From Owenia fusiformis (taxonomy: Eukaryota): a DNA stretch of 64,000 bases. Each line of letters opens with the position of its first letter. Position 1 is the stretch's first letter. Where the stretch lies: positions 3,038,001-3,102,000 of the forward strand of contig CAIIXF020000001.1 in NCBI GenBank assembly GCA_903813345.2, given 5' to 3'. Positions 1-64,000 of the stretch are shown here, piece by piece. The position numbers were made by a program, and so were the translations under genes. The notes beneath the pieces are model-generated. The model was not told the DNA's origin. It made no database searches and was given only the letters and a program-made list of their open reading frames with translations.

Positions 1-416
1 TAGTTTAATTTGGGTAATATTTCTATATTTTTCATGAAAAAAGTTATTAGCCCAGGAGACTGTTCTCCAAACCGAGAATCGTCCTTTAGTGTTGAAAAAA
101 GAATAAATTGGTCAAGAAATTAACTCATAAGCGCAGAATAGTGGTTCAGAGAAAACAGCATTTTAACATTTTAGTTCTCGTCGGTTCCAGTGGTATATTA
201 ATATTTAAAACATGATATAAAATCATTTCGACCTTGATAGGACAACAATATTTTAACGTTTTTTGAAAGTTGAGGATATTTAGAAAATATTTGTTGGAGA
301 AAAATTGGCCACCTGAGTGAGATCATAGCGTATACTCACGACATCACAAATTTGTAGAAATGCTTTACAAGTCTGTATATGCAAAAAATCATAGATTGAT
401 TGGTTGAAATAATTTA

Positions 417-650
417 CAGGGTGGTCCAAAAAAGGGAACCCCTGCAACAGGCTACATTTTTGTGAATGAATACATGAATTGGCTCATATTATCACGTATA
501 ATTTCTGCAAATTTCAAGACTAAGAAAAATGTATGGTACCAACATAAATTTTAGACCTTTCTCTACAACATGTGAAAATAAAAAAGAATTCCTGCAAGTA
601 ATAAGGGAAATATGGCCAGTTGCAGGGGTTCACTTTTTTGGACCACCCTG
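417..650. mobile_element. Tc1/mariner-type MITE
   Basis: TIRs CAGGGTGGTCCAAAAAAG.GAACCCCTGCAAC / GTTGCAGGGGTTCACTTTTTTGGACCACCCTG, flanked by TA on both sides (415-416, 651-652). Confidence 0.85.
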
Positions 651-881
651 TAAATGCCTGATCTATTCAGAGGAGTAGAGAAAGTATTGTGTTTTACAGG
701 ATTAAACTGTTGTATTTGATGACCTATTTCCGCACTAGCGGCACATTCAAACATTTGAAAATTATAACATAAAGAACTTTTAAAGTCACATTTTAAAAAA
801 ATGTCTCAAATAGTTTTCAATTATGAAAAGTAATAATTCAACTCTATTTTACTTTACGGGACGGGACTCATTTGCTTCAAG

Positions 882-2774
882 GGTGTTGAAAAAGGATCGT
901 GGAGACCGAGTTGATGTCAACAACTTCATAATGCTGGCAACTGACGGTGTGGCCTACCCATGCTGTACAGCTAGTTGTTGTCATATGAGCACAGGCACTA
1001 TACAATGCCCCACCACTGACTACCCATGCATAACTCAAGAAGATGCGACAAGGGTAGTTTTCGTAATCATACTTTATTAATTAGGTTGTGTGATCTTGAG
1101 GTCCAAAGTGCATCGTTCCATAAGAAGTTCATATTCATTATCGCAAACAATTTCAGAAGGTTATATCTTGGATTATGACTATTTTCTGACAATGAAGACA
1201 AGTTTATCTTTTAGATCAATTCATTATCTCAAAGAAAATTATGCACAGTAATAATACATTCAAACAAACTCGGAGATATTTAACTAGCAATTAACCCATC
1301 AACACACTTTTTGACCCCATTTTGAAGATGTTGACCCCATTTTCACCAAAAATGCAATCATTTTTTACAATGTTTAATGCATTACTATTCTTTATTTTGA
1401 TGTATCAAATAGTTCTTGAAAGAAAAATTTAATTGCATTAAGATAAGTGTTCCCCATGTTATTTCTCCATTGAAAAATCCCATGCTATCCATTGGTTTCA
1501 GTTAATTTTGGTCATCCAAATTGAATATCTTTAAAGTCCCGGGAGCAATCAAATTTTCCTTTTAGGAAATCGAACATTTCTCAAACCACATTCTAATTAT
1601 GCATTCAATAATATAATAAAAGGTTGCATTTTTGGTGAAAATTAGGTCAACATTTTTGAAAAAGTATGTTGATTGGTCCATTGCCCCTTCAATATCACTT
1701 AGGTCTGATTAACTAAATTATCATTATACTTTTCTTGAAGATAATGAATGGATCTAAAAGATACACCCATGTTCATGATAAAAAAATATTCATAATTCAA
1801 GTTAGAATCGTTTGAAATTGTTTGCGATAACCTACGTGCTCCTTTTCAAAATTTGGGTCCAAGGGCCCACAATTTTTTGTAGAACTTTGTAGAAATCTGG
1901 ACCCACCCTTGTTAGCTCTTGCAATCCGCCATTGTAGTTATTCTTAATTATCTTATGATTAGAATCGGTATAAACCAAATAGTATACCAATTACATTGCA
2001 GGAAGTGGAACGTGTTGCTAAGAAACTGAAAGCAAATTGGAGAAATGACGTATACGTTCTTGCTCTTCCAAATAGACCTGATCGCGGGGACCCATTTAAG
2101 AAACACGCGGCAGCAAAAAAAGGTATGTAGGCTGCATACCAGCATAAGATTAATACATTCTTGGAAATCCTCTGTTTGCATGAAGGTTAGCTATTAAAAA
2201 TACTACCTATTTATTTGTAAAATGTGTTATAATTATTTAGACCTGTGTGCATATCATGTATAATGTTTACGTAATAAAAAAAACACTTTTGGTTAAATAA
2301 CTAGTGCTGTTATCGTTCCAACAGCTATGTTACAATATGAGGCACTTGTAAGAAATACCATTACTGGCATCAAAACACTGGAACAGTTCAATGAGTTGGA
2401 AAACATTGTGAAAGAAATCGTCAACAGAGTATGCGCGGCTGCTGATGGCATCTGTAAGTTATCATATACATAAGCTTAGTTGTTTACAAGATATTATAAG
2501 GATGTCCCGTTAGTTACGTTGACATTGACAGTTCGCCAATTTTAAGTTTTCAACTATTTTTTAAATTTAACTTGTTTCTTCTGATCATGAATGACTTTGA
2601 TATCCCCATTATCACTGTCATCGCTTTTGAACATTTACAAATATAATTCTGACTGTAGGTTATTTTTTTCATTCAGTATTTTTCAAAAATGCTATTTGTG
2701 TTTTGTGAACTCTGTGATAACTTCAATATTCTTACTTTCCAGATCTGTCACCTCCATCAAAGGGTGTTAAATGA
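882..2774 (+). CDS. 3' end of a VWA-domain gene, tandem paralog of the CA-VWA gene at 8236-29423 (5' part lies upstream of the window)
   Basis: AG/GT-bounded, phase-compatible exons 882-1053 (VLKKDRGDRVDVNNFIMLATDGVAYPCCTASCC...), 2002-2122 (EVERVAKKLKANWRNDVYVLALPNRPDR...), 2325-2453 (MLQYEALVRNT...RVCAAADGI) and 2743-2774 (YLSPPSKGVK*). Exon by exon these match 28166-28337, 28485-28608, 29052-29180 and 29401-29423. AATAAA at 2975-2980. Confidence 0.9.
1086..1872. mobile_element. Degenerate foldback/MITE-like element in an intron
   Basis: Imperfect inverted arms, e.g. TATCGCAAACAATTTCA (~1140) vs TGAAATTGTTTGCGATA (~1813), and TCTTTTAGATC..TTCATTATCT vs AGATAATGAA..GATCTAAAAGA. Boundaries approximate. 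Confidence 0.6.
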
Positions 2775-3119
2775 TTGGCTCGCGATAACATTGATGTAAC
2801 ATTGTCGGGCAAGCGTTGTGTCATCCTTTATTACATGTTATGCAATTGTTTGTAACTGAGATTTTAAATACATATTTATTCTTAATTCTGTTTAGTTGTT
2901 CACTGTTAACTCACAATTATTTTGGTATCTGTATGACAACCATTGTCTTTGATGTCTGGTATTATATATTGTGTAATAAATATGTACTGATTGTTGCTTG
3001 GGGCCATTTTATCCTCTTAGCTCCAAGTTAAGTTTCATTTGTCAGTGACCTCTGCCATTCCTTAGTTTTTTCAAATATCAAATCTCATTTCTATTGAAAA
3101 CAAAAATAACCCCTATCTG

Positions 3120-5012
3120 CACGGTGTGATACGACAAGGCAATTGGGCAAATTTTGTGGTAACGATAACAAAAAATGGCGGACGGGAAAGACAGCATGTC
3201 CTCTTTTTCGCCTGTAGGCAAGATTCACAGGTAAGCTTTCCTTTTCAACTAGTTCCATTCGGTGATGCATATGTGAATGGTTATAAAGATTGAGTTAAAT
3301 CTGTCGTGTGGTCTACAAGAAGCAGAATATAAGCTGTAAACCTACCCGGCTGAGATTTCGAAGTTCATAATTTTTAGTCCTTTTTCGTGTTTTCTCAGTT
3401 GTGCCTCAGAGCCACTCAAAATACTAACTGTACGTAAACTGTGTATAAACAAGCCATAAAATGACAAATGCAGAACAGAAATGTGGTGAATATTGTAGAT
3501 AATATGGTTTCAATCGGAAGGTCGTTAGACAGATACGTATGTATTGCATGATTTTTTATGGACAGCAACGCATTGTATTAGTTTTACATTAGACGTTAGC
3601 GGACGGTTACATGCAAGTTCCTGTCAAGTCAAGGTCGCTAGATGGATAACTCTCTATGTGTGAACTACCTTTTTGTTTTCAGGACTCGCACGAGACGCTC
3701 TTGCTTGAGCCTCTATAGGGCAAGGAAAAAAATAGCGAAAGCCAATGAAAGTGAAAATGATTGTAATGAAGAGGCAAAGGAAGAAATTAGTAACAACGAA
3801 CAGGCGACGGAAAAAAACAACTCCAAATTAATTGATGATGTCATGAGTGACATATATTACCAGAGGCTATGTTGTGGTGGTAAATCAAAATTACATTACA
3901 CTTCGAAAGTCGTATTAGTTAATGCTTAAACCTTTTACTATAGCTGAAATATAGTGACATAGCAGAATTCTATATATTGGTGTTAAAATTGAGAATTATT
4001 TATATCGTTGTTAAAACGGACTTACAGTCAAATCTCTTTTTTTAGATTTCTCAGATGTTATCTATTTATGCATTATTTCTAGCAGCTTTTATTCTTCAAG
4101 CTAGGTTCAGGTTATATAGAATATATCAATCTATATGAGACTTGAGGTGGACTTGCTGGGAAATCAGTTCATATCAAGGTCAAGGTCAAAATCTAGGACA
4201 AATCAAAGTTAGCCCAGGGCTGAAATAGCAAATTTGATATAGAAAATCTTACGCACTGAACGATATCACTTTTCCCGGGAAACATAGCCGGGCGGATAAT
4301 GTCATTATTGCCCGACTAAAGTCATTAACGCCCGACACAATATTGCTCACGTCAATATAGCAATTTAAATGCCTTCTCAACTAGTACTAAAACCCCTAGA
4401 ACAGCCCCTGCAAGGTGGTAATAATACGATTTCATCTATTATAGCTTACAAAACTCAAATCCGGTTGAAAAACATTTCAATTTTGGATCACAAGCGATAT
4501 GAAATGATTCGGTGTTACATATATGAACGAGGTTCGCGTAACTGTCTATCAATTTTTGGCGTATCCGCAAATTCAAAATACATTATTATGGCTTGAGTAG
4601 AACATATTAAGTGGTTTACAATGCTAAATTGGCTTTGTATTATCGTATGTAGGTTACATTTATATACACCAAGGTTGTTGCGCAATGTAGAGCATGTCCT
4701 AACGAGGAAAAGAAACAAATTACTAAATTTTATGAAATTTTGAAATTCAAACTCGACAGTTTTTCGCTTATTTCATGTTATCCATGGGCGTCGATTTGCA
4801 AAGACTACGTTCAAAATAAACATTACTGAATGCATCACCGAATGCGACGCTTACATAAATCTTTCATGCTTTTATTGATACGCAGTAGTAGAAAATAATG
4901 CACCTACCTTAGCTTTCTGTTTCATCGTGGCCATTTTATTGGATAAATCAGTGATCGTATTCGACTAGCCTCGTTTTCAGAGGTGGCGTATCCGTCATGC
5001 TATAACACCGTG
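3120..5012. mobile_element. Non-autonomous Transib-like DNA transposon
   Basis: Termini CACGGTGTGATA / TATAACACCGTG (11 of 12 match); 5-bp TSD ATCTG (3115-3119, 5013-5017); perfect internal inverted 15-mer at 3256-3270 and 4830-4844. CAC termini with a 5-bp TSD are the Transib signature. No transposase ORF. Confidence 0.7.
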
Positions 5013-7916
5013 ATCTGGGTTCAAACAATATCTTTTATATTCTCCAAAGTATAATTTGACATTGAATTAGATATTGTAAATCTGAAAATAATTTGACAAT
5101 GAATTAGATATTGTTACAGACCCATTACGAGTAAGTAAAATATGCCTCAAACGGTGTTGATGTTAATTTGACGGCTTGTGATACCAGAGATAAGAAAATG
5201 TTGAGCTTATTTTGAAAACTGTTTCTTAAAATGATATTCAAACGCTACCTGCATAGTATGATGCATTTGGTGATGCGATCTTAGATGCAGATGATTTAAG
5301 ACACACCAATCATATTTGTAGAGTCACATGATAGAAGATGATTTGTTAGAATAAATGAATACACCTTATACTTATTACTTAGTGGTCGCGCCGATTTTAA
5401 ATGGTCGGTAAAGATGACCCACGACGACTGAAAAAAAGATTTTTAAGTCTTTTTACAGTACACGGCGATGATTATTCCAGATTCTATGCTGTTTAGTTTT
5501 AGAAGTTGATCTAATATTGTCAAAATGTCTATATAATTCTTGATCAACGACGCATAAAAATGTGCATGTACACGGACATGATATGATAAAAGACCGCATT
5601 GTTTCACATGTATGAAGAAATAAAACAAGGGTTTATTCATTTATTTTAATGCAGTTTGACAATAAATCCGCTTTTATTTAGAAAAATAGGACATATTTAA
5701 GTGCAGTTTTACGAGGTTAAAATCAGTACGCAATATGTCAAGGATTAGTAAAATGCCACAAATGATGTACACTAATATATCGACAGTTGGTCACTGAACT
5801 TAAAACAACGAGGCTTGATCAGCAAATGTTGGTCATTATGATTGATAAGTTCACTGTCGGAAGCAATGATCCGGTATATGTAAAAATCATATAATCCCTT
5901 TCCTCGTTGAAGGCTATAAACGTTTAATATTTATTTAGATATTATATTTATTGAGACAGATGAAACCACTTGGTTCAAGTGATCTTATCAATTCATCAGA
6001 TGAATTAAATGATATTTGTAAATATCATGTAGGCTAGATAGATGATAATCTCGATATAAGCAAGCAGATAAATAGAGTTTGGGATATTGTTGCTTTGCCT
6101 TCAATTCCTTATGAGTGATTTTACTCCAGGTTGTTTCTTGTTCTTGCTGCGTTTTGAACACGTTTTGACACGTTAGCTACTTACAAAAGTGCACACATCA
6201 CCTCTCCAAAAGAAATTTCTGTGTGACAAGCGTTAATTGGGGCATTACATTTTGAAATAGTAGCCTGGACAGAATGATTAATCAATTTCTTAAAAAAAGT
6301 TTCATTTATCGATAATCTTTCTACTTTAATCATTCCTAATTGTATTCATTTTGAGTTTTACAATTTCATGGCTAATCAATATTAAAGTGAAATGTTGTCG
6401 AACTTAATTTTCCTCTCTCATTAGACCTTTTCTTGCAATTGGTTGTCCTTGCCCCCCCCCCTCCCATGTCTTATTTGCATGTTTGCTAATTAAACAATAA
6501 TTATCCAACCCATTAGACGTGCTTCGATGTGCTTTAAGGGTACCTAACGGGGATGTCTGTCTCATTTTGAATCTTGAAATATTTTATCTAAAATATGATC
6601 CATATGATTGTATCAAGGATTATATATAAAATAGAAATCTTTATGCGTCTAAAGGAAGTAAATTAAGGGATAGAGGGTGTTGCCAATGTTACCCAGATAT
6701 CGTATCACATATTAAGATCTAGATGCGGACATTTTCTTAAGCTTTTTCATTTTTGCGGGATAAATTCGCATATCAACTATGAAATCAAAATTATTTAGAA
6801 AAAGTAGGTTTGAAAATCCATTAAACGCAGAGAGAAATCCGACTTGTTCTGGTACGGCTACTATGTACCTGTGTTGAAAGCAAATAAAATCTGACCACTA
6901 GACCGTAGTAGCAATTAGTTAACATAGCTATTTACACAATGACATCTTGTATAATTAATGATTATTGTATTGCAAATCGAAAGTACTTGTCCGGTGAAAA
7001 AGCTCGAACGCAAAAGTACATGATGATTACAATTGAAAACTTAAGTCGGGAACTTCACTGAAAATATATTTGATGATGTTGTAGCATAATTATATCCAAA
7101 AGGAAATGTTTCTGAAACAAAAATGGTTGATATTATGAAAATTCAAATTCAATAATGCAATTGGGGGTCTTGGTGAACTATGACATCAACGTCTATTTGA
7201 ATTGTTATCTTGGCAAAAAACAACAAAAACACAATTGTATTTTGTGACTCGGAGATACATGTGGCAGCGGAAAATAGCATCGGGAATTTTCCTTGGTATT
7301 CTGACTAAACTTTCGTGAAATGGTTGTATGCATGTTATTTATTTTGTAATAGTTATACATGAAATTAAAAAAACATCCATCTTCCGTATGTAATGCATTG
7401 GGTGAAAGACCCTTTCTCTGACAGCCAGTTTAAAAATGATGTCATTTTGGTTCATATTGTTTAGCCAACGTTTTACAGAAAAAAATTAATTTATTTGCAT
7501 TTTAACCATTTTTTGCCTCGCCTTTCTGAGATCCTTGCTACGTTTGATCTGACTGTGTTAATTTCAGTAATCAAGCCCCTCATACTATGTAATACTTAGT
7601 AAACATTTTACACAGACTCCTAATTTTCAATAAATTGTATGTGGTTGAAATGTTTTAGAGAGTATTTTAATCGAATATAGTCAAGAATTTAAAAACAAAT
7701 TGACAAGTAATTAATTTATTAGCGATTTATTTAAGGTGATAAAACGTGTAATTTTGAAATTCTTTGTATCGATTTACATTGACTTGTTTATTACTGTTAT
7801 TGTGATTGGTACTGGTATTAAGCTAATGGCATAAAAATCGTTGGAATGCCAAGATAAAATACATCAAATGATAAATTAACATCACAGCCTGACAATTCAT
7901 GCACAAACACCATTAG

Positions 7917-8050
7917 TATATATATGTCAATTAAGTCAATCCAACGTTATTAATAGATCTGTAAAATAACCCTGATTATCTTATTTTACTTTTTGTATCC
8001 AGAACCTTCATTACTAACACTCAGGGATCGCTACTTATTTACGTGTAAGT
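7917..8050 (+). promoter_or_regulatory. Candidate TATA box and non-coding first exon of the CA-VWA gene
   Basis: TATATATAT at 7917-7925 and a consensus donor GTAAGT at 8045-8050. The ATG exon is preceded by a poly-T tract and CAG acceptor (8232-8234), which implies an upstream UTR exon. Confidence 0.35.
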
Positions 8051-8235
8051 TTTTTATTGCATATTTCAAAACAATGTTAACAGACCATCTTGATGTAATA
8101 CATTTATTGATATTCTGCGCAATTAAACAATTGTTTATAGAAACAATAACAAACAATTATAACTTAGTAAATCTGAGTAAAAGTAACTTTAGAGGGAAAA
8201 GAAAACTATAATTCTTTTTTTTTTTTTATTTCAGT

Positions 8236-11200
8236 ATGATATTGTTAATATTAGCTGTTTTACCGTTAGTTAATAGCCAAGGTACGTTCTACTTAGAGTT
8301 TCATTCAACATTTATATACAATATTGACCATAAGAGATCATTAGCTATTGAGTATATGATCAAACCAAATTATAACAATACTTTATTTCCGTTAAAACAT
8401 AATCCGTATATACCGTATATGTTTTTTATTTATTAATTTATCGGAATAATGTTAAATAAAAAGGCACACAAAAATAAATATTTGTAGTGCACATATAGGT
8501 TTAAAATTAACCCTTAATGTTTTTGCCATTCACAGGATGGAACTATGGCAGTTTAGGTAAGTTGTTATTCAAATTTATTTAAAAGACAATGGTTTCTAGG
8601 AGACAAAACAATTTTCTTAAGTAAGTTAGCATTATTCAGATCATATACCTGGTATGTTCTCCTCCCAAGATAGACAGATTACGGCTATATAACTGTAATA
8701 CTATATAATTTGACACTCTCTTCAACTGCAGGACCAGTTACATGGGCAGATAACTTCCCGCAATGTGGAGAGGCGAACCAGTCCCCCGTTAACATAGATA
8801 TTGGCGCCGCAGAATATGACTCGAGCTTAAATGCGTTCGGATTCCGTAACTTTGATAAAAAAGCTAATAATGAACTTGAAAATACAGGGACTACTGGTGA
8901 GTATAACCGAAACAAACTATTATATTGATATGCTGTAATATTAATTCGAGTCTAAATATGCTGATGCTAATAAATAACCAAGACTTACGATAATAAGAAA
9001 GGACCATTTTCGGTTTGGAGAATGACGTTCATCGGTAGATTGAAATGTGATATTTTGAATATTTAAGATTTGATTATGGTGATATTTTTATTTATTTCAT
9101 AAAACATATATTAGCGACCCCCCCCCCCCCTCAATATTTCACGTGTAAAAGTCCAATAGACGAAAATCCCAATTTTGGACTTTGAGGTCATTCCTTACGG
9201 TCAAGGTCAAATGTCAAGGTCAAAATGTTGACCTAATTTACTCTATCTGAGTACAGTGTAATACAATGGTTTTTGAACTTTTTGACCTTTTCAAGGTCAC
9301 CCAGAGATCGGATTCCAAAACCGGAAGCATATTTGGAATCGGGCGCTTCTATACTTTATATTTCCTTGGAATCGGGCGCTTCTATACTTTATATTTCCTT
9401 AGAATTAGGATCCAGGTCATACTTTTAAATTATGTCCCACTGGGGTGCCCCATTTTTCAAAGAGGGTCACCCAATTTAAAAACCAGGAATATTTGTGAAA
9501 TGAGAATTGTGAGGAATGGCATATGCAAATTTTGGGTAAAAAATAAAAATTGTTGCTCCTTGTAGGTACAAAAATGTAGAACAATGCTCCTTGTACCGAG
9601 AAATCGAGGCAATATACAAGAAAAAATCCTATTAAAACTATAAGAAAAAGAGTAAAACCAATAGAATGCCAGTTACCTCGATAACAGCATCTAATTAAGT
9701 CTTACATATTCAAAAGATCACATTTCAATCTACTCTTGGAGACTGGATTTTATCTATCCCACATCATTTGAGACTGAATGCTCTATCTTGTATGAGTACT
9801 TGTATCTACAACAATTTTTGAGGTTATGAGTATTGGCTATCAATTGGCTATTAATTTCTAATTTTTTCTTGACTGGTATGCACTTAGAGTTTGCTTTTTC
9901 TTGCTAAGTTCCATTACAACTTTTGGTCCTTTCCCTTTTGGCACTAGTGCTTATATATCTATACAAAAATCAAAATTGTTGGCGACAATGATAACGTCGA
10001 AATAATCCGATGAAATCCATTCTCCAAACCGAGAATGGTCCTTTGAATGTAATTTACGTAGCCCTGATACATTTTCGTTACAATGGAGTCCTTGTGATTC
10101 CAACAATGTTTTAAAACTACACCTCTTCAATTTATGATATCTGTGCGATAAATATGTATAAATCATGATAATTTTGGGTATCAATAATGTTGAAATCGGT
10201 TTTACCACAATAGCAAGAATGTTGCTTGGGGAGAATAAAGGAGTTTTCCTTTACAATGGCGGACTGGATGGCAGATATATCACAGAGGGGTTCCACTTTA
10301 GATGGGGATCTGATCACACAATCAACGGTCGTCAATTTCCACTTGAGGTAAACACCGGTTCCTATTCCACTGGTGTTAAAACACGAATATACCATGAGCA
10401 CATGCTTTGAGCATCCGCGTTGTTTGAACCTACCGCCAAGCACACTTATACATTAAGACCCCTTACACAGTCATGATACCGCCGAGCAAGCTCATTGCAT
10501 CATCGGGTCTGCTTTACCCCCGTGTATTCTACGGATTCATGTGATTAAATGCATTTCCATTATTTGATAATAGCACCTGCTTCATGGGTGGCAAAACTGT
10601 CTACATCTTTGAAGCTATGCAAGAACTTGTTTTACAAACTAGATCGTAGTTTTGGATATTGTCGGATCGTTGTCATAATTGAAATATAATGATGCTTTTT
10701 TGTGAAGCAATTGCGTATTTTTGCACCTGTGCTTATATATTCATACTTTTTTTTAAATTTTAGCTGCACATTGGGAGTTATAGTGCGAAATTCGGAACCT
10801 TTATGGAAGCGATTGGTGCTTCGGCCACCGAACCAGATAGCGTAATGGCCATGGCCGTACTTTTTGAGGTACACATACACTTTGTCATTTCAAACAATTT
10901 TTTGTTCAACTGGGCCGAAGGTAATGCTTAGAATCTTTTTCAAAGTGTGTCAACAATTTATCCTTGATTGAACAGCGTAAATGTCAACAAAAGACGTTGC
11001 TGTCTGACGAAGTAATCAGAAATAGTAAATAACGGTCAATGCTGTCCGGGCCAATATCAGTTCCAATATGATATATGTCCTTCCAGATATCACCCAACGA
11101 TAACGTAGCCCTGGAGCCAATTGTGAATGCACTCGGACAAATACAAACTGCAGGTATGGACATCATTTGGTTACACATTAAATATATACTAGATAAAGTA

Positions 11201-14200
11201 TATCGGATGTCCATAAAAATGAGACACTTTTGACAAATATTTACTCGGCAACTGATGAACCAAATTTAATTCGTACAAAGTAGCCCAGGAGTATGATTGG
11301 CAAGGAACAAATAAATGAAAAAGATCAAATAAATTGTATGTAAATACTAAGAAATTCAAAGTAGCACGTCAAAAAAAGATCCCATACAGAGCAACGCAAT
11401 GAGAACTTCATAGCGGCGTTTGTACCGAAAATGGGAAGCAATTTAACAAGTAATTTCTCAGCAATTGATGAGCAAAATTATTTGAAAACCTTACTTTAGG
11501 ATATCTTCTGCCAATCCTATGAATATATAAGAGATTTTTTACATTATTTGGGTGTTTTTAAATTAAAGACAGTATGTCAAAATAACCAATAGCCTATCAA
11601 TGTAAAAGTCACTTATCAATCCATTTCAATGCAAAAATACTTTTCTGTTTTTGAATATTTGGGAAGAATGAAACGAATTGATTAGACATGACTCGCAGAC
11701 AAACTGTTTTGACTGACTGACAGATGCTATACTACGGAAAGCGAAAGGGGATATACCGCAGAATTTAAAATTCAATGGAGTTTTAACATGGGAGTGATAT
11801 CACACACCGCGGCCCGGTCAGATATATTTTTTTGCGCACTTTATTTATTTAATTCACTTTGCACAACGCGCCCCTGTAATTCATTCAGTGCGCAATTAAA
11901 AATTGTTTATGAGTGATATCGCACACCGCGGCCCAGTAAGATCGATTTCTGCGCACTTTATTTATTAACATACTCAAAATATCGCGCTGAAGCTTGTATA
12001 TGCTTGCGCGATGTAATTATAGTTTTCTGTTAATAAATGCCCAACAAGAAAGGGTAGCACAACGAATTCAACTTTTTTCGAAAGACTGCAGACTTGACCT
12101 GCGAAATTGTAATTTTGGATCACAGTGATGCCTCTAGAGAGGATATCTATGAGAATTACAGATTATAGTGCGCAGAATTATAAAGTCAAACTGACCTAAA
12201 AATGGCAGTACACGGTGTACACTGCCATCTTTCAATAAAGTAACTACAGACCTTCGTATACAAAATACCAGAATGATTGATGTAATACCTGTATACCATT
12301 TCTTCTGGGAGAAGGAAAGTTCCTATATGTATTCCATGGCCGTAGCCAGGGGGCCTCACCCCCCTCCCCCTTGCCAAATATTCGTTCAAAATCATGCAGT
12401 TTTTCACCATTCTTAGCACTTTTCGCATGATTTTTTTGCCATAACTGTCAAAAAACTCCCCCCTCTTGGCAAAATCTCCCCCTTGGTAAAACCACTCCCC
12501 CAGGTTAATCCAGGATACGGGTCTGTATTCTTAGACGAGATTGTTCAAGAACATAAGGTAGACATAAGTGCCACCTGTTAAAAGCTAGGAGATCTTTTCT
12601 AAGTTATTAAGTCATCAATCAGCAGACTGGTAATTGTATCCCCCACCCACTTCAAACTCCATACACTAACATACTATTACAATTTTATCTGTGTTTATTT
12701 GACTGTAGAAGGTGTACATTCATAGCATTGAATTGCATTTCATTGCATTGTATTGTATTGTATAGCACATCATTGTATTGTATTGTACTGCATTTTATTG
12801 TATTGCACTGCATTGTATTGTATTGCACTGCATTGTATTCTATTGCATTATATTGTACGGAAAGCTATAGGGGACATGCGCATAATTCAAAATCGAATGG
12901 AGTTTTAACATGGGAGTGATATCACACACCGCGGCCCAGTCAGATAGATTTCATCGCGCACTGAATGAATTACAGGGGCCGCGTTGTGCAAAGTTAATTA
13001 AAATAAAGTGCGCAGAAATTCCGGCATTCAGTGCGCGATGAAAAAATGATTATCTGTGAATAAATAACGAATAAAAATTCGTGGCACCACGAATTTGATT
13101 TTTTTCGAAAGACTGCGGAGTGAACCAGCGAAATGACAATTTTGGATAATATTGATGGCTCTAACAAGGAGAACTTTGAAATTTCCCGATTCTACCGCGC
13201 AGCACATCCAGGACCATGATGCGCACTTTTATCAGATTCGTTTCTAATATGGTTTCAAAGATAATGTTCATTAAAAGAGGGCGTATGCATACAGATTACA
13301 CATGGCGTTATGTTGAAGTGACCCTTGCAAAGGGTTCCATTGAAAATATATTATTTTGGGCCATTTCATATCTTTTAATTGATATTGTATAAAATATTTT
13401 CAATGTTTGAAAATTATAATCTTATAAATAACATTTTATGTAATAAAACTGTAACGAAATGGTAAATACGGAATATGATGCAATACAATGCAGTGCAATA
13501 TGATGTTATACAATGCAGTGCAATATGATGCAATACAATGTGGTGCAATATGATGTAATACAATGCGGTGCAATATGATGCAATACAATGCAGAGCAATA
13601 TGATGCAATACAATGCAGTGCAATATGATGCAATACAATGTAGTGTAATATGATGCAATACAAAGCAGTGTTATATGATGCACAAAATGCAGTGCAATAT
13701 GATACAATACAATGTAGTGCAATATAATACAATAAAATGCAGTGCAATACGATGCAATACAATACAGTGCAATATAATGCAATACAATGCAGTGCAATGC
13801 AATACAGTGCAAAACAATGCCGTGCAGTGCAATACAATGTAGTTCATTTCAATACAATGCAGTGCAATACAATGTGGTACAGTGCAATACAATGCAGTGC
13901 AATACATCGCAGTTCAATACAGTGCAATACAATGTAGTGCAATGCAGTGCAATAAAATACAATGCAGTGCAATACAATACATCGCAGTTCAATACAGTGC
14001 AGTGCAATACAATACAGTGCAATACAATACATCGCAGTTCAGTGCAGTGCAATACAATTCAGTGCAATACAATACATCGCAGTTCAATAGAGTGCAATAC
14101 AATGTAGTGCAAAGCAGTGCAATAAAATACAATACAGTGCAATTCAATACAATGCAATACAATACAATACAGTGCAATACAAAACAATGCTGTGCAATAG

Positions 14201-17200
14201 AATACAGTACACTGCAGTACAATACAATGCAGTGCAATAAAATGCAGTGTAATTCAAGACAATGCAATAAAATACTGTGCAATACAGTACAGTGCAATAT
14301 AATACAATGCAGTGCACTGCAATACAATACAGTGCAATATAATACAATGCAGTGCACTGCAATGCAATACAATATGGTGCAGTGCAATATATTGCAGTGC
14401 AATTCAAAACAATGCAGTGTAATACAATGCAGTGCAACACAATGTGGTACAGTGCAATACATTATAATGCAGTGCAATACAATACAATGCAGCGCAATAC
14501 AATGTAGTACACTGCAGTACAATACAATGCAGTGCAATAAAGTACAATGCAGTGCAATATAATATAATACAGTGCAATACAGTACAATATGATGCAATAG
14601 AATACAATGCAGTGCAATACAATACAATGCAGTGCAATACAATAAAATGCAGTACAATACAATACAATGATGTGCTATACAATACAATACAATGCAATGA
14701 AATGCAATTCAATGCTATGAATGTACACCTTCTACAGTCAAATAAACACAGATAAAATTGTAATAGTATGTTAGTGTATGGAGTTTGAAGTGGGTGGGAG
14801 ATACAATTACCAGTCTGCTGATTGATGACTTAATAACTTAGAAAAGATCTCCTAGCTTTTAACAGGTGGCACTTATGTCTACCTTATGTTCTTGAACAAT
14901 CTCGTCTAAGAATACAGACCCGTATCCTGGATTAACCTGGGGGAGTGGTTTTACCAAGGGGGAGATTTTGCCAAGAGGGGGGAGCTTTTTGACAGTTATG
15001 GCAAAAAAATCATGCGAAAAGTGCTAAGAATGGTGAAAAACTGCATGATTTTGAACGAATATTTGGCAAGGGGGAGGGGGGTGAGGCCCCCTGGCTACGG
15101 CCATGGAATACATATAGGAACTTTCCTTCTCCCAGAAGAAATGGTATACAGGTATTACATCAATCATTCTGGTATTTTGTATACGAAGGTCTGTAGTTAC
15201 TTTATTGAAAGATGGCAGTGTACACTGTGTACTACCATTTTGAGGTCAGTTTGACTTTATATTTCTGCGCACTATAATCTGTAATTCTCATAGATATCCT
15301 CTATAGAGGCATCACTGTGATCCAAAATTACAATTTCGCAGGTCAAGTCTGCAGTCTTTCGAAAAAAGTTGAATTCGTTGTGCTACCCTTTCTTGTTGGG
15401 CATTTATTAACAGAAAACTATAATTACATCGCGCCAGCATATACAAGCTTCAGCGCGATATTTTGAGTATGTTAATAAATAAAGTGCGCAGAAATCGATC
15501 TTACTGGGCCGCGGTGTGCGATATCACTCATAAACGATTTTTAATTGCGCACTGAATGAATTACAGGGGCGCGTTGTGCAAAGTGAATTAAATAAATAAA
15601 GTGCGCAGAAATATATCTGACTGGGCCGCGGTGTGTGATATCACTCCCATGTTAAAACTCCATTGAATTTTAAATTCTGCGGTATATCCCCTTTCGCTTT
15701 CCGTAATATTGTACTGTATTGCACTGTATTATATTATATTGCACTGCATTGTACTTTATTGCACTGCATTGTATTGTACTGCAGTGTACTACATTGTATT
15801 GCGCTGCATTGTATTGTATTGCACTGCATTATAATGTATTGCACTGTACCACATTGTGTTGCACTGCATTGTATTACACTGCATTGTTTTGAATTGCACT
15901 GCAATATATTGCACTGAACCATATTGTATTGCATTGCATTGCACTGCATTGTATTATATTGCACTGTATTGTATTGCACAGTATTGTATTGCATTGTCTT
16001 GAATTACACTGCATTTTATTACACTGCATTGTATTTATTGCACTGCATTGTATTGTACTGCAGTGTACTGTATTCTATTGCACAGCATTGTTTTGTATTG
16101 CACTGTATTGTATTGCATTGTATTGAATTGCACTGTATTGTATTTTATTGCACTGCTTTGCACTACATTTTATTGCACTGTATTGAACTGCGATGTATTG
16201 TATTGCACTGTATTGTATTGCACTGCACTAAACTGCGATGTATTGTATTACACTGTATTGTATTGCACTGCACTGTATTGAACTGCGATGTATTGTATTG
16301 CACTGCATTGTATTGCACTGTACCACATTGTATTGCACTGCATTGTATTGAAATGAACTACATTGTAACTGTATTGTATTTTATTGAACTGCATTGCACT
16401 ACATTGTATTGCACTGTATTGAACTGTGATGTATTGTATTGCACTGCATTGTGTTGCACTGTACCACATTGCATTGCACTGCATTGTATTGAAATGAATT
16501 ACATTGTAACTGTATTGTATTTTATTGCACTGCATTGCACTACATTGTATTGCACTGTATTGAACTGCGATGTATTGTATTGCACTGCATTGTATTGCAC
16601 TGTACCACATTGTGTTGCACTGTATTGTATTACACTGCATTGCTTTGTATTGCACAGTATTGTATTGCATTGTCTTGATTTACACTGCATTTTATTACAC
16701 TGCATTGTATTTTATTGCAGTGTAATGTATTGTATTGCACAGCATTGTATTGTATTGCACTGTGTTGCATTGTATTGAATTGCACTGTATTGTATATTAT
16801 TGCACTGCATTGCACTACATTGTATTGCACTGTATTGAACTGTGATGTATTGTATTGCACTGCATTGTATTGCACTGTGCCACATTGTATTGCACTGCAT
16901 TGTATTGAAATGAACTACATTGTAACTGCATTGTATTCTATTGCACTGCATTGCACTACATTGTATTGCACTGTATTGAACTGCGATGTATTGCACTGCA
17001 TTGTATTGCACTGTACCACATTGTATTGCACTGCATTGTATTGAAATGAACTACATTGTATTGCACTGCATGGCATTGTTTTGCACTGTATTGCATTGCA
17101 CTGCATTGTATTGCATTATATTGCACTGTATTGTATTACATCGTATTGCACTGCATTTTATTGTATTATATTGCACTAGATTGTATTGTATCATATTGCA

Positions 17201-20200
17201 CTGCATTTTTTGCATCATATAACACTGCTTTGTATTGCATCATATTACACTACATTGTATTGCATCATATTGCACTGCATTGTATTGCATCATATTGCTC
17301 TGCATTGTATTGCATCATATTGCACCGCATTGTATTACATCATATTGCACCACATTGTATTGCATCATATTGCACTGCATTGTATAACATCATATTGCAC
17401 TGCATTGTATTGCTACGGAAAGCGAAAAGGGGATATACCGCAGAATTTAAAATTCAATGGAGTTTTAACATGGGAGTGATATCACACACCGCGGCCCAGT
17501 CAGATATATTTCTGCGCACTTTATTTATTTCATTCACTTTGCACAACGCGCCCCCTGTAATTCATTCAGTGCGCAATTAAAAATTGTTTATGAGTGATAT
17601 CGCACACCGCGGCCCAGTAAGATCGAGCTGCGCACTTTATTTATTAACACACTCAAAATATCGCGCTGAAGCTTGTATATGCTGGCGCGATGTAATTATA
17701 GTTTTCTGTTGATAAATGCCCAACAAGAAACGGTAGCACAACGAATTCAACTTTTTTCGAAAGACTGCAGACTTGACCTGCGAAATTGTAATTTTGGATC
17801 ACAGTGATGCCTCTAGAGAGGATATCTATGAGAATTACAGATTATAGTGCGCAGAATTATAAAGTCAAACTGACCTCAAAATGGTAGTACACAGTGTACA
17901 CTGCCATCTTTCAATAAAGTAACTACAGACCTTCGTATACAAAATACCAGAATGATTGATGTAATACCTGTATACCATTTCTTCTGGGAGAAGGAAAGTT
18001 CCTATATGTATTCCATGGCCGTAGCCAGGGGGCCTCACCCCCTCCCCCTTGCCAAATATTCGTTCAAAATCATGCAGTTTTTCACCATTCTTAGTAGCAC
18101 TTTTCGCATGATTTTTTTGCCATAACTGTCAAAAAGCTCCCCCCTCTTGGCCAAATCTCCCCCTTGGTAAAACCACTCCCCCAGGTTAATCCAGGATACG
18201 GGTCTGTATTCTTAGACGAGATTGTTCAAGAACATAAGGTAGACATAAGTGCCACCTGTTAAAAGCTAGGAGATCTTTTCTAAGTTATTAAGTCATCAAT
18301 CAGCAGACTGGTAATTGTATCCCCCACCCACTTCAAACTCCATACACTAACATACTATTACAATTTTATCTGTGTTTATTTGACTGTGGAAGGTGTACAT
18401 TCATAGCATTGAATTGCATTTCATTGCATTGTATTGTATTGTATAGCACATCATTGTATTGTATTGTACTGCATTTTATTGTATTGCACTGCATTGTATT
18501 CTATTGCACTGCATTGTATTCTATTGCATTATATTGTACTGTATTGCACTGTATTATATTATATTGCACTGCATTGTACTTTATTGCACTGCATTGTATT
18601 GTACTGCAGTGTACTACATTGTATTGCGCTGCATTGTATTGTATTGCACTGCATTATAATGTATTGCACTGTACCACATTGTGTTGCACTGCATTGTATT
18701 ACACTGCATTGTTTTGAATTGCACTGCAATATATTGCACTGCACCATATTGTATTGCACAGTATTGTATTGCATTGTCTTGAATTACACTGCATTTTATT
18801 ACACTGCATTGTATTTTATTGCACTGCATTGTATTGTACTGCAGTGTACTGTATTCTTTTGCACAGCATTGTTTTGTATTGCACTGTATTGTATTGCATT
18901 GTATTGAATTGCACTGTATTGTATTTTATTGCACTGCATTGCACTACATTGTATTGCACTGTATTGAACTGCGATGTATTGTATTGCACTGTATTGTATT
19001 GCACTGCACTGTATTGAACTGCGATGTATTGTATTGCACTGCATTGTATTGCACTGTACCACATTGTATTACACTGCATTGTATTGAAATGAACTACATT
19101 GTAACTGTATTGTATTTTATTGCACTGCATTGCACTACATTTTATTGCACTGTATTGAACTGCGATGTATTGTATTGCACTGCATTATATTGCACTGTAC
19201 CACATTGTGTTGCACTGTATTGTATTACTCTGCATTGCTTTGTATTGCACAGCAATATATTGCACTGCACCATATTGTATTGCACTGCATTGCAATGCAC
19301 TGCATTGTATTATATTGCATTGTATTGTATTGCACAGTATTGTATTGCATTGTCTTGATTTACACTGCATTTTACACTGCATTGTATTTTACTGCAGTGT
19401 AATGTATTGTATTGCACAGCATTGTATTGTATTGCACTGTGTTGTATTGCATTGTATTGAATTGCACTGTATTGTATTTTATTGCACTGCATTGCACTAC
19501 ATTGTATTGCACTGTATTGAACTGCGATGTATTGTATTGCACTACATTGTATTGCACTGTACCACATTGTATTGCACTGCATTGTATTGAAATGAACTAC
19601 ATTGTATTGCACTGCACGGCATTGTTTTGCACTGTATTGCATTGCACTGCATTGTATTGCATTATATTGCACTGTATTGTATTGCATCGTATTGCACTGC
19701 ATTTTATTGTATTATATTGCACTACATTGTATTGTATCATATTGCACTGCATTTTTTGCATCATATAACACTGCTTTGTATTGCATCATATTACACTACA
19801 TTGTATTGCATCATATTGTATTGCATCATATTGCTCTGCATTGTATTGCATCATATTGCACCGCATTGTATTACATCATATTGCACCACATTGTATTGCA
19901 TCATATTGCACTGCATTGTATAACATCATATTGCACTGCATTGTATTGCATCATATTCCGTATTTACCATTTCGTTACAGTTTTATTACATAAAATGTTA
20001 TTTATAAGATTATAATTTTCAAACATTGAAAATATTTTATACAATATCAATTAAAAAATATGAAATGGCCCAAAATAATATATTTTCAATATTTTAGATA
20101 TATTTCATATTTTAGAATCGAATCTGATAAAAGTGCGCATGTCCTGGATGTGCTGCGCGCTAGAATCGGGAAATCTCAAAGTTCTCCTCGTTAGAGCCAT

Positions 20201-23200
20201 CAATATTATCCAAAATTGTCATTTCGCTGGTTCACTCCGCAGTCTTTCGAAAAAAAATCAAATTCGTGGTGCCACGAATTTTTATTCGTTTTTTATTCAC
20301 AGATAATCATTTTTTCATCGCGCACTGAATGCCGGAATTTCTGCGCACTTTATTTTAATTAACTTTGGTCAACGCGGCCCCTGTAATTCATTCAGTGCGC
20401 GATGAAATCTATCTGACTGGGCCGCGGTGTGTGATATCACTCCCATGTTAAAACTCCATTCGATTTTGAATTATGCGCATGTCCCCTATAGCTTTCCGTA
20501 CTATACACCTGATAACTGGTACAAACGCTATTTAGGTCTCATCGCAGAGCTCCGTTATTGGAATTTTTGGCATGCGATTTTAAATTTCAAATTGTTAGTA
20601 CGCGCACAGGTTATTTACTTTTTCCATATATTTTACAAGTTGCTAATGATACTCCTAGGCTACTTTGTACACATTTTCAGTGAATTTGGTTCATCATTTT
20701 TTGGGACACCCGATATATGTGCAATAAATGTAACATTATTCGGGTTAGAGTATATTTAGTATTTTGTTCTCAGACTCGTGACATTTTACCGCAACATTAC
20801 ATGCATACGTTGTTTAAATCGTTCATTTCCTTACAAGGCTCAAAGGCGAAGATCACAGGTAGTCTCCGATTTGAGGATCTTCTGCCATTCTCCGCAGCGA
20901 CAAATTATTACAGATACCAGGGAAGGTTTTCCAACCCACCATGTTTTAATACCTTGTGGACGGTTTTCGCAGACACTGTTTTGATCTCAGAAAGACAGGT
21001 AACATTCAGTAAATTACATTTGTATAGTTCATGGTTATTTTACGGTTGACCACGAGATGCAATGGGTGTTATCTTGCCTAAATATGTACAGGGTGTCCCG
21101 AAAGTATGCTTCCCCCTAGGCAGACATATACTAATGTCTCCATAGTATGTGTCATTTATAATTTTAAAGCTCTTCCAATGTTACATTGATTTGCCAAGTA
21201 TCATGGTTCAACTCACACATGTTAAAAAGTAACAGGCATTTCAAAAGTGATAAAACCATGATACTTGGCAAATCAATGTAAGTTTGCAATTGTATGAGCT
21301 TTAAAATGATATATGACACATACTATGGGCCCATTGGTATATGTCTGCCTAGGGGGCATACTTTCGGGACCCCCTGTAGGTACTTAATTTATACATTTTG
21401 GAACTTCAAGATAATGGCTTCTTAACATGCGCAACAATTATAATCCCCTAAACAATAAATATTATACTTGCATCTGCTACTTGTAGCTGGAAGCATTCAA
21501 AGGTCTCAATGACATGGATGGAAATCCTTTGAAGGACGTTTTCAGACCAACCCAGGATCTTGGAGATCGTATTGTCAAGTCAAGCGTTCCACCTCAAATG
21601 GAATTTGTCCCTGGTTCTCCACCGAGGAAAGGTCGGTGTAAATCAATCTACCTATTAGTTTAAGACGTTTAATTTACGCAAAAATACTTCAAAAATATAA
21701 GGTTTAATAATTTTCTGTTTCATCATTACGAGGGGTGATCAATAAGTAATGGACGCTTTTTTACACAGATACTTTTTATGGACCAATCCCTTTGATTTTC
21801 TAACCAGTGATGCATCATTCACTTATCTATCAATTCTGAAGATTTGAAGACAAAATATATAATACATGTTGATCTATTCTTATTTCTGTGAAGGAGGTAC
21901 AGGTACCCCGGGACCGACATTTACGTCACATATTCAGTTTTTAGCCAGTTTGGCAAATTTCAGTTACATTTACACTTATTTTATATGCAACAAGTGTTGT
22001 GTTGTTTCAAACATTTTGCTGACTGGTTACACGTAAACAGTAAGTGATGTGATGTCAGAGTGTTGTATGGTCGGGGTTTCCAGGTCAATTTGAGGAAGCA
22101 TTGTGGAAGAAGGGGTTGGTGAGAGAAAGAACCCCCCACTCCATATGGACAATTCACCTGCCCACATATCTCAAAATGTTCAGAAAACAATATTCCTAGA
22201 CCTCAAAATTGAGCTCTTGGCCATTGCACCATATTGTCCAGATCTGCTCACATGTGACTTATTTATTTCTATACTACTTATTTCTATAGAGAAGGGACGC
22301 AGATTTATTGACATTGATGAAATAAAACAACCCGTGCAACTGCATCTTGCTACCATGTCAGAGAATGGATTCAGCCTTGTCTCACAATCTTGAGTTAAGA
22401 GGATGAAGAATTCTGTACATGTAGCACTTGATGGAACCTATGTAGAGGGCCCTGTAGAATGAATGTGACATGAGTACCACATAGTGATGATAAAATATTC
22501 AAAATCAACTATGGCATAACAAAATGGGGTAATTCATGACCATAATGGTTTGTTTTGTTCAGCCTGCATTCAACTGCGTTGCATGTTAAACAAGCTAAAA
22601 TAACTTCAGAATGTTTGACGTAAATGTCGGTCCCGGGGTACCTATACCTCCTTCACGGAAATAAAAATATATCAAAATATATTACATGTTTTGTTTTCAA
22701 ATCTTCAGAGTTGATAGATATTTGAATGATGTATCACTGGTAAGAAAATCAAAGGTATTGGTCTATAAAAAGCATCCGTGTAAAAAAGCGTCCATTACTT
22801 ATTGATCACCCCTCGTATTTATCCTCTGTATGACGTGTCCTTATTATATGTTTGTAATATCATCTGTTTTATCAATGAAGCCTGTGTTGATGTGTTTTTC
22901 GTCATTGACGAGAGTTGCTCTGTGTATGAAGACATGCAGAAAGTTAAAGATTTCATCAAGGATCTAGTTGATGGAATTATTGTTGGAGATGATGCAGTGT
23001 TAATGTCTCTCGTGAGGTATGTAACCGATTTTTATTATTATTAGATTTATTTTCCCTCCATTGATTGGAGATAATATAATAATTATATATTGCAGTATTA
23101 TTGGATGCGTATCAAAATTTAAACAACAATAGACAAAATAGAACTCTAATAAACACCAATAACATTATAAGTAGGATCTGAGAATTGATAAGAGTAGGTA

Positions 23201-26200
23201 TAATGCACAAAGATGAACATAAAAAGCTATGAAATACTTGGAACCGCATACATCTTCCCCAAGGTCGATGTTGCATGTCCAGGTGGTCATTCTTGCTACG
23301 TGTTAAAATATTCTATGCAATTCATACGAGCTATACATGATTTGACAAGATAAAAATTTTCCTTATGAAAATACACCTGTATTCTGAGATAACTGACGTT
23401 CCGTTGGTCACACACGGTGCTCATCACACACTCATCGTAGGGGGACGGCCTGTTTATATATAACTATTAACTTATACATAGCTATCCCAGGTAAATCTAA
23501 TTGACTCCAATCCGGGCGAGGTACATGTTCTGTATAATAGTGCTCACGCGTTTAAGTCCACTTTCGTTAATACAGTTGTCTCCCCCGAAGAGAGCTCGCA
23601 GTTTCATTGAATTTGACATTGCACTAATGTTTGGTACTCCATCTAGAATTGTATTTAATGTGCCCCTATTGTGCAGTCTACATTTTAAGACAAAGTGTTC
23701 AAGCGTTTCAATTTCCTCATAGCAGCTCTCACAAAACCTATCTCTCAACGGTATTCCCTCCCATTCGCCTGTGTTAATTCTTAAGCGGCCTTGTCCGACC
23801 ATTAAGCGTACCATTAAGCGTACCATTAAGTTACATCTTTTAATGAACCTTGAATCACTCCTAGCTATTGTCCACCATATACAGGGTTTCACACATTGGA
23901 TAACTTCCTTATAGAGTGTTAGTTCTTTATATGTGTTAACTTCGTGTCTCCAACCATCCAAATCGCAATTCCTTATCACATTCTGCACATGGCGTTTCCA
24001 TGTCAATTTTGATGGATTTGCACCATTGTCCAGTACTTGATATATCGATAGGGAGGTTAAGCTACACATTTTGAATAAAATTTTGAACGCTTTCACGTAC
24101 AAGTCTTCTTATAGCAATTAACCCCCTTATGGGTAAGCCGAATATCCCAAACTATAATAAATCAACCGATGAAAAAATGTCAAATCCTCTTTCCTCACCA
24201 TTCAGTAAGGAAATTCTTATAGAACATGCTGAAGAACAAAGTAAAAACTATTTCCAATCTCCTTAACATCGAGATTAAGCCGCCAAAATAGTCCTTAGAA
24301 AACAATTAACAAAGAAGGGTTTCGATCCACATTCCTCAACCTGCATTGTTTTAGCATCACTTAGACTAATCGTTGAATGTTTCTATATTCATAAATTATT
24401 ATACAAACAGTACATGCTTACCCCTACCCAAGCTTATAGAAATTGACTTGATTTACAGATACAGTGCTCCAGTGAATATGAACTTCTTCCACAGTATGAC
24501 GACCAGCAATGATGTTGTAAAGGGATTCATAGATACACAGCCATTAGGACAACAGAGCACTTGTAGAACGCATACCTCACAAGCTCTCAAGTTCAATTCA
24601 AATAGGTCAGTACACACGGTGACTATCCAGGCCCCGTATATCGCGAGCAAGTTCCCACTGACAAATAAAGATATAATGAGTTTCACTTACTAAAGCTTCA
24701 TAGATATTTTATATATCAATTTTATCATATCTCTCAAGGCCCCGATTCTAACATGAGTACAACATGTTAGAATATGATTATCAGAATCACGTGGTCTCTC
24801 GTGTCTTCAGCGCTTGTAAATTAGCCTTACTATTACTTTTTTTAATAAATGAATATTAATAACAGAATTTGGTGTAAAGTTCGGGTAATTTTCTTGTACT
24901 ACACATATTTCGTCACACGGTTGTTTTAGGTTCTTTGGTCTAGGCAAGTGGGACAACGAAACTGCAGAGCGTGACTTTGGAATTAGGAATATTGCCCCTG
25001 ATGTCATGATCATAATAACAGATGGAACCTCTATTCCGATGAAAGGTCGACCTTGTAAGCGTAACATATTTTTAATATTAAAAGGAGTTCCTTTTAACCC
25101 ATTTATCTTATAACTTAACTAATGTTAATAGAGCATAAAGAGTAATAATGCCAAGTTAACTTATGCTTCGAATTAATTTTCAATGAATAATATTAACTTC
25201 ATTCAAATAAGTGCAAATGCTTTCCTAGTCTACTTTTGCATTAACCTTTAAGCACAACCTAAATAAATAAAAGGGAAGATATATATACCCTCCATCTGTA
25301 AAGAAAAAAGGTGCAAGGTCCTTTATTAATCATATCTTTTTATTGTCCATTGTTAATGTTATACTAAACATCCAGAAGTATATGTACGTATACTTTGACC
25401 AAATGGGGAAAATTCCAAAGAATTCCGTTTATGTCGTGAAGAGTTAAAACGAATTGAATGGAACCACCCACAAAAGCATGAGTGTGACTTTTTACTATAA
25501 ATTGACGTCATAAATATGAGAAATGCGATAAAGAGCATTTTTCTCAAAAAGGGGATCTTATGCGACGTGAAATTAAATTGTAAGACTTCCACCAGTTATT
25601 CACAATATTTATACGATGTGTCTTTAAGAGTTTAGTGAAATAATAATTTTTATGATTGATGCACCGTTTTTTCTTTGAAGAGGGCACATGTATTGACAGT
25701 CGATAACTGGATAATATTGATGATGTCATCGACATTATATAAACTGTAATAACATTTTCATTGATCACTAGCCGCCTTGGCAGAGGCCGCCAAACTGAGG
25801 GCACGGGGAGTTGAGATTTACACCATCGGGCTGATAAATCAAAATGAACGTGATGGTTCAGTGGAACTGCGAGGCTTTACTGGGGGAAATGATGACCATG
25901 TCTTTGATATAAATGATGAAGGTTTAGCCGGACAATTTGCGGATATCATCAACTCTTACAAGACATGTACAGGCGACAAAGGTAAGGCATTTTCGACCCG
26001 ATTTTATAATTATTTTGTCCAAAAATTTAACACTTAAAGGGTGACGCATATCGTTTAGCAAATCGAACGCTCGTTTCTGGTGTTGCTCACCGTTTAGTAT
26101 AAAAGGCCCGATCCCGGAATAATACTCAAGGGTTCACAGGTTCGATGTCGTTGTGTCAACACCTCTAACTGTTATATAGCATAAGTATATTATAGATCGT

Positions 26201-29200
26201 CACACATTTATAAAAGGGTGATTTTTATTTTGACAAATCAATTTCAAATTTATGGGTGAAGTTTCAGGATCTTCTATTTGTGTATAATAAGGAAAAATTG
26301 GCATCTAAATTTCCCCATAACGTAATAGCACACAGCTTGGCATATGAAATATCCTACACAAATGAAACAAAGCAGTTCTAACACAAGGATTTATATTGGC
26401 TGTTGTACATGTACTGTTTGAACGCATTCACTCCATGGATAACGTTTTCAAAATCATTATAAACGGATTACTTTATCTCAAAGACAATTTCAATAAACTG
26501 GATTTTACAGAACTCCCCTTATTTCTTAAAAATGGACTGATCCAGTTGATTCGCCTGGAGCCGCCATATTGTTTTTATACGGGATGCTTATCGGAACCCT
26601 TTAAGAAAGCAGCTCGGACTAAGAAAAGGAAAATAACAAAATTTAATGTTTAATTGCTGTCCATTTGGAATTTCAGAAAACAAAATTTGAGAAACAGAAA
26701 TATTCTATCATAAAAATTCTTATTTTTCATCCAGATTGTTCCCAACTGGACATGGTGTTGGTGATAGACACGTCACAGAGTTTACTCAAATCTACTGAAT
26801 GGGAACGGATCAGGAAAGACCCAGATAACCACCATGAGATAAAATCTGTAAATCTGATGGCTGTTAAGACATTTTTCAAACAGTTACTAGCTGCCGTCCC
26901 AATAGGTATTGTTATTTGGCATCTGGTCGTATGAACCTGTAGTTGGTTTTGGCAGTAGCTGAATTTATTAAATATACCGCGGGAGTATTGGAGAGGCATA
27001 ACTAAGGCCAAATGTATACCAAACAAGACAGTATATCTATAAATACCAAATAACATTCGGCTACGGTCTCGTCGCTAGCATTCGAATCTCCGGTTCCAAT
27101 CTAGGCTATTCATATCATGGAATAAAGGTGCAATACAAATTTGAAGGGTTCCACTTCATATTAAATATGATTTACTTTTGGGTAAGAGTCCTAAAAGCTA
27201 TACCAACGTGTACAACGAGATTTGACAGACGCAGCTCATGACTATGATCGCCGCCTATTTTAATTCAATACTAAATTTGAAAACACTATATCTCATCAAC
27301 TTTAACAAGTCCATCAACTTTTTACTGGGTTATAAAAGTTTGAGAGTAAAATATTATTATTTCATGAGATGAATCTATGCTAAAACAGAAGGTGTCCAGT
27401 AAAAGTGCTAACATGTTTATTGATGCATCTCTTATTTATTTCCATCTAGGCATGGATAAAACGAGAGTGGCCATCGTCTCATTCGATGAAGTGGTTACGA
27501 TCCACCAATACCTCGATGAAACTACGGACTATGCAGGAACAAAGGATACGTTGACAAATAGTGTCATTGATTATACAGGCGTTGGGACACGTACAGATGC
27601 AGCACTTCAATATGTTCTTAACAGGTGAGGTTAGCTGAATTAGCAACCAAAAACTAAATATCTTATCTCTGATTGATAATGATCAATGCTTGAAATTTGA
27701 TGAGTTCATAAGGGTTTTTGTGAAAACGATTCTAGGACCAATTACCCTTCGGCTGTCTTCAAAGTTAAGGTTAACTGTGTAAAAATATGCAGAGAACATC
27801 TTCTAATAACAATACAGAACACTAAAAGCAATTCAACTGACGGATTCAGTCATTAATTCCACGGCCGTTGGTATCAAAAGAAGTCGGGGGATTACCATAT
27901 ACTGTTTAGAGGAGACTTCTACCTCCACTTCCAGTTTCATTTTCATAACTTTTGATTCCCACCATGCTCTAAACGTAAAACATTTATTCTTCAGATGGAT
28001 ATTCTATTTGTTGAAGTCAAAAATAAATCCTTTAAATCAATTTAAGAATTATCACACTATGGAAAACAATCCATTCTTCTCTATGGTTGCAAAAAGTTCA
28101 ACAAAGCAAAAACACCATACGGAACATATGTTCAATGATGCATGGTTGAACACATTTGTGTTTAGGGTATTGAAAGGAGATCGTGGGGATCGTGAGGATG
28201 TAAACAACTTCATTATGATGGCGACTGATGGAGTTGCGTTTCCATGTTGCACGGCTGGCTGCTGCATGAGTAGCACGGGAAACAACACATGTCCAAGAAC
28301 TGACTACCCATGTATCTCCAAGAGTGAAGCCATAAAGGTGAGTCCTTTTCGTTCTCAGAATATACTAGATTACTTCAATCACAATGTTATCCGAATTTAG
28401 TCTAATTCGAACATCCACAATTCATCATATATCAGATATTGTTTAAGAATTATTGGACAACCCTTTCATAACAACTTTTTCCAGGATGTGAAACTTGCTG
28501 CTCATGAACTGAAAGAGAATTGGAGAAATGATGTCTACATACTTGCGCTTCCAAACAAACCCGATCGAGAAGATAACTCAGCTAAGAAACAAATGCAAAA
28601 GAGAATAGGTTTGTATGCTTATATATTATATATTATTATATGAAGGTAGCAAAATTGATTTCTTTTTATGGAACATACCTGTAAAATTGTTAAATATGAA
28701 GATGGCTTTTGTGCGGAGAAGGTAATTCATTTACAACCTGTGATATTGATTTTCGTGTATTAATTTTGTATTTTCTATTGTAAACAGTGGTTAATAAGCC
28801 CAGTGTGGGCTAGGTAAAATTGAAATTAATTTTGTATATTTTATAATTGAATTGTAAGACTAACCACTATAAATAAATAATTAAACTAAACTAAACTATA
28901 TAAATACTGAAACATATTTGCGAAGTCAAAGAACTTTATGAAAGATTTTTTGTACATTTTTTGAAATTTTATTGTTTATTGACCAAACATCTCTTAACAA
29001 GGCAAAATAACTTTAATCAATGTGTCTAATACTCGTTATGTATACCAACAGCAATGTCCTTATATGAGGCACTTGTAAGAAATACAGCTACCGACATCAA
29101 AACACTGGAACAGTTCAATGAGTTGGAAAACATCGTGAAAGAGATGATCAACAGAGTTTGTGCAGCTGCTGATGGCCTCTGTAAGTAAATTATGTGTCAT

Positions 29201-29423
29201 GAGCCTCAATGCATACAGCGCATGTAAACCCTTATTCTAGCATTAAGATTTATTTTATTTTTTATTTTAACAGTTTTTCGACGTAATCCAAGAAACGGAT
29301 TGTAGTGAATAAAACCAGGCATAAAAAATTATTGTGTGCACCATCCACAGATACATAAAAATTACAAAAATCCAGTAATACGGTATTCTATACTTTTCAG
29401 TTTTGTCTGCTCCGGTTCCTTAA
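8236..29423 (+). CDS. Secreted alpha-carbonic-anhydrase-related (probably acatalytic) domain plus two von Willebrand factor A domains, about 751 aa
   Basis: Exons: 8236-8281, 8536-8556, 8732-8896, 10214-10347, 10764-10868, 11087-11153, 20838-20998, 21487-21631 (signal peptide and CA); 22881-23016, 24459-24605, 24930-25054, 25772-25981 (VWA1); 26735-26905, 27450-27624, 28166-28337, 28485-28608, 29052-29180, 29401-29423 (VWA2). All introns GT-AG with matching phases; total 2256 nt, no internal stop. Signal peptide MILLILAVLPLVNSQ. CA motifs WNY..GP..W, QSPVNI, FHFRWGSDHTING..FPLELH, YYRYQG...PPC...WTVF, RPTQ.L..R.V. VWA MIDAS motifs DESCS..T..TDG and DTSQS..T..TDG. Confidence 0.9.
12335..12525. 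mobile_element. Small GC-rich MITE inside arm A (also present in the other two arm A copies)
   Basis: Imperfect TIR CATGGCCGTAGCCAGG / CCAGGATACGGGTCTG, flanked by direct repeat TATTC (12330-12334, 12526-12530). Confidence 0.55.
12856..15705 (-). mobile_element. Complete inverted copy of the same TIR element, inserted in the satellite of copy 1
   Basis: TACGGAAAGCTATAGG at 12856 and CGCTTTCCGTA ending at 15705; own 6-bp TSD ATATTG (12850-12855, 15706-15711); arms are near-identical reverse complements of 11733-12725 and 19956-20500. Confidence 0.9.
13475..14715 (-). repeat. Variant pentamer satellite (CAATA/CAATG/CAGTG)n inside copy 2
   Basis: Visible 5-bp periodicity. Confidence 0.95.
15712..17413 (+). 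repeat. Variant pentamer satellite (TATTG/CATTG/CACTG)n of copy 1, continuing 12725-12855
   Basis: Visible 5-bp periodicity; resumes directly after the ATATTG TSD. Confidence 0.95.
17414..20500 (+). mobile_element. Third, direct-orientation copy of the TIR element (arm A, satellite, arm B)
   Basis: TACGGAAAGCGAAAAGGGGATATACC at 17414; arm A near-identical to 11733-12725. Left flank TATTGC does not match right flank CTATAC. Confidence 0.85.
18407..19955 (+). repeat. Variant pentamer satellite of copy 3
   Basis: Visible 5-bp periodicity. Confidence 0.95.
21089..21376. mobile_element. Palindromic Tc1/mariner-type MITE
   Basis: CAGGGTGTCCCGAAAGTATG / CATACTTTCGGGACCCCCTG with TA flanks; the two halves are inverted almost throughout. 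Confidence 0.85.
21729..22815 (+). mobile_element. Internally deleted mariner element with transposase remnant
   Basis: TIR CGAGGGGTGATCAATAAGTAATGGACGC extending about 200 bp; TA TSD. ORF 22103-22393 contains LHMDNSPAHIS...APYCPDLLTCDLF, matching the mariner HDNAPAH..S and PYSPDLAP.DF catalytic motifs. Confidence 0.9.
23497..24102 (-). mobile_element. 5'-truncated non-LTR retrotransposon (C-terminus of ORF2)
   Basis: 201-codon ORF containing LRINTGEW..IP..DRFCESC...IETLEHFVLKC, the CCHC zinc-knuckle region typical of LINE ORF2 C-termini. Antisense within an intron. Confidence 0.8.
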
Positions 29424-30729
29424 AATGATTTACAGCGCTTGGTATGGCTATGAGACGGTGGCGAAGAGTAATGGACCAACCTTACAACTTGTTATTTACT
29501 CAGTAAAAAAACTTATTGACAATTATTTGAAACTTGTCAACTTGTGTTGTTAAATATACAGACACTATCTCTATGTGGCATCGTTCAGTTTTAATCCACT
29601 TAAAAGATTTGGAAATCAAGTACCATCTCTTAGATACCGAACATGAATGAAAAAATCACTTAATTTACAGTTATTTGCTAATGTACTGGTCCCTATCTGG
29701 TTACATCTTTATGGCAAAATTGATGAATTTCCTTTAAAGTGTGGGCCTGACCCGGCTACGTATAGCACAGAGTTTATACTGGCGGATTAGACTAGTTCAT
29801 TTTTATATGTGTGTGAAAGCTTTCTCTTATTTGCGTTTTTTCGTTTAGTACGTTTTTTTATAATTGCCGAGGTCTTATAACCGGGATAAAACAATGATTA
29901 TCGTTGACTGCCCACACACAAAACATACGTTGAGTGAACAGTGTTATTACAAACAACAGGCTTTAGAGTACAAAGCGTAGTGTGATAATAAGCTGTACAC
30001 TACCACTGCTGCATGTACATATTACTAATTTACTTGTTGTTGTGTTTGTCACCTTTAAATTTTACATTTCAAAATTGTCATTTTACATGTCATAATTTGT
30101 TGGTTTCATTCGTTTAGTCAATCAAAACATTGTAAAACAATAGATTGTCTGTTACGTACAATCAATTTTGTTCAGTTTTGATTAGTTGTCAGAATAAAGT
30201 TACGTTCATCTGAATCCATGTATCAAAACAAAAATCCTATTTTCACTTCAAAATACTTCAGAGATGAAGGCTCGGAATTTTCACATGCAATAACTTATTG
30301 TCGTATTCTTTATTTTATCTTCTCGATAGTAGCATTTAGTCGCACATTTGATGCCAGGTCACCTTGTCGCGTACCTCTTGGTGAACCCCACATTTATGTG
30401 TGTACTCATGGAAGTAAATTCCCCGGCTACATGTGTAGCCGAGAGCCACAAACTTTTCAACAGGTTCGAAATGACCAATTTCTCTCATATATACTCTAAA
30501 TATTTTATTATTTAGCACCTACAAAGTATTGCTAATAACCATATGTAATTTCAATAAGGAAACTTATGTGGCTACATATAAATTCAATATCAACACTAGC
30601 TGTTCTCTCAACACGTCCTGGCTTACATTGTGGTGCAGACTGTGTGGTGACAAACCCTGGATTTTCGCTATTTATAGTTTATCAACACCTGGACGCATGC
30701 GCATTTTATAGTTTATCGGGCACTTTAAG

Positions 30730-31066
30730 GAAAAGTAAGCTTTTTATTATTATCATTTTCACGAACAAAGAAGTTGATTTGTATCCTAATATTTTACCTG
30801 TATGTTAATAGAAATTCGGTTATTGAAAAGCTAGTCTTTCACGTGCAAATGTCTATCATCTCCAATAATCGAGTAAGAATTCCCACACTTAGATAACCTG
30901 AACGTCATCGGGTGAATGTTGCATTGCTAACGCGAGGGGTTCTTACTCGTTTATTGGAGCCCTTGGATGTATCAGTAACCGGATGTCACTATTAGCATAC
31001 GGATAAAATATTTGGATACAAATCAACCTCTTTGTTGGTGAAAATGATGATAATAAAGACGCTTGC
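30730..31066. mobile_element. Foldback/MITE-like element
   Basis: TTATTATCATTTTCAC.AACAAAGA.GTTGATTTGTATCC vs its reverse complement at ~31014-31058, plus an inner inverted pair CTCCAATAA.CGAGTAAGAA / TTCTTACTCG.TTATTGGAG. Confidence 0.6.
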
Positions 31067-32044
31067 AAATTTTCTTTATCGGAAATTTATCCATTTTGTT
31101 AAAAAGACGTGAAACATTGGTGTATTAATTAAGATCAGAGTCCAAATTGTGAACGAAGTCTCGGTCGGAAGAAGGCCTAATTATGAATTCTGGGGTACCC
31201 CTCCCCAGTGTATTATCTGTTATCTTTATAAAGAATTCTGAGCCACCCCTCCCCTTCTTGAGGGCATACTAGAAAATCCTAGTAAAACATAAAAACAGGA
31301 CATATTTTTCTAAAATTCGGAATTGTTTGGAAAGAAATCGGCGTGAAAATCGATGTTCATTTTCTGAAAAATCTTGAGAAAATTGGAATGTCTGAAATAT
31401 ATGGAAAAATTTGTTCCAAAAAATCAGGAGTAAACTAAAAAAAACTAAATCGACACCTTGAAATGAATAGGGAGGAAATCTCTAATTTTCTAAAAATCGG
31501 GGTTGTTTGGAAAAATCTGTGAAAGTCGAGGTTCATTCAGAACTTCTAAATAAAAAACTCGGGGTTACTGTTATTTATTTATTTATTTGCCAAACACTTT
31601 TTAATCAGTGGCACAATGGAAAATTCCAGTGCGGCAGTACATAAAACAAATACATATAGGGTGTCCGGAAGGTAAAGATACGAATACTCTAATTTTAAGA
31701 GATTTAGGAGTTTTGCAATGAAATTGCTACAGATTGTAGAGAAACATTATTACAATGTGTCTACCAACTCTCGTCGCATATAGTCTAAACCGGTTAAAGT
31801 TACAGTAGTAATATTAATATTAATATTAAAAGTTAATATAGTATTTTCTACCTAAATACATGACTATTGGAAGTCTTTTCTGTATCTAAACAAACTGAGT
31901 GTCTCGAGCAGACACGTGTGAGGATTATACACAAGGATATTTTCCATGGAGGCGACAAATGATGGTTTTGTGCACTTTTTATAACTTTCATATGTTTCCA
32001 ATATGGCGGCGCCCTCGGAAAGAAAAGCTTGAGTTTGTTATTGA

Positions 32045-33223
32045 ATGGACTTTAGGCTACGTAGAATGGATAATACCGGACCTACCATGGATGTTCCGCC
32101 CCCATACATGATGGATATTGAAGAAAGCGTTCAGTTCTTTCTCCAAAAAATTGACTGGGAGCCAAAGGATAACATTGTTGAATCTTTGAGTGATGAGTTT
32201 GACGAGGGTCAACTGTGTGAAACGAGGGAAACCCTTTTGAAGGCTGCGCAAGCTGAATGGCAAACAAAGGTTGGTAATAAGTCTATTGTTTTTGGACTGA
32301 AATTACGCAGAGGAGCCGACAAGCTGAAGGCGATATGCCGGGATGTATTCGATTTGTATAGATATTGTGCCGATTTTGACTCATCATCATTCCCACGATC
32401 TGTCCTCAATGCTTCGACAATCTCTGCGATAGAAACTTTTGTTCAAAAAGACACGGTAAATGATGACAACGGTGCCGATGCAGTTAAAACGATAGCTCCG
32501 TTGGGTGTTAATGGCCTTAAGGAACATTATATTACATTAGTCAACAAAATAAAGGAACTTGAAATCGCCTTCGCTGAGCTAAAAACCAGAGGGTCACAGT
32601 GACATGTTCTGTTTGTAAACATGAATGCCTGCTGGGCAATATCAATAAGGCTAATAATGAACACACAGCAGCACAGATTGACGTGGGATTAAAGCCGACT
32701 GACTGTGAAAACAGTACATCTACTCAAATGCCCAGTGTCGTGAGTATTTCTGATAATTATAGCTCCGACTCAAACAATCGTAAACCCTCTGTTAAGACAG
32801 CTACGTCGCCAAGTAATACATTAACAAAACCCGCAGCTACAAGTAATTGTGCAACGTTGAATGTTCCTCCTATTATGACCACCAGTAGTGTTTCTGATTG
32901 CTCTACGACAGTTGCATCAATTCCCGTGGATCCAATAAAGTTCCCGCCGCTTGTGGCTTCAAAACCGAAACTGATTGACTCCTCGACGTCTCCTCCACCC
33001 TGTTCCCTCGCCATCCCTCCAACCAAACCCCAACCTAAGGGGGCTAGGGAGATATCGAAGTCTAGCAATGGCGGGCGTGGAACTGCAACGATTAAGAAAT
33101 TATGTGGAGTCAAAAATGAGTCATCGCGTATAGTGTACTTGGAGAACATCTCGCAAGATATTGAGGATTCAGATGAGACCACGAAGGATCTAGTGCTCAA
33201 ATATGCTCATAACAGAATCTTAA
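32045..33223 (+). mobile_element. Non-LTR retrotransposon ORF1 (gag-like), frameshifted and truncated
   Basis: GC-richer island with two overlapping ORFs (32045-32602, 32599-33246). N-terminal helical region with RRG..K...DVFDL, a coiled coil, a Ser/Thr/Pro-rich linker, then the start of an RRM-like segment (LCGV...IVYLENIS) cut at TTAA 33220-33223. Family inferred by resemblance only. Confidence 0.6.
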
Positions 33224-34501
33224 GAGGTTCTGGACAAATCTTTTGATTCTGGACTTGTCATATTTTTTTTCAACGAAATCACATCCAAGGGTTGGATTTT
33301 TATTAGCTATTTAGAGAGTGAGTCCTGCCTAGTATTAATTTCAATAAAAAAAGTTAAAATAGAACCCTATTTGAGAGTCAATCTAATACTTACATTACAT
33401 TGATAAAAGGCAAATCCTGAAATATTTTTAAGTGCATTTTTTATGAAATATTATCCAAGTATTTAGATGAAAGGGTCTTATTTAAATACAAATCATAACA
33501 TGAAGATATTTTTCATGTAACAATTTTTAATGAAATTCAGTTAAAGGGTCAAGATAAAACGAGGTAATTTAGGTGAAAACCCTTACATGATGATGTGTTT
33601 TCATAGCTTCTTTCATAAAATTCCATCAAGGGGTGAAGATAAAATGATCGAATTTAAGTGATTTATGGATCACGAGAATATGTTTTCTTGGATATTTTCT
33701 ATGAAATCCCATCCAATGGTCAAGGTAAAATTTTGATTTTGATTTGGTATATTTGGTCACGTGTTCGAAAGATCCATATAAGGCCCGTAGAACCATATAG
33801 GAACGTCATTTTGAATGTCACGTGATAGATCCATATATGGGTTTTAGAACCATTTCGGGAAAGATGAGGGGAAGCCCCTGACACCTGTTTCACGATTTTA
33901 TCCGAACGTTGTTCGGATCATTTCGGTTTTTATGCACTTCATTATTCTACCGAAGTTTGCCGATTTGATTCGTCGTATTTCGGAATCCTGGTGACAATTT
34001 TATACTCCACTTGGAGTATTTTTGATCTACTTCTTATGACGAAAATTCCCGAACCTTGTTCGGATTAATCCGAATTTTCTGACCTACTTTATCTTCCGAG
34101 ATTTAACGAGTTAACATTCGTCTCATTTCGGAATCCTGGCGACAATTTTATACTCCATTGGGGTATTTTTGATCTACTTCTTATGACGAATATTCCCGAA
34201 CCTTGTTCGGATTAATCCGGATTTTCTGACCTACTTTATCTACCGAGATTTAACGAGTTAACATTCGTCTCATTTCGGAATCCTGGTGACAATTTTATAC
34301 TCCATTGGAGTATTTTTGATCTACTTTTTCTGGATTTTGCTCTACTTATTATAGTTTGACAACAAGCAAATCAAAAAATTTGACATGAATGGGTCTCGAT
34401 CGACTAACCTACAGCGTGGAAGCTAGGCACGTAGCCCATGAGGCCAAAGTGTTACCGATATAAAAGAACAAAAGTATTATATATTTATACCGAGCGTCAA
34501 T

Positions 34502-34978
34502 AACGCAGATGCGAGTAGGTAGTTACCAGTTTCGCCACCAGGTGGCTCGTTCGGGTCAGATAACATGGCGGGTATAGTAGAAAGTTCCCTTTAACTTAAA
34601 TTACGTCTATTTTAGTGGTTCAATTTTTATATAACCCTTATGTATCTAATAGTTGTACAAATTAAAATATGTCCAGGAAAAGAAAATGTTATCTGTCCAA
34701 TACAAGAAAAGATATTTCACTTTTTGTGATTTTGTAACATGGGCTCTATGGAGAATCAACCCGAACTGGAAGTCACACTTTCAAAAATAATTAAATTTTC
34801 AAACTTGATAAACAATCACATTTTCAAAAAAAATTAGTTTTCAAAGTTGATAAACAATTTTCGAAACCATATTTCTAGATGTACTTTTACATGTAGATTT
34901 CAAATATGACATCACTTTGTCTGTATTTTGAATATTTAATGACGTAAATCAAGATTATTTCTATTCGCATCTAGTCTA
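34502..34978 (+). mobile_element. Dispersed ~480-bp repeat with subterminal inverted repeats (HINE/Helentron-like), inserted in the left TIR
   Basis: Absent from the right TIR; subterminal AGATGCGAGTAG / CTATTCGCATCT; related reverse copies at ~36513-36730 and ~47600-47970. Confidence 0.6.
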
Positions 34979-37900
34979 TTCAAAATGATCTTCACTTTTG
35001 ACTCCACGTAAATACAACTCGTCAGTATCCAGAATAGGTGAACGCCTATGGCGCTAGTGAATAACCAAGCTTCAGGTCAGTGGTTCGTATCCCTCCGTGA
35101 TATACTATTTTTGTTTTATTAAGTACGACAGAAAGGAGCAAGGTGTAGGTTGAAAACAAGACGTTAGTTTGTTTCAAAACAAATTTGGAAACATTAACCT
35201 CTGATTATTAAAGGTTTTCCACTCCCGAAGGGCCTCTAGATCTATGAAATTTATTAGTTTTTTAGATATATGTGATCTACGTTTTCATACTTTAGCCTGT
35301 AGAATCATCTAAATATTACATTTTGGATTTCATTGATATCCTGTCATAGTCCTAAAATGTTTTTTTCTGGAACATTATTTTTTCAACACTGATACAAATT
35401 TCCCTGAAATATCTACCGTTTCAAAATTCCCGGACATCTTTGGCCCTTTTGACCTAATTTTAAAATTCCCTGACATTTCGAGCACTTGGAAAATTGAATC
35501 AATTTCCCTGACATTTGCAGGTGTGTACGAACCCTGGAAATATCCCAATGGCTCGCCCTATGGATCGCTAGCACAGATTGGTTTGATTAGTGTTTCAAAA
35601 TGGTGGACGAAGTGTTTGATTAGATAATTTACATATTGAGCTTCTTAAAGGGGCAACCAGGCCTGTACATAGAAAATTCGAATTTTTTTACTTTTTCTGA
35701 ATTTTTAGGGCACCATTTGGCTTAACATCTTCTTTTATACATTTTTTTCTCAAAATGTATGGATAAACAATATAATTTCAGCATTGAGCAGTGCAAATTT
35801 AGTTCAAAGCTTCTATAAAGGGAGTCCAACTTATAGATTTTGAAGATCCGACTCGTTTCAAGAAGAATATCGGCAGCTTAAACCACGCCCGGTGATCATA
35901 CGAAATGGATGCAAGAAAACTCAACAAAATTGGAAGATTTATTTTTTCAAGATAAAAGTTACAACTGGATTGCCAAATGAATAGGCGCAGTGCATGGCAA
36001 AATATGTTTTTTTTTTTTTTTTTTTTTTTTTTATTCCTTCATTCTTATTTATGTACATGTAAATGTAAATATAAATATGTACATGTAAATGTAATGCAAT
36101 TAATAATATAAATAAAATTTACGTAGACAAAAAAATACACTTATAGTTATGTTGTAAATGTATCTTGACTAAATGAATGTTGAATAAAATTGCAATTGTT
36201 GTTGATTGTTGATTGATAAAAGAATGAGTAAGAATAAAGTGTATGTAAAACCAATGCAATGGCAAAATATGTTAGGTCTTCTAGTATTTTTTTGAACTGA
36301 TACGCTTCTAAGATATGAGATCTATTATAAAAGGCGCATCATCTTCATCAACGTGCAAAAGTCAATGTTTTTGCTATAACTCAGGCAACAATGGTCTACA
36401 CGACCTGTAATAAATAGGTATAAGGGGCGTTATTATTACAACACTGACATTGCTCACTTTTTAAAGTTGTTTCAATGCGTTATACAAAAAATAACTCCAT
36501 TCTTACAAAATCACAAAAAGTGAAATATCTATTCTTGTATTGCATTTTCTTTCACTGGACATATTTTAATTTGCATTGCTATTAGATACAAAAGGGTGAT
36601 ATGAAAATTGAACCACGAAAACAGATGTACTTTAAGTTAAAGGGAACTTTCTACCATACCCGCCATGCTATCTGACCCGAACGAGCCACCTTGTGGTGAG
36701 ACTGGTAACTACCTGCTCGCATCTGCCTTATTACGCAGAGACATAAACGTATACACAAGGAAACGATAGGAGCTAACCTATTTTATCTCTGTATACATTT
36801 TAACTTTAATACATCTTTACAAAATACCTGTATATTGATTTTTTGACCTTGACCGATTCTTCGAATCGAATTTGTCCAAAGGTCTTGAAACGTAAAATGC
36901 CTCAATATTTATCTTTGACCTTGGGATGACCTTGTACAAGAAACATTAATGTTGACCTCGGTACATCTAATCATAATTCGCCAAGAGCCATAGTATCATA
37001 AAACGCCAAATACCTAGACATTGATCGTTTACCTTTGATGAACTTAACTCTGACCTTCGGAGACCAACTTACTATAAGGTTAAATCGTGTAGAAGGAGAT
37101 GTCCCAACAGACAGACAAAATGACAGACAGACCAAACATGCTTTATAATAGGTCCCGACATCTCCTTTTGCCCTCATACTTGATGGGCCAGTGAGCGTTA
37201 AAGGCAGAATCAGATATATGGGCGTGACAAAATTACAAGCAACATGTACAATTGACGTACCAATCTATTCCTTACAATCTCAAATACAAAATCTCAAAAA
37301 ATATTTACGATATGTTACAAATTAATGAGGTTATAATACATCTAGATTAAAAGTGCAAAATTGTTTAAATTCTCCCAAATAATAAGTAACCATTCTTATA
37401 GAAAAAATATACATTGTTGTAAACTCTTTAGTTTTCCTGAAATAAAGTGTGCACTTTGGGGATTTTTAGAAAATAGACATGAAAAGGAATAACATAAGCC
37501 AGAAATATTCTAAATTTGAAACAATTTTTGTTAAACTGTTTGCTAGATCTGATTGTCTCTTTAAAATGCCAATATCTATAGGTTTACGCGTTTTTTAACC
37601 TTGGTCTGAGATTCGACCCTTGATGAGGCATTATTAGGTGACCTGAATCAAGGTCATTCCTATGTAAAATATCAATATCTAGGTATTTGGTGATTTAAAG
37701 TCCTTTGCGCTGCTGTGACCCTTGGCAACCAATGATTAGGGGAACTGAGTTCAAGGGCAATGTTAATGGGTCAAGTTTGTTTCAAGATCAAATATTAATA
37801 TCTAAGTATTTGGCGTAGTGACTACCTTAGGGCTACAATGACCCTTGACGACACATGATTAGGTTACCTGAGGTCAAAGTCAATGTGTATTGTGCAACGT

Positions 37901-38765
37901 CATTTCAAGGTCATATCTAGGTATCTGGGGTTTCGCGATGTTTCAACAAGTTCATCTCAATTAAAAAATCAGTCAAAGTCACGTTATCAATACAGGTATT
38001 TTGCATTTTATGGAGACTGCTGCTATGTGGGGACCCTTGGTGATCCACTCGAACATGTAGATTTCTAGTATTTGTAAAGATGTATAAAAGTTAAAATGTA
38101 TACTTACCATGAGCTCCTATCGTTGAATAAAAATAAGGAGTATGGTTTTAATCTTTAAAATTGGCTAAGTCGTGATTATGCAACAATAGTATGTTCGAAA
38201 TACCGCTGTGTTATGCCTGGGTCACATTTGCTGCGAGTATTTTGTTCAAAATTGAATACATTTCTGAACACAATACTCAATCGGCCGGGCGCCGTAGTGA
38301 AAATCGGAGCAAATGTGACCAAGGCATAAAACAATTGAATAATACACAACCGTATCAGTTTCACATTTACCGCGGACAAAAGCATTCATAAAAATACAGC
38401 CAGAGTTGGCAATCATATAAAATGAAACCAATCCCGCTGTGATTCATAGAAATAACCAATTTACTGCATTGAGTTCAATGTTATAACCATGTCGATTTAC
38501 ATGAGTGTCCGATTCATTGTAGCACATTTAAACCTTGACTGTTCTCCAGAAAGCAATAAGCTGACATATATTATTTTTTTACATTTTAATAAAACTGAAA
38601 AGATAATAAATGTTTAATATAAGGTTGACGCACATGTAGTTATAAATGTTTTAAGCGTAAAATCAAAGCAGAACCATATAATTTTTTTTTAAATTACGCT
38701 GGAATTCCAACTGGATACAACTGACGAGTTGTATTTAATGTGGCCTAAAGTGCTGCTTATTTTTA

Positions 38766-39494
38766 TCGTGAAGCCACATAGTAAAATTACGATTTCTCTG
38801 CACCCTGGTGTTCAATCAACATCATTCGAGTATCTATGTGTTCCTGACACGTTTGGGCATCCGGTTATGACAACGTCTACCCACTGTTTGCACGCAAAAT
38901 TGACGTAATTCATGACTGAAATCGGGAAGACAAAAATATGTGATATTCTTTCAGAATTGTTTATAATAACTATTTACAAAAATGTTCCCGAGACACAAAT
39001 CCATGTAGGTAAGGGTTGTTTTAATGTCGAAAAGCCCCAATAGAACATTACAAACCCAGATTAGACCCGGAAGAATGCAGATTTCATGTAATGATTTACG
39101 TTCATGTAAACAAGTAAAATACATATAATCCCCATATAAAACACTGGCCTACGTGGCATGTTCAAATTGAAATATAGAAAATTTTCAACATAGCATTTGC
39201 TTCCGTGTTCTGTATGCCCCTCTACCTGCTTAAGAAGGCAATGCATTTTCAAATAAAACCTTAGCCAAGTAGATTAGAGTCTCTAGGACACTTTTGTTAA
39301 TAGTTTTCACAAGCAATTTTGTTGTGAATCTCAAATTTTGTCTTCCCGATTTCGGTCATGAATTACGTCAATTTCGCGTGCAAACTTTGTGTAGACCTTG
39401 CTATTCCCGGACGCCCAAACGTGTCAGGAACACATAGATCTTGATTGGACATCAGGTTGCAGAGAAATCGTATTTTTACTGAGTGGCTTCACGA
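38766..39494. mobile_element. MITE with ~170-bp TIRs
   Basis: TCGTGAAGCCAC..GTGTTCCTGACACGTTTGGGC..GAAATCGGGAAGACAAAA and its reverse complement at 39335-39494. Confidence 0.8.
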
Positions 39495-42183
39495 ATAAAT
39501 GAAAAGGCTATACGCCTGTTAAAGATATGCTAAGCAGATAAGTAGGTCAGTATAACATAATCATGAAATGAATAAGTCTGAAAATACAATTGGTCAAAAT
39601 GTACTAAAACCTGCTTAAAACTGAAAAACATTGCATGCTCTATTCCACACCATTTGGAGGCTTTTGAAATTCGCAGTAACAATGAATAAGTGCCTGTATA
39701 TAATCATTGCATAGAAAACATTTCATGTAGTGTGTATCAGATGTATTGAGTTGACCAAAATACTCCTTTGTTTACTATATACTGGACTACATACTGGCAC
39801 CCTTACATACTAGTATATGTTACTGTACATATTGTAGAATTAGCCCATAAAAGTTTTGCAAAATCAACATCTTATACTATCAATGCAATAGACTGCTTGC
39901 TCAACCTTACAGGCAAACTATTATAGACAAATTTGAAGATAAGACTGATATTGTCACATTGAATTATGATAATAAGTAAATAATATTTTTGCAATATTTT
40001 GCACTGGTATAACCATGTGCAGTAGAATAATACACAGGGTTACCCTAAATTGTAGAAACATGAATATGTTTCTTATAATTGATTAATTTATATATCCCAA
40101 GGATTTCACCTGTTCCCTTCCTGACCAAACCTTGTTTTATTTTTGATGTTTTACAATAAACAAACTACTCTTTTTGACATCTTATCATTTTTATTTCCAT
40201 ATGTTATTGAAGTGAGAACTCAAATGACCAATGGGAAAACAATGTTAAACTTGAACACTGAAATAGGTATTCTAGCAGGCCTAGGAAAATATGGCTAGAA
40301 AAAGATGCTACAAGGGCTACAGGTGGACAAACTTTTCCCCCTGAAAAGCATTTTAGGGGTCAGATCACTAAATTCATGATTGCATTGAAAAGCTTTGAAT
40401 GCTAATTTTCAAGAATGGATGTATTACCAAAAAGAAAATATGAAAAATTCATATAGTTTATTTTGAGTGATTATTTAGTGTCAAGTTTTGTCTCTAGTGA
40501 CAGCATGTTACTGAATATCTCATCAAGTGACCTAAACTACAGCAGCTAAAATAAGCATACCGAAATATCATAATTCAGTATGATTCGGAGAAGGGGATTT
40601 TACAGTTATAAGGGATTAGCAATTCATTTATTATCTTACAATTTAGCTGAATTCTCGAATTTGAAGATCTAGTGCTATATTGTTTAATATGCATTATAAT
40701 AGATCGATTTGATGGTATGTGATATGATCGATTTTACCTTTTTGTCATCATTGCTAAGGAATACAATAATACCATTCCAATTAATGATAACTCACTTATT
40801 GTATTACTTGTGCTTGATACATATGCTGGAAGATATGCTTTTAAAATTGGTAAACCATTACCAAAACTATGGTTACCCTGTAGTAGTGAAAGTCACATTA
40901 AAAATGATTATCACCCCCTTCAATCTATTTTTACAGGTTTTTATGATTATTTCATATTTTTCTATATTTTGCGTAACCAGGACGGTGAATTTTCTTCATT
41001 TTTCTTCAAACATTTCGTCTTACCAATATTTATTATATCTGTCAATTTCAAGAAAATCGCGCCGCTACATTTCAAAATAATTCAAATTATGTCGTTTTTC
41101 CCATTGAGCTCCATTATAAAAATGGAATTTTCAAACTTAACATTTTAAAATTCTATGTGGTGAAAAGTTGCATATTGAGTAGTTCGTTAATGTTATGGTG
41201 TAAAAAATTCAAAACAAAAAGGAATAAAGAAAAAATGCCACGGAGAAGTCTCATTAGAATATCTTTAAGTGGAGTCAAAAGTGAAGATCATTTTGAATTG
41301 ACGCTCGGTATAAATATATAATACTTTCGTTCTTTCATATCGGTAGCACTTTGGCCTCATGGGCTACGTGCCTAGCTTCCACGCTGTAGGTTAGTCGATC
41401 GAGACCCATTAATGTCGAATTTTTTGATTTGCTTGTTGTCAAACAGTAGAGCAAAATCCAGAAAAAGTAGATCAAAAATACTCCAATGGAGTGTAAAATT
41501 GTCACCAGGATTCCGAAATGAGACGAATGTTAATTCGTTAAATCTCGGTAGATAAAGTAGGTCAGAAAATCCGGAATAATCCGAACAAGGTTCGGGAATA
41601 TTCGTCATAAGAAGTAGATCAAAAATACTCCAATGGAGTATAAAATTGTCACCAGGATTCCGAAATGAGACGAATGTTAACTCGTGAAAACTCGGAAGAT
41701 AAAGTAGGTCAGAAAATCCGGATTAATCCGAACAAGGTTCGGGAATTTTCGTCATAAGAAGTAGATCAAAAATACTCCAAGTGGAGTATAAAATTGTCAC
41801 CAGGATTCCGAAATACGACGAATCAAATCGGCAAACTTCGGTAGAATAATGAAGTGCATAAAAACCTAAATGACCCGAACAACGTTCGGATAAAATCGTG
41901 AAACAGGTGTCAGGGGCTTCCCCTCATCTTTCCCGACATGGTTCTAGAAGCCTTATATGGATCTATCACGTGACATTCAAAATGACGTTCCTATATGGTT
42001 CTACGGGCTTTATATGCATCTTTCGAACACGTGACCAAAAATACCAGATCAAAATCAAAATTTTACCTTGACCATTGGATGGGATTTCATAAAAAATATT
42101 CAAGAAAACATATCCTCGTGATCCTTAAATAACTTAAATTCGATCATTTTATCTTCACCCCTTGATGGAATTTTATAAAAGAA

Positions 42184-42683
42184 NNNNNNNNNNNNNNNNN
42201 NNNNNNNNNNNNNNNNNNNNNNNNNNNNNNNNNNNNNNNNNNNNNNNNNNNNNNNNNNNNNNNNNNNNNNNNNNNNNNNNNNNNNNNNNNNNNNNNNNNN
42301 NNNNNNNNNNNNNNNNNNNNNNNNNNNNNNNNNNNNNNNNNNNNNNNNNNNNNNNNNNNNNNNNNNNNNNNNNNNNNNNNNNNNNNNNNNNNNNNNNNNN
42401 NNNNNNNNNNNNNNNNNNNNNNNNNNNNNNNNNNNNNNNNNNNNNNNNNNNNNNNNNNNNNNNNNNNNNNNNNNNNNNNNNNNNNNNNNNNNNNNNNNNN
42501 NNNNNNNNNNNNNNNNNNNNNNNNNNNNNNNNNNNNNNNNNNNNNNNNNNNNNNNNNNNNNNNNNNNNNNNNNNNNNNNNNNNNNNNNNNNNNNNNNNNN
42601 NNNNNNNNNNNNNNNNNNNNNNNNNNNNNNNNNNNNNNNNNNNNNNNNNNNNNNNNNNNNNNNNNNNNNNNNNNNNNNNNNNN
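42184..42683. other. Assembly gap (500 N)
   Basis: Run of N. Confidence 1.
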
Positions 42684-43651
42684 CAATATTTAAGGATTTA
42701 AGACTGGTCTCGGTGTAATGTTGACTGAATCATTCTTCAAAAAGATGTTATTTGAACCTTTTCATGAGATGCATAGCATCGAGTGTGAAGTTTAGGAAAT
42801 AATGCATATGTCGAATGAATCAGCCACAGCCTGAAGTCTTGGGCTTAAATTCTCTTCACATACTGCAAAATATTTCCTATGAAATCGCCTAAAATTTACA
42901 AAATCACTAAAACAACATATTTTCAGTGAAATTTTTTTCAAGGATTAAGTTAGCAAAGCATCAATTTCAATCTGTAGTCAAGTTGCCACATTGACAACCA
43001 TTCATTGAATGACCTTAAAGGCCCAATGCATAGTTTGAAAATATGTTTTTATCATTCATTTACCATTTGTCATGACTTTAAAAAAAAATTAAAGATTTTT
43101 AAAGAGAAAAAAACTTGTAAAAAACTTGTCAGCTTTCCATTTCTCAAATATTCGAATTTCCCGCCTTTTTCAAATAAAAGTTGAATTTATTTAATTATCA
43201 AGTATTCCACTATACAGTGCAAAAACCTTTTCTTTTTAACAAAGATTGAACAAAGGAGACACTATTTCAATAATAAAATGACATATCTAATGTGGTACTT
43301 CAATGTTTTAGCATGTCAAATATATATTGCAACCTAAGTGACATCATTGTGACATCACTGAGTTGGCAAAATGTTTTTGAAAAAAATCTTTTCTATGTTA
43401 ATCTTTTCTAAATATGCTAAACTTTTAAAATAAACCAATGTTGATTGTCTAACCAGTTCAAAAGGAAGAATATATTATATTTTAAATATCATTGTACCAT
43501 TGGTTTCTATGAGAACTAAAATTTTGAAATGCATTTTTCTCTGAACCATTTTGATGCACAAATGAGTTCATTTCTCGCTTATTCGAGATCCAATTTTCTT
43601 AATTTTTTCGGCACAAAACACAAAGGGATGGATGCTATGCATTAGTGTACA

Positions 43652-44130
43652 AATAGTGACTGCCATTGAGGGAAATAGTGCAAAATATTTTCCTCAAGGG
43701 AATATCCTGTCCACTGACATGTTCCCGAGGCTGCAGGCCGAGGGAACAAGTCAGAGGACAGGATATTCCCGAGAGGAAAATTTTTACACTATTTCCCGAA
43801 AATGTGGCAGTCACTATTTGTTTTATTATATACCTGATAAGTACTCTGTAAACAAAAACAAAATGAGAAGTCTTTTCATTTCAATATCAACTGTTCACAG
43901 GTTCTTATTGGCATTTAAAGGCATTTTACCTTTCAACTCCTATAATCTCAGATTTGGGTGAAGATAAAATGTACTATTGACTGGTTACATGACCTAACTG
44001 GTGATTAGTACAATTCATCTTCCCTGAAAGCAGGGATTTAGGACTTTCCAGGGAATTAGTTCATCTATTCCATGTCATGTGACCATAAATAAGCCAATGA
44101 GCATCTAGAATACATTTGAGGTATATAATA
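43652..44130. mobile_element. Non-autonomous repeat with a terminal hairpin and short inverted motifs
   Basis: AATAGTGACTGCCA..GGGAAATAGTG / CACTATTTCCC..TGGCAGTCACTATT hairpin, followed by TATTATATACCT ... AGGTATATAATA. Confidence 0.55.
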
Positions 44131-44504
44131 ATGTGAACTATCGCTTATTAAAATATTTGTGTGACTTCTAAATGTTTTCGAACAAAAAGTCCTTCAAAAA
44201 TTACTTTTCGACATTTGGTAAGACTACAATATAAGCCAAAGTGGTTTAAACTTTATATGGGGGCTTTAAGTGAGTTTTTGATTATTCAATGCATTACATT
44301 TATATGAAATACTGTGTTCGGGTTGGCTCTAATCTGACACACCTTACCTAGCTATGTGTGAAACAGACTTTTCAGTGATGTAATAAAATCCGAGTGCAAA
44401 TACTGTCATTTTTGCTCTAGTTTTAGAAATTTAAAAGAATATAAGATAGAAAATAACTTATGGTGATTCTTGACACCTACTACATAATGATTTTTGACAC
44501 CTAC

Positions 44505-47500
44505 TTGTTGCACAAGTTGCTCCAGTGTAACCAGTCTTACAACGACAAGTAAATCCACCATCTTTGGAAGATCCAGTGTTACTGCAAGTTCCATCTTTAC
44601 AAGGATTTGGATGGCAATCATCTCTGGCTATAACAAACAAGCAATGTTTATTAAAACCTTATTTCCCTTCACAATAAAATAATATACTTGATTATTTGCA
44701 ATTTCTAATCATAGATTTTGAAATTGGACACTTGGGATGCAATAATAATTAAGCTTTTATTTCCTTTAATGGTATAATTGTTATCTTCATAAAAAGATAT
44801 ACTGAGCAACTATTCATTTCTGATTTACAGGTTTACTTTCAATGGTTTTGCATGATTGTATAAAGCACATGTTTAGGTTGAGAGCAATAACTGTGTAAAT
44901 CATTCAAATGCAGCAAACAGGGAAACAGTATTACCAATTTAAAATCAGTCAATGTTGGGATTCTAGTGATTTAACACATGTTACAAAAAATCTAGAATAA
45001 CGAGAGAAACATCAACTTATTGGCGTAGCATATTATATATAACTGTACAAAACATTTTTTATCAAATCACTCATCATTTTTAATATTACATGAGAGAAAT
45101 AAACACAAAGTAAAACAGTCCTTCCTGTATTTATATTTATATGAGTTGTGTGCGGTTTGGAGTCGCTTGATCACTACTTTAACCCAATATGTTATATCAA
45201 TTATTGGGTTTACATGATTTCAACATAATTCTTCCAGAAACATTAGTTAATCTATCTCAATTTAATACTATATTCTTATACCGAAGGGGTCCCTATCGCT
45301 AAGAAATATATTACAATACACGATATATTTGATATATGTTTTTACTTACTTTAGTTGCAGTACATTAACCTGTTCATTACTTTGGTTGGTGCAGGGGAGG
45401 CTGGTGGGCTTTCCAGGTTGTGAGTTCGCAAACTGATTCCCGCCTCTTGTAGTCACGTGACATTTCATTCTTATCACATGATCTTTGTAAATTAACTCAC
45501 CTATGCACTTGTGCCATCTATACGTCACTTACTAGATAGATTTAACTGTATGAATATCTAGTGATCTGAGCCAACTCCAAAACACATAAATATTTATATT
45601 TCATATAAGTCATTTTGTTTCATTGCAACGCTACACCCTTAATATGACAAGACACCATTTTATATATTTATTTTCAAGAAGAGGCCATATAACCATATTT
45701 TATCAGACTAGAAAATATAGCCCAAATCCAATAATCTTTAATCTCAGAATGAATGTTTCTCCTCAAAAGTGGCAGCTATTTTGAATTCTGCAGCCATCTT
45801 GAAAATACCCTCTAAAATAAGTCCAGCATATAATATTAGGATCAAATCTGGCAACTGAGTTACTAAAATTTTTTTTCAAAACATTGTGGATATTTCTAAA
45901 TTTAGTAGGCATATTGAAATTATGTATAGATCAGAAGCACAGCTTCTTTATATCCATCCTTAACATTGTTCGGTGGGACAAACATCATATCCTAAGTTTT
46001 TAAGGGTTTTCTATATTTTGTCCACTCAGAGACAACACCAATCTTTACCAACTCAATCTATTTCCACCCATTGATGATAAAAATGATACCTCTCAAAAAT
46101 CTTTAATAATATATTAGAGCATAAAATAACTAATATAGTACTACACTATACCCCAGCAATCATAATTATACATACCATGTTCACATAGATCACCAACATA
46201 TTGGGCAGTGCACGTACAGATTGGTTTCCCAGGTCCATCAGCACACCTTCCACCGTTTTTACATGGATTACGATCGCATTCATTCAGATTGTCTAAAAAT
46301 AATGAAACAGACATTCGGTAGAGTTAAAGAAGTAGCCCAAAATAATGAATTGAAATTAGCTCATGGATGTTGGTCTCCCATATAATTGACTTAGTAACCC
46401 CTAAGTAATAGAGTAGAAGTAAAACCTTCAATTTAAAGATCACTTCCTCACAGCATTGCTTTAAAACAAACTGAGACTGTAATTTTCAAGAAAATTGTTT
46501 CTGGGTGAAACTGACAGTGAAATATGTGATCAAAATCCAAAATGGCAACATTAACATTTACCCAGAATACCCAAACCTAATAACTTTCCTAGGTAGAAAC
46601 ATCCCTGAAAATTTAAATAAATCCCTCAAACAGTGGAAATCTCTAGATAAGCCATGACAGACATTTTTGTGCAAATAATAACATACATGTAGTAATGGAT
46701 AAATTATATGATACACTGTAGTAATATACTTTGTTTGTTTTTAACTTTTGCAAGGACTAAGCATCCTTCTCATTAAATGAAATACTCACCAATTTGACAA
46801 AAGTCTCCAGTCAGCCCAGTAGGGCATTTACAGATTGCCTTACCAATAGAATCAATACACTCCGAGTCATGCCTACATGGATTCCTTGGGGCACATTCAT
46901 TTTTATCTGAAGGAATATAGAAGTTCAGTTAACACAATATTTTGTTTGTTTTTTCTTTCTGATTATTCCAGTATTATATTAGATCTCACTCATAGGGTAC
47001 ACAGTTTTAGCTATGATATATTTATAGAGTATGTTCATGCACACAGCCACAGTATTCAACAATAGTTGATTATACTTTGAATTCGGGATCGAATGATCAT
47101 TGTTATTGTGATCTGAATAACAAAATTCTGTATGTTTGCATAATTATGATTTATGGACAACTCAGTTACCACAAGTGTACCCTTTTCAGCTGAATCCTAC
47201 ATTTTAATGGTCCAGCATTTCTAATTATCTTAATACTCCCTCCAATTATCTTGATTGTTACATTAATTGTGATTTCCAAGATTATTGAAACCATTAATAT
47301 ACATGTTGATGATTCAGTAATTTTGGTAATAATAATAGTAGCCGAATGGTACATTTCAGTGATTCTATAATTATATTTTTTGAATTATTGTCAGGATTAT
47401 TACAGCATAACGATTGTGATCTGAATCATACATTAATATAATCAAGCAATTCTTATGTTGAAAAGAAAAAATCAATACCACAGTACAATCTTTACAATAG

Positions 47501-50500
47501 TGAGGTTACTCAATATAAATGGGAATAATACAACATACTAAATGTGAGTAGCATTAATCTTGATTTACCTTATTTAATATTCAAAATTCAGCCAAAGTGA
47601 TATGAAATTTCAAATCTATATGTAAACTTACATCTAGAAATGCAGTTTTAAAAAGTGTTTATCAACTTTGAAAACTTAAATTTCTTTAAAAATGTAACAT
47701 CTAGATATGTCGGGTAAATTCCCCATACACCCCATTCTATAAAATCACAAAAAGTGAAATATCTTTTCTTATATTTGACTGATAATATTTTCTTTAACTG
47801 GAATTATTTTAATTTGTCTAAGTATCATATACAAAAAGGTAATATGAAAATTGAACCAATGAAGCTGAAGAATATTCAAGTTAAAAGAGAACTTTCTAGT
47901 ACCCTGCCTTGTTATCCTCCCCTATTTAGCCACCTGGTGCTGAAAATGGTAGCTACCTACTCGCATCTGGGTAATTGTCATGCATAATTCATTCTGGTTT
48001 AACTAGCACAATTGTGAAGATAATGACTATCATTACGATTGTGACATACACATCTAAATAAAAGTTCGAGTAACAGGATTGTTGTAAATTGTTGATTCTA
48101 GTTAATTAAGAAAACAGTGACAATTATTACGATTGTGATGTAAGGCTATACCCTAATACATATCATAAGCACAGAATAATGGTTTATTCTAGCTGAATCA
48201 CCATGATGATAGTTATGGTTGCACACGTGTTCTAATAGTGTTCTAATAGTGGACACAACTCTTAATATTGTAGATGCGTGATTGTTGAGAATCTAATCAG
48301 ATTCTATATGAATTGCTAAATCGTGAAGTGTGTACCATTGTTGAATACCCCCCTCCCCCTTTCTCTGAAGTCTGAAATGTTACCTTCTTCACAGTTGGCG
48401 CCTATGTATCCTCGAACACATCTACATGTGTATTTATTAAAGCCATCAACACAAGTTCCTCCATTCTTGCATGGTCTAGTTTTGCAATCATCCGGGTCTG
48501 AAAATGTAAAGGTTAGGCTTTGCAAATGTGTATTTATCATTCACTTACTATTTTTCATGACTTCAATAAAAGTTGTTTTAGAGATTTTTGAAAAAAATAT
48601 ATTGAAAAAATGTTGTCAAATTTTGCTTTCTCAAATATTTCACATTTTCCTCCTTTTTTCAAATAAAATCAAACATTAACCATCAAATATTCCACTATAC
48701 AGTGCCAAACACATTATCTTTTAAACACCAATGGAAAGATTGGACAAAGGTCACACTATTTCAATAACAAAATGCCATGTGCTTCTTAAATATCTACATT
48801 TCTAGCTTTTTTAATGTCCTATATAATTTTTTACATTTAAAACATATTTCTATTACAGTTTTATATACTGTACCTAAATTACTGTAAAATTGGCATTAAA
48901 ATGGCCGCCATTTTCTAAAACCTGTTTCCGAGCAGAACTTTTACCCCCATAGGGCATATGTGTACAGAATATGAACAAACTGGGCCAACAGTATTCGAGT
49001 TATCGCAGACTTTGTTTACAGTTTATAAAAAGCGTGAAAACAGTCATGTTCACTTTATTAAACCTGTTTTCTTAATTATTTCGGCAAAGAACATATGATT
49101 GTACAATTACAATTTGTACTTCAAAGCAAAAAATAGACATACTTATTTCACATGTGGTCCCAGAAGTTCCAGCAAGACATGCACAACTGGCTCTACCAGC
49201 AGACACAGTACATCTTGCTCTATTCTTACATGGATTGGGTCGACAACTCGTTAAATCTCCCTGTCCTATAATTAAACGGTTTTGCATTATATTGTAGAAC
49301 AATACTTTATTAGTTATCAGAAAAATGTAATATTCAGGTTACACATCAAAGTAATATGAATCATAATTTCTATTTACCAATGAACTTCACAGATAAGTTA
49401 ATAATATTGCAATATAAATAATGTATGATACATAATGTATGATACATCAATAATGGTTGTAAGGGTTGTATCAATGAAAATAATCATTTGACTCAAAACA
49501 AAACCTTGTATTATAAGATTCTTTTGATTCTATCTAATGATAATATATTCCGATACAATTGATTGTATCATATGTAACGCTCGATTTTATTTCTAGTTGA
49601 AAGCCCATGATATAAAGTACTATTCGATTCTAATGATTCAATTGGCCCTGAAAAGGTTCATTTATGGCAACAGCTTATATACTCCAGTAAAAACATCAAA
49701 AATAAATGAAAAAATTGCAATACTTATTAAACCTAGTGCAACAAATGCGCATGCATATTGATGAGTTAAAGGACATATCAAAAATCTAGAAAAAATCACT
49801 ATTTGTACCCACTGGACTTATTTTATGAGGGGTACTATGACAAGCATTTATATTTTCTGTTGGGTGCCCCCAATCACATTCAAATTATCAGGGGTTATGC
49901 ATCCATATATAATTAGTTGTCATGCAAAGTTTGATCTTGATTGGTCAATTGGTTACTATGGCAACACAATTTAATTGCAAAATATTGTAAATATGAAGGA
50001 TAAATCTACTGTTTCCCTACAAACCGCAGATGGTAGGTTGTCTTTTTTAATTTTTCAAAATGAACACAACGTTGAGCTTAATACATATTGAAGGAGTTTA
50101 CAACAAGATAACATGATAAATAGATGAATAGGATGACATATGTGGCGCATGCTTGATAACTACTGCTCAATTTACCACAAAGTGGGCGTGGCACTATTTT
50201 TATTACAATTCCAAATAATTTCATGTTGACAGAATCATATTTACAAGGGTAATTAATACGTATGTTATTTTCTGGTATGGTGAGTCTAATCATCTTTTGT
50301 CGATTGGTTGCCATAGTAACACAACATACTGTATGTAAATCGTTGGTAGAGGTAATTTAAGGTAATCCTTGTTCCTTAACAAATTGTTTATTACATTCAT
50401 TCTTAAGAACTGTTTTCGTGTATGATCTTTTTTAACAAATACAAGTTTGGATAATATTGACATGCGTTTGCTATGGTAACACAACTAATAATGCTGTTTG

Positions 50501-53500
50501 TTGAAATACTGCTCTGTTTGTCCGTCTGCCTGCCTGTCTGTCTAAGCATTTCCTGGCCCATTTACTAATCACAGATTGTCATACGTGACAAAATGGTGAT
50601 TCTTGACATCTTAGACTCTAGAAGATGTACCAACTTAGACTCTGTAGGCTGTATCAATCTTAGATTATGGATGTTGTACCCATTTTAGACTTTGAAGGAT
50701 GTACCCATTAAACACTAGAGGCTAAACCCTATAGACTCTAGAGGCTGTACCATCTTAGATCCATTTATTAATCACAGATTGATGTTATATGTGACAAAAT
50801 GGTGATTCTTGACATCTTAGACTCTAGAAGATGTATCAACTAAGACTATGTAGGCTGTTTCAATCTTGGATTATGGATGCTGTACCCATCGTAGACTCCG
50901 GAGGATGTACCCGCCATTAGACACTAGAGGCTAAACTCTCTAAGACTCTAGAGGCTGTACCATCTTAGATCCATTTATTAATCACAGATTGATATATGTG
51001 AGAAAATGGTGATTCTTGACATCTTAGACTCTAGAAGATGTATCAACTTAGACTATGTAGGTTGTATCAATCTTAGATTATGGATGGTGTACCCATTGTA
51101 GACTCTGAAGGATGTACCCATTAAACACTAGAGGCTAAACTCTCTAAGACTCTAGAGGCTGTACCACCTTAGACTCTTGGAGGCTACACCCAGCATAGGC
51201 TCTGGAGAGGCCGTACCATCTTAGACTCTTGGTACCTGTACCCATCATAGACTCTGCATCTGTAAGGTGTACCATCTTCTCTCGAAGGCTGTTCCCAGAA
51301 CTCATCAAAGGCTCTGGAGGCTACACCCATTGTAGACTCTGGATGCTATATCGTCCTAAACTCTTGGGGGCTGAATCCATTGTAGACTATGGAGGCTGTA
51401 CCATCTTAGGCTCTTTGAGGCTATACAATATCACACTCTTGTAGGCTGTACTATCTTAGACTCTTGGAGGCTGTACCTATCTTTTACTCCTGACTTTCAT
51501 AGAAATCATAGACTTTTTTGGCTGTACTATCTCTCATACTATCTGTACTATCAATCATATGAGGATTATTAGGTATCATTATTGGAAAGGTTATATAATT
51601 GAGCTTACTTGTAACTATATTGAGCCATATTATAGATGAAGAAATTCATATTCTAAGGAAATAGGGGTTTATCGTTTCAAGTCAAAGCTACTGACAATTT
51701 GGGTAACAATTAACGAGTGGCTAGTTCTAACATTTTTTCTAATGGGGTTAGGGTCAACAACAAAAAAAGTTATAAAAAAATTCTTGGGGTCAGATCTGCC
51801 ACCTCACCGTTTAATGTTAAAGATTTTATATTGTTTGTTTTTTTAAATAGATTTAATCAAATACAAAAAAATCAAACCTGTGATTTGTCTTTTATATCGT
51901 TGATTCGATTCGGCCTGTAAGAAAATTTAATAATATAAATCATATTCTTAAGAATGATCAGACATATAAATAAGCCAACTCACTTATTGCATGTTTATAA
52001 TTCCAGTATAACGTATAACTTATGAAATATTTGATTACGTTATCATTAAGTGTGATAGTCTTACGTATAAACGACGGTTTATAAGAATATCAGTTATACG
52101 TTGTATGGGATAATAAGCATGCGATAAGTGAGTTGCGAAATCTGTCTTATGATTGAAATTATTTATTTATTGATTTTGAGAGGTATTTTCATAAACATCT
52201 ATCTATTAATAAAAATAGATACAAAAATATAAATAAACACATAGAATCTACGCATTGTTTTCACTTGTCACTCTTCAGACTAGTTACCAAAACGGATCTT
52301 AATGGGTAGTAAGCTAGCAGCCAAAAATGTCGCACTTTGAGAATACAAATTGAAATTACTTTTTTATTATATATAAGCTGATTATTCAGAAAAAATTGTC
52401 TGACGCACCGTATCCGGGGCGAAGTGTTAAAACGGAGTTTTTGACCCTAAAATGAAAATTTACAGGGGTACTTTATCAACGTGGAATAACTTATTCAGGT
52501 AGTAACATATATGTGGAAGGGGGTAGAGCTAATCAGCATTGAGCATATATCTCATCTACATAGTTCTCCATTTCATAGAGTGCATATTCTGGGTCATCTT
52601 CTCATTCATCATAATATGAAGGATATCGCAATTTACGTGATTGATAAGTATCGAAGACCATACAATAAATTACATAAGTGATCAAAATTGGCGGTAGTCC
52701 TAATAAAGATAGATGTTTACCATTCTCTATAAATACAACATGAACTTGACTTTTTGAGATACATATATATTGGACTTATACTTAACTCTAGAGTTCCTAT
52801 GGGGGGGTACAAAGTATGAAACAATTTACACAATACGTCAATTTAACGTTAGTTTCTATAATGAAAATTCACAATGTTGTTACAATTTTATTCTTAAAAT
52901 AAATAATTATCTCTAGGCTACACATAAAAATGATACTTTAATGAGAAACATCTGCAATTTGAAAGCTCTTTCAGGAGATACCATGTCACATTTTTTTGCT
53001 TCAAGAAAAAAAATGAAAGCTTGCATTGTTTGATTTGAAATCACATACGTGTATAGAAATGATCAAACTTTATACTCCCCAATTGTTATGACTTTTCAAC
53101 TTTTACGAACAAGTTTTAAAATAAAGATCAAGAGAAATCGCCGGGAATAGTTCTGATAGAGGGTTTTGGCAGATATGGGATCGAATACGGGATCCGATAC
53201 CGGATTTTGGCTGATAAGGGATCAGATACGGGATATTTTTAATATCAATTCTATTCCCTTATTTCCCAGGGAAAACATGTTATTATGGAATAATTAGTGG
53301 TTACTTACTTGGAGGGTTCAATATGGGTTTTATTCCGGGGGCCCGGAGGGCCAGATGGAAATATCATATTGTCAAGAGGAATAAACCCATATTTAATCCC
53401 GACCAGTAAATAAGCTTCTTATCCAATTATATTCATGACTCTCTTCATAAAACCATAAGTTCAAAATGAATCAGTCTGTATATGATTTTTATATGAAACA

Positions 53501-54471
53501 AAAACAGACTATTATTTAGTCTACAAAATATGGCTTAACTTTGTGACATTTTGAATATAAAAAAATCATTGTATAAAATAAACACATGAACATTAAAAAA
53601 TGTATCAACACGTATACAAGTCCATCGAAGAGCATTCGCATATTGCTCAGAATTCTATGATGTTGACTGTCCGTGCCAGAGCATGATGATAAAATTATAA
53701 TTCGCTTATGTTTAATAGGCTTACAATCTTCATATTTCTTACGTTTCAAAATCTACATTTTCAATTTTGTTTGGAAAATATCGTTTTTCACATAAGAACA
53801 TCATTATAGCACGCTTTATCGACCCAACTGAACGTAAGAGGAAGTTTTGTTTGGCAAAAATTCCCAGGAGGTGAATACGATTTTCGTAAGCGGTATTGGG
53901 AGTTGAATACGATTTTCGTGAGCGGGATCGGGCGGGACAACACGATTGTTTATCAAAAATATTCCCGGGTATTATTCACAGTGAAGTAGTATTATCATAA
54001 GATAAAAAAGATTTCTCTAAACATTCACAATGGCAACCAATTAGGTATTGGTATAGATGATTGGTTACCAAGAATATTCGATGACAAGATTTTTCGTAAA
54101 ATTTAAAATTGTCAAAAAACTAACAGTGATACGAATGAAATCCAATCTGTGGTAAATAAGGACAACTGTTTTTTAGTTAATCAGAAGTTGTATCATTTCA
54201 ACAAAAACATTTGTACAATATATTGGCACATAATTCAACGTACGTGTATTGCATTCTATCATATGTAATGCTTCTTTTGTCATCCCTACCGTTAAGTTGC
54301 TTTGGAATTATAGATTTAAAATATAAAGGGAATTGAATATAAATAAAGAAGTGTAAACATCGACTAAGATATACTTACACGATATGATTGATGATCTCCA
54401 TAAGTTACATTGAACAAAAAAGTAATGAGTAACAATACTGAAGAACCGAAAAACGTCCATTTTAACTCCAT
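44505..54471 (-). CDS. Secreted EGF-repeat protein (at least 5 EGF/cbEGF modules, Notch/fibropellin-type repeats); 3' end unresolved
   Basis: Exons (minus): 54471-54379 (MELKWTFFGSSVLLLITFLFNVTYGDHQSYR, signal-peptide-like), 49260-49143 (GDLTSCRPNPCKNRARC..CEI), 48497-48384 ([26 protein letters not shown]..CEE), 46906-46790 (KNECAPRNPCRHDSECIDSIG..CQI), 46292-46176 (NLNECDRNPCKNGGRCADG..CEH), 44627-44505 (RDDCHPNPCKDGTC..CAT). Six-Cys EGF spacing, one module per exon, phase-1 introns between modules. The link to exon 1 is less certain than the EGF exons. Confidence 0.85.
50558..51480. repeat. Minisatellite, ~24-bp unit (TAGACTCTAGAGGCTGTACCATCT) with ~205-bp higher-order repeats
   Basis: The header CCATTTA.TAATCACAGATTG recurs at 50558, 50761 and 50971; monomers decay toward 51480. 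Confidence 0.9.
51977..52135. mobile_element. Short palindromic MITE-like element
   Basis: CAACTCACTTATTGCATG..TATAACGTATAACT / AGTTATACGTTGTA..CATGCGATAAGTGAGTTG. Confidence 0.6.
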
Positions 54472-55460
54472 ATGGAATGTTGTATGTTGTCCTCAGTTAA
54501 TTGCTTCAGAACTCCTATCCTTAGTAATATTTTTTAGTTTCTCCTGATTTGGTAATGCAATGGTAGTTATTTATGTAATAATATTAATGTAATATCCTAT
54601 TTGCGTTATATGAATCTGAAAAAGATGTCAACTTATTTGCAAATATTATATGAAATAATAAAGTGATGTTTGTTGTCTAGAAATATGAAATGAATTATGG
54701 AGCTATTCAACAAGAGTAAGAACAATTAAGTGATTTGTATATTATAAATATAATAAACATAACCGTTTACACAAGTAGTAAATCGAATTTTTCACAAATG
54801 ATTGCACAAATAAATACCATACGAACATTTCATACTATTGAGGTTCATTTTCAATGATTCTAGCAGGGTGTATTCTCCGAAGTCTAGAGGGCTAGGGGAA
54901 TACACTTTGTAGAATCATTGGGATAAAGTGGAAAACAATATTTCACATAGGGAAAACTAATACGATCAATTGTTTCCAGCTTAATTTTTGTCACCTATAT
55001 CTTTAAAACCCCTACATAAATCATATTTTCCTTTAAAGAGGTTAACCATATTTCCGAATTTATCTATGTTAATTGACCTTGCCTAGCTATGGACTTTCTC
55101 ATTTTTCTTCAGCATGCATTGTAATGACTTCAGTATAAATGAAATGTCCCTTGGTGTTCTGGTCTTTGATTCTGAAATTTGTTTTTGAATGGCTGGGGGA
55201 TAGACATTGCTTCTTTTCACGCTAGATCATGTTTTTGGGATATGTAGAGTATGTATATATCATGTATATATGACAGGTTTAGGTTTAGAGTTAGCTTTTC
55301 TTGCTAGGTTCTATTATAAATTTTTGGTCTTTTCCCTCTGGCAACTGTGCTTAGATATTCGCTATATGTGGCAACAACTACAGAACCTTGAATTGATTAT
55401 AGTCATATGGCCCCAACCTATGGTATCAGAAAGCACCCTTGAAATGAACCGTTACTAGAG

Positions 55461-56960
55461 TATAATTTTAAATGTTTGTAACTACTTTGAATTTAAAAAA
55501 TAAGCAATCAAATGACTATATTGCAACAGTATATAAAAAAAAATAGAAACATATGTACTTGTCCTAACTTTTGTATATTTCAAATAGTTAGTAGCCCGGA
55601 CAGAATTGTTCAATGGTCACTTTTTCTTTAATGACTTTTTTATTTTTTTGTATTGTCAAAATCTGATTACATATTTGAAAACTAGAGTGAAATTCTGACA
55701 TACAAAAATAATATTTAGTAATACTAAGGAACATCTCTTTTTTTGTTGATATTATAGGCATTCATAGTATGAGTGACGCAAATACATAATTCACCATTTT
55801 GCTTCATATTTGTTCAAAGATGGCGGCATGTTTTGTGGATTTGAAGGTTTATTTGAAAATTAATATTTACGAAATGTCGTAGGCCTGCAAAGTCATATAG
55901 ACTGCTGCTTAGGTATGAGGTAATGACTGTATTTAACTTAATTTGACTTGTATGTATACTGCTACATGTATCTAAAAGGTTTGTAACATAGTATGTACAG
56001 TATATTGGTTGGGGTTGCAGGATTTAGATTTTTTGGCCATTCCATTGTTACCCGTAATGGATTAGCAACCCTAGTTCGTTTAACCCATGCAACCATAAGG
56101 TCATACTGCCACAGTTTTTAATGTCTTTCCCAGTCACACTCCTCTTAACCCATGCTTGGCATGCATGTGAATTGTTCTTCAGCTTTTCAATGGCCTCTGA
56201 GATGGCTGTTTGGAGCTCTTGAAAAGACTGAGGACCTACTCTCATCACACCCGGCACATTTGGGCGCCACCTTTTCACGTCCTCATGAACACAACCCCGA
56301 ACATTTCAATAGATTTGAGTTTATATACCCTTGGAGGGAGTTGATCTCTTGTATTTGATGATTAGTCAGTTGGTGCGTTACATCAGGATTGTAAAGGTGG
56401 CAGCATGACCTTATAGGCCTATGACAATCTTTAAATATTTACTCTCAACTTAACATTCAAATTCCTGAAATATGCTGCCATTTTGAACAAATATGAGGCA
56501 AAATGGTGAATTATGTATTTGCGTCACTCATACTATGAATGCCTGCAATGTCAACATATTAAGAGATGTTCCTTAAATATATTTTTTGTATGTCAAAATT
56601 TCACTCTAGTTTTCAAATATGTAATCAGATTTTGAGAATACTGAAAATTAAAAAGGTTATTAAAGAAAAAGTGACCATTGAACAATTCTGTCCGGGCTAC
56701 TATGTATAATGTGCAGCAATGCTGTGGCTTTTTGTAATTTAGGGAGTTTCAGCCATGTTAATTTTTCCGAAAATAACATGGCAGAGTAGCATCAAAATAT
56801 AAGAGGCCACAGGTATGATAGCTAAACTACAAAACAAATTAAAATATACAAAAGTTAGGACATGTATAAATGTTTCTATTTTTACATATACTGTTTCGAT
56901 ATGGTCCTTTGATTGCTTATTTTTTAAATTCAAAGTAGTTACAAACATTTAAAATTATAT
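55461..56960. mobile_element. Palindromic MITE interrupted by a Tc1-like element
   Basis: TATAATTTTAAATGTTTGTAACTACTTTGAATTTAAAAAATAAGCAATCAAA (55461) and its reverse complement ending near 56960. Confidence 0.8.
55591..56700 (-). mobile_element. Tc1/IS630-family element with degenerate transposase C-terminus
   Basis: TIR GTAGCCCGGACAGAATTGTTCAATGGTCAC (about 240 bp); TA TSD. The minus strand near 56340-56150 reads LPPRVYKLKSIEMF.. and PQSFQELQTAISEA, resembling the LPPYSPDLNPIE region. Confidence 0.75.
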
Positions 56961-57124
56961 ACTATATCTTTCGAAAACAATTAATGTATACTGTATCTGT
57001 TATAATCATGAACAGATTTATTGTGTCGATTAAATACTCTCTGGAGTCGCTCGCACAGTGTGCAATTTTTACTATCAATACAAAGTCCTTCATCATTTTC
57101 TGTCATAAAGTATGACACCAAAAT

Positions 57125-57348
57125 CAGAGCAGACAGAACCCATCTTGCACCTACTGCTGGGCTAGTCATTACTGTGATGTCATCCATGAAAGCTCTGCTT
57201 GGGGGTGCTTTGTGCCATTGTTTGCTCGTGATCTAAAGCCTCCAGTATCAGTTGGTGAGGGACACTAGGGTAGGCAATATGCGAGGTTTATCCAAACTAC
57301 TGACAGTGCCTCGTTCCCTTTCTTGGCTTCCTTCACTAGTTGACTTAT
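57125..57348 (-). mobile_element. Reverse-transcriptase remnant of a non-LTR retrotransposon (HERO/NeSL-like)
   Basis: Frameshifted translation ISQLVKEAKKGNEALSVVWINLA/AYPSVPHQLILEALD ... PPSRAFMDDITVMTS..GARWVLSAL matches the RT motifs WLDLANAYGSVPH and FMDD. Confidence 0.75.
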
Positions 57349-58216
57349 CTACTTCACTTAATTATCGTTTTAATATAGAATCAAAAATATCAGTAAGGAA
57401 AGCTTTGCGCAGCTTTCAAACTAAAGACTGCATATTCATTGACATGAGTTCTACAGTCTTCATCTGGGTGAGATGCGTTTCTCTTTACCCAAAATAAGAA
57501 AGCATATGTTTAACAACCCACCAGACTGTACCTCCAGCAAGAGGGTCCAAAACTATTTTAAATATTTCATTTGGGCCTAAAAAATGTTCCGCCCAAGCGC
57601 GGATATTTTTGGGCCCCTCCCCTCTGGATATTCAGGTTCGCCCCAAGTGTCTTATTAAACAAAGCCTTTATATTATAAAGGGAGGTGTTTTAGCATGGAA
57701 ACAATTTTATGTCGGCGGGCTGGCTACAGACATGCCTCCAATACACACATTATAAGTGATAGGGACACCTAAAGAACCACTGGCAGTCACACGGGTCAGC
57801 CATGTAACCATTTTCAAAATGTGAACCTTGCAACTATGAAGATGAATATTTATGTTTAGCGCTCAGTGGTTTTGTTTAACCGTTAATTCCATGGTTATTT
57901 ATGGAGGAAAGGGTTATTGACTGCATAATATTTACTTATAACACAATGGTTAACTCAAACAAATAGCAGTGATAAACGTTTAGAATCAACAATGTGTGTA
58001 CTTTATGAAAAATCTAAACGGGTAAGATAGAAAACATGAATTCTCTGTACACATACGTAATCTCCGATATCTGCTCTGTTCGAACTTAGGGTCACTGTGT
58101 CTCAGTGATAACCTATTAATTCAAATAGAACCATTTCCAATCCCTCTTCAAAAGAGAAGACGCAAAAGATTTTCAAGAACAAATTCATACTTCCTTGTTT
58201 TCCCCCATCGGTTTAA

Positions 58217-58509
58217 CCTCTTGAATACCAGCCTCTAAAAAGGGTTTGAAACCAGAGCATTTTTCATTTTCTGCTAGTTTTCTGGATATTAAAATGTAAA
58301 AACACAATGTTTGATATTTGATTTCATAAGAACAGTAAACATAGACCCATTACATACATTCTAAAACATAATTTGTGAAGATTGGATAAAAAATGCCAAA
58401 GTTAGAGTAGTTTTAGTGAAAACTTCTGTGACAGATATATCTGTCGCTCTGGGTTCCAAATGGATTTTATTTGTGACAGATATATCCGTCATTCTGGGTA
58501 TTCAAGAGG
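58217..58509. mobile_element. piggyBac-type MITE
   Basis: TTAA|CCTCTTGAATACC ... GGTATTCAAGAGG|TTAA. Confidence 0.8.
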
Positions 58510-59598
58510 TTAACATGGGGATTTTCACACCTATTTTTCAATCGATATATTCGTTCATATTCCCGTACGGGAGTACAGAAAAAATTATAAGAAACGATTG
58601 ATCTCCTATTAATCTTAATATAACAGATATTTTTTATTGTTATGATACAAAGCGTGGTGAAAACGATGATTGAAAACTGAGAAAATATTTCGGAAGAAAG
58701 GGTCATTTGGTCAGTTGTGAAAAAATGGTTTCATTCGACTTTCAACAATTTCATTCCAATCTTACCGCACTACAAACTGCAACATCGATGCAACAACAGA
58801 ATAAAAGGACACTTTTTCAAATTTCATTATAGAGTTACGTTGAAAATCGACAAGCAACTAAGCAGTTGACCGAAGAAGCATTCTGATACTCATAGCATCT
58901 TTCTGTTTCACCTGAGACATCTCATGGCTGGGAAGATTTGAGATGTCATGGTTTGTCATGATGCCAAAGAACACGCATCGCTATTATCTAGGTCAATCGG
59001 TTCAGTGTCCAAAAGTAAATCTATATACTCGTTTCCGAATTTTATTGTTCATTGTACAAGCTTTTCTTGATTATACTCGGTAAACTGACCATTAAAGCAA
59101 TGACAAAGAACAATACTTCTGATGGTGTCATTTTTTATTTAGCGTGCGGCTGTAATAACAAAATTGCGTAATTAGTTTGATTCAGAACTTTCGGGTCACG
59201 CAAATAGCTACACGAAATGTGTTTCTTTTTGAGTGCTTTTTAAGTACATATTTTCGAACCTTCTCGATTAAAGAGCGAACAACGAAATAATTATTATCAT
59301 TTAGCCACGGCCGTAAATCGTACAAAATGAATGGCGTGAAGCAAGATTTATTTTTTCATGCTGTCTATACATGTCTGGTGAACACATCTGTTGAATAGAA
59401 ACGTGTATGGTGAGTTGATCAACCATTTGGAGTCTTATTTTGAACATGTTCAATTTCTAGTCCTTAAAATTATACATCTCACAAAAATACACCCTCTATA
59501 CAGTACCCTGGAAGCTAATTAGCATAGACCATCGTGTTGGGCTTGCCTTCAAGCTATGAAGCTATGCCTTCAAGTTGCAAGGAAATGTCATCATTTTT

Positions 59599-60295
59599 TA
59601 AAGGAGTGGTATCGATATGGAGAACTGAATTCAACAATGTTTTTTCTCGTAAACCAATCATTGAAAACATTCTGTAAAAAACACGGTATTTTATGTAATG
59701 TTGACTGATTGACAACAGTTTAATGCGAAAATTATTTAGAAATATTTTATATAACTGTTTTTGTTAACATTTTTTGTTTTTGCTCCTTTCTCCAAATTCT
59801 TGAGAATGAAATAAAATGTCTTTCCGAACCTTGTTGGAACAAAATAGCACATACAACATATTTTTAGACCTCTGAATATTATAGTTATACAAAGGAGTTT
59901 TTGGTTGATTTTAAAAAGTATTCAAAATATCCCCCCAAAATAGATATAAAAATCATGATAAAACTTTTTTTTCATTAACAATATACTTTTTTAAAATCAA
60001 CCAAAATTTCCTTTGTACAATTACAATATTGAGAGACCTATACATGTTGTGTTTATGTCGTTTTGTTCCAATGAGGTTCGGAAAGATGTTTCAGTTCACT
60101 CTTGAAACATGATACCAAGAACAAAACAAGTGTTTGGTGTGTATATAGTGTGTGTATAGTGTATATATATATTTTTCAAATTATATCGTTACCATTCAAA
60201 AGATGACCATTAAATTGACGATGTGTTAAATTTTTAGATTTTTTTATGACTGGTCTAAGAGAAACGTGTGTTCAAAAAGTTCTACATATCGATAT
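59599..60295 (+). mobile_element. Foldback MITE, copy 1
   Basis: TATCGATATGGAGAACT / AGTTCTACATATCGATA near the ends, with internal inverted arms; similar to 62322-63075. Confidence 0.7.
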
Positions 60296-61356
60296 TGGGT
60301 TAGCCATTCTGTTTCCCCATTCATTATAGTAACACTGATACTGATACATATATTCTTTTTTAAATTGCGTGCCCCAAATTTGAAAAGGGGCTCCATGTTA
60401 GCTGGAAAAGTTTAAAACTACCAATTTAATCCGTTGTCTTAGCAAATATGAAGAACGGAAGCCTCGAATTCCAAATATGCGTTCGATAAGGAATCCGACC
60501 TCTGGGCGACTCGTAAATTTCAGGCCAAAACGATTGCTAGATTCAATTCAAAATTGGTACCATTATATATGACCCAGGAAGATAATTAACTAGGTTAACT
60601 TTTCGCCACCAAAAAGCTTAGTTGTGATGGACTCCACTTTATTAAATAAGCATCATATTGAGTGTTCTGTCTGTAACATACATGTTTAACAATAACTCAA
60701 AATGATAAGATTGACTTTAAACTCACACACTGACTTGTAACATTTCCAAGCCATCGGATCCTTGGTGATATTTGTCACCATGGAAACAAATTATGGGACT
60801 TTGAAAACTTTTATCGCATAGTTATCATTTGAGATTTAGAGGCGTTCAAAACAATACAGAGGGGGGTCCAAATGACTCCCCTCGTGCGACTTAGTGTTAT
60901 AAAAAAAGGTTGCAGACATAAGGGTTAAAGAAAGCTTTGTCTCCATCTTATCTAATCTTCGTTGAATTCCAAATAGTCTCAGACCTGGAAATGAATTTCA
61001 AGGCCACAAAAAGTAAAGCAATTGAATTCCCAAATCCCAAAAATGTGAATTCAAAGTTCAACGATCGTCACGGACGGAGAGACGCTTAGAAGATCACATA
61101 GGCTCACTGCTGCGTGAGCCAATAATAGCTTTTAACGATTGGGAAACAAACCATTCATATCACCCTTGAGGTTGTACAAACTTTCAAATGGTTACTAAGT
61201 TTATTAGATTACTCCGTTAAGACAACGAACTTCATCGGATGGAACCTTAAAAACGGGTTAAGACCAGATTCCGTTTACGTAATAACAGTGAGGTTTCATA
61301 TCAATGATTTTGTTTGAACTATTTGTTCGCAAAATGTGTAGGTTTTCTCAGACATA

Positions 61357-61708
61357 CAGGGTGTTCCAAAAGTAACAGGTCTGGTGCTTGCATCTTATCA
61401 ATTCTGCACCGAGTGTCTTCAATTTTTTACAAATTGTACGTAGGAGTATTGCAACTAAAAATGTAAAGTTTCAGAAAAAATGATAAAAGGCGGGTAGAGT
61501 TATGGTTGTTATAGTAACAAGATATCACATTACCCGGGGCAACTATTTCATGAAAATGTGATATCTAACATTTTTGTATTACCGAAGAAAGTATCTAATT
61601 CACCTATTACAAGACAACATTTTTTGTTTGGTTTATTAGTTGCTTTGTTGCTTTGGTTCATATTTAACAAAATACCAGCACCAGTCCTGTTACTTTTGGA
61701 ACACCCTG
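61357..61708. mobile_element. Tc1/mariner-type MITE
   Basis: TA|CAGGGTGTTCCAAAAGTAACAGG ... CCTGTTACTTTTGGAACACCCTG|TA. Confidence 0.9.
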
Positions 61709-62321
61709 TATACTACTGCAACAAGATTGTGATAAAAACGTCGTGGAGATTTTGCCTACAACTCGTGAAATGAGGGGAAAAAATGACATGTCATCACCAT
61801 TTCCTAATTTCGCCCGTTCCGGGAAATTGCCGATTTTGACGTAAAAATACAATTCACATTATGAGAACAGGGTCTTGCATTTGAAAGACCGATGATGCAA
61901 CATGCATCGTTTATTCATCAAAAATACCAATCCGGAAAAACCTGTTTTTTATTAAAATTCAACCCAAAAACGGAAATTTTAATGAAAATTGAACCAGGAT
62001 TAAACCTGGAATAATTTTTATACAACCCGGATATAACCCGTATTTTTTTTTAAAAATCAGCCCGGAATTTCAAATTCTTAAAGTTGTACTAAAACCATTT
62101 TAGTCGATTTGGAGATATTTATGCTATCATACCGTATAAAAGCCACAGGTCAAAATAACAAAAGGGGTGCTATTTGTGCTAAAAACAAGATAATATGGGA
62201 TTCTTTAATTGGTTTTGGTACAACTTTAAGTTGAGAAGTTTGAAATTTTGAAAAATATAAAAAATTACAAATTATAGTATCGATTTACGGTTACAAGTCT
62301 ATATCGGGAATCTGTTGTCGC

Positions 62322-63075
62322 TAAAGGAGTGGTATCGATATGGAGAACTGAATTCAACAATGTTTTTCTCTTAAACCAATCCTTGAAAACATTCTGTAAA
62401 ACACGGTATTTTATGTAATGTTGACTGATTGACAACAATTTAATGCGAAAACTATTTAGAAATATTTTATATAACTGTTTTTGTTAACATTTTTTGTTTT
62501 TTTAATGCAATTGTTTTTGCTCCTTTCTACCAATTCTTGAGAATGAAATAAAATGTCTCCGAACCTCGTTGGAACAAAACATGTTTTTAGACCATGTAAT
62601 AACATGTTTTAAACATGTAACAACATGTTTATAGACCTCTCAATATTATAGTTATACAAACGAATTTTTGGTTGATTTTAAAATTTTTAAAAAGTATTCA
62701 AAAAATTAAAACAGAATCCCCCCATTATAGATAAAAATCAAGATAAACCTTTTATTTCATTAACAAGATACTTATTTAAAATCAACCAAAATTTCCTTTG
62801 TACAATCACAATATTGAGAGGCCTAAACATGTTGTGTTTATGTCGTTTTGTTCCAATGAGGTTCGGAAAGATGTTTCATTTCACTCTGGAAACATGATAC
62901 CAAGAACAAAACAAGTGTTTGGTGAGTTTTCTAAAACAATATAGATGAAAGTATATATATATATTTCAAATTATATTGTAACCATTCAAAAGAGGATCAT
63001 TAAATTGAGGATGTGTTTTTTTAGATTTTTTTGACTGGTTTAAGAGAAACGTATGTTTAAAAAGTTCTCCACATT
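62322..63075 (+). mobile_element. Foldback MITE, copy 2
   Basis: Direct diverged copy of 59599-60295, starting TAAAGGAGTGGTATCGATATGGAGAACTGAATTCAACAATG. Confidence 0.7.
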
Positions 63076-64000
63076 AGGTACACTTTACAAAACATTGCAT
63101 TTTAAATTGAAGTTCCTAACAAGCATGTCACTTCATTAAATGCTCAAAATATTCTCCTTTATACTGGATGCATAGTTTCTGGAGCTTCACCCATTCTTCG
63201 TATTGAGCCCTAAAGCCACAAGGGAATTAAGTGTTAAATTATGGGACTTTGAAAACTTAATCACATAATCATCATTTGAGATTTAGAAACGTTTAAAACA
63301 ATGTAATATTGCTGCAACGAATTTTGAGACAAATTAATAGCTTGTTATAATTTCATAATGTAGGCCTTTACTAAAAAATAAGTACTGCATTGATCCTCGA
63401 GAACTTTTTGCTTTTTAATTCCCTTTGATTTCAGATTAACCTAAACATTTCTGAGTAAGTCCCTGGTAGATCATAATGCAGTGTCTGCAAAGTGACCTTC
63501 TTAAAGTTTATAAATTATGCTGTTTGACAAAGTGATCAATATATGCCAGAGCTAATGGCATAATCAAGAGCCAGGTGCTTATTTTGCTGACCTTACTTAC
63601 CAGTGCGTCGCATAAAATAAATACAGAGATCATTATATCAGACAAAAGACAAATTTATTCCGATGAATTATATCAATAACAATTTCATAATGAAAGAAAC
63701 GTCTGAAATGAATTAAATCAATGTTTAATTCACCTAGATGTACAAGTAAATACAGTAGAAGTGTTATCCCAGACATGTGTGTAATTGGTGGTCGGCCCTA
63801 TATATTTGGTCAGTCGATCCTATAGGTCCTACTAACATGGTACTGGTACCATAATTGCGGGTAAACATCTCTGTTCCTCAGCACTAAACAGCAATCCCCG
63901 CTGACACTCCTTGTGTGTGATCCTGTTGTTAAAACACTCAATATATTTTCTACAAGTTGGGTCTGTTGTGTCTGCGATCAAAATCTTTGAATTGGAACAT

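Follow-up and report, generated by a model that had tools for sequence, protein, structure and literature searches.

A transcript-supported Owenia fusiformis gene joins a carbonic-anhydrase-like domain to two VWA domains in a candidate matrix or adhesive scaffold

The carbonic-anhydrase-like (CA) and VWA exons of the Owenia fusiformis gene described here (exons 7-18) are carried by one mRNA and form one spliced gene, not two; its 751-aa product, P0001, is read here, with a probability of about 0.6, as a secreted, soluble and non-enzymatic protein acting as a matrix or adhesive scaffold. The gene lies within a window of 64,000 nucleotides (the whole stretch of DNA analysed), and P0001 is, letter for letter, the translation of an 18-exon model on the + strand (8236..29423). 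It is already present in the public genome annotation as 'unnamed protein product'; the gene is therefore undescribed, yet not undiscovered.

Gene structure and transcript evidence

The model has 17 introns, all of them GT..AG, and every element that an earlier note on this DNA had described, from the letters alone, was found in its place. The main features of the locus are the following.

877..2452, + strand: the last large exons of P0002 (754 aa), the paralog lying upstream in tandem, by tblastn
8236..8281, + strand: exon 1, start codon (ATG at 8236) and signal peptide (MILLILAVLPLVNSQ/G), ending in phase 1
8536..21631, + strand: exons 2-8 (8536-8556, 8732-8896, 10214-10347, 10764-10868, 11087-11153, 20838-20998, 21487-21631), alpha-carbonic-anhydrase-like domain (aa 17-266) and Pro-rich linker (aa 267-281, VPPQMEFVPGSPPRK), by Pfam and fold match
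11154..20837, + strand: intron 6 (9,684 nt), non-coding and repeat-filled
22881..25981, + strand: exons 9-12 (22881-23016, 24459-24605, 24930-25054, 25772-25981), VWA domain 1 (aa 282-488), phase 1 at both ends, by Pfam PF00092
26735..29423, + strand: exons 13-18 (26735-26905, 27450-27624, 28166-28337, 28485-28608, 29052-29180, 29401-29423), VWA domain 2 (aa 488-745), which carries a Cys-rich insert (PCCTAGCC...C...PC) and is followed by a short tail; 29423 is the last position of the stop codon

The introns at the two domain junctions, 21631/22881 (CA/VWA1) and 25981/26735 (VWA1/VWA2), are both in phase 1, and the 18-exon model bears out the earlier note on this point. An alternative donor for exon 11 at 25045 is ruled out by the RNA joint 25054/25772 and by the annotation, as is a stop after '...GLCK' by the joint 29180/29401 and the annotation; the donor at 25054 and the final mini-exon 29401-29423 had been chosen rightly. 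Intron 6 contains three (ATTGC/ATTGT)n-type minisatellite arrays and inverted arms of about 1 kb that are 99% complementary; the long 'CIVLHCIALY' open reading frames (ORFs) in it were rejected as coding sequence, being the repeat translated. Elsewhere in the window there is a 500-N gap (42184-42683), and a Pfam search of 13 other ORFs returned one EGF exon, a weak DDE_3 relic and nothing else.

Contigs from four runs were examined over the stretch 20700-29500 (exons 7-18); the RNA nature of the 12 candidate runs is a guess, none of them being on record as RNA. In three of the four (two samples, two studies), spliced contigs bridge the CA/VWA1 and VWA1/VWA2 junctions and eight more introns. 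At least 10 of the 11 introns of this stretch appear as joints, GT..AG in each case and of the length predicted, 24605/24930 not being among the joints listed. These comprise 20998/21487, inside the CA part, four joints of the VWA1 exons (21631/22881, 23016/24459, 25054/25772 and 25981/26735), and all five introns of the VWA2 exons. The 21631/22881 joint occurs in X2 and X3, which come from one sample, and in X6, from another study, whose record extends 124 letters to one side of it and 133 to the other. Upstream of this stretch, the link of exons 1-6 to exon 7 is supported by the annotation, by the paralogs and by X2/X3, in which a loose end of 9 letters equals the end of exon 6. The k-mer depth of the junction contigs reaches 4,360-26,180 in X2/X3, versus 63-285 in non-repeat intron bins, which fits a strongly expressed product, although depth is a poor measure of expression.

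The earlier note had proposed one continuous spliced frame and named RNA reads across 21631/22881 as the check; the bridging of that junction in X2, X3 and X6 confirms that the CA and VWA exons are not separate genes. That neighbouring CA and double-VWA genes had been joined by prediction, read-through or mis-assembly is a reading to which the weak donor at 21631 (GTCGGT) and the presence of the 500-N gap in the window, though elsewhere, lend something; it is already refuted for the 21631/22881 junction, which contigs of two studies splice exactly and across which the frame is open and in phase 1. The DNA-like run X1, in which the introns are covered at a depth of about 7-12, with no joints and with adapter-like loose ends, holds no joined form. 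With a CA domain followed by VWA at four more Owenia loci, in a family present on three chromosomes, such an artefact is hardly credible for the gene as a whole.

The CA-like and VWA domains

In P0001, Pfam matches PF00194 (Carb_anhydrase) at aa 23-266 (1.8e-58, profile positions 2-253 of 254), PF00092 (VWA) at aa 285-469 in VWA1 (2.4e-36) and PF13519 (VWA_2) at aa 494-625 (1.2e-12), with a second VWA stretch in VWA2; no further Pfam domain is found in the protein at E <= 0.01. Single exons already match, CA in four and VWA in three of the 16 ORFs tested, and because of the whole-protein scores a chance origin of these predicted domains is excluded. The AlphaFold model has a mean pLDDT of 80.2, with the CA block mostly above 90 and an inter-domain arrangement that is unreliable (pTM 0.57). 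Foldseek aligns this model to CA II with a TM-target of 0.87 and an rmsd of 2.2 A (range over CA chains 0.85-0.88), and VIA-align places the CA part at Z 29-33, with the PTPRG CA-like domain at 33.1 and CA IX at 31.0. The full alpha-CA fold claimed earlier is thus recovered by profile, by fold comparison and by the structure prediction that had been suggested as a check.

The zinc site is broken. The residues equivalent to 94, 96 and 119 of CA II are H105, R107 and H124 in P0001, i.e. H-R-H, an Arg for a zinc His that presumably resembles the condition of CARP VIII. The triad is further degraded in the paralogs (H-R-Q in P0002, N-N-T in P0003, K-N-Q in P0153/P0023, F-F-M in P0004), so that none of the five Owenia family members with a CA region has the full His94/His96/His119 set and three lack any zinc His; H-H-H is found in 169 of the 198 CA domains taken from 130 related proteins. 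The Thr199 column is Ser in P0001 and P0002. P0001 keeps two of the three zinc His (H94 and H119) together with E117 and H107, and residual metal or anion binding by its CA domain would remain conceivable. The Cys pair of the CA domain is also kept (the Cys23-Cys203 pair; Cys34-Cys215 in P0001). Since P0001 and P0002, 74% identical overall, are 72% identical in the CA domain alongside 77% in VWA1 and 75% in VWA2, the CA domain appears to be under constraint rather than decaying. Because the triad is broken in all five CA-bearing members and the domain is nevertheless conserved, its function would be independent of zinc catalysis; judged from these residues it is a pseudoenzyme, acatalytic in type as the earlier note had supposed.

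The metal-ion-dependent adhesion (MIDAS) motifs of both VWA domains are complete, and metal binding is predicted for both. In VWA1, the residues D291-x-S293-x-S295, T364 and D407 are all invariant in five paralogs, as are the flanking Cys283 and Cys483; in VWA2, the motif (D-T-S-Q-S, the T of GTRTD and the D of ATDG) is conserved in the four sequences that have this domain. VIA-align matched model residues 487-748 (VWA2) to collagen VI alpha3 N5 (Z 21.7) and the integrin alpha1 I domain (Z 21.4), with Factor B, C2 and integrin I domains among the fold matches. This search reached the CA part and VWA2, and barely sampled VWA1 alone; Foldseek on the full model gave CA chains only among the matches listed, and the ESM Atlas search returned only VWA clusters at a score of 0.76, below the meaningful level. 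The presence of two VWA domains, as first noted, stands on the Pfam matches and the two intact motifs.

In the signal peptide of P0001 the hydrophobic core spans about 10 residues; cleavage after S14, judged by eye, would place V at -3 and S at -1. An in-frame stop lies eight codons 5' of the ATG, and the N-terminus is also kept in P0002 and P0003. We found no transmembrane segment in P0001 (19-residue windows peak at a Kyte-Doolittle value of 1.38), in agreement with the earlier note, no G-X-Y run of four or more repeats, and no visible nacrein-like repeat insert. Thr/Pro-rich, mucin-like linkers lie between the VWA domains of P0003, P0153 and P0105, and the four full-length paralogs are acidic (pI 4.95-6.37). 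The CA Cys pair, the Cys pairs flanking the VWA domains, the mucin-like linkers and the acidic pI are signatures expected of extracellular proteins, and P0001 is predicted to be secreted and soluble, without a membrane anchor.

The Owenia family and its relatives

The family counts at least six gene models in Owenia, spread over three chromosomes: P0001, four loci in which VWA comes after CA, and a sixth model that is partial and lacks the CA part. The nearest is P0002, whose tblastn matches lie at 877-1059 (96.7%), 1999-2106 (97.2%) and 2324-2452 (100%), and whose accession number is adjacent to that of P0001. In a FastTree phylogeny of 198 CA domains, which includes no PTPRG-type sequence because none was among the 150 matches, the fusion CA domains are monophyletic with a support of 0.93; the family therefore arose by a single fusion followed by duplication. 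Exon shuffling of phase 1-1 modules is the most likely way in which the fusion itself came about. The Owenia clade adjoins Limulus CA15-like and CA3-like sequences (P0088 and P0074 forming its sister group) and Owenia's own CA. The fusion CA domains would thus derive from ordinary secreted CAs, and not from shell-matrix CAs, which suggests that the triad was lost independently from ordinary secreted CAs.

No protein with both CA and VWA domains was found outside Owenia, either in two word-index searches covering 5.8 billion proteins or in the top 150 matches of a HMMER search of 1.84 billion representatives. Within these collections, the CA+VWA+VWA architecture, as read from predicted domains, is found in Owenia fusiformis only. 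Full-text literature yielded no description of a CA+VWA fusion or of these Owenia genes, and the term 'carbonic' is absent from the accessible portion of the Owenia genome paper (PMC9977687). Among these proteins and papers, such an architecture does not correspond to any characterised family, in agreement with the earlier note.

The known systems each share a part of it. The best match of the CA part, both in sequence (1.2e-34) and in fold (Z 33.1, rmsd 1.7 A, 244 residues aligned, 36% identity), is the CA-like domain of PTPRG; PTPRG/PTPRZ (PDB 3jxg, 3jxf) have in common with P0001 an extracellular alpha-CA fold, an incomplete zinc triad and the Cys23-Cys203 pair, but in them FN3, a transmembrane helix and two phosphatase domains come next, whereas P0001 continues with two VWA domains and has no anchor. 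The likeness to PTPRG drawn earlier holds insofar as it is the best structural match, but the lead over catalytic CAs is small (about 2 Z units, 33.1 vs 31.0; 123 vs 113 bits). Relative to PTPRG, P0001 has a 7-residue gap in the C-terminal segment, which we take to be the contactin-binding hairpin. A dead CA fold kept as a binding domain is likewise seen in the secreted CA-related proteins CARP VIII/X/XI and in vaccinia D8 (the latter among the fold matches at Z 28.3); these are, however, stand-alone or viral membrane proteins without VWA, and the tree indicates no orthology. The closest CA sequences among the matches listed in the 1.84-billion search include Physella P0006, Pecten P0010, Pinctada P0008 and Scylla P0007. 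The mollusc, crustacean and Limulus secreted alpha-CAs, tandem or single, have H-H-H in most domains and no VWA, unlike P0001. Nacrein-type proteins belong to a calcified matrix and have both the catalytic triad and a repeat insert that is acidic or G-X-N, whereas the triad of P0001 is incomplete and no repeat insert is visible.

On the VWA side, the best sequence relatives of both domains are the N-terminal VWA domains of collagen VI alpha3 (7e-19) and the matrilins; collagen VI alpha3, also the best fold match of VWA2, shares the extracellular, Cys-bracketed VWA type, but P0001 has no triple helix, EGF or coiled coil, and its VWA domains number two. PTMP1 of the mussel byssus (PDB 4cn8) is, like P0001, secreted, with two tandem VWA domains and a short Cys-containing link; a single HMMER alignment spans both VWA domains (2.3e-8; query 4-344, chain 55-371), and VIA-align gives Z 20.7 over 357 residues. 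PTMP1 differs in having no CA domain, an identity of about 21% and a domain orientation that is not superposable (rmsd 14.4 A). It is described, in the part of PMC4754843 consulted, as a VWF-like, load-bearing matrix protein.

Possible functions

The matrix or adhesion function is inferred from the domain types. With its signal peptide, CA-like domain, short Pro-rich hinge and two VWA domains, P0001 could serve as a scaffold, bivalent or trivalent, within secreted material, for instance the tube lining or cement, mucus or cuticle. The metal-ion sites of both VWA domains may be where matrix partners are bound or cross-linked, as with collagen VI and PTMP1; the dead CA domain may have become a module for binding ligands, on the pattern of PTPRG/PTPRZ, CA10/CA11 and vaccinia D8. 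Biomineralisation, also raised in the earlier note, is unlikely and would be the weakest of the options named there: no paralog has an intact enzyme site, and the CA domains seem to come from the ordinary secreted type.

CA10/11 bind neurexin and PTPRG binds contactin, and on these models P0001 may alternatively have no structural role and act as a soluble ligand in recognition or signalling, its dead CA domain binding a receptor or sensing HCO3- and its VWA domains serving immunity or adhesion. The top rank of PTPRG in both sequence and fold speaks for this, as do the Factor B, C2 and integrin I domains among the VWA2 matches and a lineage-specific expansion of a kind common among immune genes; in the part of PMC8773835 available, the PTPRG domain, which lacks key His residues, is a proposed HCO3- sensor and a contactin partner. 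However, the PTPRG margin is small, the C-terminal gap falls in the presumed hairpin, and the fusion clade stands beside Limulus CA15-like sequences and Owenia's own CA and not a PTPRG-type one, in a tree that included none; contigs of such great depth, and mucin-like linkers, would better fit a bulk secreted product. We regard such a ligand as possible, if rather unlikely. An active carbonic anhydrase tethered to a matrix, hydrating CO2 in a mineralising or pH-controlling matrix to which the VWA domains anchor it, in the manner of nacrein, is a good deal less probable. The fold is indeed complete, and H94, H119, E117 and H107 are kept in P0001; yet H96 is Arg, Ser stands in place of Thr199, and the domain is conserved in a family in which no CA-bearing member has the full triad. 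The Owenia tube, moreover, is agglutinated and non-calcified. CA and VWA both recur in skeletal proteomes, as separate proteins in the accessible portion of PMC11959691.

A more specific form of the scaffold reading is an invention of the Owenia lineage for tube building, which we hold to be speculative and rather doubtful. The CA pocket evolved to hold CO2/HCO3-; once dead, it might grip carbonate or anionic surfaces (shell fragments, sand-grain coatings, sulfated glycans) while the MIDAS-bearing VWA domains tie it to the fibrous lining. If true, the protein would represent an underwater adhesive scaffold of a new type, one that sticks by means of a pseudo-enzyme.

What the family offers is a transcript-supported, lineage-restricted architecture, apparently put together from phase-1 modules, that duplication then spread over at least six gene models and in which an enzyme fold was retained after the loss of its catalytic metal site. 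Should P0001 prove merely another secreted matrix protein, an 'unnamed protein product' would still be corrected to a member of a defined family. If, on the other hand, the product is located in the worm's tube or cement, the combination of a pseudo-CA with MIDAS adhesion domains would be a new bioadhesive or biomaterial building block, and also a tractable case for learning what dead carbonic-anhydrase domains bind.

Gene structure and transcript evidence

Between 8.2 and 29.4 kb, stop-to-stop ORFs of the + strand carry pieces of alpha-carbonic anhydrase (CA) and VWA domains, and scanning 16 ORFs with Pfam placed PF00194 in four and PF00092 in three. In a search with 69 in-frame residues from exon 12, two proteins matched (298 candidates), both Owenia fusiformis entries labelled 'unnamed protein product': P0001 (751 aa, 100% identical) and P0002 (754 aa, 78%). 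The gene model, built by splicing the ORFs at canonical splice sites and then compared with P0001, comprises 18 exons and 17 GT-AG introns, and its translation is exactly P0001; the exon 11 donor (25054) and the last exon (29401-29423) proposed in the earlier note both agree with this protein. The domain junctions at introns 21631/22881 (CA to VWA1) and 25981/26735 (VWA1 to VWA2) are both phase 1, as had been claimed, and exons 1, 2 and 3 also end in phase 1. Since the flanking exon ends are in phase 1, both the CA module and VWA1 qualify as 1-1 modules.

Twelve sequencing runs were found (three studies, one organism), none of them recorded as RNA. Contigs from four (X1, X2, X3 and X6; X2 and X3 are one sample, X6 belongs to another study) were placed on 20700-29500, which covers the exons 7-18 side only. 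The contigs of X2, X3 and X6 jump predicted introns exactly, at GT..AG ends, with skips of 488, 1249, 1442, 717, 753, 544, 541, 147, 443 and 220 nt. Among the matches listed, at least 10 of the 11 predicted introns in this interval are confirmed as skips, and none is seen for the 324-nt intron 24606-24929. X1 behaves like DNA, because its contigs have no joints, cover introns at low depth and end in adapter-like loose ends. An annotation artefact is excluded for the disputed CA/VWA junction 21631/22881: contigs bridge it in X2 and X3 at a depth of about 13,600, and a 257-letter contig of X6 spans it with 124 letters on one side and 133 on the other. In X2/X3, a 9-letter loose end before 20836 is identical to the end of exon 6. 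Exon contigs of these two runs lie in the 10^4 depth range, versus 63-285 for intron bins free of repeats; such values would fit very strong expression in that sample, although depth reflects expression poorly.

Other features of the window
877-2452, + strand: last large exons (3' end) of the P0002 gene, tblastn 96.7-100%
11154-20837: intron 6 (9.7 kb), with three arrays of about 1.2-1.7 kb each in alternating orientation
22094-22393, + strand: 99-aa frame in intron 8, likely a DNA-transposon remnant (DDE_3 transposase, weak match at E 0.0038, which misses the Pfam cut-off)
23497-24108, - strand: 203-aa open frame in intron 9, faint zf-RVT match (E 0.19), probably a retroelement relic
32045-33243, + strand: two adjoining open frames (185 and 222 aa), the most GC-rich part (0.39)
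42184-42683: assembly gap (run of 500 N)
49075-49338, - strand: exon-sized ORF with an EGF-like domain (PF00008, 1.3e-5)

The intron 6 arrays are a 5-nt-based minisatellite (ATTGC/ATTGT, higher periods 15-40), bordered by inverted 1,035-nt arms with 99% complementarity (11824-12858 versus 14582-15616), and further copies lie near 17.6-18.3 kb; a foldback-type mobile element or a duplication made in assembly could account for the structure. The frame at 23497-24108 is covered by contigs of all four runs at moderate depth, with a common 12-nt deletion at 23798. In intron 12, summed contig depth at 25992-26580 reaches about 10^5 in X1-X3 with many variant letters: this is a very high-copy repeat that dominates the depth table and is not an expression signal of the gene. 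Neither frame at 32045-33243 has a Pfam match; the pair may represent a mobile element or a single-exon gene. The EGF-like ORF is part of another gene, located downstream on the minus strand. GC content is lowest at 42-44 kb (fraction 0.235), partly owing to the gap.

A CA fold with an incomplete zinc site and two VWA domains

In Pfam, P0001 matches Carb_anhydrase (23-266, 1.8e-58), VWA (285-469 plus a second stretch, 2.4e-36) and VWA_2 (494-625, 1.2e-12), and no other family at E <= 0.01. A short hydrophobic leader of 15 residues opens the protein; we read it from the sequence as a putative signal peptide, and the CA fold, which starts with W-x-Y, follows immediately. The earlier suggestion that the protein lacks an anchor holds: no 19-residue hydropathy window comes up to transmembrane values (maximum 1.38), nor is the C-terminal end (…AAADGLFLSAPVP) hydrophobic. 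The AlphaFold model (40-row alignment) has a mean pLDDT of 80.2 and a pTM of 0.57, with the CA block mostly above 90 and low values in the linker (271-280) and a few loops. Foldseek aligns this model to CA II with a TM-target of about 0.87 and an rmsd of 2.1-2.5 Å. Among the 48,161 representatives compared with VIA-align, the top match of the CA part is the PTPRG CA-like domain (Z 33.1, rmsd 1.7 Å, 244 aligned), closely followed by CA IX, XIII and XII (31.0-30.8), with vaccinia D8 at 28.3.

Zinc positions (CA II numbering) were read from a HMMER alignment to PTPRG and from multiple alignments.

Owenia paralogs: residues at 94/96/119 and chromosome
P0002: H, R, Q; 62.2 Mb chromosome
P0001: H, R, H; 62.2 Mb chromosome
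P0003: N, N, T; 62.2 Mb chromosome
P0004: F, F, M; 34.9 Mb chromosome
P0153/P0023: K, N, Q; 31.9 Mb chromosome
P0105: further copy, 400-aa partial model adjoining P0153 by accession number; 31.9 Mb chromosome

The H-H-H triad is present in 169 of 198 CA domains cut from 130 fetched proteins, a count that required at least 180 matched positions and excluded the partial CA of P0004 for length. Thr199 is replaced by Ser in P0001 and P0002, and the Cys23-Cys203 pair typical of extracellular CAs is retained. By its zinc positions the domain is a predicted pseudoenzyme; it is not decaying, since its identity between P0001 and P0002 (72%) is near that of the VWA domains (77% and 75%).

In VWA1, all five aligned paralogs have D291-x-S293-x-S295, T364 and D407 unchanged, together with C283 and C483 on the flanks. 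The four sequences extending into VWA2 keep its motifs DTSQS, GTRTD and ATDG and share a Cys-rich insert (PCC…CC…C…PC). Judged by these motifs, both VWA domains, complete at their metal site (MIDAS), look functional. Thr/Pro-rich, mucin-like linkers separate them in P0003, P0153 and P0105 and are absent in P0001 and P0002. The closest PDB sequences to the VWA-VWA part are collagen VI alpha3 (7e-19) and the mussel byssus protein PTMP1 (2.3e-8), the latter in a single alignment spanning both domains. For VWA2, VIA-align gave collagen VI alpha3 N5 (21.7), the integrin alpha1 I domain (21.4) and VWF A1 (21.1). PTMP1 was aligned over both VWA domains (357 residues) with an rmsd of 14.4 Å, so its domain orientation is not comparable with the model.

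Distribution and origin of the family

A word-index search with P0001 (7,992 candidates scored) returned four proteins, all from Owenia. Exhaustive HMMER searching of 1.84 billion representatives gave 6,075 matches at E <= 0.001, of which the best 150 were examined; on local re-scoring of 152 fetched proteins, only P0001-P0004 and P0023, all five from Owenia, matched both the CA and VWA parts. The others had either CA domains only, among them many mollusc and crustacean proteins with tandem CAs, or VWA domains only, of collagen VI type. Searching with a profile built from the five paralogs gave six proteins at E <= 1e-10 (233-1470 aa): four, all from Owenia, carry PF00194 and PF00092, one is a collagen VI-like protein from a gecko, and one is a copepod protein in which a CA is joined to another family. 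The CA-VWA-VWA order, which the earlier note did not recall as a characterised family, was thus not found outside Owenia among the best 150 of 6,075 representatives or in the profile search.

The gene of P0002 (74% identical to P0001) is the immediate upstream neighbour in tandem; the two genes run head-to-tail with about 5.7 kb between them. The annotated start of P0153 is 23 residues ahead of a signal-peptide-like MMLILLLLPLLAYGQ, and is probably too far upstream. In an approximate FastTree phylogeny of the 198 CA domains, from which PTPRG-type sequences were absent, the fusion domains group in a single clade (support 0.93), next to CA15-like and CA3-like proteins of Limulus and the 284-aa CA of Owenia itself. 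This single clade beside ordinary CAs points to one fusion, presumably from an ordinary secreted CA, followed by duplication.

Many of the closest CA relatives among the matches listed (P0005-P0043) have 2-6 tandem alpha-CA domains, some repeats lacking zinc histidines; these proteins, from Physella, Pecten, Pinctada, Scylla and unnamed metagenome/transcriptome contigs, are a separate, little-described architecture.

Proposed function and significance

The gene encodes, on one mRNA, a secreted-type, anchorless and apparently abundant product that joins a zinc-site-deficient CA fold to two MIDAS-complete VWA domains. We propose that P0001 would act as a non-catalytic scaffold, in which the VWA domains would use their metal sites to bind matrix partners, like those of collagen VI, matrilins and PTMP1, and the CA-like domain would be the third module for binding, in the manner of PTPRG/PTPRZ. 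According to the review PMC8773835, the PTPRG domain lacks key histidines and is a proposed HCO3- sensor, with contactins as possible ligands. A catalytic, biomineralising role is unlikely (the earlier note had listed biomineralisation among the candidate functions), because paralogs without any zinc His keep the CA domain. A signalling or immune ligand is a live rival to the scaffold.

Each domain belongs to a well-known family. None of the papers searched describes a CA + VWA fusion; among the matches examined, the combination, with its logic of a dead CA plus MIDAS, was seen in no organism but Owenia, in collections that may miss other oweniid data. The proteins are already public as uncharacterised entries. 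Their architecture is real and lineage-restricted, but extracellular modules are commonly shuffled.

What the first reader, a model, noticed from the sequence alone, without database searches (positions are those of the whole stretch)
8732..20998. Remodelled CA active site, suggesting an independently evolved pseudo-enzyme
Seen (human CA II numbering, aligned by eye): NNGH becomes NTGT (H64T). QFHFHWG becomes GFHFRWG (Q92G, H96R; the codon is AGA at 10300-10302, three changes from a His codon, so not a single-base error). The loop before SEH is deleted and E106 is D. H94 and H119 are kept. GSLTTPPC becomes GRFSNPPC (S197R, L198F, T199S, T200N). The extracellular disulfide Cys pair and structural motifs remain. 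Established: vertebrate CARPs VIII, X and XI have Arg at position 94, not 96. Inference: separate loss of catalysis, with two new arginines possibly forming an anion-binding pocket.
Basis: partly seen in the sequence, partly recalled or inferred. Interest (0 to 1): 0.7.

Follow-up and report, generated by a model that had tools for sequence, protein, structure and literature searches.

The report
Dead carbonic anhydrase fused to VWA
A tube-building marine worm gene joins a carbonic anhydrase domain that lacks one of its three zinc-holding histidines to two adhesion-type (VWA) domains; it is one of seven such genes in the genome and likely makes a secreted, non-enzymatic matrix-binding protein, a new domain combination of a familiar kind of dead enzyme.

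Summary
All listed substitutions are real: H64T, Q92G, H96R (codon AGA, also in a second haplotype), E106D, S197R/L198F/T199S/T200N and the shortened loop. H94, H119 and the Cys pair are kept. It is one of seven CA-VWA paralogues, none with His96, and is the least eroded of them. The CA domain folds like CA II and is under purifying selection (dN/dS 0.29). Separate loss of catalysis is supported: the genome has its own CARP VIII orthologue and a CARP X-like gene; grouping with CARP VIII is rejected, with CARP X not formally. The two-arginine pocket is weak. Arg96 and Arg197 occur in only 2 of 7 paralogues, and Arg197 lies in a probably gene-converted tract. The short loop occurs in 50 of 199 intact-triad CA domains, and Arg96 occurs elsewhere. 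Arg67 (5 of 7) is the better anion candidate. Repeatedly invented secreted CARPs are published; I found no paper on the fusion. The scan had already noted two paralogues on other DNA.

The parts
8236..8281 (+). Exon 1: start codon and hydrophobic signal-peptide-like N-terminus (judged by eye, no predictor run)
8536..8556 (+). Exon 2, 21-nt mini-exon with the N-terminal Trp-x-Tyr of the CA fold
   Evidence: same mini-exon in paralogue A
8732..8896 (+). Exon 3: CA domain, Cys23, QSP motif, Thr at position 64
10214..10347 (+). Exon 4: Arg67 (10216-10218), Gly92, His94, Arg96 (AGA 10300-10302), 3-residue loop, Asp106, His107, Glu117
10764..10868 (+). Exon 5: His119, Gly121 (Val in haplotype X2), Ala143
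11087..11153 (+). Exon 6, CA domain
20838..20998 (+). Exon 7: R197 F198 S199 N200, Cys203, Trp209; 91% identical to paralogue A with a 54-nt identical run (probable gene conversion)
21487..21631 (+). Exon 8: end of the CA domain (Val244, Arg246) and Pro-rich linker; phase-1 intron follows
22881..25981 (+). Exons 9-12 (22881-23016, 24459-24605, 24930-25054, 25772-25981): VWA domain 1, residues about 282-485, with DxSxS, Thr and Asp MIDAS residues
   Evidence: splice 25981/26735 in RNA reads
26735..29180 (+). Exons 13-17 (26735-26905, 27450-27624, 28166-28337, 28485-28608, 29052-29180): VWA domain 2 with intact MIDAS motif and a Cys-rich insertion
   Evidence: splice 28608/29052 in RNA reads
29401..29423 (+). 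Last exon and stop codon as in the database model P0001; an alternative acceptor near 29274 also gives a short open end and is untested
882..2774 (+). 3' exons of tandem paralogue A (P0002), whose CA and VWA1 exons lie just upstream of the window

Best explanation
The gene encodes a signal peptide, an alpha-carbonic-anhydrase domain with Arg in place of zinc ligand His96, and two VWA domains with complete MIDAS motifs; the product is likely a secreted, non-catalytic matrix linker in which the VWA domains would grip acidic residues of partner proteins through Mg/Mn and the CA domain would serve as a folded binding or spacing module. Shown: architecture, substitutions, fold prediction, purifying selection, seven paralogues without His96, low-level spliced transcription of the VWA exons. 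Inferred origin: a copy of an ordinary extracellular CA gained VWA exons at a phase-1 intron in place of its C-terminal tail, shortened the 97-105 loop and lost the zinc site. The gene then multiplied, and each copy's cavity drifted separately while fold residues and MIDAS motifs stayed. Inferred and untested: no zinc binding, no CO2 hydration, secretion, the partner, and the tissue (tube, cuticle or mucus are guesses from the animal's biology).
For: Pfam CA 23-266 plus VWA twice. Seven strong matches of the VWA1 first exon, each downstream of CA-like exons. Triads 94/96/119: HRH, HRQ, FFM, NNT, KNQ, INQ, IKQ; Thr199 is Ser or Pro in 7 of 7; His107, Glu117, Cys203 and Arg246 are kept in 7 of 7. 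DxSxS of VWA1 is present in 7 of 7. dN/dS between A and B: CA 0.29 (0.20-0.42), VWA1 0.15, VWA2 0.16. All internal junctions are GT-AG and the frame is open. Six CA introns are shared in place and phase with intact-triad CAs of this genome, and P0095 has a phase-1 intron after its CA domain. The closest solved sequence and fold is the acatalytic CA-like domain of PTPRG. The VWA folds match CMG2/TEM8, TRAP, collagen VI and the tandem-VWA mussel byssus protein PTMP1. PMC4981384 reports secreted CARPs reinvented repeatedly with poorly conserved cavities.
Against: No binding partner, tissue or assay. The CA-to-VWA splice (21631/22881) was not among the joints listed (8 not shown), and CA exons 1-5 had no RNA reads in the 6-12% of three runs read. 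Reading through the exon-8 donor gives a stop after 11 codons, so a CA-only form is possible. Family monophyly is moderate (86/82; 91/48). This copy keeps two ligands (His94, His119), the same number as CARP VIII, so weak metal binding is not excluded. The model of VWA2 is of low confidence (pLDDT 46-75). The PTPRG likeness is similarity, not orthology.
Confidence: 0.6

Rival explanations
1. The former active-site cavity was converted into an anion or polyanion (sulfated glycan, phosphate, carbonate) binding crevice, as in vaccinia D8. This is the first reader's idea, but Arg67 is the more likely key residue, with Arg96 possibly helping in copies A and B.
For: Arg at CA II position 67 in 5 of 7 paralogues against 1 of 199 H-H-H domains. 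Further basic residues at 65, 91, 94 or 96 in several copies. Arg96 is kept in A and B with different codons (AGG, AGA) in an exon at dS 0.74. D8 has a CA fold with a positively charged crevice that binds chondroitin sulfate E (PMC4256255 passages) and ranks sixth in the fold search (Z 29.1).
Against: Arg96 and Arg197 are each in 2 of 7 paralogues; A lacks Arg67. Arg197 lies in a probably converted tract. The domain is acidic overall (pI 4.84), with Glu at 91 and Asp at 106. From recall, Ser197 of CA II points into a buried Ser29/Tyr194 network, away from the cavity; a paper search for this found nothing. No coordinates were available to map the charges.
Confidence: 0.17
2. The CA domain has no ligand of its own. 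It is kept only as a stable spacer or secretion/folding aid, and its cavity residues are drifting.
For: Cavity positions 64, 92, 94, 96, 106, 119 and 200 differ among paralogues while fold residues are invariant. dN/dS of the CA domain is about twice that of the VWA domains. Gly/Val polymorphism at 121.
Against: The domain is kept whole in 7 of 7 copies at dN/dS well under 1. Gln119 in 4 of 7 and Arg67 in 5 of 7 suggest some constraint near the cavity.
Confidence: 0.12
3. This copy is still a weak enzyme: His94 and His119 plus water or another residue hold zinc and give low CO2 hydration at a matrix surface.
For: It is the only family member with two of three His. E106D, a non-His 64 and the short loop each occur in intact-triad CAs. 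Ser199 keeps a hydroxyl.
Against: Arg at 96 both removes a ligand and puts a positive charge at the metal site (inference). H64, Q92, V121, V143, L198, T199, T200 and N244 are all changed together. Its tandem twin has also lost His119. By alignment no replacement His, Cys, Asp or Glu sits at a first-shell position; this was not tested on coordinates. Recalled, not found: CA II His-ligand mutants lose zinc affinity by orders of magnitude.
Confidence: 0.08
4. The gene is a decaying pseudogene, or the fusion is an annotation artefact joining two neighbours.
For: No RNA reads on CA exons 1-5 and no listed CA-VWA joint.
Against: Open frame with canonical splice sites over 18 exons; dN/dS 0.20 overall; same order and intron phase at seven loci on three contigs; no start or signal exon was seen in front of VWA1.
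Confidence: 0.03

Closest known systems
CA-like domain of receptor tyrosine phosphatases PTPRG/PTPRZ (PDB 3jxg, 5e5r)
   Same: Best sequence match in the PDB (E 1e-34) and best fold match among representatives (Z 33.5). An extracellular, zinc-site-defective CA fold used as an N-terminal module of a multidomain protein; 5e5r is a complex with contactin Ig domains (title).
   Different: PTPRG keeps His96, lacks His94 and His119, and has the long loop (alignment). It is a membrane receptor with phosphatase domains. No orthology shown; PTPRG was not in the trees.
Lineage-specific secreted CARPs of cnidarians and sponges (PMC4981384)
   Same: Secreted, arise repeatedly from active extracellular CAs, often in tandem arrays, poorly conserved cavity; H/R at position 96 and Gln at 119 are within their reported range.
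   Different: No VWA fusion is mentioned in the passages read; here a seven-gene family with two MIDAS domains.
Vertebrate CARP VIII, X, XI
   Same: Alpha-CA fold with at least one zinc His replaced.
   Different: Arg at 94 and His96 kept (VIII, X); long loop; no VWA; this genome has its own separate counterparts.
Mussel byssus PTMP1 (PDB 4cn8) and collagen VI/matrilin-type VWA matrix proteins
   Same: Tandem VWA domains in a secreted matrix protein (Z 17.6 over 360 residues, rmsd 15.6 across both domains).
   Different: No CA domain; about 22% identity; a shared fold shows no shared ligand.
Vaccinia D8 ectodomain (PDB 4e9o)
   Same: CA fold used for adhesion through a basic crevice.
   Different: D8 lines the crevice with at least six Lys/Arg; here the domain is acidic and the basic residues are few and not shared by all copies.

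Membership tests
Alpha-carbonic anhydrase fold family (PF00194) | Profile match and alpha-CA fold | tested here: met
   198.6 bits, cut-off 27; TM 0.89 to CA II
Catalytic alpha-CA | His94, His96, His119 zinc triad | tested here: not met
   H-R-H
Catalytic alpha-CA | Gatekeepers Glu106 and Thr199, shuttle His64 | tested here: not met
   Asp, Ser, Thr; the first two are conservative changes
Catalytic alpha-CA | Measured zinc binding and CO2 hydration | not testable with these tools
   needs recombinant protein
CARP in the broad sense (alpha-CA lacking one or more zinc His) | At least one triad His replaced, fold kept | tested here: met
   definition from PMC2873310 and PMC4981384 passages
CARP VIII orthologues | Clade with CARP VIII; R-H-H triad; no signal peptide | tested here: not met
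   separate orthologue at G000:C3:26.07 Mb; joint clade rejected, p-AU 0.003
CARP X/XI orthologues | Clade with CARP X/XI | tested here: inconclusive
   not joined in either best tree, but not rejected (p-AU 0.109). The stand-in at G000:C2:0.21 Mb (T-H-Q) is labelled CARP X-like from recall; one search found no CARP X structure to confirm it; no vertebrate sequence was in the tree
CARP X/XI orthologues | R94-H96-Q119 triad | tested here: not met
   H-R-H here; R-H-Q per PMC4981384
Extracellular animal alpha-CAs (ancestry) | Cys23-Cys203 pair, signal peptide, shared intron positions | tested here: met
   C34/C215; 6 of 6 internal introns shared (5 with P0060, the sixth with P0095)
MIDAS-type VWA domains | VWA profile and fold with DxSxS, Thr, Asp | tested here: met
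   the motif definition is recalled; Thr and Asp were placed by sequence only
MIDAS-type VWA domains | Metal-dependent ligand binding | not testable with these tools
   needs binding assays

The most novel reading that the evidence does not exclude
The seven Owenia CA-VWA proteins are a family of two-headed adhesives for tube building. The old CO2/bicarbonate cavity has been rebuilt around Arg67 (with Arg96 in this copy) to hold carbonate, phosphate or sulfated glycan, so that it grips shell fragments or the organic lining while the MIDAS domains grip secreted matrix. The diverging cavities give each paralogue a different specificity.
Probability: 0.1. Interest if true: 0.7.

Novelty: new variant of a known kind. 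Interest (0 to 1): 0.4.

Why it matters
Dead carbonic anhydrases arise again and again in animals, and what the secreted ones do is open. This family is a compact natural series: seven copies in one genome, from two zinc histidines kept to none, all tied to intact adhesion domains. CA and VWA are both named as recurring domains of shell-matrix toolkits (PMC13425148 passage); here they are in one polypeptide. The active-site changes alone are ordinary for a CARP. The fusion is what is new, and its function is untested.

Tried and rejected
Assembly error at the Arg96 codon: rejected. Loop deletion as evidence of inactivity: rejected. Transfer from short-loop algal or plant CAs: the tree neither shows nor rejects it (p-AU 0.338), but six shared animal introns argue for shortening in place. 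Kinship of A/B with P0097, an unnamed tandem CA whose second domain has L94-R96-D106-Q119 and the short loop: not shown, not rejected (p-AU 0.466, long branch). The order of losses at 64, 94, 96 and 119, including whether His119 of this copy is a reversion from Gln, is left open. No RNA holder was listed by the run index; raw reads were laid instead. The word-based protein searches found few relatives (2, 4 and 1 hits). The ESM Atlas gave only generic VWA or CA clusters. PDB sequence searches with a VWA-only paralogue fragment and with exon 4 alone found nothing at the thresholds used. Paper searches for CA II His96 variants and Ser197 gave nothing usable (listing only, 91). A search of two supplements of PMC9977687 for expression rows had no hits; one supplementary PDF was unreadable. 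The large tree is a quick search only. Six of 22 assembled Owenia rows were dropped from the tree (near-duplicates and one gappy long row), and only 11 of 53 outside rows were kept. The fold tools gave no coordinates, so a third zinc ligand and the Arg side-chain directions were not examined. No complex prediction was sent: there is no candidate partner.
Full report
Observation. HMMER alignments to human CA II variant chains 4pxx and 6nj2 confirm the numbering: T64, G92, H94, R96, D106, H119, R197, F198, S199, N200, and a six-residue gap between WG and SDH. The Arg96 codon is AGA at 10300-10302. A contig of run X2 covers 9975-10395 with no other letters, while the same run differs at 9 sites in 8550-9123 and 15 sites in 10532-11201. 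The exon-4 changes therefore stand in a second haplotype. That run reads T at 10774, giving Val instead of Gly at position 121. An AlphaFold2 model of the domain from 54 sequences has mean pLDDT 94.2 and matches CA II at TM 0.89.

The whole gene. The finding's interval holds exons 3-7 of an 18-exon gene at 8236-29423 on the + strand. My model has GT-AG at every internal junction and agrees with database protein P0001 up to the last exon (751 aa, named Owenia fusiformis by its sources). Pfam gives a CA domain and two VWA domains. Both VWA domains have DxSxS and the later Thr and Asp of the MIDAS motif (motif recalled). Raw RNA reads show two predicted splices, 25981/26735 (4 reads in X12) and 28608/29052 (8 in X12, 1 in X13), on the strand expected for a + transcript in a stranded library. 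Coverage is low. CA exons 1-5 had no reads in the 6-12% of three runs that were read, and the CA-VWA joint is not among those listed (8 joints not shown). The fusion therefore rests on gene structure and repetition, not on a read.

The family. Searches of the own genome found seven genes with this layout: A and B (this gene) in tandem at C1:3.03-3.07 Mb, C at C3:27.36 (only VWA1 found), D at C1:14.79, and E, G, H at C4:10.60-10.81. The first VWA1 exon has 7 strong matches, all at these loci, and 1 weak match elsewhere. Of the 150 best hits among 1.84 billion representatives, plus the other proteins then held (159 in all), only 5 had both domain types, all from Owenia. Only the top 150 of 6071 hits were seen, so absence elsewhere is not proven. 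Positions 94/96/119 read HRH (B), HRQ (A), FFM (C), NNT (D), KNQ (E), INQ (H) and IKQ (G). Position 199 is Ser or Pro in 7 of 7. All seven have the short loop. His107, Glu117, Cys203 and Arg246 are invariant. Gene B is the least eroded member. The AGA codon needs no special account: Asn (AAC/AAT) and Lys (AAG), each a step between His and AGR Arg, occur at 96 in four paralogues; this path is an inference.

Selection. Between A and B, dN/dS is 0.29 (bootstrap 0.20-0.42) in the CA domain and 0.15 and 0.16 in the VWA domains. The protein is maintained, with the CA domain under looser constraint. Exon 7, which carries GRFSNPPC, is 91% identical with dS 0.18, against 0.46 or more in the other exons. 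It holds a 54-nt identical run reached by 8 of 10000 codon shuffles, while its flanking introns are diverged. This points to gene conversion, so Arg197 in two genes is one witness, not two.

Independence. The genome has a CARP VIII orthologue (best PDB hit 2w2j, 63 bits against 38 for the next; R-H-H) and a T-H-Q gene that I label CARP X-like from recall (could not confirm it). In a careful tree of 29 rows the seven CA-VWA domains form one group at 86/82. Joining them with the CARP VIII gene is rejected (p-AU 0.003); joining with the CARP X-like gene is not (0.109). A second tree of 36 rows gave 91/48 for the family and could not reject a link to short-loop algal and plant CAs (0.338). However, all six introns inside the domain fall at the same place and phase as in this worm's intact-triad CAs, so descent from an animal extracellular CA is the simplest reading. 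The introns before, between and after the VWA domains are all phase 1, and the intact-triad CA P0095 has a phase-1 intron after its CA domain, which fits exon shuffling (inference). No vertebrate CARP or PTPRG sequence was in the trees.

How unusual is the site? Among 238 CA domains from 134 held proteins, 199 have H-H-H, and 50 of those have the same three-residue loop, many reading HFHWGSEH. Arg at 96 occurs in 6: A, B and four domains of two unnamed proteins. Arg at 197 occurs only in A and B. E106D occurs with H-H-H in 2 of 53 rows. PMC4981384 (passages and section 22 read) reports that secreted CARPs were reinvented many times in cnidarians, often in tandem with active genes and with poorly conserved cavities. 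It gives R/H/Y-H/R-Q/H as a permissive triplet for metazoan CARPs. Independent loss of catalysis in a secreted CA is thus a known pattern.

The anion pocket. Arg96 and Arg197 are absent from 5 of 7 paralogues, the domain is acidic (pI 4.84), and Glu91 and Asp106 are nearby in sequence terms. Vaccinia D8 shows that a CA fold can bind a sulfated glycan in a basic crevice (PMC4256255, passages). The idea remains a live rival at about 0.17, centred on Arg67. Without coordinates I could not check side-chain directions or a third ligand.

Mechanism. Most likely (0.6) this is a secreted non-catalytic linker. The MIDAS domains would bind matrix partners through a divalent metal, and the CA fold would act as a binding or spacing module, as in PTPRG, the closest solved structure. 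The VWA1 model matches CMG2, TEM8, TRAP and collagen VI at Z 18-20, and the pair matches the mussel byssus protein PTMP1. The VWA2 model is of low confidence. I put loss of useful catalysis at about 0.9. Partner and tissue are unknown.

Literature. Searches for Owenia with carbonic anhydrase (6 papers listed), for CA with von Willebrand, acatalytic and annelid (25 of 26 listed), for CA domain with VWA domain and fused (0), for Owenia with von Willebrand (3 of 4 listed) and for Owenia tube cement glands (4) showed no title or abstract on this fusion; I saw listings only, except where stated. I read passages of PMC2873310, PMC13425148, PMC13434096 and PMC13367328; the last reports CARP expansions in malacostracans. 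Two supplements of PMC9977687 had no hits and one was unreadable; expression tables that I could not see may bear on the tissue question. The library lacks most subscription papers.

Earlier scan notes (opened after my reading was fixed) describe paralogues A and D in the same terms. They are not independent support.

Verdict. This is a new variant of a known kind: an ordinary route to a dead secreted CA, in a domain combination for which I found no description. Interest 0.4.

Noticed in passing
window 20838-20998 and G000:C1:3034638-3034798: Exon-limited probable gene conversion between tandem paralogues A and B: 54 identical bases, dS 0.18, diverged introns.
   Followed up: yes
window 10774: G>T in run X2 turns Gly121 back to the usual Val: a polymorphism in the former hydrophobic pocket.
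   Followed up: partly
window 11154-20837: 9.7-kb intron filled with pentamer-type satellite arrays on both strands and blocks repeated in inverted orientation (same text near 12200-12900, 14400-15250 and 17870-18700).
   Followed up: no
window 21729-22815: Element with about 38-bp terminal inverted repeats flanked by TA and a broken transposase-like frame (22094-22390) in the intron between the CA and VWA exons; mariner-like by recall.
   Followed up: no
window 23500-24108 (-) and 32045-33243 (+): Open frames resembling retroelement remnants (a Cys/His C-terminal region; two overlapping ORF1-like frames); resemblance recalled, not tested.
   Followed up: no
window 49075-49338 (-): EGF-like exon (six-Cys pattern) of a neighbouring gene on the minus strand.
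   Followed up: no
G000:C3:28850000-28888000 (-): A second cluster of CA-like genes lacking His94 (V94, H96, 4-residue loop) with altered 197-200 loops and no VWA found nearby.
   Followed up: partly
G000:C12:29.82 and 29.87 Mb (P0095, P0175): Intact-triad CA pair with Arg64, Asp106 and Ala143, sharing two of this gene's changes.
   Followed up: partly
P0097 residues 342-582: Unnamed tandem CA protein (6 cluster members) whose second domain has L94, R96, D106, Q119 and the same short loop: convergence or distant kinship, unresolved.
   Followed up: partly
G000:C4:10.60-10.81 Mb and C3:27.37 Mb: Paralogues C, E, G and H carry a Thr/Pro-rich mucin-like linker after VWA1, absent from A and B; E, G and H have Arg in place of Trp209.
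   Followed up: partly
window 42184-42683: Assembly gap of 500 N.
   Followed up: no
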